This document shows, piece by piece, positions 1 to 64,000 of a DNA stretch of 64,000 bases (positions within the stretch are counted from its first letter, which is position 1; each line of letters starts with the position of its first letter). Location of the stretch: NCBI RefSeq assembly GCF_000027125.1, contig NC_017626.1. One strand, given 5' to 3'. The position numbers were made by a program, and so were the translations under genes. Below the pieces are notes generated by a model. The model was not told where the DNA came from and made no database searches. It saw only the letters and a list, made by a program, of their open reading frames with translations. The stretch comes from Escherichia coli 042 (GTDB taxonomy: Bacteria > Pseudomonadota > Gammaproteobacteria > Enterobacterales > Enterobacteriaceae).

Positions 1-1608
1 CGCTTCTACTTTTTGTTCTGCCAGCATACGGGCTTTTACGTCCTGCTCGGCATAGCTCATTGAGTCTTTAATCATCGAGGCGATTTCGCTGTCGGTCAGA
101 CCGTAGGACGGTTTGACCTGAATAGATGCCTCAACGCCGGTGGATTTCTCCATCGCCGTCACGCTCAAAAGACCGTCGGCATCGACCTGGAACGTCACGC
201 GAATATGCGCGCCGCCAGCCGGTAGCGCCGGAATACCACGCAGCGCAAAACGCGCCAGCGAGCGGCAGTCCTGCACCAGTTCGCGCTCACCCTGCATTAC
301 ATGGATAGACATCGCCGTCTGACCATCTTTAAAGGTGGTGAAATCCTGAGCGCGCGCCACCGGAATAGTGGTATTACGCGGAATCACTTTCTCCACCAGG
401 CCGCCCATCGTTTCGAGGCCCAGCGACAGCGGGATCACATCCAGCAACAGCATTTCGCTGTCCGGCTTGTTACCCACCAGAATATCCGCCTGAATCGCCG
501 CGCCAATAGCGACGACTTTATCCGGGTCGATAGAAGTCAGCGGTGGACGACCGAAAAATTCGCCTACTCGTTCACGCACCAGCGGCACGCGAGTAGAACC
601 GCCAACCATCACCACTTCCATCACTTCATCAGCCTCAACGCCAGCGTCTTTCAGCACACGACGACAAGCCAGTAAGGTTCGTTTTACCAGTGGCGCGATC
701 AGTTCGTTGAATTGTTCACGGCTGATTTCGCCCTGCCAGCCCGCAACGTTAACGGTCACGGAGTCCGCATCGCTCAGCGCGATTTTGGCCGCAATGGCAG
801 CATCCAGCAGTTCACGCTGAACGCGGTTATCGCTACGATCAGGAATGCCCGCCTGCTCGCGAATGTAATCCGCCAGCAGATGGTCGAAATCATCGCCGCC
901 GAGCGCGGAATCACCGCCGGTCGCCAGCACTTCGAACACGCCGCGACTTAAGCGCAGAATGGAAATATCAAACGTCCCGCCACCGAGGTCATAAACGGCG
1001 ATCACGCCTTCCTGACCGGAATCCAGCCCGTAGGCGATAGCCGCAGCGGTCGGTTCGTTAAGTAAGCGCAGGACGTGAAGGCCCGCCAGACGCGCCGCGT
1101 CTTTGGTGCCCTGACGCTGGGCATCGTCAAAGTACGCCGGAACGGTGATAACTACACCATCCAGCTCGCCTGCCAGGGCTTCAGTTGCCCGCGCCGCCAG
1201 TGCTTTGAGGATGTCCGCAGAAACGCGCACCGGGTTCAGCAGCCCCGCCGCCGTTTCAATCATCGGCAGGCCGTTTTCGCTGGCCTGGAATTGATAAGGC
1301 AGATGCGGATAGCGTTGCTGGATATCAGCCAGCGAGCGCCCCATCAGGCGTTTAACAGAACTAATGGTGTTGGCGGTGTCAAGCGCTGCGTTAGTACGCG
1401 CGTCATAACCCACCGAATGCCCTTGCTGTTGATAGTGAACAACAGACGGCAGCAGGTGACGGCCTTCATGGTCGGCTAACGTTTCGGCCTGACCGCTGCG
1501 CACTGTCGCCACCAGCGAGTTGGTTGTGCCCAGGTCAATACCGGCCGCCAGACGACGCTGATGCGGCGCAGCACTCAAACCAGGTTCACTAATTTGTAAT
1601 AAGGCCAT
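1..1608 (-). CDS. hscA: Fe-S cluster assembly chaperone HscA (Hsp70 family), C-terminal end truncated by window edge
   Basis: Reverse-strand translation from the ATG at 1608-1606 begins [10 protein letters not shown], a recognised HscA N-terminus; the frame runs off the window start. Sits immediately downstream of hscB as in the isc operon. Confidence 0.9.
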
Positions 1609-1624
1609 GTTTAGCTTCCAGAAA

Positions 1625-2140
1625 TTAAAAATCGAGCAGTTTTTCTTCGAGTTGTTCGGCACTGCTTCGCAGTTTATCGAGAAAACGCAGCTTACGCACG
1701 GTATCCGCCGCCGCGTCCCACGTCTCGTTGTCTAACTGTTCAACCATCAACTGATGGCGGGTATCAAACATCTTTTTCACACGTTTGATAAAGCTTTCCA
1801 GCCGCGCTTCATCTTTCGCCTGTTCGATCTCGTCCAGTTCTTCGCGCAGTTCCAGCTGTTCCATCAGGAACGCGGTGTCGCGCACAGTATGCTGCTCGCT
1901 GGCGAGATCAAAACCGTGCAAAGAAAGCAAATATTCCGCGCGCATTAACGGATGACGCAGCGTTTGCCAGGCCTGGTTAATGGTTGCAGATTGCTGTACG
2001 GCGGCGAGTTGTTCCGCCTGGCTTCCGCTGGCGAATTTATCAGGATGATACTGACGTTGTAGATCCTGAAAACGCAGGCTCAGCGCCTGGGTATCGAGTT
2101 GATAACGGGCAGGCAAGCCAAAGAGGGTGAAGTAATCCAT
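1625..2140 (-). CDS. hscB: Fe-S cluster co-chaperone HscB (J-domain)
   Basis: 171-aa ORF starting [16 protein letters not shown] with an HPD motif; isc operon context. Confidence 0.95.
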
Positions 2141-2235
2141 AACATTCTCAGGGCTGCGATCCGCCGCGATAACGGCGAATCAGGTAAAACAAACCCCACG
2201 CGCAGGCGACCACGGTGGGGTTATCGGTATGCGCA

Positions 2236-2559
2236 TCAAACGTGGAAGCTTTCGCCGCAACCACACTCATCTTTGACGTTCGGGTTGGTGAATTTAAACC
2301 CTTCGTTCAGGCCTTCTTTTACGAAGTCCAGCTGCGTACCGTCCAGAAATTGCAGGCTTTTGCCATCGACCACGACTTTCACGCCTTTGTCTTCAAACAC
2401 GATGTCTTCCGGCGTCGGTTCGTCAACAAATTCCAGTACATAAGCCATACCTGAACATCCGGAGGTTCTCACGCCCAGACGCAGGCCAAACCCTTTGCCG
2501 CGGTTAGCCAGAAAGGTATTTACTCGCGCTGCTGCACTGTCGCTCAGTGTAATCGACAT
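2236..2559 (-). CDS. iscA: Fe-S cluster assembly A-type carrier IscA
   Basis: ORF-track entry 2236..2565; the recognised IscA sequence starts at the internal [13 protein letters not shown] (107 aa) and ends CGCGESFHV. Confidence 0.9.
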
Positions 2560-2575
2560 AACCAAACCTCAACTC

Positions 2576-2962
2576 TTATTTTGCTTCACGTTTGCTTTTA
2601 TAGTCCGCAATGGCGGCTTTGATCGCGTCTTCTGCCAGAATAGAACAGTGAATTTTCACCGGCGGCAGTTCAAGTTCTTCAGCAATATCGGTGTTTTTGA
2701 TCGCCTGCGCTTCGTCGAGAGACTTCCCTTTCACCCATTCGGTGACCAGGGAGCTGGAAGCGATAGCAGAACCGCAGCCGTAAGTTTTAAAACGCGCGTC
2801 TTCAATGATACCTTCATCGTTGACTTTAATCTGCAACTTCATCACGTCGCCACAGGCCGGTGCACCCACCATGCCGCTGCCGACGTTCTCGTCGTTGTTG
2901 TCAAAGGAACCCACGTTACGCGGATTCTCGTAATGGTCGATAACTTTTTCGCTGTAAGCCAT
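2576..2962 (-). CDS. iscU: Fe-S cluster scaffold IscU
   Basis: 128-aa ORF MAYSEKVIDHYENPRNVGS with conserved Cys residues; operon position. Confidence 0.95.
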   Translation of the reverse strand: MAYSEKVIDHYENPRNVGSFDNNDENVGSGMVGAPACGDVMKLQIKVNDEGIIEDARFKTYGCGSAIASSSLVTEWVKGKSLDEAQAIKNTDIAEELELPPVKIHCSILAEDAIKAAIADYKSKREAK

Positions 2963-2989
2963 TATAAATTCTCCTGATTCCGATACCGA

Positions 2990-4204
2990 TTAATGATGTG
3001 CCCATTCGATGCTGTTCAGATCCACGCCCTGCTTGTACATTTCCCACAGCGGAGAAAGGTCACGCAGACGACCGATGGATTTACGAACTAACTCGATGGT
3101 GTAGTCGATCTCTTCTTCAGTAGTAAAACGACCTAAAGAGAAACGGATAGAGCTATGTGCCAGCTCGTCGTTCAGCCCCAGCGCGCGCAGCACGTAGGAC
3201 GGTTCGAGGCTTGCTGACGTACAGGCGGAACCTGAAGAAACCGCGAGGTCTTTCAGCGCCATAATCAGCGACTCACCTTCAACGTAGTTGAAGCTGACGT
3301 TGAGAATGTTCGGCGCGCCGTGTTCCAGGTCACCGTTCAGGTAAACTTCTTCGATATCTTTGATGCCGTTCCACAGACGGTTACGCAGGCCGCGCAGACG
3401 TTCCATCTCGGTCGCCATCTCTTCTTTTGCGATGCGATAGGCTTCGCCCATACCAACGATCTGGTGAACAGGCAGAGTGCCGGAACGCATACCGCGCTCG
3501 TGACCGCCGCCGTGCATTTGCGCTTCGATGCGTACGCGCGGTTTACGACGCACATACAGCGCACCGATACCTTTCGGGCCATAGATTTTGTGACCGGAGA
3601 ATGACATCAGGTCAACTTTCAACTGGCTCAGGTCGATAGGCAGTTTGCCCACGCTCTGGGTTGCATCAACGTGATAGATAATGCCGCGAGCACGGCACAT
3701 TTCGCCGATAGCCGCGATATCCTGCACCACGCCGATTTCGTTATTTACGTGCATGATGGAAACGAGGATGGTGTCGTCACGCATCGCTGCTTCCAGTTCT
3801 TTCAGGTCGATAATGCCATTACGCTGCGGTGCCAGGTAGGTGACTTCGAAACCTTCGCGCTCCAGCTGACGGCAGGTATCCAGTACCGCTTTGTGTTCGG
3901 TTTTACTGGTGATGATGTGCTTGCCTTTTTTCTGATAAAAGTTGGCTGCACCTTTGATCGCCAGGTTGTCAGATTCGGTTGCACCAGAGGTAAAGACGAT
4001 TTCACGCGGGTCAGCGCCGACCAGATCGGCAATCTGATTACGGGCGATATCTACCGCTTCTTCAGCCTGCCAGCCGAAACGGTGAGAACGGGAGGCCGGG
4101 TTACCAAAGGTTCCGTCCATCGTCATAAACTGCATCATTTTCTCGGCAACACGCGGGTCCACCGGCGTGGTTGCGGAGTAGTCGAGATAAATCGGTAATT
4201 TCAT
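2990..4204 (-). CDS. iscS: Cysteine desulfurase IscS (PLP-dependent)
   Basis: ORF 2990..4228; the recognised IscS N-terminus [14 protein letters not shown] begins 8 codons in; SGHK PLP-lysine motif and SSGSACTS active-site loop present. Confidence 0.92.
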
Positions 4205-4315
4205 TGCTCTATAAACTCCGTACATCACTCAATGCAAGGAACCAGGCTACCGGCTGGATGTACGACCGTGTTTACGGAGCGCGATACGCCCCGGCCTGAT
4301 TCTGAATTCTTTTTA

Positions 4316-4804
4316 TTAAGCGCGTAACTTAACGTCGATCGCGTCTTGTGTGCGGGTGCGTGGCGCGTCGTGAGTATGCTGACGACCAGACACATCCAGC
4401 ACTTCCTGGTTATTAACCAGTTCGCCTAAAGTAATGTTGTTGAGAAAACCGGTGAGACGGTCGCTCAAATCACGCCATAGCGCGTGGGTCAGGCATTTAT
4501 CGCCGCCCTGGCAGCCGCCTTTACCCTGACAACGGGTGGCATCTACAGATTCGTCAACGGCGCTAATCACTTCGCCAACGGCGATGCTGCTGGCATCTTT
4601 GCCTAACAGATAACCACCGCCTGGTCCACGTACGCTGGAAACCAGACCATTTTTACGCAGACGGGAAAACAGTTGTTCCAGATAAGAAAGGGAAATTCCC
4701 TGACGTTCGGAAATATCAGCCAACGGTACCGGGCCCGCTTCAGAGTTGAGCGCAACGTCAAGCATTGCGGTCACGGCATAGCGCCCTTTAGATGTCAGTC
4801 TCAT
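4316..4804 (-). CDS. iscR: Rrf2-family Fe-S transcriptional regulator IscR
   Basis: 162-aa [22 protein letters not shown] with Rrf2 helix-turn-helix and cluster-ligand cysteines. Confidence 0.95.
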
Positions 4805-4805
4805 G

Positions 4806-4940
4806 TCTTACTTCACCTCAAACTCGCCCCTGCCCGGGGTTTTTTATTGTAAAAGTGGGGGTATTGCATAGCAGGGTCAAGTCTGACATTCCCGAGTAAA
4901 TTGGTCAACTATTTACTTGACTGATTTAGTCGGGTATTTA
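4806..4940 (-). promoter_or_regulatory. iscRSUA promoter/operator region with IscR type-1-like sites
   Basis: Upstream of the iscR start; reverse strand contains ATAGTTGACCAATTTACTCGGGAAT and AATACCCGACTAAATCAGTCAAGTAAAT, matching recalled IscR autoregulatory sites. Exact boundaries are inferred. Confidence 0.5.
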
Positions 4941-4981
4941 ACCTTCAGTGCCATTTTTTTATCGTGGCGTTTGTACCTGTT

Positions 4982-5066
4982 GTCGGATGCGACGTGAACG
5001 CCTTATCCGACCTGAGGCTCTGTGCACTGTAGGCCTGATACGACGCGTTAAGCGTCGCATCAGGTA
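4982..5066. repeat. REP/BIME: two palindromic units between iscR and trmJ
   Basis: GTCGGATGCGACGTGAACGCCTTATCCGAC and TGTAGGCCTGATACGACGCGTTAAGCGTCGCATCAGG are typical REP (palindromic unit) sequences. Confidence 0.8.
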
Positions 5067-5073
5067 ACCACTA

Positions 5074-5814
5074 TTATTCGGCCTTATTACCTTTATTCTG
5101 CTGCTCTATAGAAGCCAGAATCCCGCGCAGGATATTCAATTCCTGGCTTTCCGGGCGCGCACGGGTAAACAAACGACGCAATTTATTCATCACCTGCCCC
5201 GGATGGTTTTCACGAATAAAACCGGTTGCCAGCAGCGTTTGTTCGAGATGACCATAAAAACGCTCCAGATCATCGACCAGCGGATACGGCGTCTCTTCAT
5301 GCTCAACCTGCTCGCCATTTTCCTGAGTTGCCAGCCAGGCCATGCGCACTTCATAGGCAATAACCTGAACCGCCATCGCCAGGTTCAGCGAACTGTATTC
5401 CGGGTTAGCCGCAATGGCGACATGATAATGGCATTTCTGCAACTCTTCATTGGTCAAGCCGACGCGCTCGCGACCAAAAACCAGCGCCACCGGGGTATTT
5501 GCCGCTTCAGCGACGCTTTTCAGACCGCATTCGCGCGGGTCGAGCATCGGCCACGGCAGCGTGCGCGAGCGTGCGCTGGTACCCACCACCAGGCTACAAC
5601 CGGCTAACGCTTCGTCGAGCGTATCGACGATGTGAGCATTACCAATCACATCGCTGGCCCCTGCTGCCAGGGCAATCGCCTGGGAGTCAGGTTTCACCAG
5701 TGGATTAACCAACCACAGATTGGTTAATCCCATTGTTTTCATGGCACGGGCAACAGAACCCATATTGCCGGTGTGTGTCGTCTCCACCAGCACAATTCGA
5801 ATATTTTGCAGCAT
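5074..5814 (-). CDS. trmJ: tRNA (cytidine/uridine-2'-O)-methyltransferase TrmJ (SpoU family)
   Basis: 246-aa [33 protein letters not shown]; SPOUT methyltransferase family. Confidence 0.9.
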
Positions 5815-5932
5815 TGTCTTTCTTCGTCTAAAGATTATTCGCGCATCTTATCATAAAACGAAGACAGATGCCGATCTCGCTGCTATACTCTGCGCCGTTT
5901 TCCCGTTCTTTAACATCCAGTGAGAGAGACCG

Positions 5933-6736
5933 ATGCATCCGATGCTGAACATCGCCGTGCGCGCAGCGCGCAAGGCGGGTAATTTAATTGCCAAAAACTA
6001 TGAAACCCCGGACGCTGTAGAAGCGAGCCAGAAAGGCAGTAACGACTTCGTGACCAACGTAGATAAAGCTGCCGAAGCGGTGATTATCGACACGATTCGT
6101 AAATCTTACCCACAGCACACCATCATCACCGAAGAAAGCGGTGAACTTGAAGGTACTGATCAGGATGTTCAATGGGTTATCGATCCACTGGATGGCACTA
6201 CCAACTTTATCAAACGTCTGCCGCACTTCGCGGTATCTATCGCCGTTCGTATCAAAGGCCGCACTGAAGTTGCTGTGGTTTACGATCCTATGCGTAACGA
6301 ACTGTTCACCGCCACTCGCGGTCAGGGCGCACAGCTGAACGGCTACCGTCTGCGCGGCAGCACCGCTCGCGATCTCGACGGTACTATTCTGGCGACCGGC
6401 TTCCCGTTCAAAGCAAAACAGTACGCCACCACCTACATCAACATCGTCGGCAAACTGTTCAACGAATGCGCTGACTTCCGTCGTACCGGTTCTGCGGCGC
6501 TGGATCTGGCTTACGTTGCTGCGGGTCGCGTTGACGGTTTCTTTGAAATCGGTCTGCGTCCGTGGGATTTCGCCGCAGGCGAGCTGCTGGTTCGTGAAGC
6601 GGGCGGCATCGTCAGCGACTTCACCGGTGGTCATAACTACATGCTGACCGGTAACATCGTTGCTGGTAACCCGCGCGTTGTTAAAGCCATGCTGGCGAAC
6701 ATGCGTGACGAGTTAAGCGACGCCCTGAAGCGTTAA
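5933..6736 (+). CDS. suhB: Inositol monophosphatase SuhB
   Basis: 267-aa ORF MHPMLNIAVRAARKAGN with WVIDPLDGTTNF IMPase motif. Confidence 0.95.
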   Translation: MHPMLNIAVRAARKAGNLIAKNYETPDAVEASQKGSNDFVTNVDKAAEAVIIDTIRKSYPQHTIITEESGELEGTDQDVQWVIDPLDGTTNFIKRLPHFAVSIAVRIKGRTEVAVVYDPMRNELFTATRGQGAQLNGYRLRGSTARDLDGTILATGFPFKAKQYATTYINIVGKLFNECADFRRTGSAALDLAYVAAGRVDGFFEIGLRPWDFAAGELLVREAGGIVSDFTGGHNYMLTGNIVAGNPRVVKAMLANMRDELSDALKR

Positions 6737-6880
6737 TGACTCTGGCGGGTGATGTCACTCACCCGCCCTCGCCTTTCAGGCGCTATTCCGAAATACTTCC
6801 TCACCGCTTTACTTTCTTTCGCCACTCTCCCACCATCTTTCCCCGATTAATGGATAATAAAGAAGTCGCAAGGAAAGGTT

Positions 6881-7735
6881 ATGGCGCTGCCAGTGAACAA
6901 ACGCGTTCTCAAAATTCTGTTTATTCTCTTTGTTGTTGCCTTCTGCATTTATTTAATACCGCGCATCGCCATCAATTTTTTCTATTACCCTGACGACAAA
7001 ATCTACGGCCCCGATCCCTGGTCAGCCGAATCAGTAGAATTCACCGCTAAAGATGGCACTCGCCTACATGGTTGGTTTATCCCTTCTGCAACTGGCCCCG
7101 CTGAAAATGCCATTGCCACCATTATTCATGCTCACGGCAATGCCGGAAATATGTCCGCCCACTGGCCGCTGGTCAGTTGGTTACCCGAGCGTAATTTCAA
7201 CGTTTTTATGTTTGATTATCGCGGGTTTGGTAAATCAAAAGGCACGCCGTCCCAGGCCGGATTGCTGGACGATACGCAAAGTGCCATCAATGTGGTGCGC
7301 CATCGCAGTGATGTAAACCCACAACGGCTGGTGCTGTTCGGGCAGAGTATTGGCGGGGCGAATATTCTGGATGTTATTGGTCAGGGTGATCGTGAAGGCA
7401 TACGTGCGGTGATCCTCGACTCCACATTCGCCTCTTATGCGACCATCGCCAACCAGATGCTCCCCGGCAGTGGCTACTTACTTGATGAGAGTTACAGCGG
7501 CGAAAATTACATCGCCAGCGTCAGCCCGATCCCGCTTTTACTGATTCACGGTAAAGCTGATCACGTTATCCCATGGCAGCACAGCGAAAAGTTGTATAGC
7601 CTGGCAAAAGAGCCAAAACGGTTGATCCTAATCCCGGATGGCGAACACATTGATGCTTTTTCCGATCGTCACGGCGATGTTTATCGCGAACAGATGGTGG
7701 ATTTTATCCTTAGCGCGTTGAATCCGCAGAACTAA
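6881..7735 (+). CDS. yfhR: Alpha/beta-hydrolase family protein YfhR
   Basis: 284-aa ORF with N-terminal hydrophobic segment and GQSIGG nucleophile-elbow motif. Confidence 0.85.
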   Translation: MALPVNKRVLKILFILFVVAFCIYLIPRIAINFFYYPDDKIYGPDPWSAESVEFTAKDGTRLHGWFIPSATGPAENAIATIIHAHGNAGNMSAHWPLVSWLPERNFNVFMFDYRGFGKSKGTPSQAGLLDDTQSAINVVRHRSDVNPQRLVLFGQSIGGANILDVIGQGDREGIRAVILDSTFASYATIANQMLPGSGYLLDESYSGENYIASVSPIPLLLIHGKADHVIPWQHSEKLYSLAKEPKRLILIPDGEHIDAFSDRHGDVYREQMVDFILSALNPQN

Positions 7736-7925
7736 CCCATGATCGCTAGCACGATAATCATTCACAAAACCACCTTAAGACATGCTAATCCACTGGTCAG
7801 AACAGTTTAAGATGAGAAAAATTCTGTGACGCTTGCCAACATTTCTGATGATTAGCATTCCCTTCGCCATTTCCCTGAGCAAACTTTAGCTATTCTTATC
7901 AATTATGCTTATGGGAGATCTACAG

Positions 7926-9206
7926 ATGATGCCTACGCTTGCTCCACCATCTGTCCTTTCGGCTCCCCAGCGCCGCTGCCAGATCTTGCTGACGCTCTTT
8001 CAGCCGGGGTTGACCGCCACCACGGCAACTTTCAGCGAGCTTAATGGTGTGGATGATGATATTGCCAGTCTTGATATCAGCGAAACAGGACGGGAGATCC
8101 TGCGCTATCATCAACTCACACTGACTACTGGTTATGACGGTAGCTACCGGGTTGAAGGTACAGTGCTTAACCAACGTTTGTGTTTATTTCACTGGCTACG
8201 ACGTGGTTTCCGTCTGTGTCCGTCATTTATTACCAGCCATTTCACCCCCGCCCTGAAGAGTGAACTGAAGCGGCGCGGAATTGCGCGTAACTTTTACGAC
8301 GATACCAATCTACAAGCGTTAGTGAATCTCTGCTCCCGACGGCTGCAAAAACACTTTGAAACGCGCGATATTCATTTCCTGTGTCTGTATCTGCAATATT
8401 GTTTGCTGCAACACCACGCTGGAATTACGCCTCAGTTTAATCCGCTCCAACGTCGCTGGGCGGAATCCTGCCTTGAATTTCAGGTAGCGCAGGAAATTGG
8501 ACGCCACTGGCAGCGTCGAGCGCTCCAGCCTGTACCGCCTGATGAGCCACTGTTCATGGCATTACTTTTTTCCATGTTGCGGGTTCCCGATCCACTGCGG
8601 GATGCGCATCAGCGGGACAGACAACTGCGTCAGTCTATCAAACGTCTGGTAAACCATTTTCGTGAGCTGGGAAATGTTCGTTTTTATGATGAACAGGGGT
8701 TGTGCGATCAGCTTTATACCCACCTCGCCCAGGCGTTAAATCGCAGTTTGTTTGCCATCGGTATTGATAACACCCTGCCGGAAGAGTTCGCCCGCCTGTA
8801 TCCACGCCTGGTGCGCACCACCCGCGCGGCGCTGACCGGATTTGAAAGTGAATACGGCGTCCATCTTTCTGATGAGGAAAGCGGTCTGGTCGCGGTGATT
8901 TTTGGTGCCTGGCTAATGCAGGAAAACGACCTGCATGAGAAACAGATTATTCTACTGACCGGGAATGATAGTGAGCGAGAAGCGCAGATTGAGCAGCAGC
9001 TACGCGAACTAACGTTACTGCCGCTCAATATTAAACATATGTCGGTAAAGGTATTTTTGCAGACAGGCGCTCCGCGCGGCGCGGCACTGATTATTGCTCC
9101 TTATACCATGCCGTTACCGCTCTTTTCACCACCGCTGATCTATACGGACCTGACGCTGACAACACATCAACAGGAGCAGATCCGCAAAATACTCGAATCA
9201 GCATGA
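7926..9206 (+). CDS. csiE: Stationary-phase inducible protein CsiE (PRD-containing regulator-like)
   Basis: ORF 7905..9206; the recognised CsiE N-terminus MMPTLAPPSVLSAPQRR begins 7 codons in. The 3' end overlaps hcaT tail-to-tail. Confidence 0.85.
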   Translation: MMPTLAPPSVLSAPQRRCQILLTLFQPGLTATTATFSELNGVDDDIASLDISETGREILRYHQLTLTTGYDGSYRVEGTVLNQRLCLFHWLRRGFRLCPSFITSHFTPALKSELKRRGIARNFYDDTNLQALVNLCSRRLQKHFETRDIHFLCLYLQYCLLQHHAGITPQFNPLQRRWAESCLEFQVAQEIGRHWQRRALQPVPPDEPLFMALLFSMLRVPDPLRDAHQRDRQLRQSIKRLVNHFRELGNVRFYDEQGLCDQLYTHLAQALNRSLFAIGIDNTLPEEFARLYPRLVRTTRAALTGFESEYGVHLSDEESGLVAVIFGAWLMQENDLHEKQIILLTGNDSEREAQIEQQLRELTLLPLNIKHMSVKVFLQTGAPRGAALIIAPYTMPLPLFSPPLIYTDLTLTTHQQEQIRKILESA

Positions 9207-10337
9207 GGGAACAACTTTCGGGCGCAAAAACATTGCCGGAAGCGCCACCAGCGCCATCACCCAGAACACGCCGTGGCCCAGATATTGATACAGGAAACCG
9301 GCGAAAACGGTCATGATGGCGATACTGCCGCCCATCGCGACGGCAGAGTAAACCGCCTGTAAACGGATGACTTCGCTACCCTGGCGAGCGGCAATATAGC
9401 GCATGGCGGCCAGGTGGCAGACCGTGAAGGTGCCGCAATGCAGAATTTGCACCACTATCAACCACGGCAACGCCGTAGTTGCTCCCATAATGCCCCAGCG
9501 CACTACGCCGCAAATCGCCGAGATCAACAGCATATCGCGTGCACTACAACGGCGGAAAAGTTTATTACTCAGCGCAAAGATAATGACTTCCGCCACCACG
9601 CCCAGCGACCACAAATAGCCCACCGCCGAGGCCGAGTAGCCAGCGGCCTGCCAGTAAATGGCGCTAAAACCGTAATAGGCCGCATGCGCCCCCTGCAATA
9701 AACAAACGCAGGCCAGAAAGCGCCAGTTCTGGCGAACCAGCGCCAACCACGCAGACCAACCGGTGCTCTCCTGCTGGCGGCTTGCCCCTTGTGGCTGAAT
9801 CGTTGGACGGATGAGAAAGCCGAGCAGCATGGATGCCACGCCCAACGTCAACAGCGCGAGGATCACCCGATAATCAAACATAGTGACCAGTTTACCCGTC
9901 AACGCCGAGCCAATGACAAACGCCACCGAGCCCCACAATCGCACTTTGCCGTAATCAAGCGGGAACTGCTTTTGCCACGTATTCGCCAGTGCATCGGTCA
10001 ACGGTACCAGCGGTGAGAAAAAGAGGTTAAAGCCAATCATCACCAGCATCAGCCACGCTACGTGCGCCCCCGCCCAGAAGGCGACTGCAAAGAGAAGTGT
10101 CAGCAGTGCCAGCACGCGCAAGGCGGAAATCAGGCGAGAAGGATCGCTGACGCGGGGCGCGATGAGCAAACTCCCGAGAAAACGGGCAACCAGACCTGTC
10201 CCCAATAACAGGCCGATGGTTTCTGGCGTTAAACCAATCCCTTTAAGCCAGACGCTCCAGAAAGGTAGAAAAATGCCGTAACTAAAAAAGTATGTGAAAT
10301 AGCCGAGCGCCAACCAGCGCGTGGATTGCAAAACCAT
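9198..10337 (-). CDS. hcaT: MFS transporter HcaT (putative 3-phenylpropionate transporter)
   Basis: 379-aa ORF with about 12 predicted hydrophobic helices; adjacent to hcaR and the hca operon. Confidence 0.9.
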   Translation of the reverse strand: MVLQSTRWLALGYFTYFFSYGIFLPFWSVWLKGIGLTPETIGLLLGTGLVARFLGSLLIAPRVSDPSRLISALRVLALLTLLFAVAFWAGAHVAWLMLVMIGFNLFFSPLVPLTDALANTWQKQFPLDYGKVRLWGSVAFVIGSALTGKLVTMFDYRVILALLTLGVASMLLGFLIRPTIQPQGASRQQESTGWSAWLALVRQNWRFLACVCLLQGAHAAYYGFSAIYWQAAGYSASAVGYLWSLGVVAEVIIFALSNKLFRRCSARDMLLISAICGVVRWGIMGATTALPWLIVVQILHCGTFTVCHLAAMRYIAARQGSEVIRLQAVYSAVAMGGSIAIMTVFAGFLYQYLGHGVFWVMALVALPAMFLRPKVVPSC

Positions 10338-10496
10338 GAGTCCCTCCCGTCAGGAGGCGTTAGTCTGGGGTTAATCGAATGTTGGTGCAAGTTGAAAAAT
10401 AAGAATATTCGAGCCTGCTTCCCGATGTCTGTAACGCCAGTTCACAAGCACTCAAAAACTGCGACCTGCGACGCATGTTGCAAAAATAATGCGTAA

Positions 10497-11387
10497 TTAT
10501 GCCGTTACGCTTGCCAAACGTTCCTGCACAATGGCGATGAAATCGCGTAATGCCGGCTTCATCTCCCCTTTCTTCCACGCCATCAGTAAAGTAATGGAAG
10601 GCACATTTCCGGCAATGGGTCGAAATACCACCTGGCCGGTATTAAAATTATTCATATAACCGGGTATCAAAGTGACGCCCAGCCCCATCCCCACCAGATT
10701 CATGGTCACCAGAATATTCGTTGCCACCTGGACGATATTTGGCTGGCTGTTTTCTTGCGCAAACCACGCTTTAACGATCGGCGCAAGCGAACCGGAATAC
10801 GCTGGATCAGTACTGACGAAATTCACGCCATCCAGTTGCGCGGCAGTGATCTCTTTTTCATGTGCTAAAGGGTGATCAACCGGTAACACCACCACTAATG
10901 GTTCGTCAAAAAGCTCCAGATAATCAATCTCCGGGCTATAAACAGGATGGCGCATTAAGCCGACGTCGAGTTCACCACGGCGAATTTTTTCTTCCTGTTC
11001 CGTGGTGATTAAACTCACCAGCTCAATTAAGGTGTCTGGCTGTCTGAGACGAAACATCGGTAATACTTTTGGCAGTAAATTCACTTCCGCCGATGGCACA
11101 AAGCCAATGGTTAATTGTCTGTCTTCCTGAACAATTTTCCGCGCCCGTAATTTGGCATTTTCCGCTTGTTCGAGGATTGCCAGCGCGTCCTGGAGAAAAC
11201 ATTCTCCCGCCGCCGTCAACGCGACTTTGCGCTTATCCCTCACCAGTAACGGAACACCGACACAGTTTTCAAGATCGCGGATCTGGCTGCTTAACGAAGG
11301 CTGTGAGGTATGCAGTTTTTCCGCCGCACGGGTAAAGTTCAGTGCCTGCGCCACTGCGACGAAATAGCGTAAATGCCGTAGTTCCAT
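10497..11387 (-). CDS. hcaR: LysR-type transcriptional activator HcaR
   Basis: ORF 10497..11480; the LysR HTH N-terminus MELRHLRYFVAVAQALNFTRAAEKLHTSQPSLS starts at the internal Met (296 aa). Divergent from hcaE. Confidence 0.9.
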   Translation of the reverse strand: MELRHLRYFVAVAQALNFTRAAEKLHTSQPSLSSQIRDLENCVGVPLLVRDKRKVALTAAGECFLQDALAILEQAENAKLRARKIVQEDRQLTIGFVPSAEVNLLPKVLPMFRLRQPDTLIELVSLITTEQEEKIRRGELDVGLMRHPVYSPEIDYLELFDEPLVVVLPVDHPLAHEKEITAAQLDGVNFVSTDPAYSGSLAPIVKAWFAQENSQPNIVQVATNILVTMNLVGMGLGVTLIPGYMNNFNTGQVVFRPIAGNVPSITLLMAWKKGEMKPALRDFIAIVQERLASVTA

Positions 11388-11486
11388 CACCTTCCCCTTG
11401 TTATCGAAAAAACGTCTCAGCTGGTAGAAATTAACTATTTCACATATTAGCAACCAACCAGCAACATCCTTATGGCACAAAAATAG

Positions 11487-13398
<1,912 letters not shown>

Positions 13399-13399
<1 letters not shown>

Positions 13400-13719
13400 T
13401 GAATCGAATTTATGCGTGTCCCGTTGCGGATGTGCCGGAGGGTGAGGCTCTCCGGATCGATACCTCGCCCGTCATCGCCTTGTTCAACGTGGGCGGCGAG
13501 TTTTATGCCATTAACGATCGTTGCAGCCATGGTAATGCGTCGATGTCAGAAGGGTATCTGGAAGATGACGCCACGGTGGAGTGCCCGCTGCACGCCGCCA
13601 GTTTTTGCCTGAAAACGGGGAAAGCGTTATGCCTGCCCGCCACCGATCCGCTAACCACTTATCCAGTACACGTTGAAGGTGGTGACATCTTCATCGACTT
13701 ACCGGAGGCGCAGCCATGA
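13399..13719 (+). CDS. hcaC: Rieske ferredoxin component of 3-phenylpropionate dioxygenase
   Basis: 106 aa with [11 protein letters not shown]...CPLH Rieske motif. Confidence 0.9.
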
Positions 13720-14528
13720 GCGATCTGCATAACGAGTCCATCTTTATTACCGGCGGCGGATCGGGATTAGGCCTGGCGCTGGTCGAGCGATTTATCGAAG
13801 AAGGCGCGCAGGTTGCCACGCTGGAACTGTCGGCGGCAAAAGTCGCCAGTCTGCGTCAGCGATTTGGCGAACATATTCTGGCGGTGGAAGGTAACGTGAC
13901 CTGCTATGCCGATTATCAACGCGCGGTTAATCAGATCCTGACTCGTTCTGGCAAGCTGGATTGTTTTATCGGCAATGCGGGCATCTGGGATCACAATGCC
14001 TCACTGGTTAACACTCCCGCAGAGACGCTCGAAACCGGCTTCCACGAGCTGTTTAATGTCAACGTACTCGGTTACCTGCTGGGCGCAAAAGCCTGCGCTC
14101 CGGCGTTAATCGCCAGTGAAGGCAGCATGATTTTCACACTGTCAAACGCCGCCTGGTATCCCGGCGGCGGTGGCCCGCTGTACACCGCCAGTAAACATGC
14201 CGCAACCGGACTTATTCGCCAACTGGCTTATGAACTGGCACCGAAAGTGCGGGTGAATGGCGTCGGCCCGTGTGGTATGGCCAGCGACCTGCGCGGCCCA
14301 CAGGCGCTCGGGCAAAGTGAAACCTCGATAATGCAGTCTCTGACGCCGGAGAAAATTGCCGCCATATTACCGCTGCAATTTTTCCCGCAACCGGCGGATT
14401 TTACGGGTCCGTATGTGATGTTGGCATCGCGGCGCAATAATCGCGCATTAAGCGGTGTGATGATCAACGCTGATGCGGGTTTAGCGATTCGCGGCATTCG
14501 CCACGTAGCGGCTGGGCTGGATCTTTAA
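13716..14528 (+). CDS. hcaB: cis-dihydrodiol dehydrogenase (SDR family)
   Basis: 270 aa with [11 protein letters not shown]-binding motif and YTASK catalytic motif. Confidence 0.9.
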
Positions 14529-15740
<1,212 letters not shown>

Positions 15741-15836
15741 CCAGGATAATTAGCGAATATCTCAACGCCTGGGGCGTGGCGAGGTACCAGAGTGTGTATT
15801 ACGTTTAAATCACATTATCTTGCAAAGGGATTGGTT

Positions 15837-16259
15837 ATGAACTCACTACGTTATTTTGATTTTGGTGCTGCACGCCCCGTTTTGTTATTAATTGCCCGTA
15901 TCGCCGTGGTCTTGATTTTCATTATTTTTGGTTTTCCCAAAATGATGGGCTTTGACGGTACGGTCCAATATATGGCCTCGCTGGGCGCGCCAATGCCAAT
16001 GCTGGCAGCGATTATTGCGGTAGTTATGGAAGTGCCCGCCGCAATATTAATCGTGCTTGGTTTTTTCACCCGTCCGCTGGCGGTGCTGTTTATTTTCTAC
16101 ACGCTGGGTACGGCGGTAATTGGTCACCATTACTGGGATATGACCGGCGATGCGGTTGGGCCAAATATGATTAATTTCTGGAAGAATGTCAGTATCGCTG
16201 GCGCATTCCTGCTGTTGGCAATTACCGGGCCGGGGGCAATTTCTCTCGATCGGCGTTAA
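15837..16259 (+). CDS. yphA: DoxX-family inner-membrane protein YphA
   Basis: ORF 15792..16259; the likely start is the internal [15 protein letters not shown] (140 aa); hydrophobic throughout. Confidence 0.8.
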
Positions 16260-16265
16260 AAACAT

Positions 16266-16295
16266 GCCGGATGCGGCGTGAACGCCTTATCCGGC
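16266..16295. repeat. REP palindromic unit
   Basis: GCCGGATGCGGCGTGAACGCCTTATCCGGC between the convergent yphA and yphB ends. Confidence 0.8.
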
Positions 16296-16305
16296 ATTTT
16301 ATAAA

Positions 16306-17178
16306 TTACAGTAACGCAACCCGCAACGACATCTCTGAAGTTGTTGATTCCCCTGGTGCAAGCGCAATGAGATCACCCCCTTCCGGGCGATGATGGTCAT
16401 CTGGCGCATGGCTCATCGGTTCCAGACAGAAGAAATCAAACGCATATCCTTTATCAAACGCCGGGTCGGAAACAAAGATGAAATAACATGGTGCAGGTGG
16501 CGTCGTTTCCATGATGATGGCGTACCCCTCCTGCGGCTGCTCGATGCGGGACTGACCATTCCATCCGGCAAAGCCATTGTTTACCCACTGGCGCGGCAAC
16601 GGCGCGAGCTGGTTGAAATCCAGCTCCTGCGGTAGCTGCTCGCAAAACTCACCCGCCAGCCACTGCTCCCGCTCCAGCCAGTAACCGCTCGCCTGCGCCT
16701 GAATCCGCGTTTGTGGTGACAACGGAAAATAAGGATGCCAGCCGGTACCAAATGGCAGCGTCTCTGCCCCTTGATTGGTGACAGAGAGCGTCACCGTCAG
16801 CGTATCTGCCGTTAAATGAAACGCCTGACTTACCCGATAGTGATAAACACCGCTGCGATGTTCATACACCAGACACAAGCTATCTTCGCTGCGCGAGACA
16901 CATTGCCACTGCCCCAGCCAGCCGTCGCCGTGCAGATAGTGCGCATCCCACTCAACATTCGGTTGCAGTTGATACTCACGCCCCTGCCAGACAAAACGGT
17001 TGCCACTCACCCGGTTTGCAAACGGCACCAGAGGGAAACAAGAGGCATCGGTTGCCACACCGCTTTTTTTACCGGGACGTAAGAGCGGCGTCGCGTCACG
17101 CCAGAAGCCTTCGATGACGCCGCCCCGGTCAGAAACGTCCAGCTTTAGCGGCCCGTGAGATAACGTATAGATGGTCAT
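16306..17178 (-). CDS. yphB: Aldose 1-epimerase (mutarotase)-family protein YphB
   Basis: 290-aa ORF MTIYTLSHGPLKLDVSDRGGVIEGFW, galactose-mutarotase-like fold family by recall. Confidence 0.85.
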   Translation of the reverse strand: MTIYTLSHGPLKLDVSDRGGVIEGFWRDATPLLRPGKKSGVATDASCFPLVPFANRVSGNRFVWQGREYQLQPNVEWDAHYLHGDGWLGQWQCVSRSEDSLCLVYEHRSGVYHYRVSQAFHLTADTLTVTLSVTNQGAETLPFGTGWHPYFPLSPQTRIQAQASGYWLEREQWLAGEFCEQLPQELDFNQLAPLPRQWVNNGFAGWNGQSRIEQPQEGYAIIMETTPPAPCYFIFVSDPAFDKGYAFDFFCLEPMSHAPDDHHRPEGGDLIALAPGESTTSEMSLRVALL

Positions 17179-17189
17179 CAGCTGACTCC

Positions 17190-18251
17190 TTAATCCGGGA
17201 AGTTAATCACAACTTTCCCGCATTTACCGCTCGCCATCAGCGCATAGGCATCTCCTGCCTGTTCCAGCGTGAAGCGATGGGTAATGGCGTTACGCGGCCA
17301 CAGTTTCCAGTCCGTTAAATCGTGGGCGCATTTTTCCATATGGAACAGACTGGTCACCCAGGAGCCAATAATCCGCCGTTGATGATGCATCAGATCAGCG
17401 CTAACCTCGAACTCCACTTTTCCGGTTTCTCCGATGTAAACCACCCGTCCCCAGTCAGCAGTGGATTGCAACGCCAGTAAGCGACCTGCGGCATTACCGG
17501 AACAATCGAGCGCAACATCCGCGCCACCGTGGGTAAGTTCGGCGATAATCTGCGGCAGACCTTCGGTCGTTGCTAAATAGCCATGATCCATCACCCCTAA
17601 CTGTTTCGCCATCGCCAGACGTTCCGGCAGCATATCAACGCCGATGATCCTTTTTGCACCGCGACCTTTCGCCAGCATCATCGCCATCATGCCGACCGGC
17701 CCCAGACCGACCACCAGCACGTTATCACTGCCGGAAACTTCGCCGCGCAAAATCCCTTCATACGCTGTACCAACGCCGCAACTGATAAACGCACCATCTT
17801 CATAGCTCAGCGCGTCCGGGAGCAGGATCAGATCTTTTTCTTCCGCCAGCAGGTATTCAGCATGGCCGCCGTCACGCTGCCAGCCGTAAGCCGCTTTTCC
17901 TTCGCCAGTACAAGAGATAGGAAAACCACGACGGCAGTTCGGGCAAAAACCACAGCCAGAAATATGATACACCAGCACACGGTCGCCCTCTTTAAAATGG
18001 CGGCAGCCTTGCCCCATCGCCACAATTTGCCCGCACGGTTCATGACCGTTGATAAATCCCTGGTATAACGGTTTATCGGGTGCCGCCGCCGTAGCGCGGT
18101 GTTGGTGGTAGATATAGTGGACATCGCTTCCGCAAATTCCGGAGGATTTCATTTTGATCAGTACCTGGTTAATCCCCGGCGTCGGCACCGCAACTTCCCG
18201 CAGATCGACGGTCGAATTTCCTGGTAAATAAGCTGCCAGCATCGTTTTCAT
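17190..18251 (-). CDS. yphC: Zn-dependent alcohol/sugar dehydrogenase (MDR family) YphC
   Basis: ORF 17190..18284; likely start at the internal MKTMLAAYLPGN; GHEPCG zinc-binding motif and a Rossmann GxGxxG (VVGLGPVG) are present. Confidence 0.85.
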   Translation of the reverse strand: MKTMLAAYLPGNSTVDLREVAVPTPGINQVLIKMKSSGICGSDVHYIYHQHRATAAAPDKPLYQGFINGHEPCGQIVAMGQGCRHFKEGDRVLVYHISGCGFCPNCRRGFPISCTGEGKAAYGWQRDGGHAEYLLAEEKDLILLPDALSYEDGAFISCGVGTAYEGILRGEVSGSDNVLVVGLGPVGMMAMMLAKGRGAKRIIGVDMLPERLAMAKQLGVMDHGYLATTEGLPQIIAELTHGGADVALDCSGNAAGRLLALQSTADWGRVVYIGETGKVEFEVSADLMHHQRRIIGSWVTSLFHMEKCAHDLTDWKLWPRNAITHRFTLEQAGDAYALMASGKCGKVVINFPD

Positions 18252-18316
18252 AAATCCCTCATTAACAATACGATTAATTTTCATCCCTGCCGCACCCGCG
18301 CCAGGGACGTTTAGGT

Positions 18317-19315
18317 TTAGCGTTTCGCTTTACTGCTTCGCTGAGTCAGCAAGATATTCGCCAGCACCGCCACCACGATGATGACGCCGCGCACCACCTG
18401 CTGGAAAAAGGAGTTAATCCCGAGCAGCACCAGACCGTTACCGATTAGCGTAATCACCAACACACCAAGCAATGTACCGAACAGGGAACCGCGACCACCG
18501 GAAAGCGCCGTACCGCCAACCACGACCGCGGCGATGACGTCAAACTCCAGACCGTTTGCGGCACCTGCGTTACCGGAACCGAGGCGCGCCGCCAACAAAA
18601 TGCCGGTCACCGCTGCTAATAATCCCGAAAGGGTAAAAATAAGAATGCGTACCCGACGAACGTTAATACCGCATAACTGCGCCGCCGTGGCATTACCGCC
18701 AACGGCAAAAACCGAGCGCCCGAAGGCGGTTTTGCGGCTAATGAACACAAACAGCGCAAACAGCACCATCATGATCAGCGCGGATACCGGCACACCGAGA
18801 AATTGTCCGCCCAGCCAGTCCAGCACTTCGTTTTCGTCAATCGGCACTGGCAAGGCGTTCGTCATAAATAGCCCCATTCCGCGCAGGGCGCTCCATAAAC
18901 CCAGCGTGGCAACAAAACTTGGCACGTTAAACACGCCGCGCAGCACCCCGGCGAGCGTTCCCATCAGCGCGCCTAACAGCAACACCAGCAGACAAGCAAT
19001 CGCCAGCGGAACCTCAAATTGCAGCAAAAATGCCAGGCACACCGAGACAAAAGCCACCATCGGCCCAACGCTGACATCAATTTCCCCGGAGATAATAATC
19101 AGCGTCATCGCCCAGGCGGCGATCCCAATGGTGGCGGCATCGCGCAGCACGTTCATCTGGTTATTCAATGAGATAAAGCCAGGCGCGTTCAGAGAGAAGA
19201 CCAGATAAAGAATGGCGATCACCACCAGCAAACCGATCTCATTAATATGGCGACTGACAAATTGTTTGAGCGAGACGCTCTTGCCCTGCGGCAATGGTAA
19301 TGACGAAGCAGACAT
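18317..19315 (-). CDS. yphD: Sugar ABC transporter permease YphD
   Basis: 332 aa, multi-pass hydrophobic, ribose/xylose-type permease family. Confidence 0.88.
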   Translation of the reverse strand: MSASSLPLPQGKSVSLKQFVSRHINEIGLLVVIAILYLVFSLNAPGFISLNNQMNVLRDAATIGIAAWAMTLIIISGEIDVSVGPMVAFVSVCLAFLLQFEVPLAIACLLVLLLGALMGTLAGVLRGVFNVPSFVATLGLWSALRGMGLFMTNALPVPIDENEVLDWLGGQFLGVPVSALIMMVLFALFVFISRKTAFGRSVFAVGGNATAAQLCGINVRRVRILIFTLSGLLAAVTGILLAARLGSGNAGAANGLEFDVIAAVVVGGTALSGGRGSLFGTLLGVLVITLIGNGLVLLGINSFFQQVVRGVIIVVAVLANILLTQRSSKAKR

Positions 19316-19339
19316 CTTCAGGTTCCTCGGTAAAATTCA

Positions 19340-20851
19340 TCAGTGCACAGACAGAATGGCGGACATCAGCTCATCCACATTGACCGGCGAGTGAAACTCC
19401 TGCGAGAACGTACCGTGCTGTAATAACAGGATGCGGTCACACACCAGCGGCAACTCCTCCACTTCACTGGAGATAAACACCACGCTTTTTCCTTCGGCAG
19501 CCAGCTCGCGGACAATACGGTAAATCTGCTGTTTGGCTTCGATATCGACGCCGCGCGTTGGCTCGTCGAGCAACAAAATCTGGCTGGCAGCATAGACCCA
19601 ACGACCGATCACCACTTTTTGCTGATTGCCACCAGAAAGCGTGCCGATGGGCGTTTCGCTACTGGCGGCCTTGACCGTCATCCGCTGCATCACCTCTTCG
19701 GTCAGGCGGCGGATGGTGGACCATTGCAGCACACCGTTGGCGCTGATTTTTTGCCGATTGGTCAGCACTGTATTTTCGTCAACGCCCAGCCAGGGAATGA
19801 TCCCCGCTTCTTTGCGGTTTTCTGGCGTATAGCCAATGCCGCGTTTCAGCATGTCGCCGTAATCGGGGCGAGTGATTTTCTCGCCGTTGATAACAATTTC
19901 GCCCTGTTCATACGTCTCCAGCCCAACTATGGCTTTCAACAATTCACTGCGCCCTGCCCCCAGCAGGCCAGCAATGCCGAGTACTTCGCCACGACGGAGC
20001 GTAAAGCTGATATCCTCCAGCTTGGGCTTATGGCGTAACGCACGGACTTCCAGCACGGCCTGATCGACAATTTCCTGAGGGGAAACCGGCGCAATATCAA
20101 CGTGATCGCGCCCGAGCATTAGCGACACAATATGATGCGTGGAGGTGTTTTCGAGCATCACATCGCCCGCCACCTGACCATCGCGCATAACGGTGGCACA
20201 GGAGGCAATGCGGCGGATTTCTTCCATCCGGTGGCTGACATAAATCACCGCCACGCCCAGTGCCGACATCTTTTTAACCGCGCTGATCACCAGTTCAACT
20301 TCCGCACTGGCAAGCGAACTGGTAGGTTCATCAAGAATGACCACGCGCGGCTCGCCCTTCATCACCCGCGCAATTTCCACCAGTTGCTTTTGCGCCGGGC
20401 TTAGCGTTGAAACAAGTTGTTCAGGGCTAACGTCAACGCCCAGCGCCTGTAAGCAACGTTGGGCATCCTGCGCCATTTGCAGGTAATCAATCATGCCGTT
20501 GCGGCGGGGCCACTGACCGAGGCAGAGGTTTTCCGCCACCGTCAGTCCCTCCACCAGACTTAACTCCTGATAAACCGCACGAACCCCCAGTTCAGCGGCA
20601 CGGCGAGTCAACGTAGCTTCGTCACCTTCCAGTCGCGTCTCGCCAATCCAGATATCACCGCTATCCGGACGTTCACTGCCGGTAAGCATTCGAATGAGGG
20701 TCGATTTGCCCGCGCCGTTTTTGCCTAACAGCGCACGAACTTCGCCTTTATTGAGCGTGAAGTTAACGTTATCCAACGCAACGACGCCGGGATAACGCTT
20801 ATTTCCTGCCACCACTTTTGCTACCGGGACTGCCTCTGTTGCCGTGAACAT
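19340..20851 (-). CDS. yphE: Sugar ABC transporter ATP-binding protein YphE (tandem ABC domains)
   Basis: 503 aa with two Walker A motifs (GKNGAGKST and a second in the C-terminal half) and LSGG signature. Confidence 0.9.
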   Translation of the reverse strand: MFTATEAVPVAKVVAGNKRYPGVVALDNVNFTLNKGEVRALLGKNGAGKSTLIRMLTGSERPDSGDIWIGETRLEGDEATLTRRAAELGVRAVYQELSLVEGLTVAENLCLGQWPRRNGMIDYLQMAQDAQRCLQALGVDVSPEQLVSTLSPAQKQLVEIARVMKGEPRVVILDEPTSSLASAEVELVISAVKKMSALGVAVIYVSHRMEEIRRIASCATVMRDGQVAGDVMLENTSTHHIVSLMLGRDHVDIAPVSPQEIVDQAVLEVRALRHKPKLEDISFTLRRGEVLGIAGLLGAGRSELLKAIVGLETYEQGEIVINGEKITRPDYGDMLKRGIGYTPENRKEAGIIPWLGVDENTVLTNRQKISANGVLQWSTIRRLTEEVMQRMTVKAASSETPIGTLSGGNQQKVVIGRWVYAASQILLLDEPTRGVDIEAKQQIYRIVRELAAEGKSVVFISSEVEELPLVCDRILLLQHGTFSQEFHSPVNVDELMSAILSVH

Positions 20852-20873
20852 AGGGACCTCTGCGAATCAGCGA

Positions 20874-21857
20874 TTAGGGCAGACCATCAACGTGCGTTGC
20901 CAGCCACTGTTTACCGTCTTCCGTTTTGGTATAGAGATCGATAGGCACCTGAATCACTTTTTCACCGTCGGCTTGTTTGTTGATAACCTTCAATGTTTGC
21001 GCGAAGACAGCATTGCCCATTTTCTTACCGGAAATATCCACCACCGCTTTCAACACCTGATTGTTTTCCAGCTCCTGAGCAATTTCAGTGGTCATATCCG
21101 AACCGAAAACAGCAATTTTTCCGGCCTGATTTTGATTACGTACCGCTTTTACCGCGCCGAGTGTCGCACCACCCGATTCTCCCATAATGGCGTTGAGATC
21201 CGGCGTGGAGATAATTAGTTTTTCACCAACGGAAATCGCTTTATCTAAAACAGTCCCTTCCTGATTAGCGACAATTTGCGCGCCGGGAACGCGGGATTTT
21301 AATACTTCTTCAAATCCTTTACGTCGCTGCACACAAACTTCAAAGGCTTCGCAATTGATGACGGCAATTTTCGGCTGGTCAATTTTATTGGCAATAAAAT
21401 AATCGGCGGCAGCGTTACCCAGTTTTTTACCAAATTCCAGCGGATCGCCGACCAGATACGCCGAGACATATTTATCGACGCCTTTTTGATTAATACAGGT
21501 GTTGTAGCAAATCACCGGAATACCCGCTTCACTGGCGCGACGAACGGTACGGCTACTGCCATTTTCAGACACTGCCGATAAAATAATGGCATCGACATTA
21601 CGCGCCACGAGGGTATCAACAAAGGTACTTTCTTTCGAAATATCACCCTGTGCGTTAGTTTCAATTAACTGTACCTGTACTGAAGAATCTTTTGCCGCAT
21701 CCTGAACGCCCTGACGCACGCCAGCGTAATATCCCTGAGTATCAAGGTATATTGCGCCAATGGTCATTTCTTTATCCGCAGCTCTGGCAAATAGTGCGCT
21801 ACCTAATAGCGTAGCCATTAATAATAGATTACGGGTTGTTGTCATTTTTTTAGGCAT
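20874..21857 (-). CDS. yphF: Periplasmic sugar-binding protein YphF
   Basis: 327 aa with N-terminal signal peptide (MPKKMTTTRNLLLMATLLGSALFARA); periplasmic binding protein family. Confidence 0.88.
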   Translation of the reverse strand: MPKKMTTTRNLLLMATLLGSALFARAADKEMTIGAIYLDTQGYYAGVRQGVQDAAKDSSVQVQLIETNAQGDISKESTFVDTLVARNVDAIILSAVSENGSSRTVRRASEAGIPVICYNTCINQKGVDKYVSAYLVGDPLEFGKKLGNAAADYFIANKIDQPKIAVINCEAFEVCVQRRKGFEEVLKSRVPGAQIVANQEGTVLDKAISVGEKLIISTPDLNAIMGESGGATLGAVKAVRNQNQAGKIAVFGSDMTTEIAQELENNQVLKAVVDISGKKMGNAVFAQTLKVINKQADGEKVIQVPIDLYTKTEDGKQWLATHVDGLP

Positions 21858-21953
21858 AGTGCCTCCTGTAGGGTTTTTATTTACAACGGCTTATTCTAAT
21901 TATTTTGTGATGAGCGGCAGCGCGTGCCGCTCAAATATTACAGTTAATAGGGT

Positions 21954-24900
21954 TTAGTGAACGCGGTTAAAAATAAAAGGCATCACAGTGGTGAATAATG
22001 CCGCTTTCGGCCAGGCCGGATTAATCGCCGTCAATTCAGCGCGAGCAGATTCATAGTGCGCAGCCTCCCCGAGTCCCGCGGACGCCAGCATCGCCACCAT
22101 CAGGCATTTTTCTTTATGCTGCTGTTGTAAATCGCCATACAGCGACAACAGGTCAGGTTGTGAAACAGCAAAGAAATCCGCCTCAATACTGGTTTTCGCC
22201 ATCTCTTGCGCCCACTGTTTCATTTCACTAAACAGTTGCTGTGCGGTTTGCTGTTCACCCAGCAGTCGCAGCGCCATTCCTTGCCAGAAGAGATAATCAA
22301 CCGGCTGATCGTTGTAATAACTGTGAATGTTAATGGTGCGATCGCCAGTCGCCGCCAGACGTAAACAACGCATCGCTTCAGTTTGATCGCCCTGCGCGTT
22401 GGCGCATATCGCCTGCCAGAACCAGATGTCGTTATCAGTTTGCCCCGGTAAACGGCCTTCGCTTAAATTCTCCGGATAATGCAGCGCGGCATGAAGCAGT
22501 TCGCTGGCCTGCTGCGGCTCTCTGGCATCAAGATGCTGCCAGGCGCGTAATAACTGGTTGAGGATAAACTGACTGGTGATCTTCCCTTCCCCGCCTTCCC
22601 ACGGGTGGAATTTGCGCGTGGCGAGAATGTCCGCCGCTTTGTCTGCCTGACCCGTGAGATGCCACAAATTGAGCAGTTCTGCGGTCATGTCGTCGCGTTT
22701 CAGCGCAATTTCCAGATTATTTTCCAGACGCGCCAGTCGTTTCTCCGGTGTGGTTCCACTTAACTTATCCAGCAAATCCCGTTCGAAAAGCAGACGTGCA
22801 TCCTGCGGCGCAAGCTGATAAGCATTATCAAGATAACGCGCGGCCAGCTCATAATCGTGTTGCTTATTCCACGCATGGATCGCCAACCCGCGCCAGCCAT
22901 CGGCAAACTCTGGCGACATCTCTACGCAACGTTGCCATAAAGTAATGGCTTTGTTGTAGCTGCGCTTGTTGTAGTAGAAGCAGGCCAGTAAATGACGGGC
23001 AAACCAGCACTCTTCAATACTCTCCAGCGCCGCCACTTCTTCCAGCGTATTCGGGAAACGGACAAACTGTGGGAAGACATCAATGGCTTTTGCGACCAGT
23101 TCGCCGCGTTCAGCTTTCGGCAGCAAGCTGGCTTGCAGGTAAAGCGGCAGCGTGCGCTGGCAGTCCAGTGCGTTCAGCATCTCTGCCGCCAGGGTGGGCA
23201 TTCCCCAGTTAATCAGTTGCCCGGCGGTCACCAGGGCGTTAACGTCGCGTCCCTGACACAGACCGCGCCACTGCGCGAAGGCTGATTCGCTACGACCATC
23301 GAACCAGTTCAGCCACCACAGAGTGGCGTTCAGCGGATAATCACGCAGCAGTTTCTCACGCTGCAAACGCGCGTTGCCCTGACGACCACTTAACACCAGC
23401 AGCAGATTATGCAGGCAAAGCACTTCCTGATTGGTTGGGCAGGCGCGAAGACTTTGTTGGCAAAAATCCAGACCAGCGTCGAAGTTACCATTACGCGCCG
23501 CCAGCCGTGCCAGACCATAATAGCCACCTGCTTTACTGTTGCCGCTCCAGACCGCACGCCAGAAATCCTCTTCGGCTTGTTGATATTGCCCCTGACGTTC
23601 GTAAGCACTGGCGCGAATCAAACTCGCCTGTCCGCACTGCGGATTTTTGTTCAGCGCATGTGCGCGTTTCAGCGCCTGAGTGGCATACGCCACCGCTTGC
23701 GGGAAATCTGCGCGGTTATATTCCAGCATCGCCAGCGCCAGGTTACAGCGATAATCCAGCGGATCCAGCGCCACGCCGCGCAGGTAGTAATCGAACGGTG
23801 AACGGCTGGCGTGATGATATTGCTCCAGATGCTGACCGATAAACCAGGCTTCATCTGTACTGGTAATGTCTTGTGCTGCCAGTGGCGCTTTGGCGACGTC
23901 CGGCAACGGCAACTCTTGCGGCTGATGTTCCTGATAACTCAGTATGATATTGCCGTCGGCATCGGAGAGCTCAATGGTCAGTCTGTCAGGATTGATACCG
24001 TGCAACACGCCCTGGATGGCGGTCGCTGGCATCAGTGCCACGGCATCATCAAGTAACGCGTTGCATTTGCCGATTTCGCGGATCGCCAGGCGGTATCCGT
24101 TCAACGGAGAGATGGCATACAGCCCCCACTCAATCCCCCGCTCACTACGCTGGAGTTTTATCACCGCATCGCGGGAGGCATTTTGCACCATGCCCAGAGA
24201 ATGATAAGGCAGGAAATACTGCTCGAAACGCTTCTCTTCGTACGCATCAAGCCAGGTAAAATCAGGCTGGTTATCGGCAAAAATACCGGTCATCAGTTCG
24301 ATATACGGGCCGTTATTGTCGGTCAGACTCTTATCCCACGCCTGGCCAAACTCACTGTGTCCCCAACTCCACTGTTTTTTACCTGGCGCAATATGGTGGT
24401 TGGCAACGTGCAGCAAACCGCCATCTTCATCGTGACACCACGCGCCGACAAAATCGTACTGCGATTTTTCAGCCATATATGAGGTTGGAACGGGCACATT
24501 TTTATAGCGAGAAATGTCCACTCCAGAGGAGTAGTCCACTTTGTAGTAAGTGCCGGTGGCGATGGGGAAAGCGGAGACGGCCCGTTTGCCGTGATCAAAG
24601 ACCGCCGTTACATCCGGCGGGAAGACGCTCTGATGCCCTTCACCCCCTTTCACTGCCGGGTTGGCCCACCACAAGAAATGACGCGGAGTGGCGTTGCCGT
24701 TATAGACGCGGCTGGCGATTTCCAGAGCCGCCCGGTCAGGGCGCAGGGTGAAACCTGTCATCACCTGTAAACCGTGCATCGGCTCCGTTTCGCCGACCCA
24801 CACGGTTTGTGCGCCGTCTTCATGGGCTTCGAGGGTGAAATCGACGGGCATAAAGGTGGTCGGGCGATGGTGTTGCGGCCAGTTAAACTCAATCCCGCCG

Positions 24901-25235
24901 GAGATCCACGGTCCCAGCAGCCCCACCAGCGCAGGTTTAATGACTTCATTGTGATAGACAAAATCGCGCTGTTTCACTTTATCCCATGCGCGATGCACCC
25001 GACCGCCCAGTTCCGGCAGGATCATCACTTTAATGTAGTCGTTTTCCAGCCACACCGCCTGCCAGGATTTCAGGGTTTTCTGCTCGCTCAGCGTATCGGT
25101 CACGCCGTAGGGATAAACCGCGCCGGACGATCCCTGATAAACGCGATTTTCCAGGAACATGGGATGTATATCCTGCGGCCCGGTTTCATAGGTCGGGATC
25201 TCAACGCGCTCTTGCCACACTTTTACTGGAGTCAT
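21954..25235 (-). CDS. yphG: Large TPR-repeat protein YphG, function unknown
   Basis: ORF 21954..25328; likely start at the internal MTPVKVWQERVEIPTYE (about 1093 aa). The C-terminal half is rich in TPR-like repeats. Confidence 0.85.
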   Translation of the reverse strand: MTPVKVWQERVEIPTYETGPQDIHPMFLENRVYQGSSGAVYPYGVTDTLSEQKTLKSWQAVWLENDYIKVMILPELGGRVHRAWDKVKQRDFVYHNEVIKPALVGLLGPWISGGIEFNWPQHHRPTTFMPVDFTLEAHEDGAQTVWVGETEPMHGLQVMTGFTLRPDRAALEIASRVYNGNATPRHFLWWANPAVKGGEGHQSVFPPDVTAVFDHGKRAVSAFPIATGTYYKVDYSSGVDISRYKNVPVPTSYMAEKSQYDFVGAWCHDEDGGLLHVANHHIAPGKKQWSWGHSEFGQAWDKSLTDNNGPYIELMTGIFADNQPDFTWLDAYEEKRFEQYFLPYHSLGMVQNASRDAVIKLQRSERGIEWGLYAISPLNGYRLAIREIGKCNALLDDAVALMPATAIQGVLHGINPDRLTIELSDADGNIILSYQEHQPQELPLPDVAKAPLAAQDITSTDEAWFIGQHLEQYHHASRSPFDYYLRGVALDPLDYRCNLALAMLEYNRADFPQAVAYATQALKRAHALNKNPQCGQASLIRASAYERQGQYQQAEEDFWRAVWSGNSKAGGYYGLARLAARNGNFDAGLDFCQQSLRACPTNQEVLCLHNLLLVLSGRQGNARLQREKLLRDYPLNATLWWLNWFDGRSESAFAQWRGLCQGRDVNALVTAGQLINWGMPTLAAEMLNALDCQRTLPLYLQASLLPKAERGELVAKAIDVFPQFVRFPNTLEEVAALESIEECWFARHLLACFYYNKRSYNKAITLWQRCVEMSPEFADGWRGLAIHAWNKQHDYELAARYLDNAYQLAPQDARLLFERDLLDKLSGTTPEKRLARLENNLEIALKRDDMTAELLNLWHLTGQADKAADILATRKFHPWEGGEGKITSQFILNQLLRAWQHLDAREPQQASELLHAALHYPENLSEGRLPGQTDNDIWFWQAICANAQGDQTEAMRCLRLAATGDRTINIHSYYNDQPVDYLFWQGMALRLLGEQQTAQQLFSEMKQWAQEMAKTSIEADFFAVSQPDLLSLYGDLQQQHKEKCLMVAMLASAGLGEAAHYESARAELTAINPAWPKAALFTTVMPFIFNRVH

Positions 25236-25352
25236 GGTGCCCTCAATATTAACAAGACATACTGAATTAAAAGATTTGTGGCAGTGTATTGAACAATCTG
25301 GCAATGTTTTCGCGGAATAATCACGCAATTAACTAAACAAGGTTTAGTAAAG

Positions 25353-26546
25353 ATGAGAGCCTGCATTAACAATCAACAGATTCGCCACCATAACAAATGC
25401 GTGATTCTGGAACTGCTGTACCGGCAAAAGCGCGCCAATAAATCAACGCTGGCCCGGCTGGCGCAAATTTCGATTCCGGCGGTCAGTAATATTTTGCAGG
25501 AACTGGAAAGCGAAAAACGGGTGGTGAATATCGACGATGAAAGCCAGACGCGCGGGCATAGTAGCGGTACATGGCTGATTGCGCCGGAAGGTGACTGGAC
25601 GCTGTGCCTGAACGTGACGCCCACCAGTATTGAGTGTCAGGTTGCTAATGCTTGTTTAAGTCCGAAAGGTGAATTTGAGTATTTACAGATTGATGCACCG
25701 ACGCCGCAGGCGCTGCTGTCCGAAATCGAAAAATGCTGGCATCGCCACCGTAAATTGTGGCCGGACCGTACCATCAACCTGGCGCTGGCAATCCACGGTC
25801 AGGTTGATCCGGTGACTGGCGTGTCGCAAACCATGCCGCAAGCGCCGTGGACAACGCCGGTTGAGGTAAAATATCTGCTGGAAGAGAAGCTCGGCATTCG
25901 GGTGATGGTCGATAATGACTGCGTGATGCTGGCGCTGGCGGAGAAATGGCAAAATAATTCGCAGGGCCGGGATTTCTGCGTGATCAACGTTGATTACGGC
26001 ATTGGCTCGTCGTTCGTGATTAACGAGCAAATTTATCGCGGCAGTTTGTATGGTAGCGGACAAATTGGTCACACCATCGTTAATCCGGATGGCGTCGTCT
26101 GCGACTGCGGACGTTATGGCTGCCTGGAAACCGTCGCCTCGTTAAGCGCGTTAAAAAAACAGGCGCGGGTATGGCTAAAATCACAACCGGTTAATACTCA
26201 GCTTGATCCTGAAAAACTGACTACCGCGCAGTTAATCGCTGCCTGGCAGAGTGGAGAACCGTGGATCACCAGTTGGGTTGATCGCTCTGCCAACGCCATT
26301 GGTTTGAGTCTGTATAACTTCCTCAACATCCTCAATATTAATCAGATTTGGTTGTACGGTCGCAGTTGTGCCTTTGGTGAGCACTGGCTTAATACCATTA
26401 TTCGCCAGACGGGATTTAACCCGTTCGACCGCGATGAAGGACCGAGCGTGAAAGCAACGCAAATTGGCTTTGGGCTATTAAGCCGCGCACAACAGGTGCT
26501 GGGGATTGGCTATTTGTATGTTGAGGCACAGTTACGACAGATTTGA
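25353..26546 (+). CDS. yphH: ROK (NagC/XylR)-family transcriptional regulator YphH
   Basis: 397 aa with N-terminal HTH and a ROK sugar-kinase-like domain carrying the CDCGRYGCLE zinc motif. Confidence 0.88.
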   Translation: MRACINNQQIRHHNKCVILELLYRQKRANKSTLARLAQISIPAVSNILQELESEKRVVNIDDESQTRGHSSGTWLIAPEGDWTLCLNVTPTSIECQVANACLSPKGEFEYLQIDAPTPQALLSEIEKCWHRHRKLWPDRTINLALAIHGQVDPVTGVSQTMPQAPWTTPVEVKYLLEEKLGIRVMVDNDCVMLALAEKWQNNSQGRDFCVINVDYGIGSSFVINEQIYRGSLYGSGQIGHTIVNPDGVVCDCGRYGCLETVASLSALKKQARVWLKSQPVNTQLDPEKLTTAQLIAAWQSGEPWITSWVDRSANAIGLSLYNFLNILNINQIWLYGRSCAFGEHWLNTIIRQTGFNPFDRDEGPSVKATQIGFGLLSRAQQVLGIGYLYVEAQLRQI

Positions 26547-26606
26547 TGGCGCGATAACGTAGAAAGGCTTCCCGAAGGAAGCCTTGATGATCACAAACCT
26601 AAGATT

Positions 26607-26710
26607 GCCTGATGCACTACGCTTATCAGGCCTACACGGATATTGCAATATATTGAATTTGCAAAGTTTTGTAGGCCGGATTAGGCGTTCATGCCGCTTC
26701 CGGCATGAAC
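26607..26710. repeat. BIME: two REP palindromic units with linker
   Basis: GCCTGATGCACTACGCTTATCAGGCCTAC ... ATATTGAATTTGCA ... GTAGGCCGGATTAGGCGTTCATGCCGCTTCCGGCATGAAC; the same architecture as the BIME at 56791. Confidence 0.8.
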
Positions 26711-26743
26711 AACGAGCACATTGTCAGCAAATCACCGTTTCGC

Positions 26744-27997
26744 TTATGCGTAAACCGGGTAACGTGCGCAGATGTCGAGAACTTTACCTTTGATGCGCTC
26801 AATAACCGCTTCATCATTGATGCTGTCCAGCACGTCACACATCCAGCCAGCCAGTTCTTTCGCTTCGGCTTCTTTAAAGCCACGACGGGTAATCGCCGGA
26901 GTACCCACGCGAATACCGGAGGTCACAAACGGGCTCTTCGGATCGTTCGGTACGCTGTTTTTGTTAACGGTGATGTTAGCACGGCCCAGAGCGGCGTCCG
27001 CTTCTTTACCGGTCAGGTTTTTATCAACCAGATCAACCAGGAACAGGTGGTTATCAGTGCCGCCGGAAACCACTTTGTAGCCGCGTTCCAGGAACACTTC
27101 TACCATCGCTTTAGCGTTTTTAGCGACCTGCTGCTGGTAAGTTTTGAACTCAGGCTCCATCGCTTCTTTCAGAGCAACCGCTTTACCGGCGATTACGTGC
27201 ATCAACGGACCGCCCTGACCACCAGGGAAAACGGCAGAGTTCAGTTTTTTGTACAGCTCTTCGCTACCACCTTTCGCCAGGATCAGGCCGCCGCGCGGAC
27301 CCGCCAGGGTTTTGTGAGTGGTGGTAGTAACAACGTGAGCATGAGGAACCGGGTTCGGGTAGACGCCAGCTGCAACCAGGCCCGCAACGTGCGCCATATC
27401 AACGAACAGGTAAGCACCGATGCTGTCAGCGATTTCACGCATTTTCGCCCAGTCAACCACACCGGAATATGCAGAGAAGCCACCGATAATCATTTTCGGT
27501 TTGTGTTCTTTGGCTTGTTTTTCCAGATCGGCGTAGTCGATATGACCGCTAGCATCGATACCGTAAGGAACGATGTTGTACAGTTTACCGGAGAAATTAA
27601 CCGGAGAACCGTGAGTCAGGTGGCCGCCATGCGCCAGGTTCATACCCAGAACGGTATCACCTGGTTCCAGCAGCGCGGTGTACACCGCAAAGTTAGCCTG
27701 GGAGCCGGAGTGCGGCTGGACGTTAGCGTAGTCAGCACCGAACAGTTCTTTCGCACGATCGATCGCCAGTTGTTCAACGATATCAACATACTCGCAACCG
27801 CCGTAGTAGCGTTTGCCCGGATAACCTTCAGCATATTTGTTGGTCAGCTGAGAACCCTGCGCCTGCATTACGCGCGGGCTGGTGTAGTTTTCGGAGGCGA
27901 TCAGTTCGATGTGCTCTTCCTGACGTACTTTTTCCTGCTCCATAGCCTGCCACAGTTCGGCATCATAATCGGCAATGTTCATTTCACGCTTTAACAT
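26744..27997 (-). CDS. glyA: Serine hydroxymethyltransferase GlyA
   Basis: ORF 26744..28003; the recognised GlyA N-terminus [16 protein letters not shown] starts 2 codons in (417 aa); PLP-lysine motif TTTTHKTL present. Confidence 0.95.
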
Positions 27998-28276
27998 CCG
28001 CATCTCCTGACTCAGCTAACAATAAAATTTTTGGCCTTTATAGGCGGTCCTGTTGGACAACGGCGAACAGTATAACCGAATCATTGTGTGATAACAGGTC
28101 TTGACAAAGGAATTTACGCAAACGATTACCTTCAGGCTACGCAAGGCTTTGGAGAATAAAGAGCTTGCAACCGGAAACGGATTTCTTTTCAGGTTTGTGA
28201 TGCAAATTTTTCACTTCATCACATTCTTTCTGAAAAACACCAAAGAACCATTTACATTGCAGGGCTATTTTTTATA

Positions 28277-28300
28277 AGATGCATTTGAGATACATCAATT
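28277..28300. promoter_or_regulatory. hmp promoter operator: NsrR-type inverted repeat overlapping an FNR-like TTGAG-N4-ATCAA site
   Basis: AAGATGCATTTGAGATACATCAAT lies about 25-50 bp upstream of the hmp ATG; it resembles the recalled NsrR 11-1-11 inverted repeat and the FNR half-sites TTGAg....ATCAA. Confidence 0.55.
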
Positions 28301-28324
28301 AAGATGCAAAAAAAGGAAGACCAT

Positions 28325-29515
28325 ATGCTTGACGCTCAAACCATCGCTACAGTAAAAGCCACCATCCCTTTACTGGTGGAAACAGGGCCAAAGTTAACCG
28401 CCCATTTCTACGACCGTATGTTTACTCATAACCCAGAACTCAAAGAAATTTTTAACATGAGTAACCAGCGTAATGGCGATCAACGTGAAGCCCTGTTTAA
28501 CGCCATTGCCGCCTACGCCAGTAATATTGAAAACCTGCCTGCGCTGCTGCCAGCGGTAGAAAAAATCGCGCAGAAGCACACCAGTTTCCAGATCAAACCG
28601 GAACAGTACAACATCGTCGGCGAACACCTGTTGGCGACGCTGGACGAAATGTTCAGCCCGGGCCAGGAAGTGCTGGACGCGTGGGGTAAAGCTTATGGCG
28701 TACTGGCTAATGTATTTATCAATCGCGAGGCGGAAATCTATAACGAAAACGCCAGCAAAGCCGGTGGCTGGGAAGGTACTCGCGATTTCCGCATTGTGGC
28801 TAAAACACCGCGCAGCGCACTTATCACCAGCTTCGAACTGGAGCCGGTCGACGGTGGCGCAGTGGCAGAATACCATCCGGGGCAATATCTCGGCGTCTGG
28901 CTGAAGCCGGAAGGTTTCCCGCATCAGGAAATTCGTCAGTATTCTTTGACTCGCAAACCGGATGGCAAAGGCTATCGTATTGCGGTGAAACGCGAAGAGG
29001 GTGGGCAGGTATCCAACTGGCTGCACAATCACGCCAATGTTGGCGATGTCGTGAAACTGGTTGCTCCGGCAGGTGATTTCTTTATGGCTGTCGCAGATGA
29101 CACACCAGTGACGTTAATCTCTGCCGGTGTCGGCCAGACGCCAATGCTGGCAATGCTCGACACGCTGGCAAAAGCTGGCCACACAGCACAAGTGAACTGG
29201 TTCCATGCGGCAGAAAATGGCGATGTTCACGCCTTTGCCGATGAAGTTAAGGAACTGGGGCAGTCACTGCCGCGCTTTACCGCGCACACCTGGTATCGTC
29301 AGCCAAGCGAAGCCGATCGCGCTAAAGGTCAGTTTGATAGCGAAGGTCTGATGGATTTGAGCAAACTGGAAGGTGCGTTCAGCGATCCGACAATGCAGTT
29401 CTATCTCTGCGGCCCGGTTGGCTTCATGCAGTTTGCCGCGAAACAGTTAGTGGATCTGGGCGTGAAGCAGGAAAACATTCATTACGAATGCTTTGGCCCG
29501 CATAAGGTGCTGTGA
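28325..29515 (+). CDS. hmp: Flavohaemoglobin / nitric oxide dioxygenase Hmp
   Basis: ORF 28304..29515; the recognised Hmp N-terminus [17 protein letters not shown] is internal (396 aa); globin domain plus FAD/NAD reductase domain. Confidence 0.95.
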
Positions 29516-29521
29516 TTTGAT

Positions 29522-29547
29522 GTTGCCGGATGGAAACATCCGGCAAC
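29522..29547. terminator. Intergenic hairpin between convergent hmp and glnB (possible bidirectional terminator)
   Basis: GTTGCCGGATGGAAACATCCGGCAAC is a perfect 10-bp stem; the flanking T-tracts are weak, so terminator function is uncertain. Confidence 0.4.
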
Positions 29548-29559
29548 CCTTGACGCGGT

Positions 29560-29934
<375 letters not shown>

Positions 29935-29958
29935 CTAAACGTAACACATAACGCCAAT

Positions 29959-31293
29959 TCATTCCTTGAAATCGTTTGCATCCAGCTCGTGTCGGGATAG
30001 CAGTTTATAAAATTCTGTCCGGTTGCGCCCCGCCATTCTCGCCGCGTGGGTGACGTTGCCTTTGGTAATTTGCAGCAGCTTACGCAAGTAGTTGAGTTCA
30101 AACTGATTACGCGCCTCAACAAAGGTTGGCAGCGCCGTGTTTTCGCCCTCCAGCGCCTGCTCCACCAGCGCATCACTAATCACCGGAGATGAGGTCAGCG
30201 CCACGCACTGTTCAATCACGTTGACCAACTGGCGCACATTACCCGGCCAGCTCGCGGTCATCAGGCGTTTCATCGCATCGGTGGAGAACGCGCGGACAAA
30301 CGGTTTATGTCGCTCTGCCGCCTGGCGCAACAGGTGATTTGCCAGTAGCGGAATGTCTTCTGTGCGCTCCGCCAGTGCCGGAATTTTCAGGCTGACAACG
30401 TTGAGGCGGTAATAGAGGTCTTCACGGAATTCCCCGCGCGCCATCGCTTTTGGCAGGTCGCGGTGAGTGGCAGAAATAATCCGCACGTCGATATCAATAT
30501 CGCGGTTACTGCCCAGCGGGCGCACTTTACGCTCCTGCAACACGCGCAGCAGTTTAACCTGCAACGGTGCGGGCATATCGCCAATCTCATCGAGAAATAG
30601 CGTACCGCCTTCCGCCGCCTGGAATAAACCTTCGCGATTGCTGACAGCGCCAGTAAACGCGCCACGCGCATGACCAAACAGCTCCGACTCCAGCAATTGC
30701 TCGGGCAATGCACCACAGTTAATAGCAATAAATGGTTTGCTGTTGCGCGGGCTGGCGTTGTGGATAGCCTGGGCGAAAATCTCTTTCCCGGTGCCGCTCT
30801 GGCCGTTAATCAAAACGCTAACGTCTGATTGCGCCACCAGCCGCGCCTGTTCCAGCAAACGCAGCATCAGCGGGCTGCGGGTGACAATCGCCTCGCGCCA
30901 GCGTTCGTCGGTGGCTGGCGCGGATTGTTCCAGCGCATCATCAATTGCCTGATATAGCGCGTCTTTATCGACAGGCTTGGTGAGGAAACTGAACACGCCC
31001 TGCTGAGTTGCAGCAACGGCATCGGGAATAGAACCATGCGCGGTAAGAATAATTACCGGCATTCCCGGCTGCACTTTCTGAATTTCAGCAAACAGCTGCA
31101 TACCATCCATTTCATCCATCCGCAGGTCGCTGATGACTAAATCTACTTTTTCGCGATTCAGTACCCGTAATCCTTCAGCACCACTTTCCGCCGTGACCAC
31201 GCTGTAGCCTTCGCTGGTCAGGCGCAGGCCAAGCAGTTTCAGCAATCCCGGATCATCATCGACCAATAATAAATGCGCAGGTTTATGGCTCAT
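29959..31293 (-). CDS. glrR: Sigma-54-dependent response regulator GlrR (QseF)
   Basis: ORF 29959..31395; likely start [16 protein letters not shown] (444 aa); receiver domain, AAA+ sigma-54 activator domain with GAFTGA, and C-terminal HTH. Confidence 0.9.
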
Positions 31294-31996
31294 CAGGAGT
31301 GACCTCATCGGTGGATGGCGCGGGCTTTTCACCCTCGTGCGGCGTATCCGGCGAGAAATTTCCAGCCGGTTTGCGGGTCGAGAGCTGGCGTTCAATATCG
31401 GTCAGGTTTTCCAGCTTGCGGGTAGTGAGTTCCAGTTGCTGTTGTAGAACGTGATGTTGCTGGCGCAAAGTATCCAGCTCGCTGTCGCTGGACTGCTGGA
31501 GTTTGCTGTAGCGTTGGCGCTCTTCCGCCAGTTGCAGTTGCAGCGCCTGACCGTCGCGCCAAAGTTGATACAGTGGGCGAACCTGTGCCGGGATTTCGGT
31601 ACTTAGCGCATCAATGCGCGCGACCAGCTGGCGGCGCTCATACGGCGTAATTTTGGCGTCGGCGAGCAAAATCCCTTGTTTAAAGGTATTTTGCCAGCTG
31701 CCGTCGTTATATTGGCGAGCTTGCTGACGCGACTGCGCAGGCATTAAACGATCAGCACAATCCATCGCCCGCAGCCAGTAAAGCGGATTGGTTTCGGTTG
31801 ATTTACCTTGCAGCGCCCAGATGTCGCTACATTCAGTAGAAAGATAGTCAGCCAGTTGATAAACCGGAATTTTTTCTTCTGCTGGCGTATTAATGGCTGG
31901 CTTATTGTGACTCTGCACGCAACCCAGCAATGCCAGACATGGCAGCCCTGCCAGCCACAGCCGTCGGGGCAATAATCGTTGAAAAATGTGTCGCAT
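31283..31996 (-). CDS. qseG: Outer-membrane lipoprotein QseG
   Basis: ORF 31283..32002; lipobox LLGCVQ near the N-terminus; start uncertain between MNMRHIF and MRHIF. The 3' end overlaps the glrR start by about 11 bp. Confidence 0.8.
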   Translation of the reverse strand: MRHIFQRLLPRRLWLAGLPCLALLGCVQSHNKPAINTPAEEKIPVYQLADYLSTECSDIWALQGKSTETNPLYWLRAMDCADRLMPAQSRQQARQYNDGSWQNTFKQGILLADAKITPYERRQLVARIDALSTEIPAQVRPLYQLWRDGQALQLQLAEERQRYSKLQQSSDSELDTLRQQHHVLQQQLELTTRKLENLTDIERQLSTRKPAGNFSPDTPHEGEKPAPSTDEVTPDEP

Positions 31997-32160
31997 ATTC
32001 ACCAGACTTAGCGCCTTTCCCAGTGGGCGTAATTGTTACAGACAGTCTGGACATGGACAGCGCGGAGAAACCGGAGCGTACATGTCGTACGTGAGGATTT
32101 CGAGCACTGCCCAGGGCCAAACTGGCAAATAAAATAGCCTGATGGGATAGGCTGTTAGCA

Positions 32161-33588
32161 TTATTTCGTGTTTTTCGACGACGGCAATTCAATGCGGAAG
32201 CAAACGTCTTGCCCGCTCTCGTCGACCAGATACAGTTCCCCTTGCATACGGCGAATACAATCCCTGGCAATGCTTAATCCCAGACCGCTGCCCTTCACCG
32301 CCCCTTTTCGCTGGTGGCTTCCCTGAAAAAAGGGTTCAAAGATCATGGCGCGTTCCTCTTGCGGAATGGGTGTGCCTGTATTGATGACATCAATATAAAC
32401 CCGCGCGCCATGTAAACTGCTGCGAAGGCAAATGTTACCGGATTCAGTCCCGTAGTGCACAGCATTGGAGTAAAGATTATCCAGTACGCTCATCAGCAGC
32501 ATTGGCTCCGCCAGGCAAGCTGTTGCTTGGAGATCGACGTCGGTATGCATCATTTTAGCCCGTGCGGGCAGGCTATGAGCAGAAACTACTGTCTCCACCA
32601 GCGGTGCTAATTCAACATTCTCCAGTTCCACCGCACTGTCCGCCTGTTTACGGTTGTAATCAAGCAGTTGTTCGATCAGTTTTTGCAAATTGCGGCTGCT
32701 GCTATCGAGGATGCTCACCACCTCTTTTTGCTCTGGCGTAAGCGGCCCGACAACCTGGTCAGCCAGTAATTCAGTGCCCTCGCGCATACTTGCCAGCGGC
32801 GTTTTTAATTCATGAGATAAATGTCTTAAGAATTGATGACGTTGGGATTCCAGCCATGACAGGCGCTCACTTAACCAAAGAATACGTTGCCCAACCGAGC
32901 GTAACTCGCTCGGTCCACTGAACGAGACACTATTGCCCAGAGAACGCCCTTCCCCCAGCCGGTTGATCATGCGCTCGATATTTTTCACCGGACCGATAAT
33001 CATCCTCGTGAAAAGTAGCACCATCACCAGACTCACCAGAAATAACACCAGCGATTGCCAACCAAAATATTGCCCACGTTCGGCGATTTCACGCTGAAGT
33101 TGCTGCCCACGAGAGAACACCACTGTGCGCGTGGCCTGCACCATTTCGGTATTGGCACTGGCAAAGGCTTCAAGACGCGCGGCGGCGGCGGCATCGGGAC
33201 CACTGTTGTTACACTGAAGTTGGGCCAGATTGTTCAAGTCCTGACGCAATGCCTGGTAAAGTTTATCGTCTGGCAGTACGCCTGCGTGGGCATCGAGCAT
33301 TTCGCTGTAACGCTTGCGCTGGCTTTGATAAACCTTCGCAAGCGTAGGGTCGTCCAGCACGCAATACTGACGGTAGCTACGCTCCATCTCCAGTGCCGCG
33401 TTGGTCATCGCTTCACTACGCCGGGCATCAATAAGCGTAGTGCGGTTAACCAGCGCCGCCTGATCGCTAAGTGCATTCAGGCTTTGCCAGGCTTGCCATG
33501 CCAGCACCAACAGGGGTAGCAGAATCAGCAAAAATGCCAGCATTACCAGTTGTCGTAATGAGCGGGGAAAAACGGGCCAGCGTTTCAA
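32161..33588 (-). CDS. glrK: Sensor histidine kinase GlrK (QseE)
   Basis: ORF-track entry 32161..33651; the recalled protein begins MKRWPVFPRSLRQ, which here corresponds to a TTG initiation codon at 33588-33586. HisKA H-box (LRHLSHELKTPLASM) and ATPase domain present. Confidence 0.8.
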   Translation of the reverse strand: MKRWPVFPRSLRQLVMLAFLLILLPLLVLAWQAWQSLNALSDQAALVNRTTLIDARRSEAMTNAALEMERSYRQYCVLDDPTLAKVYQSQRKRYSEMLDAHAGVLPDDKLYQALRQDLNNLAQLQCNNSGPDAAAAARLEAFASANTEMVQATRTVVFSRGQQLQREIAERGQYFGWQSLVLFLVSLVMVLLFTRMIIGPVKNIERMINRLGEGRSLGNSVSFSGPSELRSVGQRILWLSERLSWLESQRHQFLRHLSHELKTPLASMREGTELLADQVVGPLTPEQKEVVSILDSSSRNLQKLIEQLLDYNRKQADSAVELENVELAPLVETVVSAHSLPARAKMMHTDVDLQATACLAEPMLLMSVLDNLYSNAVHYGTESGNICLRSSLHGARVYIDVINTGTPIPQEERAMIFEPFFQGSHQRKGAVKGSGLGLSIARDCIRRMQGELYLVDESGQDVCFRIELPSSKNTK

Positions 33589-33646
33589 GGTGTTACTCTC
33601 GTCAGACGCGAATAGCCTGATGCTAACCGAGGGGAAGTTCAGATAC

Positions 33647-33830
33647 AACAAAGCCGGGAATTACCCGGCTTTGTTATGGAATAAGGCGGTGCCTAACTCG
33701 ACGTTTCGCCCGATGGTTGATATAGCTACGCTGATATCAGAAGTTGGACGGCAGGCACCTTGTTGTGCGTCATTCGAATTTTATGTAGCACGTCCCGAAG
33801 GGGCTGACATAAGTCGGTGAATGAGCCACT
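33647..33830 (-). ncRNA. glmY: Small RNA GlmY
   Basis: Reverse strand reads AGTGGCTCATTCACCGACTTATGTCAGCCCCTTCGGGACGTGCTACATAAAATTCGAATGACGCACAACAAGGTGCC... and ends in the terminator AAAGCCGGGTAATTCCCGGCTTTGTTGT, matching recalled GlmY sequence; length 184 nt; no ORF. Confidence 0.85.
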
Positions 33831-33841
33831 GGTTACTATTA

Positions 33842-33857
33842 TGCAGTAACTGTGCCA
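33842..33857 (-). promoter_or_regulatory. Sigma-54 (-24/-12) promoter of glmY
   Basis: Reverse strand TGGCACAGTTACTGCA (GG-N10-GC) ends about 12 nt upstream of the glmY 5' end. Confidence 0.7.
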
Positions 33858-33946
33858 ATAAAGAAAATAGTTTGGTAACGTACTGATTATACGCCGCTTT
33901 GAGGGATTTATGGCTTCTTCGCTATTTGAATGTAAATCAGCCACTG

Positions 33947-34060
33947 TGTCGCTAAAAAGAGACAACTTAAGATAAACTTATTAGATAATATTAAAATCAA
34001 TAAGTTAAATGTCGCCAGAAAGCGACACGGCACACCACCCATTGTCGTGATTTACAGACA
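33947..34060. promoter_or_regulatory. Three TGTC-N10-GACA activator sites (GlrR-type) upstream of glmY
   Basis: TGTCGCTAAAAAGAGACA (33947-33964), TGTCGCCAGAAAGCGACA (34010-34027) and TGTCGTGATTTACAGACA (34043-34060); the known glmY enhancer has three such sites. Confidence 0.7.
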
Positions 34061-34109
34061 CAAAAAAGCTCCCGAAGTTGGGAGCTTATAATAGCGGTTG
34101 GTGCTTAAT

Positions 34110-34139
34110 GCCGGATGCGGCGTGAATGCCTCATCCGGG
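34110..34139. repeat. REP palindromic unit downstream of purL
   Basis: GCCGGATGCGGCGTGAATGCCTCATCCGGG. Confidence 0.75.
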
Positions 34140-34163
34140 CTGCAAAACCAATGGGCTGACGAC

Positions 34164-37100
34164 TTACCCCAACTGCTTACGCGCATTGCGGAAAATGCGC
34201 ATCCATGGGCCATCCTCGCCCCAGTTTTCCGGATGCCAGGAGTTGCTGACAGTACGGAAAACACGTTCCGGGTGCGGCATCATAATGGTGACTCGACCAC
34301 TTTCAGTCGTGACTGCCGTAATACCATTCGGAGAACCGTTCGGGTTAGCCGGGTAGGTTTCAGTGACTTTGCCGAAGTTATCGACATAGCGCAGTGCCAC
34401 CAGCCCTTTGCTTTCCAGTGCCGCCAGATGCGCCGCATCACGCACTTCCACGCGCCCTTCACCATGAGATACAGCAATCGGCATTTGCGAGCCCACCATC
34501 CCCTGCAACAGCAGAGACGGGCTTTGGGTTACTTCAACCAGGCTGAAACGCGCTTCAAAGCGATCGGAGGTATTGCGCACAAAACGTGGCCACAACTCAC
34601 TACCTGGGATCAGTTCGCGCAGATTAGACATCATCTGGCAACCGTTACATACCCCCAGCGCCAGCGTTTGCGGACGGTGGAAGAAGGTTGCAAACTCATC
34701 GCGTACACGGTCATTGAACAGGATAGACTTCGCCCAACCTTCACCGGCACCCAGCACATCACCGTAGGAGAAACCACCGCACGCGACCAGGGCGTGGAAA
34801 TCCTCCAGGCCCGTGCGTCCAGCCAGCAGGTCACTCATATGCACATCGATTGCATCGAAGCCTGCACGGTGGAAAGCAGCCGCCATTTCAACATGCGAGT
34901 TCACGCCCTGCTCACGCAGTACGGCAACTTTCGGACGTGCGCCAGTAGCAATATACGGTGCTGCCACATCTTCGTTGATATCGAACGACAGTTTCACATT
35001 CAGGCCCGGATCGGCGTCGTTGGATTTCGCCTGATGTTCCTGATCGGCACATTCAGGGTTGTCACGCAGGCGCTGCATCTGCCAGGTAGTTTCTGCCCAC
35101 CAGACACGCAACGTGGTGCGGCTTTCGCTGAATACAGTCTGCCCGTTGGCGGTAATCACAAAACGGTCACCGGAAACCGCCTGGCCAACATAATGGACGC
35201 AATCAGCAAGGCCATGCAGTGCCAGTACCGCTTCAACTGCTTTACGGTCAGCGGCTCGAACCTGAATCACCGCACCCAGTTCTTCGTTAAACAACGCCGC
35301 CAGGCGATCGTCACCCAGAGTGGCGATATCCGCGTCAATGCCGCAATGACCAGCAAAGGCCATTTCCGCCAGCGTTACCAGCAGGCCGCCATCAGAGCGG
35401 TCGTGGTACGCGAGCAGCTTACGCTGTGCTACCAGCGCCTGAACCGCGTCATAGAAACCTTTCAGTTGCGCGACGTCGCGTACATCTGCCGGTTTGTCGC
35501 CAAGCTGACGATAAACCTGCGCCAGCGCCGTTGCGCCCAGCGCGTTATTGCCTTTGCCCAGATCAATCAGCAGTAATGCGTTATCTTCGGTAGAAAGCTG
35601 CGGCGTGATGGTGTGACGCACATCTTCCACACGGGCAAATGCAGAAATCACCAGCGACAGCGGCGACGTCATTTCGCGCTCTTCGTTACCTTCCTGCCAG
35701 CGGGTTTTCATCGACATAGAGTCTTTACCCACCGGGATCGTCAGGCCCAGCGCCGGACAAAGTTCTTCGCCCACAGCTTTAACGGCTTCATACAGGCCCG
35801 CATCTTCACCAGGGTGGCCTGCCGCCGCCATCCAGTTGGCGGAAAGTTTAATGCGTTTGATATCGCCAATCTGTGTTGCGGCAATATTGGTTAACGCTTC
35901 ACCGACCGCCAGACGGGCAGAGGCGGCGAAATCCAGCAGCGCAACCGGCGCACGCTCGCCAATCGCCATCGCTTCACCATAGTAGCTGTCAAGGCTGGCG
36001 GTAGTGACCGCGCAGTTAGCGACCGGCACCTGCCACGGACCCACCATCTGATCGCGCGCTACCATGCCGGTTACGCTGCGGTCACCAATGGTCACCAGGA
36101 AAGTTTTCTCCGCCACGGTCGGCAGGTGCAGCACGCGTTTCACCGCGTCAGCAATGGTAATCCCTTCACGAACCAGCGCATCACCCTTCGCTTTCAGCGT
36201 TTGTACTTCGCGGGTCATCTTCGGCGTTTTACCAAGCAGTACGTCCAGCGGCAGATCGATCGGCTGATTATCAAAATGACGATCGTGCAAAGAAAGATGC
36301 AGTTCTTCGGTCGCTTCACCAATCACCGCGTATGGCGCGCGCTCACGCTTACACAGTTCGTCAAACAGCGGTAACTGATCGGCAGCAACCGCCAGCACGT
36401 AGCGTTCCTGGGATTCGTTACACCAGATTTCCAGCGGGCTCATGCCCGGTTCGTCGCTCAGGATATCGCGCAGTTCGAATTTACCGCCGCGCCCGCCGTC
36501 GCTCACCAGTTCCGGCATGGCGTTAGAAAGACCGCCTGCGCCAACGTCGTGGATAAACAGGATTGGGTTGGCATCACCAAGCTGCCAGCAACGGTCGATC
36601 ACTTCCTGGCAGCGACGCTCCATCTCCGGGTTGTCGCGCTGTACGGAAGCGAAGTCGAGGTCGGCATCAGACTGACCAGACGCCATGGAAGACGCCGCGC
36701 CGCCGCCAAGACCGATGTTCATTGCCGGGCCGCCGAGAACGACCAGCTTCGCACCAACGTTGATCTCGCCTTTTTGTACGTGATCGGCACGAATATTGCC
36801 GATCCCGCCCGCCAGCATGATCGGTTTGTGATAACCGCGCAGCTCTTCGCCATTGTGGCTGTTCACTTTTTCTTCATAAGTACGGAAGTAGCCGTTCAGT
36901 GCCGGACGACCAAATTCGTTGTTAAATGCCGCGCCGCCCAGCGGGCCTTCGGTCATGATGTCCAGCGCGGTGACAATGCGCTCAGGCTTACCGAAATCTT
37001 CTTCCCACGGCTGTTCGAAGCCTGGAATTCGCAGGTTGGAAACGGAGAAACCTACCAGACCAGCTTTCGGCTTTGCGCCACGCCCGGTGGCACCTTCATC

Positions 37101-38051
37101 GCGGATTTCACCGCCGGAACCGGTCGCCGCGCCCGGCCACGGAGAAATCGCCGTCGGGTGGTTGTGAGTTTCGACTTTCATCAGAATATGCGCCGGTTCC
37201 TGATGGAAATCGTAGCGGCCCGTTTCGTGGTCAGCAAAGTAGCGGCCCACTTCAGACCCTTCCATGACGGCGGCGTTATCTTTATAAGCAGAGAGAACGT
37301 GATCCGGCGTAGTTTCGAAGGTATTTTTGATCATCTTGAACAGCGATTTCGGCTGCTGTTCACCGTCGATAATCCAGTCGGCGTTAAAAATTTTGTGGCG
37401 GCAGTGCTCAGAGTTCGCCTGAGCGAACATATACAGCTCGATGTCGTTCGGGTTACGACCAAGCTTTGTGAAAGCATCCTGCAGATAGTCGATTTCATCT
37501 TCCGCCAGTGCCAGGCCAAGACGCAGGTTAGCGTCGATTAGCGCCTGACGGCCCTGTCCCAGCAAATCAACGCTGGTGACCGGAGTCGGTTGATGGTGTG
37601 CAAACAGCTGCTCTGCATCATCTAAAGCAAAAAAGACCGTTTCCATCATGCGGTCGTGCAGTACAGCGGTAACTTGCTGCCATTGTTCATTGGTCAGCGT
37701 ACCGGCTTCTATATAGTAAGCCACGCCGCGCTCAAGACGGTTTACCTGTTGCAGCCCGCAGTTATGGGCAATATCGGTCGCTTTCGAAGACCAGGGAGAG
37801 ATGGTGCCAGGACGCGGGGTCACCAGCAGGAGTTTGCCTTGCGGGGCGTGGCTGGCGAGTGCCGGGCCATATTTCAGCAGGCGTTCAAGTTGTGCGTGCT
37901 CATCATCGTTTAACGGCGCATTGAGGTCAGCAAAATGGACATACTCGGCGTAAATAGTGTGAACCGGGAGCCTGGCAGCCTGAAAACGTGCCAGCAGTTT
38001 GTTGATTCGGAATGCCGACAATGCAGGCGAACCACGCAGAATTTCCATCAT
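34164..38051 (-). CDS. purL: Phosphoribosylformylglycinamidine synthase PurL (large single-chain form)
   Basis: ORF 34164..38159; the recognised PurL N-terminus [23 protein letters not shown] is internal (1295 aa); C-terminal glutamine amidotransferase domain with GVCNGCQ. Confidence 0.95.
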
Positions 38052-38307
38052 AAGTCTCTCGTCTTCTAAGCTTTCGGTGTACCCAAGGGGGGAAACGGGC
38101 GTCATTATAAAGAATCTGATGCGCTGACGAAACCGTTTGCGTGGAAATAAAATCACCATCGCGAATTAGCAACGCGTGCCGCCAATGGCTGTAATAAGTT
38201 GCCAACTGGCGCAGGTTTACGCAAAATGCCGCTCATTTATGAGTAAACCTTTCACTATTATTACGTTTTTTCAAGCTGGGACGCGCACGACACAGAGAAT
38301 TAACTAA

Positions 38308-40409
<2,102 letters not shown>

Positions 40410-40421
40410 CTATGCTTTACT

Positions 40422-41057
40422 CTATTCCAGTTGCTGGAGTTCACCGCGCGGGGTTACCCGCCAACGATGCTGGCAGAAATAAAGCAGCGGGTTGTCCTGA
40501 TTACTGTCGCTATAGCCACTGTACAGCCGCAGCGGCGTGCCGATTTTGCGCTCCAGTTGCGCGACCTTTTCATGTCCCAGACAACGCATCGTCAACACCC
40601 AACCACCATAGCCACGCTGAATTTGGCTGGCGATAAGATTAACCCGCGGCAGCCAGGGCGTATCGAAATAAACCGCTTCAACCAGCGGCTGCGGAGAGCC
40701 GGTAATCAACCAGATATCAGCATCGGAACTTAACAGGTAGGTGGTTAATCGCTCCTGAACCAGCGGAAAGGCGGTAACATTGTCACGAAACCAGCGTACG
40801 AAATCGGCCTGCAACGTCTGTAAACGTGCTTCATTGTGACCAAAAGTGCACCCCCACAGAAGCAGACTCATCGGCCAGCGTGCCGCACGACCTTTTATCA
40901 ATAACGCAATGGCAATGATCGGCAACAGCGGCAGGACAAGTAACGCATTCAGCGGTTGGCGATGCAGTAAATAACGCAAAAAACTGCCGAACATATCCTG
41001 CTGATGCAATGTTCCATCTAAGTCAAAAAACACCACACGACGCTCGTGAGTTGCCAA
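40422..41057 (-). CDS. pgpC: Phosphatidylglycerophosphatase C (HAD-type)
   Basis: 211 aa; HAD motif I FFDLDGTL near the N-terminus. Confidence 0.88.
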   Translation of the reverse strand: MATHERRVVFFDLDGTLHQQDMFGSFLRYLLHRQPLNALLVLPLLPIIAIALLIKGRAARWPMSLLLWGCTFGHNEARLQTLQADFVRWFRDNVTAFPLVQERLTTYLLSSDADIWLITGSPQPLVEAVYFDTPWLPRVNLIASQIQRGYGGWVLTMRCLGHEKVAQLERKIGTPLRLYSGYSDSNQDNPLLYFCQHRWRVTPRGELQQLE

Positions 41058-41265
41058 ACCATACTCCTCTGGACTGAAACATCCTGATTAATTTTCGCTA
41101 CTACATAGCCTAACAGATAGATCATCACTTTTCCGGCAACAATCGACCACATCATGGCTAACTGGAATTTTTAATTCATGGCAATTAGCGGCAATGGAAT
41201 ATAAAATTCACGCGCGTGTGTCTCATATTGCCTGTTGTCGCCACTATTTCATCGCGAGGAAAGAT

Positions 41266-42114
41266 ATGAACGGCTTACTTCGTATCCGTCAGCGTTACCA
41301 GGGGCTTGCCCAGAGTGATAAAAAACTGGCGGATTATCTGCTGCTACAACCTGATACGGCGCGCCATTTAAGCTCTCAGCAACTGGCCAACGAAGCCGGA
41401 GTCAGTCAGTCCAGCGTCGTGAAGTTTGCGCAAAAACTCGGCTATAAAGGTTTTCCGGCACTTAAGTTGGCGTTGAGTGAAGCGCTGGCAAGCCAGCCGG
41501 AATCTCCCTCCGTGCCCATTCATAACCAAATCCGCGGTGATGATCCGTTACGGCTGGTCGGCGAAAAACTGATTAAAGAAAATACTGCCGCCATGTACGC
41601 AACGCTAAACGTTAATAGTGAAGAGAAGCTGCATGAGTGCGTGGCAATGTTGCGCTCTGCACGGCGGATAATTCTGACCGGTATTGGCGCTTCGGGTCTG
41701 GTGGCGCAAAACTTTGCCTGGAAGCTGATGAAGATTGGCTTCAATGCTGCCGCAGTGCGCGATATGCATGCGCTACTCGCTACAGTACAGGCGTCTTCCC
41801 CTGACGATCTGTTATTAGCCATTTCCTACACCGGTGTACGACGCGAGTTAAACCTGGCGGCAGATGAGATGCTGCGAGTGGGCGGAAAAGTGCTGGCGAT
41901 TACCGGCTTTACTCCCAATGCCCTGCAACAGCGTGCTTCTCATTGCCTATATACCATTGCCGAAGAACAAGCGACAAACAGTGCTTCAATCTCTGCTTGC
42001 CACGCGCAGGGAATGTTAACGGATTTGCTGTTCATTGCGCTGATTCAGCAGGATCTGGAACTGGCACCAGAACGTATTCGTCATAGTGAAGCGCTGGTGA
42101 AAAAACTGGTCTGA
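41266..42114 (+). CDS. yfhH: RpiR/SIS-family transcriptional regulator YfhH
   Basis: ORF 41194..42114; likely start MNGLLRIRQRYQGL (282 aa); N-terminal HTH and SIS sugar-phosphate binding domain. Confidence 0.85.
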   Translation: MNGLLRIRQRYQGLAQSDKKLADYLLLQPDTARHLSSQQLANEAGVSQSSVVKFAQKLGYKGFPALKLALSEALASQPESPSVPIHNQIRGDDPLRLVGEKLIKENTAAMYATLNVNSEEKLHECVAMLRSARRIILTGIGASGLVAQNFAWKLMKIGFNAAAVRDMHALLATVQASSPDDLLLAISYTGVRRELNLAADEMLRVGGKVLAITGFTPNALQQRASHCLYTIAEEQATNSASISACHAQGMLTDLLFIALIQQDLELAPERIRHSEALVKKLV

Positions 42115-42133
42115 GTAAAGAATGCGCGTATAA

Positions 42134-42430
<297 letters not shown>

Positions 42431-42624
42431 TATTCTGCTCCTGGAGTAGACTATTGTTGACTTTATAGTGTGAGCCTTCAGGTTCTTATATTTATTTTAG
42501 TGATGTTATCATAAATATCAATTATTTCATGAATGATAACACTATCTGTATAAGCACTTATTTATAATTATTAAAGGCGCGCCTGGCTGGTTAACCTGAC
42601 GCGCCTTAAGTACGTTTCCTTATG

Positions 42625-42705
42625 TTATAAGAACAGAAGGATCAGCTGTAAAACAGCAATGATGATTTTGATGACCCGTTTAATCAGGTATCGGCAATCA
42701 GTCAT
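42625..42705 (-). CDS. shoB: Type I toxin small hydrophobic peptide ShoB (26 aa)
   Basis: Not in the ORF track (too short). Reverse-strand ATG at 42705-42703 encodes MTDCRYLIKRVIKIIIAVLQLILLFL followed by TAA; matches the recalled ShoB sequence; located between yfhL and acpS. Confidence 0.85.
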   Translation of the reverse strand: MTDCRYLIKRVIKIIIAVLQLILLFL

Positions 42706-42869
42706 TCGTTTTTCCTTAAACAAGGAATGCAGCCGTTCAGATTAGCCCTTACATCTCCCCAAAACTGAACGTGCGAGTTATTGAGGGTGCATGCTGCACT
42801 CCACACCAGAGCTTTGACGACACCACTCGTTTCAATGGGGGAATTCTGTGGCATGGTATAAAGCACAGC

Positions 42870-42948
42870 ATAATCGCCAATAACGAAGCCAATTTTAATG
42901 TACTTCCGAATTGGCGGTCACGTTAATCTTTCCATCAATATTGTTTTC
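42870..42948 (+). ncRNA. ohsC: Candidate OhsC antitoxin sRNA (approximate coordinates)
   Basis: Inferred: an extended -10-like TGgTATAAA at 42853-42861 would start a plus-strand transcript divergent from shoB, and a small hairpin plus T-tract (CAATATTGTTTTCTT) lies near 42930-42948. Coordinates rest on partial recall of the shoB-ohsC locus and are not verified. Confidence 0.3.
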
Positions 42949-43065
42949 TTCGTAAAGGCTCGAGTTTTTATGCTAAAGATTACAAGTTGCTTGTAAAAGA
43001 TAACCGCCCTGATCCATAATCGCTCTTGTTGAGGGTGCGTGCTGCACAAAATTAAAGTTAAAAAG

Positions 43066-43105
43066 TAAAACCCCCGTTCCTTACCAGTTCGGGGGTTTTA
43101 CTTTA
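43066..43105. terminator. Bidirectional rho-independent terminator downstream of acpS
   Basis: AAAACCCCCGTTCCTTACCAGTTCGGGGGTTTT, a GC-rich stem flanked by A-tract and T-tract on both sides, lies 20 bp past the acpS stop. Confidence 0.7.
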
Positions 43106-43124
43106 TAAAGAGAACGGTATTATT

Positions 43125-43505
43125 TTAACTTTCAATAATTACCGTGGCACAAGCATAGTGGCGTTCATCTGCCAGCGTTACATGCATATTTACAACGCCG
43201 AGCTTTTCCGCCAGTTTTAATGCCTCGCCCCACAGTCGCAGCCGTGGCTTACCAAGCTCATCGTTAAATACTTCAAACTGATTAAACGCCAGACCATTGC
43301 GGATCCCGGTGCCAAACGCTTTTGCTGCGGCTTCTTTTACGGCAAAGCGTTTCGCCAGAAAACGCACCGGCTGGTGGTGCGTTTTCCAGATTGCCCATTC
43401 GTTATCGTTTAATACGCGGCGTGCCAGGCGCTCACCGGATCGGGCGATCACCGCTTCAATGCGAGCGATCTCCACAATATCCGTACCTAAACCTAATATT
43501 GCCAT
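43125..43505 (-). CDS. acpS: Holo-[acyl-carrier-protein] synthase
   Basis: 126-aa [23 protein letters not shown]; start overlaps the pdxJ stop (TAATGG). Confidence 0.95.
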
Positions 43506-44236
43506 TAGCCACGCGCTTCCAGCATCAAACGCTTCATTTCTGCCACCGCATCTTTCAGTCCGGTCATCACTGCACGACCAATAATGGCATGACCGATATT
43601 CAGTTCATGCATCTCAGGGAGGGCGGCAATGGCTTTCACGTTGTGATAGGTCAGACCGTGTCCGGCGTTAACTTTCAGACCGAGACTTGCGGCAAAGGTC
43701 GCGGCTTTGGCGATACGCGCCAGCTCTTGCGCCTGTTCGGCGTCAGTTTTGGCATCAGCATAGCAACCGGTGTGGATCTCGATAAACGGTGCGCCAACCT
43801 CTGCCGAAGCTTTGATCTGCTCTTCATCGGCGTCGATAAACAGAGAAACCTGGATCCCGGCCTCCGCCAGACGTTTGCAGGCATCGCGCATTTTTTCACG
43901 CTGTCCAGCGACGTCCAGGCCGCCTTCGGTTGTTACTTCCTGACGCTTTTCCGGTACCAGGCAGCAAAAATGTGGCTTCGTCTCAACGGCGATCGCCAGC
44001 ATCTCTTCGGTCACCGCCATCTCCAGATTCATGCGGGTATCCAGCGTCTGACGCAGGATGCGCACATCGCGGTCAGTAATGTGGCGGCGATCTTCACGTA
44101 AATGCACGGTAATGCCGTCTGCTCCCGCCTGCTCGGCAATAAACGCCGCCTGCACTGGATCCGGGTAAGCAGTACCGCGTGCGTTACGCAGCGTTGCAAT
44201 ATGGTCAATGTTGACGCCTAACAGTAATTCAGCCAT
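43505..44236 (-). CDS. pdxJ: Pyridoxine 5'-phosphate synthase PdxJ
   Basis: ORF 43505..44251; the recognised PdxJ N-terminus [21 protein letters not shown] is internal (243 aa). Confidence 0.93.
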
Positions 44237-44247
44237 GACAATCCTCA

Positions 44248-44976
44248 TCATTCATAATGTGTTTTCACCGTTCGCTTAGGCATAAACTGCCGGAACAGTT
44301 CCCTGCTCTTTAATGGTTTACCGCCAAGATACGGCTTAAGCGCCATGCGGGTAAAGCGTTTCGCGGCGCGTAGTGTGTCTGCGTCAGGAAATTCCCGCGC
44401 GTTTAACGCTTTTAACTGCCTTCCAGTGAACGTTTTATTGTCGATAACGACGCTTGCGATAAACCCTTTTTCTTCGCGATAACGATACGTCATGGTGTCA
44501 TCTACCGGCTCGCCGCTACCCGCACAATGGGTAAAATTGACGCCATAGCCCAGATGCCCGAGCAGTGCCAGTTCAAAGCGGCGCAGCGCGGGTTCTGGCG
44601 TACCAGTGGCACCTGCAAGAGACTGAATGCAGTGCAAGTAATCGAAAAAGAGTTCAGAGAAGCGCGTCTCGTATTCCAGCACGCGGGAAAGAAGTTCGTT
44701 GATGTACAAACCGCTGTAAAGGGTGATACCGCTTAATGGCAGCGCCAGCGAGACAGCTTCGGCACTGCGCAGTGTTTTGACTTCACCACGCCCACCGAAG
44801 CGAAGCAAGAGAGGGGTGAAAGGTTGTAATGCACCTTTCAGAGTAGAGCGTTTAGAGCGTGCGCCTTTGGCAACCAGACGCACGCGACCCGATTCCTCCG
44901 TGAAGACGTCCAGCATCAGGCTCGTTTCGCTCCACGGGCGACTATGCAGGACAAATGCGCGCTGCCAGCCTTCCAT
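44248..44976 (-). CDS. recO: DNA repair protein RecO
   Basis: 242-aa [41 protein letters not shown]. Confidence 0.93.
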
Positions 44977-44987
44977 CGGAGTTACTC

Positions 44988-46600
<1,613 letters not shown>

Positions 46601-46842
46601 TCAGCACACGAAACAGACCTGATATACATGGCTCTGCTAACTGCTTCGCTGCAGTTTCAGTTTACCGGTATATGGGGACCAACGCTGTTTCGTGTGCCGT
46701 GGCAACCTGGAGGTGCCAACCTTAAACTTCGGGGGAATATTCTATACACAACGACGGGGGATGTCGTTAGCCACGGGAGATTTATCTCATAAATAATTCA
46801 CGTTGTCGCCATAACGGCGACAACGTGAACGAAGATGGGCTA

Positions 46843-47817
46843 TTAATGGATGCCGCCAATGCGACTTAAGCGCACACCTGTCGGCCATTCGCCTTCTTGC
46901 TTATCGAAGCTCATCCAGATAGCCGTTGCCCGACCGACCAGATTCGCTTCCGGCACAAAGCCCCAGTAACGGCTGTCCGCGCTGTTGTCGCGGTTGTCAC
47001 CCATCATGAAGTATTGTCCCGGAGGAACAATCCAGGTTGCCAGTTGTTGCCCTGGCTGCTGGTAATACATCCCCACCTGATCCTGCGCAATCGGCACTGT
47101 CAGAATGCGGTGCGTCACATCACCCAGTGTCTCTTTACGCTCGGAAAGACGAATTCCATTTTCTTTGGTTTCGTTTTTCGGCACTTCAAAGAATCCGCTG
47201 GTCGCTTCCCCACCATTACGGCGTGAGAAGGTCTGAACGAAATCGCTCGGTTCCACGTTTGAGTAGGTGACCGGCAGCGCGTTTTCACACGCCTGGCCGG
47301 AACTGCATCCCGGTTGAATCGTCAGCTCTTTTGAGACCGGATCGTAAGTGACTTTATCGCCCGGTAAACCCACCGCGCGCTTGATGTAATCAAGCTTTGG
47401 ATCTTCCGGATATTTAAAGACCACGATATCGCCGCGTTTCGGATGACCGGTTTCGATCAGCGTTTTCTGGTAGATAGGATCTTTAATGCCATAAGCAAAC
47501 TTCTCTACCAGAATAAAATCACCGATTAACAGAGTCGGCATCATCGAACCTGACGGGATCTGGAACGGTTCATAAATAAACGAACGCACAATCAATACGA
47601 TAGCCAGTACCGGAAAAACAGAAGCACCGGTTTCCAGCCAGCCAGGCTTCGGCGCAACCTTTTTCAACGTTGCTTTATCCAGTGAGTCACCGGCAGCCGC
47701 CTGCGCCGCTGCCTGACGTTCCCGCCGTTTAGGTGCGAAAAAGAATTTATCCACGCACCATAAAATGCCCGTCACTAGTGTGGCAATCACCAGAATCAGG
47801 GCAAACATATTCGCCAT
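46843..47817 (-). CDS. lepB: Signal peptidase I (leader peptidase)
   Basis: 324 aa with two N-terminal TM segments, catalytic SGSMMPTL serine box and the lysine box. Confidence 0.95.
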   Translation of the reverse strand: MANMFALILVIATLVTGILWCVDKFFFAPKRRERQAAAQAAAGDSLDKATLKKVAPKPGWLETGASVFPVLAIVLIVRSFIYEPFQIPSGSMMPTLLIGDFILVEKFAYGIKDPIYQKTLIETGHPKRGDIVVFKYPEDPKLDYIKRAVGLPGDKVTYDPVSKELTIQPGCSSGQACENALPVTYSNVEPSDFVQTFSRRNGGEATSGFFEVPKNETKENGIRLSERKETLGDVTHRILTVPIAQDQVGMYYQQPGQQLATWIVPPGQYFMMGDNRDNSADSRYWGFVPEANLVGRATAIWMSFDKQEGEWPTGVRLSRIGGIH

Positions 47818-47832
47818 GCCAACTCCTAAGGG

Positions 47833-49632
<1,800 letters not shown>

Positions 49633-49829
49633 AAAGTATGATTATTGTGCCTTAATGCCCGGTTAACCAGGCTTTTAGAAGTCGCTGTTCTGAGCTTAAC
49701 GTCTGTATTAATAGAAACGCCGCATTCTACACTACAACATTGAGGCGAGGAAATGTTCATACCGTATGGATTGTGGTATCTGGAAACGTCCTCGCATTTG
49801 TTATGCAAAATGCAACAAAGCCAGTGAAA

Positions 49830-50309
49830 TCACTGGCTCGCGTCTTCCGAAGATGTTTCAAATCGCACAAGGCCAGGCGGCAATGCCACGCTTAAGATGA
49901 TCGGTTGCCATTCAGACCGGGCAGCAAACTTTCGAGAGCCGCCACGTGCAATCAGGAATCCACCAACGCCACCGAGAATCGCACCGCATAATGCTGCAAT
50001 ATCTGAAGCAAAGAGTAGCTGAAATAGTGAAGCGATGAGGAATAGTCCCACCAACGGCGACATATAAACCAGTAATGCGGAGCTAAGCAGGCTGCCTTCG
50101 GCGATCCCCAATTCCACTTTTTGCCCCGGCACTAACGGTTCATCACAGGGTACGACAATGGTATGCGTGGTTTGCGGGCCAAGTTTATTCAACACGCGGC
50201 TACCGCAACCGGCGCGTGAAGCGCAGCTGCTGCATGAGGCTTTAACATCACAACTAACCAGCGCCTGCCCGTTTTCCCAGGAGATGACGGTAGCCCACTC
50301 TTTGATCAT
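49830..50309 (-). CDS. rseC: Sigma-E regulatory protein RseC
   Basis: 159 aa; operon position after rseB; hydrophobic C-terminal half. Confidence 0.9.
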   Translation of the reverse strand: MIKEWATVISWENGQALVSCDVKASCSSCASRAGCGSRVLNKLGPQTTHTIVVPCDEPLVPGQKVELGIAEGSLLSSALLVYMSPLVGLFLIASLFQLLFASDIAALCGAILGGVGGFLIARGGSRKFAARSEWQPIILSVALPPGLVRFETSSEDASQ

Positions 50310-51262
50310 TGCGCTGCCCCGAACTTAATATTCTCGGCAATGCGTTTCGCCGTTTGCGGCGGCAGTTCACCGACAATGGTGATTTCGGCGTTATCACGTA
50401 CGCTTGTACTGACGGTTCTGCGTCCGGTGCGCAACATCTGATCGGTGCTCGATGGCGTAGCGCGGTTAACGTTTACCGAAAAGCTGAATAATCCGTCGGA
50501 ATAGAGACGTGATTCGATAGGCATGTTGTCCATCGTCGGTAGCGGACGTCGACTACTGGAAACTTCGCTAAAACCCTGTGGCAACCAGGTTGGCGTCCAG
50601 CTGAATTTAGCTTTTTCACCTACAGGAACAGAAAGCAACGGCGGCAAATTTGCCTTCGCCAACGTCTGCATACTGCTGCTGATATCCTGATTGACATTAA
50701 AAGCAATCACGCGAAATTGTTCCAGCGTTTCACCATCGCGATCAAGGAGATCAACCCGCATCGGTAATTTCGATTCGGTGTCCATCCACACGATGTAGCT
50801 GTAGCGTGTACCATCTCGGGCAACCACACGAATGACTTCGCAAAGACGATCAGCAATACGCGTGCGCCCGACGGAGATAAAGTCGTAGTAAGGAGAAAGG
50901 CGTTTGAAATCGGTATAGATGAGCGATGGTAGAGAATCAACAATGTAATCGCCATTAAGCGTGAACGGTTCAAGTCCCGGTTCAAAATAGCTGATTTCAT
51001 TGCCGCGCTGTACCACTTCCCGGCGCGGGCCATCCATTTGCAACAATTGTGCAAGAGGACGGTTATCGAGGCGTGCATGTCGATAACGCAGAGACTCAAC
51101 ACCCTGTTTATTGATGCTGATGAATGACAGCTCGTAATTCAGTGACTGACTGGCCAGGTTCATCTGCTGTAATAACGCCCCGGACGCGGGAGTGGCCGAG
51201 GCGTTAGCAGAGAATAACAGGCTACCTGTCACTAATGACATGGCAAACCAAAGTTGCTTCAT
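50306..51262 (-). CDS. rseB: Sigma-E regulatory protein RseB (periplasmic)
   Basis: 318 aa with signal peptide MKQLWFAMSLVTGSLLFSANASA; stop overlaps the rseC start. Confidence 0.93.
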   Translation of the reverse strand: MKQLWFAMSLVTGSLLFSANASATPASGALLQQMNLASQSLNYELSFISINKQGVESLRYRHARLDNRPLAQLLQMDGPRREVVQRGNEISYFEPGLEPFTLNGDYIVDSLPSLIYTDFKRLSPYYDFISVGRTRIADRLCEVIRVVARDGTRYSYIVWMDTESKLPMRVDLLDRDGETLEQFRVIAFNVNQDISSSMQTLAKANLPPLLSVPVGEKAKFSWTPTWLPQGFSEVSSSRRPLPTMDNMPIESRLYSDGLFSFSVNVNRATPSSTDQMLRTGRRTVSTSVRDNAEITIVGELPPQTAKRIAENIKFGAAQ

Positions 51263-51912
51263 TACTGCGATTGCGTTCCTAAAGTTTGAATTCCTGGCAC
51301 CTGTACAGCGGCTTGCTGAGTTTGCGCCTGCTCAAACTGAAGCTGTTCAGAGTGGAGTCGGCGTTGCAGTTCGTAATCCTGCAACATTGCATTAATGCGA
51401 CGACGCTGCTCCTGTACCTGCTGCTGTTGACCATTATTTGCGGTCGCTTCAGAAGGTACTCCCAAGCTAACCGGGCTGGCTTTACCCATCATCGGCAGTG
51501 TATTAAATACCGGCGTTTCGGGCTGCTGGGACGTTTCAGATTGTCCATTATAGTGCTGGACCCCAACGATAACTGCAAGCGATACGCATGCTGCTACGCC
51601 CATTTGGGTAAGCTGTGCCGCCCACGGACGTACTTTCTGCCAGAATGGCATTTTCTGCCATTGATGCGGCGCAGGCTGGGCTTCCGGGATCAATGTCGCC
51701 GGTTGACGTACTGGCTCTTCTTCAATGGCGGCCATCACGCGTGAAGAGATATCGAAATGGAGCACCTCGGGAGTATCACCCCGCATTGAGTCACGGATTA
51801 AGTGATAGCTTTCCCAAGTTTTCTGCATTTCTGGGTTATGAGCCAGTTCGTTAAGCAGCTCACTATCCAGCGTTTCGCCATCCATTAAAGCGGAAAGTTG
51901 TTCTTTCTGCAT
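51262..51912 (-). CDS. rseA: Anti-sigma-E factor RseA
   Basis: ORF 51262..51948; the recognised RseA N-terminus MQKEQLSALMDGETLDSELL is internal (216 aa); single TM segment, Gln-rich C-terminus. Confidence 0.93.
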   Translation of the reverse strand: MQKEQLSALMDGETLDSELLNELAHNPEMQKTWESYHLIRDSMRGDTPEVLHFDISSRVMAAIEEEPVRQPATLIPEAQPAPHQWQKMPFWQKVRPWAAQLTQMGVAACVSLAVIVGVQHYNGQSETSQQPETPVFNTLPMMGKASPVSLGVPSEATANNGQQQQVQEQRRRINAMLQDYELQRRLHSEQLQFEQAQTQQAAVQVPGIQTLGTQSQ

Positions 51913-51944
51913 GCCTAATACCCTTATCCAGTATCCCGCTATCG

Positions 51945-52520
51945 TCAACGCCTGATAAGCGGTTGAACTTTGTTATCAATAGCTTCCCTCGCTCGGAAGA
52001 TACGTGAACGCACCGTACCTACCGGACAATCCATGATAGCGGCTATCTCTTCATAGCTCAGGCCATCCAGCTCCCGCAAGGTTATTGCCATGCGTAAATC
52101 TTCCGGGAGGGACTCAATAGTTCGGAAAACTATCTGTCTCAGTTCTTCTGACAACATTAAGTTCTCAGGGTTCGAAATTTCTTTCAACGCGCCGCCACTT
52201 TCGAAGTTTTCAGCTTCAATGGCATCCACATCACTGGAAGGTGGACGACGCCCCTGAGCAACCAGGTAATTTTTCGCTGTATTTACAGCAATCCGATACA
52301 GCCATGTATAAAAAGCGCTATCTCCCCGGAACGAATCCAGCGCACGATAGGCTTTAATAAAAGCTTCTTGTACCACATCGGGAACATCACCCGACGGCAC
52401 ATAGCGGGAAACCAGACTCGCCACTTTATGCTGATAGCGCACTACCAGTAAGTTAAAGGCTTTCTGATCTCCCTTCTGGACCCGTTCAACCAGGACCTGG
52501 TCCGTTAACTGCTCGCTCAT
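51945..52520 (-). CDS. rpoE: ECF sigma factor sigma-E (RpoE)
   Basis: ORF 51945..52553; the recognised RpoE N-terminus MSEQLTDQVLVERVQKGDQKAF is internal (191 aa); sigma-70 regions 2 and 4. Confidence 0.95.
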   Translation of the reverse strand: MSEQLTDQVLVERVQKGDQKAFNLLVVRYQHKVASLVSRYVPSGDVPDVVQEAFIKAYRALDSFRGDSAFYTWLYRIAVNTAKNYLVAQGRRPPSSDVDAIEAENFESGGALKEISNPENLMLSEELRQIVFRTIESLPEDLRMAITLRELDGLSYEEIAAIMDCPVGTVRSRIFRAREAIDNKVQPLIRR

Positions 52521-52918
52521 CCGAGGTAAAGTCTCCCCAAACCAAATTTCCACGCGCTATCGAAACGCCACTCCATTAGCTGCAATTTGAGCAAGCAAAG
52601 GGTTAGAGTGTCTCGTTTTTGTAAAGTTCCGTAACGCATCTGTTTTTGTTTGTCATGCTGTAGACGGATCATTATCTATCATTATAAGTCTACAGAATCT
52701 GAACATCGCATTATCTGTGTAGAAATGCCCATTTAACTGCCTGAAGAGTAACCCAACGGCCTTTTTATTTCACCACCTAATCCTCCACCAGCCAGTAACT
52801 TCTCTTTTTCTCGCCGCCCTGCGTCAGCGTGTTTAGCCACTGTAACAAATATTAAAATAGTAGGTGTTTAATCGCACAACATGATGCTATGCTGACCAAA
52901 CCGTGTTTAGTAAATTAA

Positions 52919-55272
<2,354 letters not shown>

Positions 55273-55403
55273 GAAAATAAAACCTTGCAGGAAAAACGGC
55301 GATAGCACCGGGTGAGAACAATACCCGAGAAGCGATATCCATACAAACAGATGAAGATTGCAGCCGTAACGTCTATAATCAGCGCCCCACACAGAGGTAG
55401 AAC

Positions 55404-56738
55404 ATGACTGTAACGACTTTTTCCGAACTTGAACTCGACGAAAGCCTGCTGGAAGCACTCCAGGATAAAGGTTTCACTCGCCCGACCGCCATTCAGGCTG
55501 CCGCCATTCCGCCTGCGCTCGATGGCCGTGATGTACTCGGTTCTGCGCCGACAGGCACCGGTAAAACGGCGGCGTATCTGCTGCCAGCGTTGCAGCACCT
55601 GCTCGATTTCCCACGTAAGAAATCCGGTCCGCCGCGTATTTTGATCCTCACCCCAACTCGCGAGCTGGCGATGCAGGTGGCCGATCATGCCCGCGAACTG
55701 GCGAAACATACGCATCTGGATATCGCCACCATCACCGGCGGCGTAGCCTATATGAACCACGCGGAAGTGTTCAGCGAAAATCAGGACATCGTGGTCGCCA
55801 CGACCGGACGTTTGCTGCAATACATAAAAGAAGAGAACTTCGATTGCCGCGCGGTTGAAACTCTTATCCTCGACGAAGCAGACCGTATGCTGGATATGGG
55901 CTTCGCTCAGGATATCGAACATATTGCTGGCGAAACGCGCTGGCGTAAACAGACCCTGCTCTTTTCCGCAACGCTGGAAGGCGATGCGATTCAGGACTTT
56001 GCCGAGCGTCTGCTGGAAGATCCGGTGGAAGTTTCTGCGAATCCCTCCACCCGTGAGCGCAAAAAGATCCATCAGTGGTATTACCGCGCCGATGATCTTG
56101 AGCATAAAACCGCGTTGCTGGTGCACCTGTTAAAACAGCCTGAAGCGACTCGCTCAATTGTGTTTGTGCGTAAGCGTGAGCGTGTGCATGAGCTGGCAAA
56201 CTGGCTGCGCGAGGCGGGCATCAACAACTGCTATCTCGAAGGTGAGATGGTACAAGGCAAGCGTAACGAAGCGATCAAGCGTTTGACCGAAGGCCGCGTA
56301 AACGTACTGGTTGCCACCGATGTTGCTGCACGCGGTATCGACATTCCTGATGTCAGCCACGTCTTTAACTTCGATATGCCGCGTAGTGGTGATACTTATT
56401 TGCACCGTATCGGACGTACCGCGCGCGCCGGTCGTAAAGGCACCGCAATTTCGCTAGTGGAAGCCCATGACCATCTGCTGCTAGGCAAAGTTGGCCGTTA
56501 TATTGAAGAGCCAATTAAAGCTCGCGTAATTGATGAGTTACGCCCGAAAACGCGTGCACCAAGCGAGAAGCAGACCGGCAAGCCATCGAAGAAAGTGCTG
56601 GCTAAACGCGCCGAGAAGAAAAAAGCTAAAGAGAAAGAGAAGCCGCGAGTGAAAAAACGCCATCGCGATACCAAAAATATTGGTAAGCGCCGTAAACCAA
56701 GCGGAACGGGCGTGCCACCGCAAACGACAGAAGAGTAA
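55404..56738 (+). CDS. srmB: ATP-dependent DEAD-box RNA helicase SrmB
   Basis: 444 aa with Q-motif, Walker [13 protein letters not shown] box, SAT and HRIGRTAR motifs; basic C-terminal tail. Confidence 0.95.
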
Positions 56739-56790
56739 TCTTAATTCCGGGTTTAAGCCCGGAATTAAAAGTGCTGGCAAACGCAAAACT

Positions 56791-56874
56791 GCCTGATGCG
56801 CTACGCTTATCAGGCCTACATGGCTCATGCAATATATTGAATTTGCACGATCTTGTAGGCCGGATAAGGCGTTC
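56791..56874. repeat. BIME whose second REP unit is split by the IS insertion
   Basis: GCCTGATGCGCTACGCTTATCAGGCCTACA ... ATATTGAATTTGCA ... TGTAGGCCGGATAAGGCGTTC; the remaining half of the REP (ACGCCGCATCCGGCATGAAC) resumes at 58311 after the IS. Confidence 0.8.
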
Positions 56875-57404
56875 TGAACTGCACCCCAAATGTTGGACAT
56901 AATCTGACATCTGAAGGTGCAGTTTATGAAACATTCATTTGAAGTAAAACTTGCCGCTGTAAATCATTACCTGGCTGGTCATGCAGGCATCATTTCTACG
57001 GCAAAACTCTTTCAACTTTCTCACACCAGCCTCTCACACTGGATTAATCTTTTTCTTCTTCACGGTCCTCGGGCACTGGATTGCAGACACAAGCGTAGCT
57101 ATTCTCCTGAAGATAAACTTTGCGTGGTTCTTTATGCTCTCGGGCATTCTGAGTCTCTACCCCGGGTAGCTGCCCGGTTTAACATTCCCAGCCACAACAC
57201 GGTTAAAAACTGGATAAAAGGCTACCGCAAATCTGGTAATGAGGCCTTTATCAGGCGCAGGAAGGAGAAAAGCATGACCCGTTCTGATGATACCCATGAA
57301 AACGAGGCAAACATGACGCCGGAAGAGATGAAGAATGAGCTGCGTTATCTTCGCGCAGAAAATGCATATCTGAAAGCCATGCAGGAGCATCTCCTGGAAA
57401 AAAA

Positions 57405-58306
<902 letters not shown>

Positions 58307-58356
58307 GTTCACGCCGCATCCGGCATGAACAAAACGCACTTCGTCGACAAGTTGGG

Positions 58357-58386
58357 TGCCGGGTTTAAGCCCGGCATTATTTTTAT
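58357..58386 (+). terminator. Hairpin plus T-tract (rho-independent terminator-like) downstream of the IS/BIME
   Basis: TGCCGGGTTTAAGCCCGGCA followed by TTATTTTTATC; shares the 16-nt core CCGGGTTTAAGCCCGG with the hairpin just after srmB (56743-56766). Confidence 0.55.
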
Positions 58387-59264
58387 CCCGGCAAAAAACA
58401 CTCTTCAACACACTGAATAAAAGTGTGCATCGCCGGGCTAACCGCTTTTCCAGCATGGTGTGCGCACATGGCCGTAATGGTCTGCGACTGTTCGCCAAAA
58501 GGCAATTCAATTAATTCTCCGCTCTCAAGCTCTTTTTCCACCGCAAAGCGGGGCAAGTAACTGACCCCGATATTCGCCGCGACACAACGCTTGATGCTTT
58601 CGATACTTATAAGCTCAATGGTGTTTTCCACCGTGATCCGCCGCTGTCGCAGCGTGCTCTCAAATATCTGCCGGAAGACACATTGCGGTTCGTTGATAAT
58701 AAAGCTACAGGCGTTATGTCTTCCCGGCTCAGTAAAATCGACATCTGCAATTTGTGGTGAAGCCACCAGCACCAGCGATTGTTCACCCAACTCCCGTCGG
58801 TTCAAAGCATCATCATTTCCTACGCGATAAAAGACGCCAACATCGGCCTCATCATTCAGTAGTGCATCACGGATCACGTAACAGTTCAGCGACTGCAACG
58901 ATAAACGCACTTTTGGTGCGCGTTGCCGAAAACGCTGCAACACCTCCGGCATTCGGTAAGAGAGCAACGTTTCGCCCGAAACAACGCGTAGTTCCCCGTC
59001 CGGATCCGACTCTTTTTTGGCAGCCTCACGAAGCGTATCCATCACTCGGGTAAGTTCATAGATGTGCGGCAGCAGCTTTTTTCCTTCGCGAGTGAGGCAC
59101 ATCCGTCGACCAATTTTCTCAAACAACTGTACCGAGAACTCCTGTTCAAGCTGCTGAATATGAAAAGTCACCGTCGATTGTGTACAGCACAATTTTTGCG
59201 AAGCTCGCAAAAAGGAACCCTCTTCCACCACGGTTTTAAGCGTAATAAAACGGCGCAGATCCAT
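58383..59264 (-). CDS. yfiE: LysR-family transcriptional regulator YfiE
   Basis: ORF 58383..59309; likely start MDLRRFITLKTVVEEGSFLRASQKL (LysR HTH); divergent from eamB. Confidence 0.85.
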   Translation of the reverse strand: MDLRRFITLKTVVEEGSFLRASQKLCCTQSTVTFHIQQLEQEFSVQLFEKIGRRMCLTREGKKLLPHIYELTRVMDTLREAAKKESDPDGELRVVSGETLLSYRMPEVLQRFRQRAPKVRLSLQSLNCYVIRDALLNDEADVGVFYRVGNDDALNRRELGEQSLVLVASPQIADVDFTEPGRHNACSFIINEPQCVFRQIFESTLRQRRITVENTIELISIESIKRCVAANIGVSYLPRFAVEKELESGELIELPFGEQSQTITAMCAHHAGKAVSPAMHTFIQCVEECFLPG

Positions 59265-59366
59265 AACTCCAAACCTATCAAAAATATCGAATTCAGAATG
59301 TAAAAACATTCATTTTTTTAAATGTTCCGTGTCGGGTACTGTCTACCAAAACAGAGGAGATAACAA

Positions 59367-59954
59367 GTGACACCGACCCTTTTAAGTGCTTTTTGGACTT
59401 ACACCCTGATTACCGCCATGACGCCAGGACCGAACAATATTCTCGCCCTTAGCTCAGCCACATCGCACGGATTTCGTCAGAGTACCCGCGTGCTGGCAGG
59501 GATGAGTCTGGGATTTTTAATCGTCATGTTGCTGTGTGCGGGAATTTCGTTTTCACTGGCTGTTATCGACCCGGCAGCAGTGCATCTGTTGAGTTGGGCA
59601 GGAGCGGCATACATTGTCTGGCTGGCGTGGAAAATCGCTACCAGTCCAACAAAGGAAGACGGACTTCAGGCAAAACCAATCAGCTTTTGGGCCAGCTTTG
59701 CTTTGCAGTTTGTGAACGTCAAAATCATTTTGTATGGCGTTACGGCACTGTCGACGTTTGTCCTGCCGCAAACGCAGGCGCTAAGCTGGGTAGTTGGCGT
59801 CAGCGTTTTGCTGGCGATGATTGGGACGTTTGGCAATGTGTGCTGGGCGCTGGCGGGGCATCTGTTTCAGCGATTGTTTCGCCAGTATGGTCGCCAGTTA
59901 AATATCGTGCTTGCCCTGTTGCTGGTCTATTGCGCGGTACGCATTTTCTATTAA
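59367..59954 (+). CDS. eamB: Cysteine/O-acetylserine exporter EamB (LysE/RhtB family)
   Basis: 195-aa hydrophobic ORF starting (GTG) TPTLLSAFWTYTLITAMTPGPNN, characteristic of the RhtB/LysE family. Confidence 0.88.
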   Translation: MTPTLLSAFWTYTLITAMTPGPNNILALSSATSHGFRQSTRVLAGMSLGFLIVMLLCAGISFSLAVIDPAAVHLLSWAGAAYIVWLAWKIATSPTKEDGLQAKPISFWASFALQFVNVKIILYGVTALSTFVLPQTQALSWVVGVSVLLAMIGTFGNVCWALAGHLFQRLFRQYGRQLNIVLALLLVYCAVRIFY

Positions 59955-59988
59955 CGAAAAAAAGCGGAAGAAGTCGCCCTCTTCCGCT
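59954..59988 (-). terminator. Rho-independent terminator of grcA
   Basis: On the reverse strand AAGCGGAAGAGGGCGACTTCTTCCGCTT is followed by TTTTTTT, 22 bp past the grcA stop. Confidence 0.75.
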
Positions 59989-60009
59989 TAGTAACTTGCT
60001 ACTTAAGCC

Positions 60010-60393
60010 TTACAGGCTTTCAGTAAAGGTACGAGCGATAACGTCGCGCTGCTGTTCCGGAGTCAGAGAGTTAAAGCGAACTGCATAACCGGATACACGG
60101 ATGGTCAGCTGCGGATATTTTTCCGGATGCTTAACTGCATCTTCCAGAGTTTCACGACGCAGAACGTTAACGTTCAGGTGTTGACCACCTTCAACGCGAA
60201 CTTCTGGTTTCACTTCTACTGGAACTTCACGGTACTCAATGTCACCCAGTTTGCTTACTGCAACCACTTCGTCTTCTGCAAAACCTGCTTTCGCAACGAT
60301 GCAACGCGCTTCGCCTTTTTCGCTGTCCAGCAGCCAGAAAGAGTTCAGCAGATCGTCATTAGCGGCTTTAGTAATCTGGATACCTGTAATCAT
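60010..60393 (-). CDS. grcA: Autonomous glycyl-radical cofactor GrcA (YfiD)
   Basis: ORF 60010..60489; the recognised GrcA N-terminus [22 protein letters not shown] is internal (127 aa); glycyl-radical motif RVSGYAV near the C-terminus. Confidence 0.93.
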
Positions 60394-60499
60394 GTGATGC
60401 CTCCCCGGCAAAATTATTGATTTGTTCAGCCTGTCGCGGCCAATTGGTAAAACCATTGTTGCTTGAGTGTATATATACTCCTCAATCACCCTTGATTCT

Positions 60500-60513
60500 T
60501 TGATTTAAATCAA
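60500..60513. promoter_or_regulatory. FNR/CRP-family binding site in the grcA promoter
   Basis: TTGATTTAAATCAA is a perfect TTGAT-N4-ATCAA palindrome about 110 bp upstream of the grcA start. Confidence 0.6.
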
Positions 60514-60696
60514 TAAAAAACACATATCGAGTGTGGTCACAAATGGGTTTTATTGTTTTACATCAACTTATGCAGGTGTGAAATTTTACCAATTTACATT
60601 TTTTTGCATGTCTTTTTGTCTATAAAATGAGCATGATTTTGTTCTGTAGAAAGAAGCAGTTAAGCTAGGCGGATTGAAGATTCGCAGGAGAGCGAG

Positions 60697-61386
60697 ATGG
60701 CTAACGAATTAACCTGGCATGATGTGCTGGCAGAAGAGAAGCAGCAACCCTATTTTCTTAATACCCTTCAGACCGTCGCCAGCGAGCGGCAGTCCGGCGT
60801 CACTATCTATCCACCACAAAAAGATGTCTTTAACGCCTTCCGCTTTACAGAGTTGGGTGACGTTAAAGTGGTGATCCTCGGTCAGGATCCTTATCACGGA
60901 CCGGGACAGGCGCATGGTCTGGCATTTTCCGTTCGCCCCGGCATTGCGACACCGCCGTCACTGCTGAATATGTATAAAGAGCTCGAAAATACTATTCCCG
61001 GCTTCACCCGCCCTAATCATGGTTATCTTGAAAGCTGGGCGCGTCAGGGCGTTCTGCTGCTCAATACCGTCTTGACGGTTCGCGCAGGTCAGGCGCATTC
61101 CCACGCCAGCCTCGGCTGGGAGACGTTTACAGATAAAGTCATCAGCCTGATTAACCAGCACCGCGAAGGTGTGGTGTTTTTGTTGTGGGGATCACATGCG
61201 CAAAAGAAAGGGGCGATTATAGATAAGCAACGCCATCATGTACTGAAAGCACCGCATCCGTCGCCGCTTTCTGCGCATCGTGGATTCTTTGGCTGTAACC
61301 ATTTTGTGCAGGCAAATCAGTGGCTGGAACAACGTGGCGAGACGCCGATTGACTGGATGCCAGTATTACCGGCAGAGAGTGAGTAA
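60697..61386 (+). CDS. ung: Uracil-DNA glycosylase
   Basis: 229-aa [23 protein letters not shown] with the GQDPYH catalytic motif and [13 protein letters not shown]. Confidence 0.97.
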
Positions 61387-61433
61387 ATTTGCGGGAAAAC
61401 GCCGGATGGCAGAGTTACCACCCGGCTGATTTA

Positions 61434-62471
61434 TCAGGCTTTATTCTGACGCCACCATTCACCAAGTAAAACGCCGGTTGCGACAGAGATATTTAGCCCG
61501 GCAACGTTGCCAGTACCATCAATCTTCACGCGCAAATCGTTCGGATCGCGTGCGGCATCCGGTAACCCTTCATATTCCTGACCCAACACCAGCACCATTT
61601 TCGCTGGTAGACTGGTTTTGAACAGCGGTTTACCCTGCTCGCTGGAAGTGGTCACCACGGTGTAACCCGCCTGTCGGAAATCATCCAGCACGTTAACAAT
61701 GTTGTCGCCAGTAATCGGCTGAACGTGCTCTGCGCCGCCTTCTGCGGTACGGATAGCCGCACCCGATTCCAGCAGTGCCGCATCCTGCACCACAACGCCT
61801 TTCACGCCGAAGTGCGCACAGCTGCGCATCATGCCCCCCAGGTTATGCGGGTTAGATTCGTTTTCCAGGGCCAGTACACAATCCTGCGCGCCTGCCTGGC
61901 TTACCCACTGCTGCACGGTTGTACCGTTACGCTTTTTGATCAGGAAGCAAACGCCGCCGTGATGTTCCGTGCCTGACGCTTTTGTCAGTTCCGCTTCATC
62001 CACCACATGGTACGCTTTGCGGTTTGCCGCCATCCAGCGCAAGGCTTCTTTAAAACGCGGCGTTACACTCTGGATAAACCAGGCGCGAACAATCGCTTCC
62101 GGACGGCTCTGGAACAGTGCCTGACATGCATTTTCGCCGTAGACGCGGGTTTCTTCCGCACGCTGACGACGCAAAACTTCCGGATCAATAAAACTTTTAC
62201 CACTTATGCCACCGTGATCGGCCTTTTCCGGCGTCTCATCACCCGGCGCGCGGGAAACTGTACGCCAGGGCGACTCTTCCCACTTGCGGTCACGGGGCTG
62301 ACTTTGTTTGTCATCGCGGGCGGGGCGACGGCCACCGTCAGCACGAGATTTTCCTGGACGCCCGCCCCCTTTCCCGGTACGCGGGTTGTGGGTACGTTTA
62401 TCAGAATCATCATCACTGCGGACATACATCACTTTGACCTTGCCGCTTTTACCTTTCATTTCATCGTTCAT
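61434..62471 (-). CDS. yfiF: SpoU/TrmH-family RNA methyltransferase YfiF
   Basis: ORF 61434..62546; likely start [18 protein letters not shown] (345 aa); basic Arg/Gly/Lys-rich N-terminal tail and SPOUT C-terminal domain. Confidence 0.85.
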
Positions 62472-62677
62472 GCTTTTCTCCACCAGCGCTGCGCGAAGCG
62501 CGCAGATTACCCGAAGTGCGCGCGGTTCGCCATGATTTCGTACCAAAGCCTGCGACTATCATACCTATTGAATAAAACAGATTGTTGTCTGGAACAATGT
62601 CCCCGATAATATGTAACATATTAGAAACATACCGGCGTCGTTGCCGATAAGTCTCCTTACTCATCCCGAGGTTAGTT

Positions 62678-63097
62678 ATGAATACCGTTTGTACCCATTG
62701 TCAGGCCATCAATCGCATTCCCGACGATCGGATCGAAGATGCGGCAAAATGCGGACGCTGCGGTCACGACTTGTTTGACGGAGAGGTTATTAATGCGACC
62801 GGTGAAACGTTCGACAAATTGCTGAAAGATGATCTACCTGTGGTGATCGACTTCTGGGCACCGTGGTGCGGTCCCTGCCGTAATTTCGCACCAATTTTTG
62901 AAGATGTCGCGCAAGAGCGTAGCGGTAAAGTGCGCTTTGTGAAAGTGAATACCGAAGCTGAACGTGAATTAAGCAGCCGCTTTGGAATTCGTAGCATACC
63001 GACGATCATGATTTTCAAAAACGGTCAGGTTGTCGACATGCTTAATGGCGCAGTACCGAAAGCGCCGTTCGACAGCTGGCTGAACGAATCTCTTTAA
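62678..63097 (+). CDS. trxC: Thioredoxin 2 (zinc-finger N-terminal extension)
   Basis: 139 aa; N-terminal CxxC...CxxC zinc motif (CTHCQ, CGRCGH) and thioredoxin active site WCGPC. Confidence 0.95.
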
Positions 63098-63102
63098 TCT
63101 TA

Positions 63103-63128
63103 CCGGGGCGCATCTTGTGCCCCGTTTT
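63103..63128 (+). terminator. Rho-independent terminator of trxC
   Basis: CCGGGGCGCATCTTGTGCCCCG followed by TTTTCTCC, 6 bp after the trxC stop. Confidence 0.75.
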
Positions 63129-63165
63129 CTCCTCTGCGACAATGGCGTTTTTTCGACACTCTCTT

Positions 63166-63864
63166 ATGACCGAAAACGCTGTTCTCCAGTTACGCGCCGA
63201 GCGTATTGCGCGCGCAACACGTCCTTTTCTTGCCCGCGGAAATCGCGTTCGTCGCTGCCAACGCTGTCTTTTGCCAGAGAAATTATGTCTCTGTTCGACA
63301 ATTACCCCAGCACAAGCAAAAAGTCGCTTTTGTTTGCTGATGTTCGACACCGAGCCAATGAAGCCCAGTAATACCGGGCGTCTGATTGCTGATATTTTGC
63401 CTGATACCGTTGCGTTTCAATGGTCGCGTACCGAACCCTCGCAAGATTTGCTGGATCTGGTGCAAAACCCGGACTATCAACCAATGGTGGTCTTTCCCGC
63501 CTCGTATGCTGACGAGCAACGGGAAGTGATCTTCACACCACCTGCCGGTAAGCCACCGCTGTTTATCATGCTCGATGGCACCTGGCCAGAAGCTCGCAAG
63601 ATGTTTCGTAAAAGTCCGTATCTGGATAATCTTCCCGTCATTTCCGTCGATCTTTCCCGGCTTTCTGCCTATCGCCTGCGTGAAGCCCAGGCTGAAGGCC
63701 AATATTGTACTGCCGAAGTAGCCATCGCACTGTTAGATATGGCCGGCGATACCGGGGCGGCGGCAGGGTTAGGCGAGCATTTTACCCGCTTTAAAACACG
63801 CTATCTGGCAGGAAAAACGCAACATCTGGGTAGCATCACAGCAGAACAGTTAGAAAGCGTTTAA
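63166..63864 (+). CDS. yfiP: DTW-domain protein YfiP (tRNA-uridine aminocarboxypropyltransferase family)
   Basis: ORF 63115..63864; likely start MTENAVLQLRAERIARAT (232 aa), because the extended N-terminus would span the trxC terminator; DGTW motif present. Confidence 0.85.
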   Translation: MTENAVLQLRAERIARATRPFLARGNRVRRCQRCLLPEKLCLCSTITPAQAKSRFCLLMFDTEPMKPSNTGRLIADILPDTVAFQWSRTEPSQDLLDLVQNPDYQPMVVFPASYADEQREVIFTPPAGKPPLFIMLDGTWPEARKMFRKSPYLDNLPVISVDLSRLSAYRLREAQAEGQYCTAEVAIALLDMAGDTGAAAGLGEHFTRFKTRYLAGKTQHLGSITAEQLESV

Positions 63865-63895
63865 AATCATTCGGTCACTTCTGCGGGAGACCGGT

Positions 63896-64000
63896 ATGAG
63901 TCAGCGAGGACTGGAAGCACTACTGCGACCAAAATCGATTGCGGTAATTGGCGCATCGATGAAACCCAATCGCGCAGGTTACCTGATGATGCGTAACCTG
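63896..64000 (+). CDS. patZ: Protein lysine acetyltransferase PatZ (YfiQ/Pka), N-terminal fragment truncated by window edge
   Basis: ATG at 63896 followed by SQRGLEALLRPKSIAVIGASMKPNRAGYLMMRNL, a CoA-binding (NAD(P)-binding-like) N-terminus; the frame continues off the window. Confidence 0.8.
   Translation, partial: MSQRGLEALLRPKSIAVIGASMKPNRAGYLMMRNL

Follow-up and report, generated by a model that had tools for sequence, protein, structure and literature searches.

The yphBCDEFG/yphH region of Escherichia coli: a widely kept, unstudied chromosomal locus, possibly devoted to sugar utilisation

Positions 16306-26546 of the 64,000-nucleotide stretch of DNA analysed here (the window) are E. 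coli chromosomal DNA, containing the yphBCDEFG/yphH locus, which is widely kept yet unstudied. The reading favoured here, to which about an even chance is assigned, is that this chromosomal locus serves the utilisation of a neutral sugar or a small glycoside, with galactose-type compounds the most likely, and that YphH is its probable repressor. The 10.2-kb block was found by genome search in 5425 of 5426 complete E. coli genomes, with at least 80% query coverage in 5370 of the 5426 and 95–100% identity. In every carrier genome it is chromosomal, and in none is it located on a plasmid, in agreement with the original prediction of a conserved chromosomal locus, not a defence system. As also anticipated, no substrate or pathway is indicated for it in any annotation or searchable paper: the names of its products in RefSeq, NCBIfam and UniRef are only generic, and a literature search returned no experiment tying any yph gene to a substrate.

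The features of the locus are reported in Table 1. The ORF coordinates first proposed agree exactly with the ORF list and with the RefSeq annotation of identical E. coli DNA, and the divergent yphG/yphH spacer lies where it had been placed; seven co-directional genes had been counted, but only six were named, and six, yphB to yphG, are indeed co-directional, yphH being divergent. All seven reading frames are intact, both here and in the annotated genomes inspected; an IS1 insertion is present in yphF in one commensal strain. Genes in the row are separated by gaps of 11–32 bp, except for yphG and yphF, which lie 96 bp apart, and GC content drops to 0.45 at 21000-21999. A scan of the locus for sigma-70 promoters and terminators resolved nothing credible. 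The domains initially assigned to YphB, YphC, YphDEF and YphH match the Pfam calls, all of which are above the curated cut-offs.

Table 1. Features of the yphBCDEFG/yphH locus; positions refer to the window.
Feature	Position	Strand	Description	Basis
yphB	16306..17178	-	aldose-1-epimerase-family protein, 290 aa	ORF and RefSeq name
yphC	17190..18284	-	Zn-dependent medium-chain dehydrogenase, 364 aa	Pfam and alignment motifs
yphD	18317..19315	-	ABC permease, ribose/arabinose type, 332 aa	Pfam, NCBIfam
yphE	19340..20851	-	fused tandem ABC ATPase, 503 aa	Pfam, NCBIfam
yphF	20874..21857	-	periplasmic sugar-binding protein, signal peptide, 327 aa	Pfam
GC-rich stem-loop, yphG-yphF spacer	21911..21933	-	inverted repeat; 9-bp stem, 5-nt loop, no U-tract	
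second, weaker candidate YphH operator	21942..21958		overlaps yphG stop, upstream of yphF; 3 mismatches to ACTAAACNNNGTTTAGT	
yphG	21954..25235	-	cytoplasmic DUF5107-TPR protein, 1093 aa from ATG; coordinates include stop	ORF and annotation
YphG residues 460-1093	21957..23858	-	all-helical TPR solenoid, about 30 helices, conserved loop motifs	
YphG residues 350-436	23928..24188	-	small second all-beta domain, seven strands	model secondary structure
YphG residues 1-345	24201..25235	-	beta-rich DUF5107 domain, galactose-mutarotase fold; best-conserved part	
divergent yphG/yphH control region	25236..25352		117 bp; conserved blocks in nine orthologous spacers	
candidate YphH operator	25332..25348		perfect palindrome ACTAAAC-aag-GTTTAGT, 0 mismatches; ends 4 nt before yphH ATG	
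yphH	25353..26546	+	ROK-family repressor, 397 aa	Pfam, translation motifs

A periplasmic binding protein (YphF), a permease (YphD) and a tandem ATPase (YphE) together make up the subunit set of a ribose/galactose-type (CUT2) ABC importer; the uptake of a monosaccharide-type substrate, originally proposed, is supported by Pfam, NCBIfam and solved relatives. YphF contains Peripla_BP_4, YphD BPD_transp_2 and YphE two copies of ABC_tran; the N-terminus of YphF, MPKKMTTTRNLLLMATLLGSALFARA/ADKE, reads as a signal peptide. The same three parts, including a single fused double ATPase of about 500 aa, are found in the E. coli CUT2 importers RbsABC, AraFGH, XylFGH, AlsBAC, MglBAC and YtfQRT-YjfF; unlike these, no YphDEF subunit reaches an equivalog model. 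In NCBIfam, YphD is nearest to RbsC, AraH and YjfF, and YphE resembles AraG, XylG, AlsA and MglA, in each case under cut-off, while YphF scores 44–64 bits against the allose, galactose, AI-2, ribose and galactofuranose binding-protein models, where cut-offs are 335–510 bits. The solved structure nearest to YphF is 5HSG (E 1e-24), deposited with a generic transporter name; ribose- and galactose-binding proteins come next. YphFED is still a "putative" transporter in a 2023 review. Published data on levoglucosan show that YphF is detectably expressed and regulated: the protein increases alongside MalE, XylF, MglA, YtfQ and UgpB and, as many other sugar transporters go up with it, this is read as general catabolite derepression, not specific induction.

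The two enzymes at the end of the row also belong to the families expected, and may, as first suggested, catalyse the initial steps of catabolism. YphB, taken for a mutarotase, matches Aldose_epim (E 8e-52) and is identical to PDB 3NRE (288 residues, E 3e-202). YphC is, as proposed, a medium-chain dehydrogenase, with ADH_N and ADH_zinc_N, plus Glu_dehyd_C at 41.5 bits. Its alignment features the complete motifs of a Zn-dependent enzyme: catalytic Cys/His-Glu, structural-Zn CxxCxxC...C and GLGPVG. Alcohol, xylitol, threonine and sorbitol dehydrogenases are its nearest solved relatives, all at about E 1e-30 to 1e-37, and YphC stays under the cut-off of every NCBIfam equivalog.

YphH is an intact ROK repressor, encoded divergently across a spacer which includes a conserved perfect palindrome. 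Pfam reports ROK and, weakly, a MarR-type HTH; in the translation an N-terminal HTH can be read, as can CDCGRYGCLE, the zinc motif of the ROK family. In 2014 it was presented as the third ROK repressor of E. coli, as yet uncharacterised and set apart from other ROK proteins by a small long branch of its own and a different linker motif (PMC4288165), and a 2022 analysis of functionally unassigned E. coli transcription factors included it. NagC and Mlc from E. coli and XylR from Bacillus share with it the N-terminal HTH, the ROK sugar-binding domain and the CxCGxxGCxE zinc motif, and the likeness extends to its divergent position beside sugar genes and to a candidate operator that is palindromic and AT-rich; its score against the NagC and Mlc models, however, is only about 110 bits, with NCBIfam cut-offs of 530–650.

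A YphH operator had been expected in the divergent spacer, and the palindrome ACTAAAC-N3-GTTTAGT is a candidate for it. The inverted repeat around it extends over 25329-25351, and the motif is found at the same position, with 0–3 mismatches, in 8 of 8 orthologous yphH-yphG spacers examined. For the second candidate, at the end of yphG, the entire 64-kb window would be expected to contain only 1.8 equally good matches; a similar site is found at the equivalent place in E. albertii (3 mismatches) and Budvicia (1 mismatch). Next to it, the arms of the stem-loop, TGAGCGGCA and TGCCGCTCA, are 100% complementary, and the yphG-yphF spacer folds at -22.4 kcal/mol (z = -2.8); the stem is kept, with a variable loop, in E. 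albertii, Enterobacter sp. and RIT691. The presence of both elements between yphG and yphF makes separate control of the two parts of the locus possible.

The YphG family includes 3919 representatives (clusters at 50% identity) in Bacteroidota, Firmicutes and Proteobacteria, and its members in four phyla adjoin sugar importers, AraC or ROK regulators, galactosidases and aldose epimerases. The neighbourhoods of yphG homologues were surveyed in 80 species. A sugar-porter MFS gene (XylE-like) lies within 5 kb in 43 loci, and is directly adjacent in 32; these porters share 43–57% identity with the enterobacterial one. CUT2 ABC genes are found within the same distance in 12 loci, seven of them from Firmicutes. 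AraC regulators, which have their own ligand-binding domain, are present in 42 loci and ROK regulators in 11: the class varies, AraC being found in Bacteroidota and Firmicutes and ROK in Gammaproteobacteria, while YphG stays conserved. A GH2 akin to the exo-beta-1,4-galactosidase BT4151 occurs in 27 loci; GH35, GH36, GH97 and epimerases of both GalM and YphB type also recur, and a YphC-like dehydrogenase stands beside YphG in four Clostridia loci (in one at 48% identity). Other neighbours are mostly heterogeneous. Many distant members contain signal peptides: one secreted relative sits in a SusCD locus with sulfatases and GH16, another next to AXE1, AraC, Aldose_epim, GH36 and Sugar_tr genes; one family member is fused to CBM9.

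The grouping of yphG with yphBCDEF, as originally drawn, is only partly reflected in this survey. Persistent partners are yphH, an epimerase of the YphB type and a sugar transporter, whether MFS or CUT2 ABC, but the full yphBCDEF set is found with yphG only in the four closest relatives among 79 other species. It is possible, although doubtful, that the locus is a mosaic, where an ancestral yphH-yphG(-MFS)-yphB group was joined by a separately acquired yphFED-yphC with its own control and possibly another substrate, so that YphG would not act on what YphFED imports. The Citrobacter, Hafnia and Enterobacter Ag1 clade, with yphH, yphG, MFS and yphB-like genes and neither ABC genes nor yphC, fits this view, as do the coexistence of ABC system and MFS gene in Enterobacter sp., RIT691 and Budvicia, the long yphG-yphF spacer with its two conserved elements, and the local drop in GC content. 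Yet the order yphG-F-E-D-C-B is retained in five species, even where YphG identity has fallen to 66%, the Firmicutes and Clostridia loci bring CUT2 genes and YphC-like dehydrogenases close to YphG, the remaining gaps are typical of one operon, and the second operator-like site itself implies common YphH control, not independence.

YphG had been described as a protein of unassigned role, non-TPR in its N-terminal half and TPR-rich in its C-terminal half. Domain search and structure prediction, proposed as a check, bear this out, adding that the N-terminal half has a galactose-mutarotase fold. Pfam locates DUF5107 at residues 39-324 and TPR matches from about residue 483 onward; in the confident AlphaFold2 model (pLDDT 94.7, pTM 0.93), a mutarotase-fold domain is followed by a small beta-sandwich and a TPR solenoid. 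A signal peptide was looked for and is absent. The N-terminal 460 aa are 51–57% identical across phyla, with many invariant polar residues; the TPR half also carries invariant or near-invariant ones, and has conserved loop motifs such as FHPWEGGEG (876-884). The nearest solved structure to the N-terminal domain is 5CD6 (BDI_1685, Parabacteroides distasonis), a structural-genomics DUF5107-TPR protein of 575–580 aa, 17–21% identical to YphG and with a much shorter helical part, for which no function has been published; even in this distant paralog E116, H123, N192, K287 and E313 are kept.

The beta-sandwich fold is shared with aldose 1-epimerases (GalM; 3MWX/4BZE from B. subtilis; Slr1438, 3K25; YphB, 3NRE), at a target TM of 0.60–0.67, and an invariant Glu late in the domain, within an E-x(7-8)-D-N-Q-P-D stretch, recalls, in our own reading of the alignment, the mutarotase catalytic Glu. 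Identity, however, is about 11%, and the domain matches neither GalM nor YphB profiles (hhalign probability <1%), so that catalytic equivalence does not follow. YphG is, moreover, three times longer, with conserved residues in its TPR half, and bona fide epimerases are encoded separately beside yphG, an argument against its being simply redundant with them. Glycoside hydrolases and phosphorylases of the GH15, GH65 and GH92 type show the same layout, an N-terminal beta-sandwich ahead of a large C-terminal helical domain, which in them is the catalytic one; YphG family members occur in polysaccharide utilisation loci. The conserved residues in both halves suggest an active site at their interface, where those of the TPR half would face the beta-domain pocket.

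It is unlikely that YphG, rather than an enzyme, is a sugar-sensing adaptor or scaffold, whose mutarotase-like domain only binds sugar while the TPRs bind a partner (transporter, regulator or another enzyme), tuning uptake or transcription. A true TPR solenoid makes up more than half of the protein, and structure and profile comparisons place it nearest to the protein-binding TPRs of OGT, Ski3 and Hop; yphG nearly always adjoins a regulator and/or transporter gene; profile-level likeness to catalytic mutarotases is lacking; and ROK regulators such as Mlc are controlled by protein sequestration. Against this stand the change of regulator class, between ROK proteins and AraC proteins with a ligand-binding domain of their own, beside a conserved YphG, and the dense invariant Glu, His, Asp, Lys, Asn and Trp of the beta domain, typical of a catalytic sugar site; signal peptides, polysaccharide utilisation loci and CBM9 in distant homologues are also hard to square with a cytoplasmic signalling adaptor. 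Least probable of all is a cryptic or decaying remnant, left without a physiological substrate in present-day E. coli, a view consistent with a literature that records no phenotype or inducer, with the absence of the dedicated MFS partner gene of relatives and with the IS1 in yphF, but opposed by seven intact frames, by the near-universal presence of the block at high identity and by the regulated expression of YphF.

In the favoured reading of a YphH-repressed sugar-utilisation locus, YphH would bind ACTAAAC-N3-GTTTAGT at 25332-25348, perhaps also the weaker copy at 21942-21958, and would be released by the sugar or by a product. YphG would be the signature enzyme: with an active site between the beta domain (E116, H122/H123, E313) and the TPR loops (E880, WEGGEG motif), it may hydrolyse a small glycoside, or open and re-close or isomerise the ring of the imported sugar, yielding a common hexose. 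YphB would equilibrate the anomers of the YphG product, and YphC, probably NAD-preferring, would oxidise the sugar or a polyol aglycone. The galactose theme could just mirror the kinds of glycan locus which hold the YphG family; the family itself is probably one of widespread carbohydrate enzymes, accompanied across many bacterial phyla by sugar transporters and galactosidases.

The yph locus is not in itself new, being annotated in every E. coli genome: its new part is YphG, in which a mutarotase-fold domain is joined to a long TPR solenoid with conserved residues, and which is paired with a sugar porter of its own. The ORF list contains six successive minus-strand reading frames and one divergent plus-strand frame, at exactly the positions originally predicted and in agreement with the RefSeq annotation of identical E. 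coli DNA; the "seven co-directional genes" of that prediction are a miscount, since its own list and the sequence both give six. Annotated E. coli chromosomes carry an identical copy of this 10,241-bp stretch and name its genes yphB, yphC, yphD, yphE, yphF, yphG and yphH; yphA and the hca operon flank it on one side, glyA and hmp on the other. The block is present in 5425 of 5426 complete E. coli genomes, with a query coverage of at least 80% in 5370, and all of its 5440 occurrences are chromosomal. PADLOC found no defence match among the yph products beyond the generic ABC-ATPase similarity of YphE, so that the description of a conserved chromosomal locus, belonging neither to defence systems nor to mobile elements, holds. 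Every yph product scores above the curated Pfam thresholds. In SCU-313, a commensal human isolate of E. coli, an IS1A copy splits yphF into two pseudogene fragments; the remaining cluster is intact.

Coordinates of the yph locus, of sites in the window and of features in comparison loci from other genomes (handles in brackets)
Feature	Sequence	Coordinates	Description
yph locus	window	16306-26546	yphB to yphG, minus strand; yphH, plus strand
yphA and hca operon	window	13716-16259	between yphB and hcaT, at the MFS gene position of relatives
yphF	window	20874-21857	corresponds to the region disrupted in SCU-313
Low-GC segment	window	21000-21999	GC 0.448, elsewhere in the cluster 0.53-0.57; 5' part of yphF and yphG-yphF spacer
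Weaker operator copy	window	21942-21958	3 mismatches; overlaps the yphG stop codon
Longer yphG frame	window	21954-25328	1124 aa from TTG
Candidate YphH operator	window	25332-25348	ACTAAACaagGTTTAGT; perfect 7-3-7 palindrome, four bases before the yphH start codon
Palindrome-like site	window	52895-52911	ACCAAACCGTGTTTAGT; 1 mismatch; between rseD/rpoE and nadB, 17 nt upstream of nadB
XylE-like MFS gene	Enterobacter sp. BIGb0383 (L003)	18982-20397	after yphB
XylE-like MFS gene	strain RIT691 (L004)	19130-20566	after yphB
XylE-like MFS gene	Budvicia (L005)	19326-20771	after yphB
432-aa ORF	Aeromonas lacus (L006)	7742-9040	directly upstream of the YphG homolog; no Pfam match
Two operator-like motif copies	Aeromonas lacus (L006)	8987-9087	3' end of the 432-aa ORF and short spacer
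Genes 3' of YphG homolog	uncultured Ruminococcaceae (L036)	13293-20585	from metallophosphoesterase to dehydratase-family gene
IS1A insertion	E. coli SCU-313 (L089)	4769-6529	in yphF

The transporter, YphB, YphC and the YphH repressor all fall within well-known families, as ordinary members. YphF is a binding protein of the RbsB fold (Peripla_BP_4, PF13407, E 2e-33), with a signal peptide ending ARA/AD and with ribose- and galactose-binding proteins as PDB relatives; YphD is a BPD_transp_2 permease (PF02653) resembling RbsC and AraH, and YphE a single fused ATPase with two ABC_tran domains in 503 aa, resembling AraG and XylG, both below the NCBIfam cut-offs. The three together have the composition of ribose/galactose-type (CUT2) monosaccharide importers, in keeping with the sugar-type ABC importer originally claimed, but lie far below the NCBIfam cut-offs for ribose, arabinose, xylose, allose, galactose, galactofuranose and AI-2 systems; no ligand of YphFED is reported in the literature. 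A levoglucosan proteomics match for YphF was rejected as specific evidence: MalE, XylF, MglA, YtfQ and UgpB rose too, so that the rise looks like catabolite derepression.

YphB belongs to the aldose 1-epimerases, both by profile (Aldose_epim, PF01263, 176.9 bits against a cut-off of 27) and by its mutarotase fold (solved structure 3NRE, E 3e-202). YphC is a Zn-dependent medium-chain dehydrogenase/reductase with GroES-like and Rossmann domains (ADH_N and ADH_zinc_N, PF08240 and PF00107): its alignment shows ICGSD, GHEPCG, CGFCPNCRRGFPISC and GLGPVG, which include the catalytic and structural zinc motifs and the GxGxxG signature. Its specificity is not readable, because the nearest solved relatives (alcohol, xylitol, threonine and sorbitol dehydrogenases) all reach similar modest scores and all NCBIfam equivalogs remain far below cut-off.

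YphH combines an N-terminal winged helix-turn-helix of the MarR type with a ROK domain (PF00480, E 2e-32), whose CxCGxxGCxE zinc motif reads CDCGRYGCLE in the translation. It has been described as the third, uncharacterised ROK repressor of E. coli (PMC4288165), and a 2022 study of E. coli transcription factors with unknown function also covered it. When nine orthologous yphH-yphG spacers are aligned, conserved blocks appear, the strongest being a palindrome that each of the eight other species has in the corresponding position, with 0-3 mismatches; on this alignment it is a reasonable candidate for the YphH operator. The weaker copy at the end of yphG, of a kind expected by chance only 1.8 times in the whole 64-kb window, has counterparts in E. 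albertii and Budvicia (1 mismatch) and hints that YphH may also act at the yphG/yphF junction. A scan for consensus promoters and terminators returned sites no commoner than in shuffled sequence; the control regions contained none. The site near nadB was set aside: it is most likely the NadR box, and the half-site resemblance is probably coincidental.

For YphG, the start codon has to be settled first. The longer TTG frame would take up most of the divergent spacer; its start, at 25328, was rejected, as the ATG at 25235, giving 1093 aa, is that of the RefSeq annotation and agrees with the N-termini of homologs. The E. coli protein has no signal peptide. A first AlphaFold run, based on 42 close homologs, reached a pLDDT of 74.5 and modelled the most conserved loops poorly; it was replaced by a second, based on 67 diverse homologs, with a pLDDT of 94.7 and a pTM of 0.93. 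In this model, residues 1-345 form a beta-rich domain, residues 350-436 a small beta domain of seven strands, and residues 460-1093 about 30 helices. Pfam places DUF5107 (PF17128) at residues 39-324, together with several TPR families. Membership in DUF5107 is supported both by the profile and by structural similarity to the solved member of the family, 5CD6, a distant paralog from Parabacteroides distasonis; the TPR solenoid is indicated by the Pfam families, by the helices of the model and by the top structural matches, which are TPR proteins. Domain search and structure prediction, proposed as a check of the original prediction, thus bear out its division into a non-TPR N-terminal half and a TPR-rich C-terminal half, and resolve a DUF5107/mutarotase-fold domain, a small beta domain and a TPR solenoid.

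The N-terminal domain has the mutarotase beta-sandwich fold: Foldseek matches it to 3mwx, 4bze and 3k25 (E 2e-9 to 1e-7), with target TM values of 0.60-0.67 against mutarotase structures. The relation is at the level of fold only, because profile-profile comparison with GalM and YphB is not significant (hhalign probability 0.1-0.4%); nor is there a Pfam Aldose_epim match. YphG is therefore not to be filed among the aldose 1-epimerases. A PDB profile search with the domain gave 5cd6 as the only credible match, the others (FGF receptors) being noise. GH15, GH65 and GH92 enzymes join a beta-sandwich to an (alpha/alpha)6 barrel; a structural match of such a barrel to the helical half of YphG was sought and not found. 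No function for YphG appears in papers, curated family names or solved-structure annotation, as had been supposed, and literature searches on yphG, DUF5107, DUF4380, 5CD6 (BDI_1685) and the individual yph genes gave nothing functional. Since YphG stands outside any described system, the locus may be classed as one for sugar utilisation whose signature protein is undescribed.

Conservation is strongest in the N-terminal part: over its first 460 residues, E. coli YphG shares 51-57% identity with homologs of Bacteroidota, Firmicutes or Bifidobacterium, against about 40% for the full-length protein, a level that holds as far as Bacteroidota and Clostridia. Conserved polar residues of the beta domain include E64, N65, D85, K86, E116, N118, H122, H123, R124, N179, N192, H215, K286, K287, D306, E313, N322, Q323 and D325, among which E116, H123, N192, K287 and E313 are kept even in 5CD6. 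In the TPR half, W563, R782, E818, R833, F876 and E880 are invariant or nearly so, the last within a near-universal FHPWEGGEG loop. Residues conserved in both halves form the pattern expected of an active site shared between them, and YphG may have such a site.

YphG represents a very large family, found in gut Bacteroidota, Clostridia, bifidobacteria and marine flavobacteria. An exhaustive search with its N-terminal 475 residues gave 3919 representatives (at 50% identity) with E <=0.001, and 893 with E <=1e-30; among the 150 best of the 3919, most are about 1100 aa long. In homologs at 39-43% identity, from Bacteroidota, Firmicutes and Bifidobacterium, the alignment begins at query residues 1-6, leaving no room for a signal peptide; many of those at 35-38% do have one. 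One secreted homolog is encoded between SusC/SusD, a beta-helix protein, sulfatases and a GH16 enzyme; another is found with AXE1, AraC, Aldose_epim, GH36 and Sugar_tr genes, and a third together with an SDR, Aldose_epim and an AraC-type regulator. In two family members, a further domain follows at the C-terminus: a CBM9-like carbohydrate-binding module in P0265 (1417 aa), and an endonuclease/exonuclease/phosphatase domain in P0240 (1399 aa). The Klebsiella oxytoca complex holds homologs of both enterobacterial clades (P0018 and P0120), at 74% identity in K. pasteurii and 54% in K. oxytoca, which suggests two paralogous systems with different substrates.

Gene neighbourhoods were compared in 80 species, by calling ORFs, clustering all neighbours and annotating the recurrent clusters; counts refer to loci with the gene within 5 kb. 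A sugar-porter MFS resembling XylE is present in 43 loci, directly adjacent in 32, and in 39 of 41 from Bacteroidota. CUT2 ABC genes occur in 12 (5 from Gammaproteobacteria, 7 from Firmicutes). The regulator is of the AraC type in 42 loci, adjacent in 21 of 28 Firmicutes, and of the ROK type in 11, including 9 of 10 Gammaproteobacteria. Glycosidases are represented by GH2 enzymes resembling the exo-beta-1,4-galactosidase BT4151 (27 loci; 1213 bits against an equivalog cut-off of 1500), GH35 (8), GH97 (5) and GH36 (4), epimerases by the GalM type (9) and the YphB type (7); YphC-like dehydrogenases are found in 8 loci, 4 of them in Clostridia, one at 48% identity. Loci of marine flavobacteria also contain LacZ-type GH2, GH30, sulfatases and SGNH esterases. 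A Pfam scan of 100 unclustered neighbours revealed no further recurrent partner, the remainder being heterogeneous. The picture is consistent: a sugar importer, a regulator and YphG recur together, often within galactoside or galactan loci. The MFS proteins beside YphG in Bacteroidota share 43-57% identity with their enterobacterial counterpart, a conservation equal to that of YphG, which suggests an orthologous MFS-YphG pair that travels together.

Some single loci have features of their own. The 15-kb Aeromonas lacus locus has no ROK gene; its 432-aa ORF and operator-like motifs are listed in the table. In an uncultured Ruminococcaceae, the YphG homolog is followed, in this order, by a metallophosphoesterase, a weakly GH101-like protein, an unknown protein, a YphC-like dehydrogenase, a mannitol-dehydrogenase-family (UxaB/UxuB-like) enzyme and an altronate/galactarate-dehydratase-family enzyme, a set that hints at a route via tagaturonate and altronate in that organism.

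The original prediction treated yphG and yphBCDEF as one cluster, and here the evidence is divided. The full yphG-F-E-D-C-B order is kept in four relatives, E. albertii, Enterobacter sp. BIGb0383, strain RIT691 and Budvicia, the last three with the MFS gene in addition. A second enterobacterial clade (Citrobacter, Hafnia, Enterobacter Ag1; YphG identity 54-56%) has yphH, yphG, the MFS gene and a yphB-like gene, without the ABC system or yphC. Gaps of 11-32 bp separate the E. coli genes from yphF to yphB, against 96 bp between yphG and yphF; this longer gap contains a stem-loop with a 9-bp GC-rich stem and no U-tract (z = -2.8), the stem being kept and the loop variable among four species. The low-GC segment at this point is a possible seam between two modules. 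That the block is a mosaic of two independent modules is nevertheless unlikely, if the least so of the alternatives: the recurrence of CUT2 ABC genes and YphC-like dehydrogenases beside YphG in Clostridia argues for a functional link. On the far side of yphB, E. albertii has no hca operon: there, yphA is directly followed by ORFs of 379 and 433 aa that are like hcaT and csiE by length and position only.

What the analysis shows is the parts list, the fold of YphG, the conserved palindrome and the association of the family with sugar importers, regulators, galactosidases and epimerases. For the whole locus the following scheme is proposed. YphH would repress transcription in both directions from the palindrome, until released by the sugar or a product; YphFED would import a monosaccharide-sized neutral sugar or a small glycoside. 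YphG would perform the committed cytoplasmic step: it could hydrolyse a small galactoside, or act on a galactose-type sugar by ring-opening chemistry (isomerisation or ring-form conversion), with catalytic carboxylates and histidines coming from the mutarotase-fold domain and from an acidic TPR loop. YphB would equilibrate the anomers, and YphC oxidise the sugar or an aglycone. The chances of this scheme, in its general form of repressed import, committed step, anomer equilibration and oxidation, appear about even. That YphG is a carbohydrate-acting enzyme is probable; any specific reaction is much less so. L-galactose, suggested by the UxaB/UxaA-like genes of one Clostridia locus, was considered as a substrate and not adopted; the same applies to galactofuranose ring conversion, galactosylglycerol and anhydro-sugars.

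YphG might instead be a non-catalytic, sugar-sensing TPR adaptor. This is quite improbable: some homologs are secreted, some are encoded in polysaccharide utilisation loci, one is fused to CBM9, and the class of regulator differs between phyla. Least probable of all is a cryptic remnant: reading frames are intact, conservation is near-universal, and the YphF protein is detectable and regulated; in its favour, yphF of one strain carries IS1.

If YphG is taken as an enzyme, a wider proposal may be made, in which doubt slightly outweighs belief. YphG, with some 3900 relatives counted as clusters at 50% identity, would constitute a new family of carbohydrate-active enzymes, with chemistry provided by the mutarotase-fold domain and a TPR solenoid closing over the site, an architecture absent from characterised sugar enzymes. 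With the dedicated XylE-like porter, they would form an old two-gene module, moved between Bacteroidota, Firmicutes and Proteobacteria, for a galactan-derived sugar or small galactoside outside current pathway maps.

The yph locus is near-universal in E. coli, yet among the few sugar systems there without a substrate. Orphan sugar loci in this species will not surprise a specialist, and, should this one be a routine operon for a rare sugar, the gain would be one more annotated cluster of E. coli y-genes; the YphG family is nonetheless large and ecologically widespread. E. coli offers a tractable test bed, where the candidate operator, the repressor, the binding protein and the cytoplasmic enzyme are all open to direct experiment. 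Should YphG prove to be an enzyme, it would represent a new catalytic architecture for carbohydrate metabolism, and would fill a gap in the entry of galactan- and galactoside-derived sugars into the metabolism of gut and marine bacteria.

Follow-up and report, generated by a model that had tools for sequence, protein, structure and literature searches.

We find that the long open reading frame on the plus strand opposite glyA, in the 64,000-nucleotide stretch of Escherichia coli 042 DNA analysed here (the window), is almost certainly a non-coding shadow of the codon bias of glyA and, on present evidence, not a gene. The initial annotation had read it as a codon-bias shadow ORF rather than a gene, and this view is supported by the register of the two frames, by the codon bias of glyA, by dN/dS ratios (omega) above 1 in the antisense frame and by the breakage of the frame in most orthologues. 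In the explanation that we favour, strong codon bias leads glyA to use almost solely preferred codons, so that TTA, CTA and TCA are missing from its interior along with most other rare codons; with no stop-making codon inside the gene, the in-register antisense frame stays open until the TTA at Leu2 terminates it, and past the glyA TAA it runs into a REP/BIME repeat that happens to hold an ATG. We infer that translation of the frame, if any, is too slight to be of use.

The features of the locus, with positions counted from the first letter of the window, are these:

26672..26674, plus strand: in-frame TAG, the upstream bound of the open frame (direct sequence check)
26705..27994, plus strand: shadow ORF, ATG to TAA, 429 codons, in exact codon register with glyA (ORF listing, frame check)
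27992..27994, plus strand: TAA that ends the shadow ORF, complementary to glyA codon 2 (Leu, TTA) (direct sequence check)
26744..27997, minus strand: glyA, serine hydroxymethyltransferase, 417 aa, the sole RefSeq feature at the locus (RefSeq annotation; Pfam SHMT, E=1.2e-186)

Both the ORF listing and a direct check give a frame of 1290 nt and 429 aa running from ATG to TAA with zero internal stops, and the coordinates, length and uninterrupted character first ascribed to it are correct; counted between stops, it begins at 26675 and extends over 439 codons. Strain DCM272-43-68 carries an identical 429-aa ORF. The "near-perfect register" with glyA that had also been remarked on is literally true, as the codon boundaries of the shadow ORF and glyA coincide (offset 0) and antisense and glyA codons pair off one to one as reverse complements. 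Given this offset, an antisense stop is possible only opposite a glyA TTA, CTA or TCA codon, and glyA holds a single one of these stop-making codons, the TTA of Leu2, with CTA and TCA both at zero. The complement of that TTA is the stop of the ORF, and this is why the shadow ORF ends two codons from the glyA start; among 78 glyA genes, 44 have TTA as their second codon and 11 have CTA. At the other end, the glyA TAA reads as Leu (TTA) on the plus strand and the frame continues for 39 nt beyond the gene to its ATG. Three things together make the ORF coextensive with glyA: the gene has no stop-making codon in its interior, its second codon is a rare one for Leu, and an ATG happens to lie just past its end. 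The 1.5 kb around the shadow ORF is present in 5425 of 5426 complete E. coli genomes and matches strain BEC1-S17-ESBL-09 at 100% identity.

Two further observations concern glyA itself. An in-frame ATG lies two codons upstream of the RefSeq start (27998..28003, minus strand) and gives a 419-aa ORF (MRMLKREM...). A FliA-binding site inside glyA has been reported (PMC4183435; bioRxiv 10.1101/188474), and its ChIP-seq motif AAAGCGTGAAATGAACATTGCCGATTAT (PMC4183435) falls on the glyA sense strand at codons 2-11, about 27965..27992 (minus strand). The authors later judged the conservation of this motif to be due only to the coding sequence, and the site has no relevance to the antisense ORF.

The absence of stop-making codons is one part of a general avoidance of rare codons in glyA. 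Its effective number of codons (ENC), 34.7, is the second lowest among the 52 mapped genes of the window; CTG accounts for 28 of its 31 Leu codons, and its 18 Ser codons are TCT, TCC or AGC only. Also at zero are CTT, AGT, TCG, ACA, ACG, GGA, GGG, ATA, CCC, CGA, CGG, AGA and AGG, 13 rare codons that make no difference to the antisense frame. Among the 52 genes, those with a higher ENC carry stop-making codons at greater density (Spearman 0.68, p=4e-8). This gene set consists of RefSeq genes of NZ_AP022298.1 placed on the window by their ends, with 52 of 58 mapped and trxC, ung, srmB, nadB, rseC and hcaE left unmapped. The window and NZ_AP022298.1 1361023..1425022 are 100% identical around glyA and not collinear over the full 64 kb, a direct overlay giving 5699 mismatches and implying indels elsewhere than at glyA.

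How surprising the open frame is depends on what it is set against. When glyA codons are redrawn from the average usage of the window, an open run of at least 415 codons has P=0.001. Fitted to the other 51 genes, a binomial regression on ENC puts the expected number of stop-making codons in glyA at 3.1, with P(<=1)=0.17, and the probability of finding no stop-making codon among the 48 other Leu and Ser codons is 0.04-0.05 (0.05 when usage is pooled over the other eleven genes whose ENC is <41). The frame is far longer than expected of a random sequence and unremarkable given the codon bias of glyA, although even after codon-bias matching a fully stop-free frame is only moderately likely, at P about 0.04-0.17. 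This range is probably an underestimate, since the reference genes that the window offers fall short of the bias of truly highly expressed genes; with the Sharp and Li codon table of highly expressed E. coli genes, the probability of an open frame would be roughly 0.25.

The ATG of the ORF falls outside glyA, in the gap between yphH and glyA, where two features overlap:

about 26581..26733, no strand assigned: dispersed repeat of REP/BIME type between yphH and glyA, ~135 bp by alignment (alignment, genome searches)
26687..26710, plus strand: REP hairpin with a 10-bp stem, GUUCAUGCCG / CGGCAUGAAC (fold of 26660..26745, MFE -26.7 kcal/mol)

The repeat insertion supplies both the ATG of the shadow ORF and the in-frame stop upstream of it. 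Segment 26586..26733 resembles the REP consensus and we take it to be a REP/BIME element; copies of the repeat lie in at least 40 places per genome, and alignment of strains with and without it reveals a clean insertion. When presence is defined as coverage of at least 80% of the junction query, the repeat occupies the yphH/glyA site in 1939 of 5426 E. coli genomes (36%). The AUG (26705..26707) is base-paired within the 3' arm of the predicted REP hairpin, and the 20 nt upstream of it (GCGTTCATGCCGCTTCCGGC) hold no GGAG/AGGA-type motif, in agreement with the earlier remark that no Shine-Dalgarno sequence precedes the first ATG. A consensus scan of the plus strand over 26300..28250 returns no sigma-70-like promoter. 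Strains that do not carry the insertion retain a frame that is stop-free over glyA (419 codons), in which the first start, at +303, gives 315 aa and is GTG in seven of eight such strains and ATG in one, while the first ATG usually gives 217 aa. What would mark a functional antisense gene at this end, a conserved start codon with a ribosome-binding site, is not found here. The insertion also takes the place of a T-run that follows a hairpin at 26563..26585 in strains without the repeat, and might in this way alter the transcript termination of yphH and glyA; a terminator consensus scan of the yphH/glyA gap calls none, with or without the insertion.

One scan of species-representative genomes returned 80 loci, and 78 glyA genes, this window's included, were analysed. 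Antisense stops number 0-34 per gene and are strongly anticorrelated with GC3 (Spearman -0.90, p=3e-29); 44 of the 78 have at least 5 stops, 35 at least 10, and 14 a fully open antisense frame. The open frames belong to six Enterobacteriaceae (this window, L006, L011, L014, L024 and L029), one unclassified gammaproteobacterial MAG (L053) and seven high-GC3 genes, mostly from Pseudomonas and close relatives. In E. albertii, GlyA is 99.8% identical, the antisense product is 84.9% identical, and the frame is interrupted by a CTA.

A test for purifying selection in the antisense frame across glyA alignments had been proposed in the initial annotation, and on these orthologues we detect none. Nei-Gojobori dN/dS for glyA is 0.004-0.15 in the 20 comparisons with a computable dS, and for the antisense frame it is 1.2-9.6 in all 21 comparisons. 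Such values are expected, as the "nonsynonymous" sites of the antisense frame are the synonymous sites of glyA and carry no constraint of their own. Polymorphism within the species has the same form: 61 sites segregate among 12 E. coli strains, and 58 of these are third positions of glyA codons. The variation falls in 59 codons; in glyA, 57 of them vary synonymously and two change GlyA, while in the antisense frame 58 vary nonsynonymously. The frame is stop-free across glyA in all 12 strains, an observation that does not speak for or against weak selection for openness. Purifying selection and conservation of the ORF, which a functional antisense gene should display, are thus both lacking.

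The predicted antisense product is rich in Val (11.7%), Phe (11.7%) and Arg (9.6%), as the first description of it had said, and this composition mirrors the preferred codons of glyA, with Phe arising from AAA and GAA, Val from AAC, TAC, CAC and GAC, Arg from GCG and CCG, Thr from GGT and CGT, and Gln from CTG. We trained a codon model on the remaining genes of the window; for the plus-strand ORF it scores "in-register shadow" 122 bits above "coding", and for glyA it puts "coding" ahead by 148 bits. A Pfam search of the product returns no family (best match E=0.43), in keeping with the earlier statement that it has no recognisable domain, and the exact 429-aa sequence is not found among about 15 billion predicted proteins. 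There are 21 database relatives, all unnamed or "hypothetical", down to 33% identity at E=1e-17. All of them are other glyA genes translated in antisense, typically to 315 aa; they share a C-terminus set by Leu2 and vary at their N-termini. The 315-aa version is occasionally emitted by gene callers (176 member sequences). The similarity among the relatives is inherited from the conservation of GlyA, and we rejected homology as evidence of coding. All five marks of a shadow ORF are found at this locus: register with the mother gene, general avoidance of rare codons, a length in line with codon usage, openness that tracks GC3, and no constraint on the product.

Frames of this kind are general within the window. 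Among the eight antisense ORFs of at least 200 aa opposite mapped genes, seven are at offset 0, opposite suhB, glyA, hmpA, purL (twice), pdxJ and yfiF, and a further one lies opposite srmB:

34098..35576, plus strand: in-register shadow ORF opposite purL, 492 aa, TTG start (frame check)
36549..37541, plus strand: in-register shadow ORF opposite purL, 330 aa, GTG start (frame check)
18378..19208, plus strand: antisense ORF opposite yphD, 276 aa, ATG start, offset 1 (frame check)
5984..6634, minus strand: in-register shadow ORF opposite suhB
28394..29032, minus strand: in-register shadow ORF opposite hmpA
43322..44101, plus strand: in-register shadow ORF opposite pdxJ
62007..62609, plus strand: in-register shadow ORF opposite yfiF
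55191..56126, minus strand: in-register shadow ORF opposite srmB (by coordinate arithmetic)

The frames opposite suhB, hmpA, pdxJ, yfiF and srmB encode 200-311 aa, and purL has 6 stop-making codons where 26 are expected from the codon usage of the window. The initial annotation had described the frames opposite purL and yphD as similar to that of glyA; all of them exist as given and the purL pair is in register, but the yphD frame is at offset 1 and has a different origin. At offset 1, a stop requires a sense TAN or CAN codon after a codon that ends in a pyrimidine, and the 332 residues of YphD include one Tyr, one His and nine Gln. Under synonymous resampling an equally long run arises with P=0.22, and it is the amino-acid composition of YphD, with its few Tyr, His and Gln residues, that opens this frame, likewise a shadow, and not the avoidance of rare codons.

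Structured RNAs were located in the window by Rfam, each at the gathering score:

49514..50345, plus strand: AsrC, a curated antisense RNA of rseC
46516..46730, minus strand: rncO
33683..33830, minus strand: GlmY
4206..4315, minus strand: iscRS stability element
43028..43104, plus strand: OhsC
56812..56854, minus strand: ES036

At the glyA locus, Rfam gives no family match on either strand.

We weighed the shadow reading against four others. That the frame is a real, translated overlapping gene, encoding a 429-aa or 315-aa protein in the manner of pop opposite ompA or the long genes of P. aeruginosa, is suggested by its great length, by its freedom from stops over glyA in 12 of 12 E. coli strains, by the 315-aa versions that gene callers now and then emit, and by published arguments that too few antisense overlapping genes have been annotated in E. 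coli. We nevertheless regard this as highly improbable: antisense dN/dS exceeds 1 in every comparison, nearly every polymorphic codon alters the product, and the frame is broken in E. albertii and most Enterobacterales, with a number of stops that tracks GC3. Its start codon, moreover, sits on an accessory repeat carried by 36% of strains, buried in a hairpin and with neither a Shine-Dalgarno sequence nor, in the consensus scan, a promoter-like site; Pfam finds no domain; and the ORF is missing from the EHEC candidate tables searched, a weak negative. It is equally hard to credit that the frame is a very young proto-gene of REP-positive strains, not yet selected and translated at a low level through occasional read-through from yphH, although such a proto-gene would be consistent with omega above 1 for the very reason that it is not yet under selection.

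Transcription of the plus strand as a non-coding antisense RNA that modulates glyA, for instance by read-through from yphH, with the open frame incidental, strikes us as very unlikely. yphH (25353..26546, plus strand) does point into glyA, displacement by the repeat of the T-run after the hairpin at 26563..26585 makes read-through conceivable, and AsrC opposite rseC offers a precedent within the window; but the consensus scan gives no promoter-like site on the plus strand inside or just before glyA, the locus has no Rfam family, REP hairpins stand between yphH and glyA, and such an RNA, even if real, would still not make the ORF a gene. Least credible, and close to negligible, is the idea that antisense stops are selected against in glyA as such, quite apart from any translational preference among codons. 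Of the CTN and TCN codons of glyA, 0 of 40 end in A, compared with 10 of 174 in six control four-fold families, but at the control rate 0 of 40 has P of about 0.09 and is not significant; over the 78 orthologues the corresponding frequencies are 0.175 and 0.154 (Wilcoxon p=0.61), and rare codons irrelevant to the antisense frame are missing to the same degree. Nothing specifically removes antisense stops from glyA, and the codon-bias shadow remains the reading that we adopt.

The case of glyA is a worked negative: where a frame lies antisense to a codon-biased gene and in register with it, neither the length of an ORF nor its coextension with the gene is evidence of coding. A shadow can be separated from a true overlapping gene by checks on the frame offset, on TTA, CTA and TCA relative to other rare codons, on openness relative to GC3 across orthologues, on antisense dN/dS and on the pattern of polymorphism within the species, and these checks could be automated on the other long antisense frames of the window. 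Were the frame translated after all, it and glyA would rank among the longest overlapping pairs of genes in E. coli, and a proto-gene, if that is what it were, would be material from which a gene could arise de novo by overprinting. A repeat-donated ATG completes the 429-codon ORF in about a third of E. coli strains.

Several overlapping genes with published support share features with this ORF. In E. coli O157:H7, pop opposite ompA (PMC7103648), laoB (PMC5810103) and three further genes (PMC9927249) are likewise long ORFs antisense to a well-expressed, conserved gene, and these papers describe strand-specific RNA-seq, ribosome profiling, mapping of promoters or transcription starts, and phenotypes in their support (PMC7103648; PMC5810103; PMC9927249). 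For the glyA shadow, unlike them, we find no promoter-like site by consensus scan, no Shine-Dalgarno sequence and no conserved start. The supplements of an EHEC overlapping-gene survey, whose tables name mother genes by product, e.g., "porin OmpA", have no entry for glyA or serine hydroxymethyltransferase (Zehentner et al., bioRxiv 10.1101/2020.11.18.388249), nor does the ribosome-profiling supplement of Stringer et al. have one for glyA. P. aeruginosa olg1 and olg2 (957 and 1536 nt), for which both translation and purifying selection have been reported (Kreitmeier et al. 2022, PMC8850804), are also exceptionally long antisense ORFs inside annotated genes and, by that account, were at first dismissed as shadow ORFs; in contrast to them, the glyA antisense frame has omega of 1.2-9.6 and is lost in close relatives.

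The segment that supplies the start codon, and not the ORF itself, is comparable to the REP/BIME elements of E. coli, as 26586..26733 is extragenic and palindromic, recurs in at least 40 places per genome and varies among strains. [quoted passage not shown] 2012, PMC3454372) and, in E. coli, accounted for by the codon usage of very highly expressed genes (Silke 1997, cited in PMC3454372), with Mir et al. (PMC3454372) and Ardern et al. arguing that some long antisense ORFs exceed the expectation from codon usage and may be functional. The glyA ORF occupies the same frame as these (Merino 1994; Silke 1997; PMC3454372), has the same cause, spans nearly the whole of its mother gene and displays the same tie to strongly codon-biased genes, here in E. 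coli itself (PMC3454372). We see no essential difference between them, the local peculiarity being an ATG contributed by a strain-variable REP/BIME insertion; the phenomenon of frame -1 ORFs arising from codon bias is already known, and the glyA frame is fully explained by known causes.

Follow-up and report, generated by a model that had tools for sequence, protein, structure and literature searches.

Two genes in this part of the Escherichia coli chromosome raise the question of where their proteins begin. In the window (the whole stretch of 64,000 nucleotides that was analysed), a program-made list of open reading frames gives glrK (qseE) as 32161..33651 on the minus strand, 496 aa starting at a TTG, and tadA as 39861..40397 on the minus strand, 178 aa starting at an ATG. 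The sequence-only reading had placed both N-termini further downstream, at the TTG codons 33588-33586 and 40364-40362; the listed proteins run 21 and 11 codons, respectively, beyond these. We are nearly certain that glrK and tadA are indeed translated from the UUG codons at 33588 and 40364 of the minus strand, and that the longer forms are artefacts of the list.

The 64-kb window runs from hscA to patZ and is about 97% identical to K-12 at the nucleotide level. It aligns with K-12 MG1655 in three collinear blocks (96.6–98.4% identity), the main structural difference being an IS3-family insertion between srmB and yfiE. The part between 32 and 41 kb was found in 5,424 of 5,426 complete E. coli genomes, with 100% identity in the best ten strains listed. 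All the K-12 MG1655 RefSeq genes were mapped onto the window, and the curated starts of glrK (b2556, NP_417051.2, 475 aa) and tadA (b2559, NP_417054.2, 167 aa) fall exactly on the two TTG codons; the window belongs to a different E. coli lineage, with a few amino-acid changes (for example L16M in TadA), but the start codons, frames and lengths of the two genes are identical to those of K-12. The NCBI PGAP annotation of the collinear strain RM14516 has the same starts (qseE 32161..33588, tadA 39861..40364). The RM14516 record served for annotation only: compared position by position with the window it shows 5072 mismatches, its second part being offset (by 17 nt at yfiE and 24 nt at tapT), and many of these mismatches probably come from indels that shift the register, not from divergence. 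The comparative set was obtained by scanning species-representative genomes with TadA, which returned 80 enterobacterial loci with 10-kb flanks; once the window is added, 81 loci are available for tadA and 68 for glrK.

The glrK coding sequence (32161..33588, minus strand, 475 aa), defined by mapping, PGAP and Pfam, codes for a sensor histidine kinase with the Pfam domain order HAMP-HisKA-HATPase_c, and it has glmY directly upstream and qseG and glrR downstream, which identifies it as GlrK/QseE. Its TTG start codon (33586..33588, minus strand) is followed by AAA CGC TGG CCC GTT TTT (KRWPVF). The tadA coding sequence (39861..40364, minus strand, 167 aa), supported by mapping, PGAP, Pfam and a PDB match, codes for the tRNA adenosine(34) deaminase: the protein matches dCMP_cyt_deam_1 (7e-32) and MafB19-deam (2e-40) in Pfam, and it aligns with PDB 1z3a with an E-value of 8e-112, including the HAEIMAL and PCVMCAG segments that carry the HAE and PCxxC motifs of TadA. 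The TTG start codon of tadA (40362..40364, minus strand) is followed by TCT GAA GTC GAA TTT AGC CAC (SEVEFSH), and in this short form the deaminase domain begins at residue 7-8. The first residue of the solved E. coli structure, 1z3a, is the one that corresponds to the TTG.

The behaviour of these two codons across species is that of start codons. At the glrK start, TTG is found in 65 loci and GTG in 3, out of 68; at the tadA start, TTG is found in 66 loci and GTG in 15, out of 81 (one of these 15 GTG being a one-codon alignment offset). Neither column contains an ATG or a synonymous leucine codon. The internal TTG leucine codons evolve differently: TTG is kept on average in 18% of the species at the five such codons of glrK, and in only 11% at the single conserved one of tadA, CTG being found in most of the other cases; over the internal TTG codons of these genes the range is 11–23%, again mostly with replacement by CTG. 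The variability at the three codon positions is 0.16/0.04/0.36 from codon 2 of glrK and 0.14/0.08/0.32 from codon 2 of tadA, as opposed to flat profiles upstream (0.44/0.44/0.45 for glrK, and 0.37/0.35/0.41 in the 33 nt before the tadA start). In both genes, a TTG that is only ever replaced by another start codon thus precedes a conserved N-terminus, and the codon periodicity sets in exactly there, while the upstream extensions are interrupted by stops or shifted out of frame in other species. The alignment of orthologues, which had been suggested as a check of the two starts, agrees with both. Since selection generally favours AUG (Belinky et al.), the complete absence of ATG at the start of glrK and tadA in 65–81 species suggests, on the basis of these alignments, constraint rather than drift.

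Could the long forms nevertheless be the real proteins, GlrK having 496 aa from TTG 33651 and TadA 178 aa from ATG 40397? Both extensions are open and in frame in the window, ATG is the start codon that is preferred in general, and the 178-aa TadA was the K-12 annotation until 2014. Besides, the Salmonella TadA deposited as PDB 3ocq has an N-terminal extension that aligns with the 11 additional codons. We find this extremely unlikely. Regarding glrK, the 21-codon extension has no codon periodicity and is interrupted by an in-frame stop in 27 of the 68 loci, and its first codon lies outside the mRNA, as explained below. Regarding tadA, an extension of the E. coli length contains an in-frame stop in 19 of the 81 loci, the upstream ATG is not preceded by a Shine-Dalgarno sequence, and published experiments point to the TTG.

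The region upstream of glrK shows what the listed start codon is part of. The gene of the small RNA GlmY lies directly upstream, on the same strand (33647..33830, minus strand; Rfam RF00128, 147 bits); the Rfam match covers 33683-33830, and the K-12 glmY feature (ncRNA b4441) maps to about 33647-33830. The hairpin of the GlmY terminator is at 33653-33669, and the U-tract that follows holds both the listed TTG (33651-33649) and the next codon, also a TTG; this TTG TTG (33646..33651, minus strand) likely provides the -35 TTG of the qseE promoter. The published transcription start site of qseE is 25 bp upstream of the start codon (PMC6075780), which corresponds to about position 33613 in the window, 38 nt downstream of TTG 33651. 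The codon from which the 496-aa form would be translated is therefore not in glrK's own mRNA. Considering the position of the transcription start, TAGCAT (33620..33625, minus strand) would be the -10 hexamer of the sigma-70 promoter of qseEGF; the same hexamer, or a close variant, is found 30–33 nt before the glrK start in 65 of the 68 loci. Within the 25 nt of the leader there is no further start codon in frame. The lacZ activity driven by the qseE promoter fragment is low (PMC6075780), which fits with the promoter, the Shine-Dalgarno sequence and the start codon all being weak.

The ATG upstream of tadA is also embedded in what looks like a transcription signal. It occupies 40397-40395, within TGTATAATGCGCC (40391..40403, minus strand), which would consist of the -10 box of a tadA promoter and a G+C-rich discriminator. 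The heptamer TATAATG is present in 81 of 81 loci, 31–35 nt before the tadA start codon, but no more than 39 of them have its ATG in frame, because the distance to the start codon varies by non-multiples of three, and in only 32 is it both in frame and followed by an open extension. A motif that is invariant regardless of the frame is, judging from its conservation, a DNA signal and not a codon. We infer that TATAATG includes the -10 box of tadA, in which case transcription would start a few bases past the ATG. The match to the sigma-70 consensus is perfect for the -10 element (TATAAT, in all 81 loci), and by eye limited to 3 of 6 bases for the -35 element. No transcription start site of tadA was found in the supplementary tables of Kim et al. 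2012 and Ettwiller et al. 2016. A scan for consensus promoters picked up neither the published promoter of qseE nor the TATAAT of tadA; it is uninformative here because the -35 boxes are weak.

The scoring of ribosome-binding sites, another check that had been suggested, supports the proposed start in one gene and does not discriminate in the other. The TTG of tadA is preceded, at a distance of 8 nt, by the Shine-Dalgarno sequence GGAG (40373..40376, minus strand), which is found in 81 of 81 loci with a spacing of 6–10 nt. The energy of the duplex with the anti-Shine-Dalgarno sequence, -6.1 kcal/mol, is close to the median for all the curated starts of the window (-5.9 kcal/mol), to be compared with +0.2 kcal/mol for the upstream ATG. 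The glrK TTG has no more than a weak Shine-Dalgarno-like sequence, GAGAG, at a distance of 7 nt (33596..33600, minus strand); GAGA(G) is kept in most loci, but its -3.4 kcal/mol is in the range of random positions and the listed TTG scores -3.9 kcal/mol.

The start of tadA is also established by published experiments. In the TetRP ribosome profiling of Nakahigashi et al. 2016 (PMC4909307, supplementary file 3), the tadA start is moved from position 2695912 of the 2006 record to the TTG at 2695879, 33 nt downstream of the former ATG; this yields the N-terminus MSEVEFSH... and matches the 2014 record. In a project aimed at a 57-codon genome (PMC13287592; preprint PMC11195188), which relied on an outdated annotation, the TTG of tadA was taken for an internal leucine codon and recoded to CTA. 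Once the parental copy of tadA had been removed, the doubling time was 429 min, and it was 44.9 min after the start codon had been restored; the Ribo-seq coverage of tadA in the same project starts at the revised start (PMC13287592; PMC11195188). The upstream ATG was intact in the recoded design and growth was nearly abolished, therefore this ATG cannot supply enough TadA. Published ribosome profiling and genetics thus show that UUG is the functional start codon of tadA, and the initiation-site data that the sequence-only reading had called for are available for this gene.

Regarding GlrK, N-terminal or initiation-site data were sought in the TRAINSPOTTER N-terminomics and TetRP tables (PMC4909307), and none were found. 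The gene glrK is absent from the TetRP re-annotation tables because the 2006 record already had its corrected start. Unlike what is seen with the TetRP set, the support for the glrK start comes from the mapping of the transcription start and from the comparative data, not from profiling.

One may also imagine that in Escherichia and Salmonella tadA has two starts, the TTG being the main one, and that transcripts reading through from pgpC into tadA give a minor long TadA from the ATG. The end of pgpC is just 25 nt upstream and on the same strand; in each of the six Escherichia loci the ATG is in frame and followed by an open extension, with which the extended Salmonella form (3ocq) aligns; TetRP reported two start sites for many genes (PMC4909307), and the recoded strain whose TTG had been destroyed still grew, if slowly. 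This slow growth can equally be explained by weak initiation at CTA. The TetRP entry for tadA is a "new annotation" at the TTG 33 nt downstream, although it leaves room for some signal at the old ATG; the ATG has no Shine-Dalgarno sequence, and the extension, which most genera have lost, shows no sign of coding. All in all, we consider that a second start at the ATG is very unlikely, and that the UUG is the start of TadA.

Conversely, the true starts might be further downstream, at the first in-frame ATG of each gene, that is, Met16 of GlrK (33543) and Met12 of TadA (40331). Both ATGs are close to the TTGs, and residues 2–7 of TadA are variable between species. However, neither ATG is preceded by a Shine-Dalgarno sequence (-0.9 kcal/mol for Met16 of GlrK, +0.1 kcal/mol for Met12 of TadA), and codons 2–15 of glrK and 2–11 of tadA already show third-position variation with conserved amino acids. 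Ahead of its first membrane helix, GlrK carries the basic residues K2, R3, R9 and R12. Recoding the TTG would have been harmless if tadA started at Met12, but it was nearly lethal, which rules out Met12 as the tadA start. These downstream starts were rejected on the basis of codon periodicity and genetics, and there is hardly any chance that they are used in place of the TTG codons.

The UUG starts of both genes therefore stand against starts on either side: the N-terminus of GlrK is supported by K-12 RefSeq, PGAP, the 68 loci and the published transcription start, and that of TadA by K-12 RefSeq, PGAP, the 81 loci and two published experiments.

The over-extension of N-termini is not particular to these two genes. 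The sequence-only reading had announced at least 15 cases, which turns out to be an undercount: the longest ORF starts upstream of the curated start in 26 of the 60 mapped genes that were compared (43%). All eight genes that it had given as examples are among them: iscS (+8 codons), purL (+36), yphG (+31), trmN/yfiC (+62), yfiF (+25), hcaR (+31), rpoE (+11) and rseA (+12). It was also right that the yfiP (tapT) ORF runs through a terminator. Its listed TTG (63115) lies within the hairpin of the trxC terminator (63104..63124, plus strand), in the loop; the hairpin is followed by TTTTCTCC. Extensions running into a neighbouring gene had likewise been mentioned, and there are six of them: hscA enters hscB, glrR enters qseG, pdxJ enters recO, rseA enters rpoE, rpoE enters rseD, and yfiC enters srmB. 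The Shine-Dalgarno sequence is better at the curated start in 22 of the 26 over-extended cases. The proportion of 43% is not above chance: if three codons count as starts and three as stops, the probability that a start is met before a stop when walking upstream is 0.51 with the base composition of the window and 0.56 with its trinucleotide counts, so that 51–56% of over-extended genes are expected. Over-extension is a trivial property of the longest-ORF rule, not a biological feature.

Two neighbours of glrK and tadA also start with TTG, which the sequence-only reading had missed. The TTG of mltF (38308..38310, plus strand) is supported by K-12 mapping and PGAP and has an in-frame TAA directly upstream; that of pgpC (yfhB; 41055..41057, minus strand), supported by the same annotations, has a strong Shine-Dalgarno sequence (-8.6 kcal/mol), and every locus has TTG or GTG at the pgpC start. 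The initiation region of mltF (-15 to +27) is nearly invariant in nucleotides, synonymous sites included. TTG thus initiates four out of five neighbouring genes (glrK, mltF, tadA and pgpC). With a TTG frequency of 4.35%, the probability of at least four TTG starts out of five is about 2e-5 per set of five adjacent genes, and about 0.07 such runs are expected genome-wide, in what is a post hoc count; the expectation is still lower with E. coli's TTG frequency of 2–3%.

In Klebsiella and Raoultella, the codon equivalent to the mltF start is CTG in 9 of 9 loci, and the upstream TAA has been lost. The 27 codons upstream are aperiodic (0.11/0.14/0.13, versus 0.05/0.01/0.15 downstream), and this upstream frame is broken in one Raoultella genome. 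The KKLK n-region of the signal peptide is conserved, with synonymous changes. The published length of K. pneumoniae mltF, 1617 nt, is that of the ORF that starts at the -27 ATG. In these two genera, the mltF locus looks like a case of either CUG initiation or another over-extended annotation. If true, a CUG start of mltF in Klebsiella and Raoultella is hidden in annotations behind a 27-codon upstream extension.

It may be that the run of TTG starts is not a matter of chance, and that it results from selection for a low, possibly IF3-sensitive, translation, with mltF of Klebsiella and Raoultella initiated at CUG. The four genes, which may be seen as low-abundance envelope and tRNA functions, keep TTG or GTG, and never ATG, over about 80 enterobacterial species. 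This is a tentative proposal, which we consider unlikely.

The origin of the two artefacts can be described as follows. They arise from taking the first ATG, GTG or TTG that follows an upstream stop, and in both genes this codon appears to belong to a transcription signal rather than to coding sequence. The ATG of tadA would be formed by the last two bases of the invariant TATAAT -10 box and the next G, and the listed TTG of glrK is within the U-tract that ends the GlmY terminator, where the -35 region of the qseEGF promoter would also lie. Since they lie within transcription signals, the genes' own mRNAs would start downstream of them, with a leader of 25 nt for glrK, as shown, and probably about 25 nt for tadA. 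The 30S subunit would then be placed by the Shine-Dalgarno sequence 7–8 nt upstream of the start codon, GGAG for tadA and the weak GAGAG for glrK. The initiator fMet-tRNA reads UUG by a first-position mismatch, so the protein starts with Met, and the efficiency of initiation is below that of AUG. UUG, which belongs to the three canonical start codons of bacteria, represents about 3% of the starts of E. coli and initiates at 10–100% of the AUG level (Hecht et al., 10.1101/063800).

Starts of this kind have already been described. Only 81 UUG starts had been annotated before TetRP, and several new ones were confirmed by lacZ fusions (PMC4909307); tadA itself belongs to these re-annotations. The AUU starts of infC and pcnB (cited in Hecht et al., 10.1101/063800) are likewise sub-optimal codons kept over long evolutionary distances, and they serve to set the level of expression. 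The UUG of glrK and tadA differs from them in being a canonical start codon, and autoregulation of the infC kind is not known for these two genes.

Both TTG starts are correct and already known: RefSeq records the two of them, and two experiments have demonstrated that of tadA. What is known about E. coli stays unchanged, and the finding carries little practical weight. One should not take a longest-ORF track for a set of gene models, about half of its N-termini being too long by construction. The use of the outdated ATG of tadA has had a cost: in the recoding project an essential gene lost its true TTG start, and the Salmonella structure 3ocq was deposited with a spurious extension. As to the biology of these genes, the weak start codon, TTG or GTG across genera, probably helps to keep GlrK and TadA scarce, and UUG together with weak promoters would hold down the amounts of both the sensor kinase and the essential tRNA deaminase.

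In both annotations mapped onto the window, that of the curated RefSeq genes of K-12 MG1655 and the NCBI (PGAP) annotation of the collinear strain RM14516, four of five adjacent genes start with TTG: glrK (33588, minus strand), mltF (38308, plus strand), tadA (40364, minus strand) and pgpC (41057, minus strand), purL being the sole exception. With UUG making up about 2–4% of starts, fewer than 0.1 such runs would be expected per genome, a figure that should be read as that of a post hoc count. Across 65–81 enterobacterial species, the start codons of these four genes are kept as TTG or GTG; none of the species has ATG there.

The initiation region of mltF, CAGAGAATTAACTAA TTG AAAAAATTAAAGATTAATTAT (38293-38334, plus strand), hardly varies in nucleotide sequence among about 78 species. 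Since this near-invariance extends to synonymous third positions, the alignment suggests that the region is under a constraint that is additional to that on the protein sequence. Candidate causes include the need for an unstructured, A/U-rich initiation region, or the presence of a binding site for a regulator or an sRNA.

In all nine Klebsiella/Raoultella loci of the enterobacterial scan (L026, L030, L048, L050, L051, L052, L055, L062 and L067), the codon equivalent to the mltF start at 38308 is CTG, and the TAA upstream of the start is absent. The published annotation of K. pneumoniae mltF (1617 nt) begins at an ATG at codon -27. The 27 codons that precede the CTG are without coding periodicity, and the upstream frame is interrupted in L050. 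Either mltF of Klebsiella/Raoultella probably starts at CUG, or its annotation is over-extended.

The two annotations disagree on the start of yphC: the K-12 start is ATG 18251 (minus strand; 353 aa; Shine–Dalgarno (SD) duplex energy -6.1 kcal/mol), whereas PGAP retains the longest-ORF ATG 18284 (minus strand; 364 aa; -4.5 kcal/mol). No SD can be detected (+0.4 kcal/mol) before the curated start of tapT/yfiP, ATG 63166 (plus strand). The longest-ORF TTG 63115 (plus strand) has a better SD score, and falls within the loop of the trxC terminator. Initiation of tapT might be leaderless or depend on an A/U-rich region.

About 1.4 kb between srmB and yfiE (approximately 56875-58306) have no K-12 counterpart; an insertion at the same place in another strain is annotated as a frameshifted IS3-family transposase, and the ORFs 56917-57447 and 57552-58274 (plus strand) are consistent with the two-frame layout of IS3. 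The iscR-trmJ spacer (4804-5074) is about 180 nt longer in K-12, and 88 nt of the window match two K-12 places, a pattern that probably reflects a polymorphic repeat element or duplication.

The convergent genes mltF and tadA overlap by 4 bp at their 3' ends (39861-39864), as in K-12. Upstream of tadA, TGTATAATGCGCC (40391-40403, minus strand) has the form of a perfect -10 box followed by a G+C-rich discriminator. Mapped transcription start sites for tadA were not found in the published tables that we searched. Because this element is essentially invariant in 81 species, conservation suggests that the pgpC-tadA spacer holds a putative promoter dedicated to tadA, which is possibly sensitive to stringent control.

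Follow-up and report, generated by a model that had tools for sequence, protein, structure and literature searches.

The glmY small RNA gene of Escherichia coli and its sigma-54 control region: coordinates, conservation, and comparison with the published K-12 promoter

Results

Gene order and boundaries of the locus

We analyzed a 64-kb stretch of E. coli DNA, referred to here as the window, with a focus on the interval that separates purL from the genes encoding the GlrK/GlrR (QseE/QseF) two-component system. The gene order purL, glmY, glrK-qseG-glrR is confirmed by the annotations of K-12 and of an identical strain and by the proteins encoded in the window; the features mapped are collected in Table 1. 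The 571 bases surrounding glmY are 100% identical to those of E. coli strain 118UI, and a search of 5426 complete E. coli genomes found the region in 5425. For the identical strain, RefSeq records no feature between purL and qseE, leaving a gap of 575 bp in which glmY is not annotated.

On the minus strand of positions 33400 to 34400, the upstream end carries the stop codon of a long open reading frame (34164 to 34166) followed by a REP-like palindrome. This REP-like element after purL is intact here, whereas K-12 lacks 18 bp of it. The T tract of the purL terminator adjoins ABS1, the outermost of three predicted GlrR/QseF sites, and marks the upstream limit of the glmY module. At the opposite end, glrK/qseE begins with a TTG codon 58 nt past the end of glmY and is annotated as qseE in the identical strain. 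GlrR shares 443 of 444 residues with the K-12 protein, including the same C terminus, and harbors Response_reg, Sigma54_activat, and AAA_lid_14 domains; together with the close match of GlrK (472/475), this bears out the initial annotation, which had placed the GlrK/GlrR genes directly downstream. QseG, encoded between them, is a lipoprotein required for QseE activity (PMC6075780).

Table 1. Features of the glmY locus, in the order in which they are met along the minus strand. Coordinates are those of the 64-kb window, and negative positions are relative to the glmY transcription start.
Feature	Coordinates	Strand	Basis and remarks
purL intrinsic terminator	34061..34087	-	scan match, 8-bp stem then TTTTTT; -13.6 kcal/mol
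ABS1 TGTCTGTAAATCACGACA, predicted GlrR/QseF site 1	34043..34060	.	exact palindrome, centre -221.5
ABS2 TGTCGCTTTCTGGCGACA, predicted GlrR/QseF site 2	34010..34027	.	exact palindrome, centre -188.5
Distal predicted IHF site AATCAATAAGTTA	33995..34007	+	exact consensus; -177..-165
ABS3 TGTCTCTTTTTAGCGACA, predicted GlrR/QseF site 3	33947..33964	.	exact palindrome, centre -125.5
Spacer, ABS3 to proximal IHF site	33889..33946	-	variable in sequence and length
Proximal IHF-like site AATCAGTACGTTA	33876..33888	-	exact match to WATCARNNNNTTR; -58..-46
Sigma-54 promoter TGGCACAGTTACTGCA	33842..33857	-	at -27..-12; single TGGCAC-N5-YTGCW match in 64 kb
Sigma-70 -10 hexamer CATAAT	33838..33843	-	read from the sequence; named as -10 in PMC3045617
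glmY primary transcript, 184 nt	33647..33830	-	alignment to K-12 ncRNA b4441
GlmY core, 148 nt	33683..33830	-	RF00128 full-length model match
glmY intrinsic terminator hairpin	33646..33676	-	fold energy -21.8 kcal/mol
glrK/qseE, sensor kinase	32161..33588	-	472/475 identical to K-12 GlrK; HisKA and HATPase_c
qseG	31283..31996	-	NCBIfam NF007997, 359 bits, cut-off 234
glrR/qseF, sigma-54 enhancer-binding response regulator	29959..31293	-	NCBIfam NF011695, 982 bits, cut-off 763

Identity and structure of the GlmY RNA

A whole-window Rfam scan carried out at the gathering threshold (gathering score 33) returned RF00128 (GlmY_tke1) at 33683 to 33830 on the minus strand with 147.1 bits (E 8e-33), the GlmY model being matched in full over its positions 1 to 163. 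Alignment of the 184-nt K-12 glmY (b4441) with the window gave 183 of 184 identical nucleotides. These are two of the checks that the initial annotation had suggested, and both uphold its description of a 184-nt reverse-strand sequence matching GlmY and ending in a strong terminator. Older names of the K-12 gene are sroF and tke1. With the K-12 ends mapped by the alignment, the transcript starts (+1) with the A at 33830 and ends at 33647, within a UUUGUU tract. Nucleotide 66, located in the internal loop of stem-loop 1, is T here versus A in K-12; other aligned Escherichia lineages also carry T. GlmY is processed from 184 to 148 nt, and it is the 148-nt form that is active and binds RapZ (PMC4152352). 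The length of the Rfam match, 148 nt, is the published length of processed GlmY (PMC4152352).

The minimum-free-energy fold of GlmY consists of two 5' stem-loops and the terminator hairpin, three in all, with z = -5.9 versus shuffled sequences. The terminator stem pairs GCCGGG (33664 to 33669) with CCCGGC (33653 to 33658) across a UAAUU loop, is extended by A/U pairs, and runs into the U-rich tail UUUGUU. Across 78 distinct enterobacterial sequences, the 27 consensus pairs of the GlmY helices are 99.8% canonical. The helices are mostly invariant, with compensatory change at 2 pairs only; the 3' block and 3' helix are partly set by the search pattern (see below), such that invariance and species choice there are partly built in. 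The covariation agrees with the structure but is weak as independent proof, in part because the pattern fixes the 3' block. A generic terminator scan of the region, the rules of which are strict, found the purL terminator and not that of glmY; we suppose that a simple scan overlooks the latter because its U tract is interrupted.

Sigma-54 promoter and the overlapping sigma-70 promoter reported for K-12

Reichenbach et al. (2009) are reportedly the source for a K-12 glmY with a promoter that depends on GlrR/QseF, IHF, and sigma-54. As had been noted initially, a GG-N10-GC sigma-54 element, TGGCACAGTTACTGCA, lies just upstream of the RNA gene, and it is the single match to TGGCAC-N5-YTGCW in the window. 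An AT-rich stretch separates it from the three palindromes described below. Its GG is found at -26/-25 and its GC at -14/-13 from +1, the correct distance to the start. The element is one mismatch away from a TGGCAC-N5-TTGCA-like sigma-54 consensus with GG-N10-GC and is the same as in K-12, where sigma-54 dependence of the glmY promoter has been demonstrated (PMC3045617).

In the published description of the promoter, a weak sigma-70 promoter overlaps the sigma-54 promoter exactly and uses the same start nucleotide (PMC3045617; PMC6075780). A generic sigma-70 scan at the glmY promoter gave no consensus-grade -35/-10 pair, pointing to a poor -35 and fitting the published description of this promoter as weak (PMC3045617; PMC6075780). 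The failure of the scans to return the glmY terminator and the sigma-70 promoter reflects strict scan rules and is no evidence of absence. The initial annotation had included neither the published overlapping sigma-70 promoter (-10 CATAAT) nor the two exact IHF consensus sites described below.

Three GlrR/QseF sites and two IHF sites

Three evenly spaced TGTC-N10-GACA palindromes had been described upstream of the promoter. Three exact sites are indeed found at -230 to -117, but they are not evenly spaced: the centre-to-centre distances are 33 bp for ABS1-ABS2 and 63 bp for ABS2-ABS3. In helical turns these distances are roughly three and six, and the unevenness is kept across species. In K-12, GlrR binds the ABS sites, which have the same sequence as those found here; ABS2 and ABS3 are essential and ABS1 is dispensable (PMC3045617).

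A search of the 64 kb with the IHF consensus WATCARNNNNTTR gave six exact matches, of which two fall in the glmY upstream region. The distal match lies inside the enhancer, starting 2 bp past ABS2, and from this position we infer that 33995 to 34007 is the distal IHF site 1 of PMC3045617. The proximal match sits between the enhancer and the sigma-54 promoter; we assign 33876 to 33888 as a candidate for IHF site 2 of that study, an assignment that is our own. K-12 glmY has two IHF-like sites, the distal of which is essential for sigma-54 activity; IHF binds the glmY fragment and is needed for the sigma-54 promoter, and expression drops about four- to five-fold on loss of IHF or of IHF site 1 (PMC3045617).

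Conservation of the control region among enterobacterial species

Orthologues were collected by scanning one genome per species with a 26-base pattern internal to GlmY, such that the promoter was not presupposed. The 95 loci obtained in this way belong to Escherichia, Citrobacter, Klebsiella, Kluyvera, Enterobacter, Kosakonia, Serratia, Yersinia, Pectobacterium, Dickeya, Brenneria, and others. Upstream counts refer to the 90 of 95 loci for which 400 bp or more of DNA upstream of glmY was available, in a sample limited to species that keep the searched GlmY block.

Conservation of the palindromes in orthologous regions and their spacing relative to a predicted IHF site had both been proposed as checks on the module, and both speak for it. 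Three ABS dyads (≤1 mismatch) are present in 81/90 loci, with two dyads in the other 9, and TGGCAY-N5-xTGCA occurs at the place corresponding to the sigma-54 element in 89/90. All 81 three-site loci have ABS1-ABS2 at 32/33 bp and ABS2-ABS3 at 63/64 bp. The half-sites of ABS2 are kept, with the inner 10 bp variable even inside Escherichia. In 82/83 species an IHF match (≤1 mismatch) keeps its offset of 2 bp past ABS2. The proximal IHF match (≤1 mismatch) lies 30-31 bp upstream of TGGCAC in 62/83, regardless of the distance to the enhancer. CATAAT is found at the position of the -10 hexamer in 51/90 loci. When the 37 loci with E. coli geometry are considered, conservation falls into footprint-like blocks that match the half-sites of the dyads, both IHF sites, the promoter, and the RNA; the spacers vary freely, and there is no codon periodicity.

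The promoter described by Gopel et al. (2011) for K-12 glmY (PMC3045617) is the closest known system. Gene, neighbours, and start of transcription are the same, and the locus studied here is identical to it over ABS1-3, the two IHF-consensus sites, the sigma-54 element, CATAAT, and the terminator. The two sequences differ by about 8 substitutions in the spacer and by 3 at non-contact positions between ABS1 and ABS3. Other Enterobacterales, among them Salmonella, Yersinia, and Serratia, likewise carry at their glmY/glmZ promoters (groups I-III, PMC3045617) a tripartite TGTC-N10-GACA enhancer spaced by 32/33 and 63/64 bp, together with an IHF site adjoining ABS2 and a sigma-54 promoter.

A polymorphic spacer from ABS3 to the proximal IHF site

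The 8 spacer substitutions relative to K-12 fall in about 33 bp of the ABS3-to-proximal-IHF interval, which is where E. coli polymorphism at the glmY module is concentrated. An 85-bp spacer query is 88 to 100% identical in 5425 E. coli genomes and reaches at least 99% in only 169. Clades also differ in how far ABS3 stands from the promoter, with values of 86 bp (Shimwellia), 97-100 bp (100 bp here), 115-119 bp (Serratia/Yersinia), 127-128 bp (about 127 in Pectobacterium), and 138 bp (Dickeya oryzae). A hidden functional element under the substitution cluster was considered and rejected, as this is the one interval whose sequence and length both differ from species to species. On this sequence comparison, 33889 to 33946 is best read as a probable unconstrained linker.

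NtrC-type sigma-54 promoters such as glnAp2 resemble glmY in having the GG-N10-GC element and in relying on DNA looping and on a response regulator that binds an enhancer >100 bp upstream. What sets glmY apart from them is the set of three dyads, the placement of an IHF site within the enhancer, and the reported sigma-70 promoter, which coincides with the sigma-54 element and shares its start.

Alternative readings of the locus

We considered whether the sigma-54/GlrR module might be vestigial in this strain, leaving the overlapping sigma-70 promoter as effectively the sole driver of glmY. The CATAAT hexamer is intact, E. coli glmZ is reported to have exchanged sigma-54 control for sigma-70 (PMC3045617), and the spacer haplotype found here belongs to a minority of E. 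coli genomes, the 169 of 5425 noted above. Set against these points, all functional elements match base for base those of K-12, where the sigma-54 promoter gives most of the expression (PMC3045617), the GlrK, QseG, and GlrR proteins are all intact, with 99% identity to their K-12 counterparts, and the substitutions avoid every mapped site. We consider loss of the module very improbable.

The palindromes could instead have arisen by chance, or could serve purL 3'-end formation or another regulator rather than GlrR. ABS1 directly adjoins the purL terminator, and TGTC-N10-GACA with one mismatch is not enriched in the window (18 occurrences versus 20.8 expected); these counts make the relaxed motif uninformative. 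One such one-mismatch occurrence, at 53094 to 53111, lies inside nadB and was taken as chance. The exact motif behaves differently, with 3 matches in the 64-kb window versus 0.72 expected, all three inside 114 bp (-230 to -117) and none elsewhere; by our own arithmetic from the window counts, the probability of such a cluster by chance is ~1e-7. Chance is further disfavored by the retention of half-sites and spacing in 81/90 loci while the inner 10 bp and flanks drift. As for a role unrelated to GlrR, the gene for the cognate enhancer-binding protein lies in cis, and GlrR binding and the effects of site mutations have been published for identical K-12 sites (PMC3045617). Either version of this reading is therefore extremely unlikely.

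A coding function was also evaluated. The initial statement that no open reading frame covers the region does not hold literally, since three mechanical frames overlap it: 44 aa at 33908 to 34042 (-), 79 aa at 33726 to 33965 (-), and 76 aa at 33590 to 33820 (+), the last antisense to glmY. In the species with the same geometry, a start codon and open frame are retained in 0/36 for the 44-aa frame and in 7/36 for the 79-aa frame, and on this poor conservation the two minus-strand frames were rejected as small proteins. The conservation blocks match DNA-binding sites and lack codon periodicity, and the K-12 annotation in this interval consists of glmY only, which makes a small protein encoded here scarcely credible.

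Finally, GlmY and GlmZ form one Rfam clan (CL00011) with a common structure (PMC4152352), but the idea that the RNA is GlmZ, or an undifferentiated member of that clan, has next to no probability and was rejected on the b4441 alignment (183/184 to K-12 glmY) and on clan competition, in which cmscan keeps the best member at overlaps, here GlmY at 147 bits; moreover, the purL-glmY-glrK order is the glmY context, and E. coli glmZ has a sigma-70 promoter only, without GlrR or IHF sites (PMC3045617). GlmY differs from GlmZ in lacking complementarity to the glmS leader; glmS itself lies outside the window, and the assignment to GlmY draws on clan competition and on the identity to K-12 glmY.

Discussion

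We regard it as very nearly certain that this locus is E. coli glmY with its complete published control region. The initial annotation had called this a well-described system, and published K-12 work supports that description (PMC3045617; PMC6075780; PMC4152352). The glmY system found here is already known, and the sequence contains nothing that contradicts it. Protein binding, sigma-factor dependence, processing, and RapZ sequestration as established in K-12 can be carried over, by analogy, to the identical elements mapped here.

On that basis, the following course of events would be expected, drawing on PMC3045617 for GlrR, IHF, and sigma-54, on PMC4152352 for RNA processing and RapZ, and on PMC6075780 for QseG. 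QseG would activate GlrK/QseE, leading to phosphorylation of GlrR/QseF at Asp56, and GlrR-P would occupy the TGTC-N10-GACA sites centred at -221.5, -188.5, and -125.5. Activation of glmY by GlrR-P would require IHF, which we think may act by bending DNA when bound at -177 to -165 and at -58 to -46; action at these two mapped sites is consistent with the published essential distal site (PMC3045617). GlrR-P would then remodel sigma-54 RNA polymerase on TGGCAC-N5-CTGCA (-27 to -12), opening the closed complex for a start at A33830, while sigma-70 polymerase, by way of CATAAT, would provide basal glmY transcription from the same nucleotide. The 184-nt GlmY would end at the intrinsic terminator and be trimmed to 148 nt, and the 148-nt form would mimic GlmZ and titrate the RNase E adaptor RapZ. 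GlmZ would thus be spared from RNase E, and glmS translation would rise when glucosamine-6-phosphate is scarce, restoring the balance.

The arrangement of the sites also invites a tentative structural reading, which we consider possible but on the whole rather unlikely. The enhancer may be a two-bend device in which a first IHF bend folds ABS1 and ABS2 onto ABS3, allowing one GlrR hexamer to assemble from three dimers, and a second bend delivers this hexamer to the promoter, with the polymorphic spacer serving as a phase-insensitive linker. We entertain this arrangement because the enhancer contains the distal IHF site, next to ABS2 (82/83), with ABS2-ABS3 fixed at 63/64 bp, and because the distance from the proximal IHF site to the promoter is fixed, with the ABS3-to-IHF interval free in sequence and length. 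If the two-bend arrangement holds, different spacer alleles could adjust glmY output from one E. coli lineage to another.

GlmY, GlmZ, RapZ, and QseE/QseF control the synthesis of cell-envelope precursors and, in pathogenic E. coli, virulence genes as well. An automatic reader of this genome would see a blank gap of 575 bp where some ten elements make up a dense regulatory unit. The practical value of the present work is one of annotation only, with exact coordinates that can be transferred to the genome. The cross-species comparison provides independent confirmation of the published promoter model as regards the spacing of the three dyads, the offsets of the IHF sites, and the variability of the linker.

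Within-species variation around glmY

Window positions 33889–33946, the spacer that separates GlrR site 3 from the proximal IHF site, form a hot spot of sequence variation within E. coli. Relative to K-12 this spacer carries eight substitutions in ~33 bp, and identity ranges from 88 to 100% among 5425 E. coli genomes; the haplotype found in the window is a minority one, shared at ≥99% identity by 169 of these. GlmY itself differs between the window and K-12 only at nucleotide 66 (window 33765), which lies in an internal loop of stem-loop 1 and is T in the window and A in K-12. Because T is also found in the remaining aligned Escherichia lineages, this comparison makes K-12 look like the variant form at this position.

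We also find that in the RefSeq annotation of strain 118UI (NZ_CP032515.1, 6008–6582), whose sequence is identical to that of the window, purL and qseE have no glmY entry between them. In K-12, b4441 is annotated at this place; the sRNA appears to have been omitted by automatic annotation of NZ_CP032515.1.

A palindrome following purL, which resembles the REP consensus, is incomplete in K-12, where alignment to the window reveals that 18 bp are missing (window 34114–34131). The alignment to some other E. coli genomes is split into two pieces with 98% coverage, which we assume to reflect the same 18-bp gap.

Other Rfam matches and candidate regulatory elements in the window

Additional Rfam matches were counted only above the gathering score and are collected in the table with the palindrome and with elements upstream of rpoE, the P2 promoter of which is reported to be the second QseF/sigma-54 target (PMC6075780). 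The intergenic region upstream of rpoE (window 52555–52921) contains no exact TGTC-N10-GACA site; the relaxed sites listed both begin TGTTTAG.

Additional features of the window, in whole-stretch coordinates
Feature	Coordinates	Strand	Sequence	Location or basis
iscRS stability element	4206–4315			Rfam match above gathering score
REP-like palindromic unit	34110–34140	+	GCCGGATGCGGCGTGAATGCCTCATCCGGGC	between purL stop codon and purL terminator
OhsC antitoxin sRNA	43028–43104			Rfam match above gathering score
rncO leader	46516–46730			Rfam match above gathering score
AsrC, antisense to rseC	49514–50345			Rfam match above gathering score
GG-N10-GC element (single)	52555–52570	−	TGGCGTTTCGATAGCG	rpoE upstream region
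8-bp inverted repeat	near 52660–52697		CTGTAGAC...GTCTACAG	rpoE upstream region
Relaxed TGT-N12-ACA site	52830–52847			rpoE upstream region
Relaxed TGT-N12-ACA site	52904–52921			rpoE upstream region
ES036/CssrF	56812–56854			Rfam match above gathering score

Promoter architecture among relatives

The locus of Candidatus Symbiopectobacterium sp. 'North America' (L046) is the sole one of 90 lacking a recognizable sigma-54 element upstream of glmY; it keeps three dyad sites, two exact and one with a single mismatch, and the missing element may represent promoter decay in a symbiont genome. A locus labeled Chryseobacterium sp. 18061 (CACSKA010000009.1) harbors a glmY typical of enterobacteria, preceded by a promoter resembling that of Enterobacter, and this assembly is probably mislabeled or contaminated. 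Two scaffolds of one Brenneria sp. hezel4-2-4 assembly (L049 and L050) are identical upstream of glmY in sigma-54 elements, GlrR sites, and spacing, and are either a true duplication or an assembly artifact.

Across the orthologous loci L003–L097, the enhancer-to-promoter distance, measured from GlrR site 3, falls into clade-specific classes of 86, 97 to 100, 115 to 119, 127 to 128, and 138 bp, which differ by nonintegral helical turns. While this distance varies, the proximal IHF-like site holds a constant position relative to the promoter.

Follow-up and report, generated by a model that had tools for sequence, protein, structure and literature searches.

The interval between yfhL and acpS in the window (the whole stretch of Escherichia coli 042 DNA that was analysed, 64,000 nucleotides long) almost certainly holds the chromosomal shoB–ohsC type I toxin-antitoxin locus of E. 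coli in a complete and apparently functional form, in which the antitoxin RNA controls the toxin by pairing with the leader of its mRNA. The reading frame on the reverse strand at 42625..42705 is shoB, the gene of an E. coli membrane toxin that was known already and carries a RefSeq annotation. Published work covers the gene and its antitoxin as well as the toxicity, the transcripts and the distribution, and there is nothing new on shoB biology here. The sole new material is a joint change of the pairing seed of the antitoxin OhsC and of its target in the shoB leader, seen in roughly one third of E. coli genomes; Fozo 2008 or Fozo 2012 may already mention it. The elements of the locus are listed below.

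42574..42607, reverse strand: GC-rich hairpin of the shoB intrinsic terminator (predicted fold), with the 3′ end of the transcript near 42565
42625..42705, reverse strand: shoB coding sequence, 26 codons and TAA, encoding the hydrophobic toxin MTDCRYLIKRVIKIIIAVLQLILLFL
42702..42854, reverse strand: leader ORF of 50 codons, with its AUG at 42854..42852, its UGA at 42704..42702 and an ATGA overlap with the shoB start
42706..42885, reverse strand: shoB 5′ leader, about 180 nt, its start placed near 42885 from the position of the −10 box
42712..42717, reverse strand: shoB ribosome binding site (RBS) AAGGAA, 6 nt 5′ of the ATG, in a predicted local hairpin with UUCCUU
42781..42799, reverse strand: predicted OhsC binding site, GUGCAGCAUGCACCCUCAA in the mRNA, about 75 nt upstream of the RBS
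42892..42921, reverse strand: shoB promoter, −35 GTGACC (42921..42916), 18-nt spacer, −10 TAAAAT (42897..42892)
42991..43020, forward strand: ohsC promoter, −35 TTGTAA, 18-nt spacer, −10 CATAAT, found by consensus scan and by motif search
43028..43106, forward strand: ohsC antitoxin sRNA gene (Rfam match 43028..43104; 79 nt in the K-12 annotation)
43062..43104, unstranded: near-palindromic GC-rich hairpin AAAGUAAAACCCCCG...CGGGGGUUUUACUUU, the OhsC terminator, from the Rfam structure line

RefSeq gives the frame at 42625..42705 the product name ‘type I toxin-antitoxin system toxin ShoB’ (WP_000128776.1) and places it between yfhL and acpS. Its codons on the reverse strand, ATG ACT GAT TGC ... 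TTC TTA TAA, translate exactly as an earlier note on this DNA had claimed (26 codons and TAA), and the match to ShoB proposed there is complete, the peptide being 100% identical to that of K-12 (b4687; YP_002791251.1, RefSeq WP_000128776.1). The layout in K-12 MG1655 is the same, with shoB (b4687) on the reverse strand and ohsC (b4608) on the forward strand; the two transcripts were formerly named RyfB and RyfC, respectively. Each of the sequence-level features that define ShoB/OhsC (the peptide and where it lies, the sRNA and its complementarity to the leader, and the expression signals) was tested, and each is present in the window. No observation speaks against this identity, whereas the details of the mechanism are less certain.

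The gene yfhL (forward strand) ends at 42430 and acpS occupies 43125..43505 on the reverse strand, leaving a gap of 694 bp from stop codon to stop codon (42431..43124) in which shoB lies on the strand opposite to yfhL. The earlier note had described this interval as a 700-bp gap free of other genes; its length and the presence of the ShoB ORF were correct, but the gap also contains the ohsC sRNA gene. The AT-richness that it had pointed out is real, with a GC content of 0.39 compared to 0.523 for the whole window. It was also right that length-filtered gene calling would miss such a gene: in the six-frame ORF list, shoB appears only when the threshold is lowered to 20 amino acids. That a reader of the raw sequence found a real 26-codon gene overlooked by this kind of ORF calling serves as a positive control for the scan. 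In the mechanical ORF list the frame is 32 amino acids long (42625..42723), as it begins at an upstream in-frame TTG. Judging by the signals around it, the true start of shoB is the ATG at 42705 and not this TTG, because AAGGAA, the RBS, precedes this ATG by 6 nt and both the RefSeq and the K-12 annotation begin the gene there.

The shoB promoter was picked up independently by the consensus scan and by the motif search. The −35 and −10 hexamers found here are those published for the shoB and ohsC promoters, and AAGGAA has been published as the shoB RBS with a conservation of 100% (PMC11264685, Table 2). Both sides of the predicted terminator stem differ from K-12 in a compensatory manner (GGCGCG/CGCGCC in the window versus GGUGCG/CGCACC). 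The distance from the start deduced from the promoter to the terminator would give an mRNA of about 320 nt, which bears out the minus-strand transcript of roughly 300 nt anticipated in the earlier note and agrees with the size published for full-length shoB mRNA (PMC5397157, PMC5668327); the leader length of about 180 nt fits the same published mRNA (PMC5397157). The reported shoB transcripts measure about 320 and about 280 nt, of which only the latter, 5′-processed one is translated (PMC5397157, PMC5668327).

The short divergent sRNA that was expected on the plus strand is ohsC. It is a full-length match to the Rfam family RF02495 (ohsC_RNA; 106.6 bits, gathering score 50), and the K-12 ncRNA b4608 (ohsC) aligns at 43028..43106. 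The gene is divergent from shoB, does not overlap it and begins at a distance of 323 bp from its start codon. On the other strand, the terminator hairpin of ohsC (43062..43104) is located directly downstream of acpS (20 nt from the stop at 43125), so it probably works in both directions and would also end the operon closing with acpS. A minus-strand OhsC-like Rfam match at 43062..43146 (35 bits, below threshold) was considered as a second sRNA and rejected as the palindromic terminator matching itself; the palindromy of the OhsC terminator has been given as the explanation of a reverse-strand match before (PMC11264685). Weak Rfam matches to Thr/His leaders, miRNAs and tmRNA were likewise discarded, as all of them are under their gathering scores and all fall on the same hairpin. 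Elsewhere in the window, other Rfam families score above their gathering thresholds, namely the iscRS stability element, the GlmY sRNA, the rncO leader, AsrC (the antisense RNA of rseC) and ES036/CssrF, with matches at 4206..4315, 33683..33830, 46516..46730, 49514..50345 and 56812..56854; these families are expected in this region of the E. coli chromosome.

Between the −35 and −10 elements of the ohsC promoter, the spacer block 43003..43009 reads AACCGCC in the window and AAGTACA in K-12, and it varies among strains. CpxR regulates shoB and ohsC through two predicted boxes located between them (PMC9600279), and only 52% of strains share with K-12 the region of the box called ‘CB2’ (PMC11264685). 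The block at about 43003-43009 corresponds to this CB2 region, and the control of ohsC by CpxR may differ in 042.

Nucleotides 2-20 of OhsC (43029..43047) constitute the pairing seed and are complementary to positions 42799..42781 of the shoB leader. The predicted duplex comprises 18 Watson-Crick pairs and one G·U pair, and its energy is −41.0 kcal/mol compared to −20.1 ± 2.8 kcal/mol for shuffled OhsC 5′ ends (RNAduplex). The G·U wobble is due to a G at 43039 (seed position 12), which replaces the A of K-12 and faces the leader U at 42791; the K-12 duplex consists of 19 perfect pairs, in agreement with the 19-nt complementarity of OhsC and the shoB leader reported earlier (PMC3919570). At the DNA level, the seed and its target are direct repeats about 250 bp apart. 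The G allele of the window is present in 505 of 5,426 E. coli genomes. It is also found in strains E69 and SCPM-O-B-8794 and in Escherichia sp. MOD1-EC7003, and G may be the older state of this position.

To follow variation along the locus, we compared 11 Escherichia sequences: the window, K-12, 2014C-3050, E41-1, strain 155, HS4, SCPM-O-B-8794, E69, E. albertii, E. whittamii and Escherichia sp. MOD1-EC7003. In the consensus fold of the 11 mRNAs, the first ~32 nt pair across a stretch to which the 5′ half of the OhsC site belongs; the 3′ half of the site is covered by an outer helix. The mean predicted probability of being unpaired in the OhsC site rises from 0.13-0.24 in the full-length mRNA to 0.32-0.44 when 30-40 nt are removed, with the transcript ends taken from the promoter and terminator positions; that of the RBS is predicted to be about 0.1 in the full-length and truncated folds alike. 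For shoB, a ribosome standby site has been put forward in reviews only as a possibility (PMC4147584, PMC5397157). The folds are consistent with this suggestion, and the predicted change in accessibility is modest.

Combining these observations with published work, we propose the following model. The shoB gene would be transcribed leftwards from its σ70 promoter (GTGACC/TAAAAT) as an mRNA of about 320 nt that carries the ~180-nt leader, the ORF and the intrinsic terminator. Its product would be a single-helix hydrophobic peptide, which in published experiments depolarises the inner membrane when overproduced: as PMC8309996 and PMC5668327 relate, citing Fozo 2008, overproduction of ShoB depolarises 98% of the cells within minutes and kills them, and expression of OhsC abolishes this toxicity. 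The ShoB of the window is expected to be toxic as well, because it is identical to the K-12 peptide. Deletions of such loci are often without a phenotype (PMC11264685). The ohsC gene would be transcribed rightwards into an sRNA of about 78 nt, the first 20 nt of which would pair with the shoB leader and prevent toxin synthesis. The full-length mRNA would be translationally inert, with its first ~32 nt clamping the region of the OhsC site and the RBS held in its local hairpin. Upon the loss of about 40 nt from the 5′ end, which would move that end to a position near 42845, the upstream region would open and act as a ribosome standby or loading site, and OhsC bound there would (i) block ribosome loading and (ii) create a substrate for RNase III. 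By analogy, control would be of the type known from tisB/IstR-1 and zorO/OrzO.

The balance between these two consequences of binding could be different, so that OhsC would act mainly through RNase III-dependent decay of the shoB mRNA and the leader site would be a degradation tag, not a standby site. A putative RNase III cleavage site found in vivo within the shoB/OhsC duplex region (PMC6212723) fits such a role, as does the length of the duplex, 19-20 bp being close to the minimum for an RNase III substrate. In tisB/IstR-1 and zorO/OrzO, however, RNase III cleaves the duplex and yet the block of translation is primary (PMC4147584, PMC5668327), reviews place ShoB/OhsC under ‘inhibit protein synthesis’ (PMC4147584), and decay and a translation block are not mutually exclusive. 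We thus regard decay as the main mode of action as unlikely and retain the block of ribosome loading as the preferred reading.

The leader contains the 50-codon ORF 42702..42854, which raises another scheme, in which translation of this ORF drives shoB by coupling and OhsC represses by blocking the leader ORF, as Sok does via mok. No stop codon interrupts the frame within the leader in any of the 11 Escherichia sequences, its ATGA overlap with the shoB start is conserved, and the OhsC site lies inside it. An open frame is, however, weak evidence given so few substitutions, and the variant codons (5 synonymous versus 15 non-synonymous) are indistinguishable from those of two out-of-frame controls. 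Furthermore, no Shine-Dalgarno sequence is located 5′ of the AUG, the AUG is lost in strain E69 and, being nucleotides 32-34 of the mRNA, it would be absent from the active ~280-nt form, which would lack about 40 nt at the 5′ end (as deduced from PMC5397157). With no coding signature, no Shine-Dalgarno sequence and an AUG in the part probably removed by processing, the ORF was rejected as a mok-like coupling element, and coupling of this kind appears very improbable compared to the pairing of OhsC with an upstream ribosome loading site.

The shoB frame itself presents a different picture in the same 11 sequences. Its variant codons are synonymous in eight cases and non-synonymous in three, all three being conservative replacements of I by V or of I by L, and the changes are distributed over codon positions 1, 2 and 3 as 4, 0 and 7, with none at the second position. 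As far as sequence comparison goes, such a pattern marks the frame as translated and subject to purifying selection. The length of the ORF is by itself uninformative, because ORFs of this size are expected by chance: 1000 shuffles of the 694-bp gap contained a mean of 3.1 ATG-initiated ORFs of at least 26 codons per shuffle, compared to five in the real gap. The hydrophobicity of the product is another matter. ShoB has a GRAVY of 1.59 and its 16 C-terminal residues reach 2.94 on the Kyte-Doolittle scale; among 1000 gap shuffles, just 0.2% contained such an ORF in which any 16 consecutive residues attained this value. Hydrophobicity, an RBS at ideal spacing and the substitution pattern set the shoB ORF apart from chance. 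We found no HMM matching the ShoB peptide in NCBIfam, and RefSeq evidently names the protein by another rule. The supposition that the ORF is a chance, untranslated feature of a non-coding RNA (the shoB transcript was first described as the sRNA RyfB) could draw on the random occurrence of such ORFs in the gap and on this NCBIfam result, but besides the codon pattern, the conserved RBS and the rarity of comparable hydrophobicity it is confronted with published translational lacZ fusions and toxicity assays (PMC5397157, PMC8309996) that effectively refute it, so that its probability is negligible.

Compared to K-12 ShoB/OhsC, the locus in the window is alike in its peptide, its neighbours yfhL and acpS, orientation, spacing, promoters, RBS, leader and OhsC structure, and the 19-nt complementarity between seed and target is kept. 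It differs in the G at OhsC position 43039, in the ohsC spacer block and in the diverged 130 bp near yfhL. Among other type I systems, TisB/IstR-1 resembles it in that (i) toxin and sRNA are encoded by divergent genes without overlap, (ii) the sRNA uses its 5′ end to pair with some 20 nt within a long leader, far upstream of an RBS that is sequestered (for shoB, by prediction), and (iii) the primary transcript is inactive, the 5′-processed form is active and RNase III cleaves the duplex (PMC4147584, PMC7708055, PMC5668327). The TisB sequence is, however, unrelated to that of ShoB, tisB is under LexA/SOS control whereas shoB and ohsC respond to CpxR (PMC9600279), and the standby site, which for tisB is experimental, is only deduced for shoB. 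ZorO/OrzO of E. coli O157:H7 shares the divergent architecture, a leader of about 174-180 nt, an 18-nt seed at the sRNA 5′ end and a toxin mRNA that is activated by 5′ processing. The ZorO peptide is different and 29 amino acids long, and the copy number of zor/orz varies, often with tandem duplicates, whereas shoB/ohsC is a single-copy locus at a fixed site (PMC11264685). Hok/Sok with mok, found on plasmid R1 and in chromosomal copies, is similar in its small membrane-depolarising toxin, its inert primary transcript and the presence of an upstream frame that overlaps the toxin start. In contrast to OhsC, which is trans-encoded, Sok is cis-encoded and overlaps its target; and translation of mok is needed for hok, whereas the shoB leader ORF lacks a coding signature, and processing probably removes it from the active mRNA.

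When 1.45 kb surrounding the ORF were used as the query, 5,425 of 5,426 complete E. coli genomes matched, in every case on the chromosome, and the gene order is that of K-12 in the 5,396 genomes in which at least 80% of the query is covered; the features annotated under the match are yfhH, yfhL, shoB, acpS and pdxJ. To look beyond the species, a codon-degenerate pattern of the first 13 ShoB codons was searched against one genome per species for about 100,000 bacterial and archaeal species. All of its matches fell within Escherichia, namely in two E. coli-type representatives, E. albertii, E. whittamii and Escherichia sp. MOD1-EC7003. A lack of homologous ORFs at this locus in related genomes, which the earlier note had named as grounds for refutation, is clearly not what is seen: nearly all E. 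coli genomes have the locus, and these relatives have the ORF. No copy of shoB was found in a phage collection. Four matches in PLSDB were examined as plasmid copies of shoB and dismissed, as the records are 1.4-4.9 Mb in size and represent chromosomes, or chromosome-sized replicons, filed as plasmids.

Conservation is uneven along the locus. The module 42560-43110 is 95.6% identical to that of K-12 strains, with changes clustered in the terminator stem and in the spacer of the ohsC promoter. In the 11 Escherichia sequences, 12-16% of the alignment columns vary in shoB, the leader and ohsC, and 62% vary in the stretch of about 130 bp that runs from the yfhL stop to the shoB terminator (42431..42564) and is strongly diverged from K-12; one species has a deletion within it. 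Because this stretch is hypervariable, most E. coli genomes are just 90-95% identical to the window over the 1.45-kb query. In E. coli EC96 (NZ_CP060748.1; locus positions 789..1597), an IS1 element stands in place of shoB with its leader and of the 5′ portion of ohsC, and only the 3′ ~97 nt of the module are left beside acpS. Rare loci without the toxin are mentioned in PMC11264685, and EC96 is an example.

Across E. coli, the 551-bp module falls into two groups, with 3,691 genomes that are at least 95% identical to the window and 1,734 that are 80-95% identical. The difference extends to the pairing elements. In E41-1, strain 155 and HS4, which we call class 2, the OhsC seed GUUGAGGGUGC(A/G)UG is replaced by GUUGGAAUCGUGUG and the leader target CAUGCACCCUCAA is replaced by CACUCGAUUCCAA. 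Both are block substitutions, and the replaced block measures 6-7 nt in the seed as well as in the target. Cognate duplexes are predicted to have energies of −41 kcal/mol in class 1, to which the window belongs with its one G·U wobble, and of −34 kcal/mol in class 2, in which the duplex contains one central U·U mismatch. Duplexes across classes would be weak (−21 to −27 kcal/mol). A perfect duplex is evidently not required, because the window contains the wobble and class 2 pairs contain the mismatch. As for the toxin, class 2 strains E41-1 and HS4 carry the variant I22L (WP_000128777.1), and class 2 strain 155 keeps the K-12 peptide.

We counted the alleles with queries of 32-33 nt and an exact 28-nt search word that was forced to span the variable block:

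OhsC seed, K-12 type (A): 3,084 genomes
OhsC seed, window type (G): 505 genomes
OhsC seed, class 2: 1,693 genomes
Leader target, class 1: 3,635 genomes
Leader target, class 2: 1,597 genomes

The OhsC and target counts are close to each other, with 3,589 versus 3,635 genomes for class 1 and 1,693 versus 1,597 for class 2; they fit near-complete linkage of cognate alleles as read from marginal totals, which is not a genome-by-genome proof. In the loci where both sites could be read, they were concordant in nine of nine; the sequences used for E. albertii and E. whittamii were cut short of ohsC and were left out of the pairing comparison. In about 140 genomes, the OhsC seed is of a type outside the three that were queried. 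Class 2 accounts for about 31% of complete E. coli genomes, O157:H7 included, in agreement with the 33.1% of strains reported to have an alternative ohsC −35 hexamer.

The concerted change of seed and target is comparative evidence for a role of the pairing in vivo, and gene conversion between the two direct repeats could have contributed to it. We consider it an even question whether E. coli harbours two mutually incompatible classes of the module, kept by selection or gene conversion, in which each OhsC would repress only its cognate shoB. The 2024 conservation survey noted the variation and stated that pairing potential could not yet be assessed (PMC11264685); the joint change of seed and target addresses the question that it left open. 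If the two classes are indeed incompatible, a recombinant that combines a class 1 toxin leader with a class 2 antitoxin would lose repression, and the shoB–ohsC locus would illustrate, on a small natural scale, how orthogonal RNA-RNA pairs co-evolve.

Follow-up and report, generated by a model that had tools for sequence, protein, structure and literature searches.

The heptamer A_AAA_AAG at positions 57399-57405 is very probably where ribosomes make a programmed -1 shift in an intact copy of IS1397 in Escherichia coli 042. This reading is based on direct observations of the motif in its phase, of two open frames with their domains, of a conserved site and of an element that is intact. The DNA analysed here (the window) is a stretch of 64,000 nucleotides of contig NC_017626.1, and positions are those of the window unless stated otherwise. 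The frameshift site is already known and annotated, and the only small addition of this work concerns a relocation of the slip site within the family. An earlier, sequence-only reading of the window had described the standard arrangement of an IS3-family element. The element is indeed a member of that family, IS1397, in which orfB lies in the -1 frame relative to orfA and the two overlap by 109 nt, with A_AAA_AAG inside the overlap.

IS1397, which belongs to the IS150 group of the IS3 family, is present at 56875-58306 as a full-length copy of 1432 bp. The features that define the element and its insertion site are as follows.

56875-58306, plus strand: complete IS1397 copy, 1432 bp, ends 5'-TG...CA-3', delimited by megablast
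56875-56899, plus strand: IRL, the left terminal inverted repeat, starting TGAACTGCACCCCAAA; found by repeat search (pair I1, 26-nt arms, 85% complementary)
58282-58306, plus strand: IRR, the right terminal inverted repeat, ending TTTGGGGTTCAGTTCA; found as the partner in pair I1 and by pattern match
56871-56874, no strand: left 4-bp target-site duplication, GTTC; rebuilt with one GTTC, the empty site agrees exactly with strain 2EC1 across the junction
58307-58310, no strand: right 4-bp target-site duplication, GTTC; same evidence from strain 2EC1 as for the left copy
56859-56872, no strand: left half of the REP/PU palindrome that the insertion splits (14 nt, 86% complementary, found as inverted repeat I6)
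58311-58324, no strand: right arm of the split REP/PU palindrome, partner of 56859-56872 in inverted repeat I6

Megablast with positions 1-1432 of the element returned many RefSeq copies annotated as "IS3-like element IS1397 family transposase" at 99.6-99.8% identity, the best of which differs from the window copy at 3 bases. Matches to IS1397 were found in 3496 of 5426 complete E. coli genomes and full-length copies in 1707 of them, at up to 40 places per genome. Within the window, the inverted-repeat pattern occurs at the two IS1397 ends only. There is no difference of substance between the window copy and IS1397 as annotated in RefSeq and published, which has the same length (1432 bp), the same layout of orfA and a -1 orfB, the motif at codon 160, a fusion of 449 aa and insertion in the loop of a REP/PU. 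The earlier judgement that the element is intact rather than decayed is supported by the inverted repeats, the GTTC duplication, the precise empty site found in other strains, the DDE triad and the 99.8% identity to other copies, and the window copy may well be active. A simple scan of 56700-58500 found no sigma-70-like promoter. Promoters of the IS3 family are weak, so this absence was not counted against activity of the element.

The insertion lies in the intergenic region between srmB and yfiE. When the empty site was rebuilt with a single GTTC, it was the uninterrupted srmB-yfiE region of other strains, with the junction base for base as in 2EC1, and the insertion was therefore precise, with a 4-bp duplication. 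In the empty site the REP/PU palindrome is contiguous (GCCGGATAAGGCGTTCACGCCGCATCCGGC), and IS1397 splits it at its centre, that is, in the loop (GCCGGATAAGGC-GTTC-ACGCCGCATCCGGC). A preference of IS1397 for REPs, or palindromic units, as targets has been published (PMC1525189). The same srmB-yfiE insertion is common to 223 of the 5426 complete E. coli genomes, and this REP site is thus polymorphic for IS1397.

Several other features were seen around the insertion. On the minus strand, 56812-56854 matches the Rfam family of the ES036 (CssrF) sRNA (48.1 bits, with a gathering score of 37.6). This match has a REP unit on either side, in the BIME that immediately precedes IS1397, and a weak match to naRNA4 (CssrE) is found at 56756-56816. 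Two near-identical palindromes (CCGGGTTTAAGCCCGG, 21 nt, 95% identity) at 56747-56767 and 58359-58379 flank the intergenic region, one after srmB and one after yfiE, and both are terminator-like by score.

The reading frames and the slippery heptamer are located as follows.

56926-57447, plus strand: orfA, 173 aa, helix-turn-helix DNA-binding; start ATG at 56926, stop TGA at 57445-57447, alternative start GTG at 56917
57339-58274, plus strand: orfB frame, -1 relative to orfA; HTH_21 and rve catalytic core
57399-57405, plus strand: slippery heptamer A_AAA_AAG, IS coordinates 525-531, orfA codons 159-160

The sequence-only reading had placed a slippery site with the codons gaA AAA AAG at 57397-57410, the sequence of which is GAAAAAAAGCGCCA. 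This was confirmed, the heptamer itself being 57399-57405. The orfA-frame codons GAA (57397), AAA (57400) and AAG (57403) set A_AAA_AAG in the X_XXY_YYZ phase, and it is the sole X_XXY_YYZ heptamer in the entire orfA frame. The -1 frame is bounded by a TGA upstream (57336-57338) and a TAA downstream (58272-58274). It is open from 57339 to 58274, in agreement with the earlier claim that it stays open to the latter position, and there is no stop codon in this frame between 57405 and 57552. The orfB frame runs for 71 codons with no ATG, GTG or TTG before the GTG at 57552, which has only a weak AAGGA 12 nt upstream, and the view that orfB has no convincing ribosome-binding site of its own was essentially right. 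As a plain string, the heptamer is about as frequent in the window as expected, with 16 matches on both strands and 15.0 expected, whereas about 0.0045 in-phase copies are expected by chance in the 36-codon overlap. Thus, A_AAA_AAG is beyond chance by its phase and position, not by its bare count. In the genes of E. coli, A_AAA_AAG is strongly avoided in the X_XXY_YYZ phase (z = -10.1; PMC4066793 Table S3).

The domain content of the two frames is that of a transposase in two parts. Pfam assigned HTH_28, HTH_Tnp_1 and HTH_29 to OrfA, and HTH_21, rve, rve_2 and rve_3 to the orfB frame. Joining the frames at the heptamer gives a conceptual OrfAB fusion of 449 aa (...LLEKK-APGAGEK...), which carries the DD(35)E signature as D295, D355 and E391 (codons at 57807, 57987 and 58095) together with K398. 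The NCBIfam equivalog for IS3 transposases, NF033516, scored 387.6 bits against the fusion (cutoff 160), and positions 1-369 of the profile align in one stretch with residues 62-442, across the junction at 160/161.

In the databases, PGAP annotates identical IS1397 copies as a two-piece CDS with a "programmed frameshift", spanning the equivalent of 56926-58274. The RefSeq protein P0001, found on 71 contigs, equals the fusion at 448 of 449 residues, the exception being residue 161, which is Ala in the fusion (...EKK-A-PGAG...) and Pro in P0001 (...EKK-P-PGAG...). Pro161 is found in 107 of 117 annotated variants of the RefSeq/PGAP IS1397 transposase. It arises because the PGAP join lies one base downstream and re-reads C57406 rather than G57405, giving CCG; Pro161 is therefore an annotation artefact in many database entries and not a difference in sequence. 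The 0-frame product of the published IS1397 representative is 190 aa long (PMC4066793 Table S6), whereas orfA is 173 aa here (176 aa from the GTG); the 449 aa of the fusion and codon 160 agree.

The site had been described by Sharma et al. 2014 (PMC4066793), whose cluster A_AAA_AAG_5 ("Fam IS3/grpIS150/IS1397") holds 59 genes with the motif at codon 160, a frameshift product of 449 aa, and an SD-like sequence and a hairpin each in 100% of the 59 genes. The published hairpin of IS1397 has 38 nt, a spacer of 3 nt and a first stem of 4 bp (PMC4066793 Table S8). All of these features, namely the motif, codon 160, the 449-aa product, the SD-like sequence and the 38-nt hairpin, were recovered independently here. 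According to these authors, -1 PRF in IS1397 "can be safely inferred" (PMC4066793), a label that stops short of demonstration, and in the literature covered here, where PMC4066793 was the source on this point, no experimental frameshifting of IS1397 was found. In E. coli, the frameshifting measured on A_AAA_AAG was 0.29% when no stimulator was present, and it rose to 4.3% with that of IS911 and to 39% with that of IS3 (PMC4066793).

Ribosomes translating orfA would reach A_AAA_AAG with lysine tRNAs on AAA in the P site and on AAG in the A site. A fraction of them would slip back by one base and re-pair on AAA AAA, after which the next codon would be GCG (57405-57407) in the orfB frame. The product of the slip would be the 449-aa OrfAB transposase, in which the OrfA helix-turn-helix is joined to the HTH_21/rve DD(35)E core, and ribosomes that do not slip would stop at 57445-57447 and yield the 173-aa OrfA. 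In characterised members of the IS3 family, OrfA is a regulator. The slip is probably boosted by the SD-like GGAG located 12 nt upstream, through pairing with 16S rRNA, and probably also by a hairpin starting 4 nt downstream. Slippage at this site, its efficiency and its stimulation by the SD-like sequence and by the hairpin are all inferred.

The conservation of the site was examined among relatives of IS1397. The top 120 matches in a homology search with the fusion were near-identical IS1397 proteins only. As these offered no diversity, a tblastn search of plasmids, a genome scan and a search of 50%-identity representatives were used instead. Plasmids gave 8 loci and genomes 80, 88 in all, with 45-58% identity. 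A_AAA_AAG or A_AAA_AAA was present in the orfA/orfB overlap of about 75 of the 88 relatives, within the OrfA motif YLKK, and YLKK itself was found in 76 of 84 scorable elements, the carriers of YLKK being from Bacillota, Bacteroidota and Proteobacteria. IS1397 has no slip site at YLKK, reading TAT CTG AAA GCC (YLKA) there; its heptamer lies 27 nt (9 codons) downstream of the YLKK position, in LEKKR (region 57369-57405). The relocated site was also found in six relatives, L002, L090, L091, L092, L098 and the decayed L093, with YLK[AGVT][ML]Q at the former position, and the heptamer occupies an identical alignment column in 7 of 7 members of this subclade, as A_AAA_AAA in L093. L002 is on a Pantoea plasmid, and L090, L091, L092 and L098 come from metagenomes. 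A pattern scan of metagenomes for further members added two loci only, one of them a duplicate of L002, and the covariation analysis was therefore restricted to 6-7 sequences.

Some further observations were made on these relatives. The decayed L093 (1801-2764) has an orfA truncated to 110 aa and an orfB in two short ORFs. Relatives of IS1397 are also found at palindrome centres, REP-like in the case of L090, L024 and L044, and other palindrome targets, those of L091, L028 and L038, resemble A/T-flanked terminator hairpins. L091 (1738-1768 and 3171-3201), for example, lies between amtB and tesB (AAAACGGCTCC|IS|GGAGCCGTTTTT), and the ends of the L093 element are likewise at a palindrome centre. 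Targeting of hairpin loops may thus be clade-wide and extend beyond REPs. Two proteins of another kind, P0125 (608 aa) and P0126 (547 aa), have an odd architecture of at least 5 tandem helix-turn-helix units of the OrfA type, in which OrfA residues ~3-118 are matched 5 times; these are unrelated to the frameshift site.

Three elements near the heptamer were considered as possible stimulators.

57384-57387, plus strand: GGAG, candidate upstream stimulator, SD-like, with proposed pairing to the 16S rRNA anti-SD
57409-57446, plus strand: 38-nt hairpin, candidate downstream stimulator, CAGG-AG-CUGGAGA...UC-AUCCGG-AG-CCUG
57461-57468, plus strand: CCAGUCUG, alternative distal 3' partner from the RNAalifold consensus, pairing with the 5' arm at 57409-57418 and closing a 60-nt domain

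GGAG ends 12 nt before A57400, within the interval of 6-17 nt used in PMC4066793, and it is kept in 6 of 7 subclade members. When the hairpin rules of PMC4066793 were reimplemented with ViennaRNA, the downstream search gave a single match, 57409-57446, which is the structure published in that work. It starts at the fourth base past the heptamer (spacer of 3 nt) and has a first stem of 4 bp and a predicted dG of -12.4 kcal/mol. The structure prediction that the sequence-only reading had proposed for this region thus gave a divided result: the predicted 38-nt hairpin agrees with the published rules, but the folding of 57399-57520 is not significant against shuffled sequences (z = -1.42, with 18 of 200 shuffles as good). 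The relatives keep only the outer 4 bp of the hairpin, with no compensatory changes, and its 3-nt spacer is only half as long as the 6-nt spacer in IS911, IS150 and IS2, which are proven cases (PMC4066793). The frameshift-element families of Rfam gave no match to IS1397. Taken together, a downstream structure is plausible in IS1397 as a prediction, and it may take this or another form.

The distal pairing came from RNAalifold with IS1397 and the six relatives that share its slip site, aligned ungapped. In A1, an alignment of six rows, the stem 57409-57418/57461-57468 has 87.5% of cells paired, compared with 25-54% in slid controls, and it has 2 compensatory pairs; 8 of 500 shuffles were as good, but A1 was also the source of the structure. 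When the six intact members are taken, the share of paired cells is 89.6%, and none of the other registers (266 were tried in all) does better. However, constrained folding of IS1397 gave -10.9 kcal/mol for the distal stem and -17.3 kcal/mol for the MFE, and since it is the less stable of the two, the stem was rejected as the actual IS1397 structure and retained as an alternative only. An upstream hairpin at 57382-57396 (CAGGAG-CAU-CUCCUG) was also considered and set aside: it is kept in 5 of 6 sequences, and this is uninformative because there is no covariation and the codons are conserved.

The wide distribution of YLKK suggests that this position is ancestral. It is somewhat better than an even bet that the IS1397 lineage moved its frameshift signal, that is, that the slip site at YLKK was lost and a new one arose with its own GGAG and a new downstream pairing. 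In a neighbour-joining tree of OrfB, five of the elements with the relocated site (IS1397, L002, L090, L092 and L098) group together in a single clade. With midpoint rooting, the root falls between this clade and all others, so that the direction of the change is suggested by the distribution of YLKK and not by the tree.

The frames could also be joined in other ways than by ribosomes slipping at the heptamer. A_AAA_AAG sits inside a run of seven A residues (57398-57404), and RNA polymerase might add one A to this run, so that the frames would be joined in the mRNA. The protein read from a transcript with A8 would be identical (...EKKAPGAG...), and transcriptional slippage is used by some IS elements (reviewed in PMC5009743). 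Such slippage is very unlikely here. The X_XXY_YYZ phase, the G at position 7 and an SD-like sequence at a ribosome-specific spacing are kept in the subclade, and they count against this explanation because a polymerase mechanism gives no reason for them; the relatives also retain A6G and have not extended the run. Moreover, bacterial RNA polymerase typically slips productively on runs of at least 9 A/T, and the A7 run is shorter than this. We regard it as highly unlikely that the frame changes at another place in the overlap, such as GAG AAA AAA CGA (57418-57429), where a single tRNA could slip on A_AAA. This second lysine run, GAGAAAAA(A/G)C, is found inside the overlap, 15 nt past the heptamer, and is kept in the subclade, and its tetramer is of a type (A_AAA and A_AAG) that supports low-level -1 shifting in E. 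coli (PMC4066793). However, such tetramers are much weaker than A_AAA_AAG, read in the orfA frame 57418-57429 does not have the X_XXY_YYZ form, and the spacing of both the SD-like sequence and the hairpin suits A_AAA_AAG. The hairpin would also cover 57418-57429. The same run falls in the loop region of the predicted hairpin, where it could support minor extra -1 slippage.

OrfA and OrfB could in principle act as separate proteins, with OrfB made from the GTG at 57552; the AAGGA 12 nt upstream of this codon would allow it, and gene callers do call orfB separately in the relatives. We nevertheless consider this extremely unlikely, as judged by the 71 open codons of the orfB frame that precede this GTG and contain no start, the continuous alignment of the IS3 profile across the junction, and the overlap and heptamer kept in about 75 relatives. 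In IS911, IS150 and IS3, it is the fusion that is the transposase. That the motif is a chance occurrence in a decayed, inactive relic is scarcely credible: the bare heptamer does occur at its chance rate in the window and the simple scan gave no sigma-70-like promoter inside the element, but the copy is full length, with intact inverted repeats, a perfect 4-bp duplication, two uninterrupted frames and a DDE triad, and it is 99.8% identical to copies that number up to 40 per genome. The decayed relative L093, whose orfB is in pieces, is unlike the window copy in this respect. Programmed -1 slippage of the ribosome on A_AAA_AAG is therefore the preferred reading.

Known frameshifting systems resemble this reading of IS1397 to differing degrees. 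IS150, a member of the same IS3-family group, also has A_AAA_AAG where orfA and orfB overlap, and a hairpin follows it. Its slip motif lies in YLKK, whereas that of IS1397 is 27 nt further downstream; IS150 lacks an SD-like stimulator and has a longer hairpin (48 nt, with a spacer of 6 nt and a first stem of 10 bp). High-level frameshifting has been proven for IS150 (cited in PMC4066793). IS911, of the IS3 group, uses the same heptamer with an SD-like sequence upstream and a structure downstream, but it belongs to another group than IS1397 and has a 57-nt three-way junction with a spacer of 6 nt; this structure has been dissected experimentally, whereas the signals of IS1397 are predicted. The ISKpn1-like elements L024, L044, L028 and L038 (from Klebsiella, Kosakonia and Enterobacter) share with IS1397 an OrfB that is about 55% identical, the same IR core and insertion in palindrome loops, although they retain the slip site in YLKK. 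Outside transposable elements, dnaX of E. coli also combines A_AAA_AAG with an SD-like sequence about 10 nt upstream and a stem-loop downstream (PMC5009743, PMC4066793). It is a cellular gene in which the shift shortens the product (gamma), whereas the shift in IS1397 would lengthen the protein.

The frameshift site itself has little significance beyond correct annotation: the IS1397 transposase should be annotated as a frameshifted fusion, and not as two genes or as a pseudogene. The relocation of the slip site is a modest evolutionary curiosity. If true, it would be a natural case in which a recoding signal has been replaced among transposases of a single family, and it could be used to test how stimulators assemble around a new slippery site.
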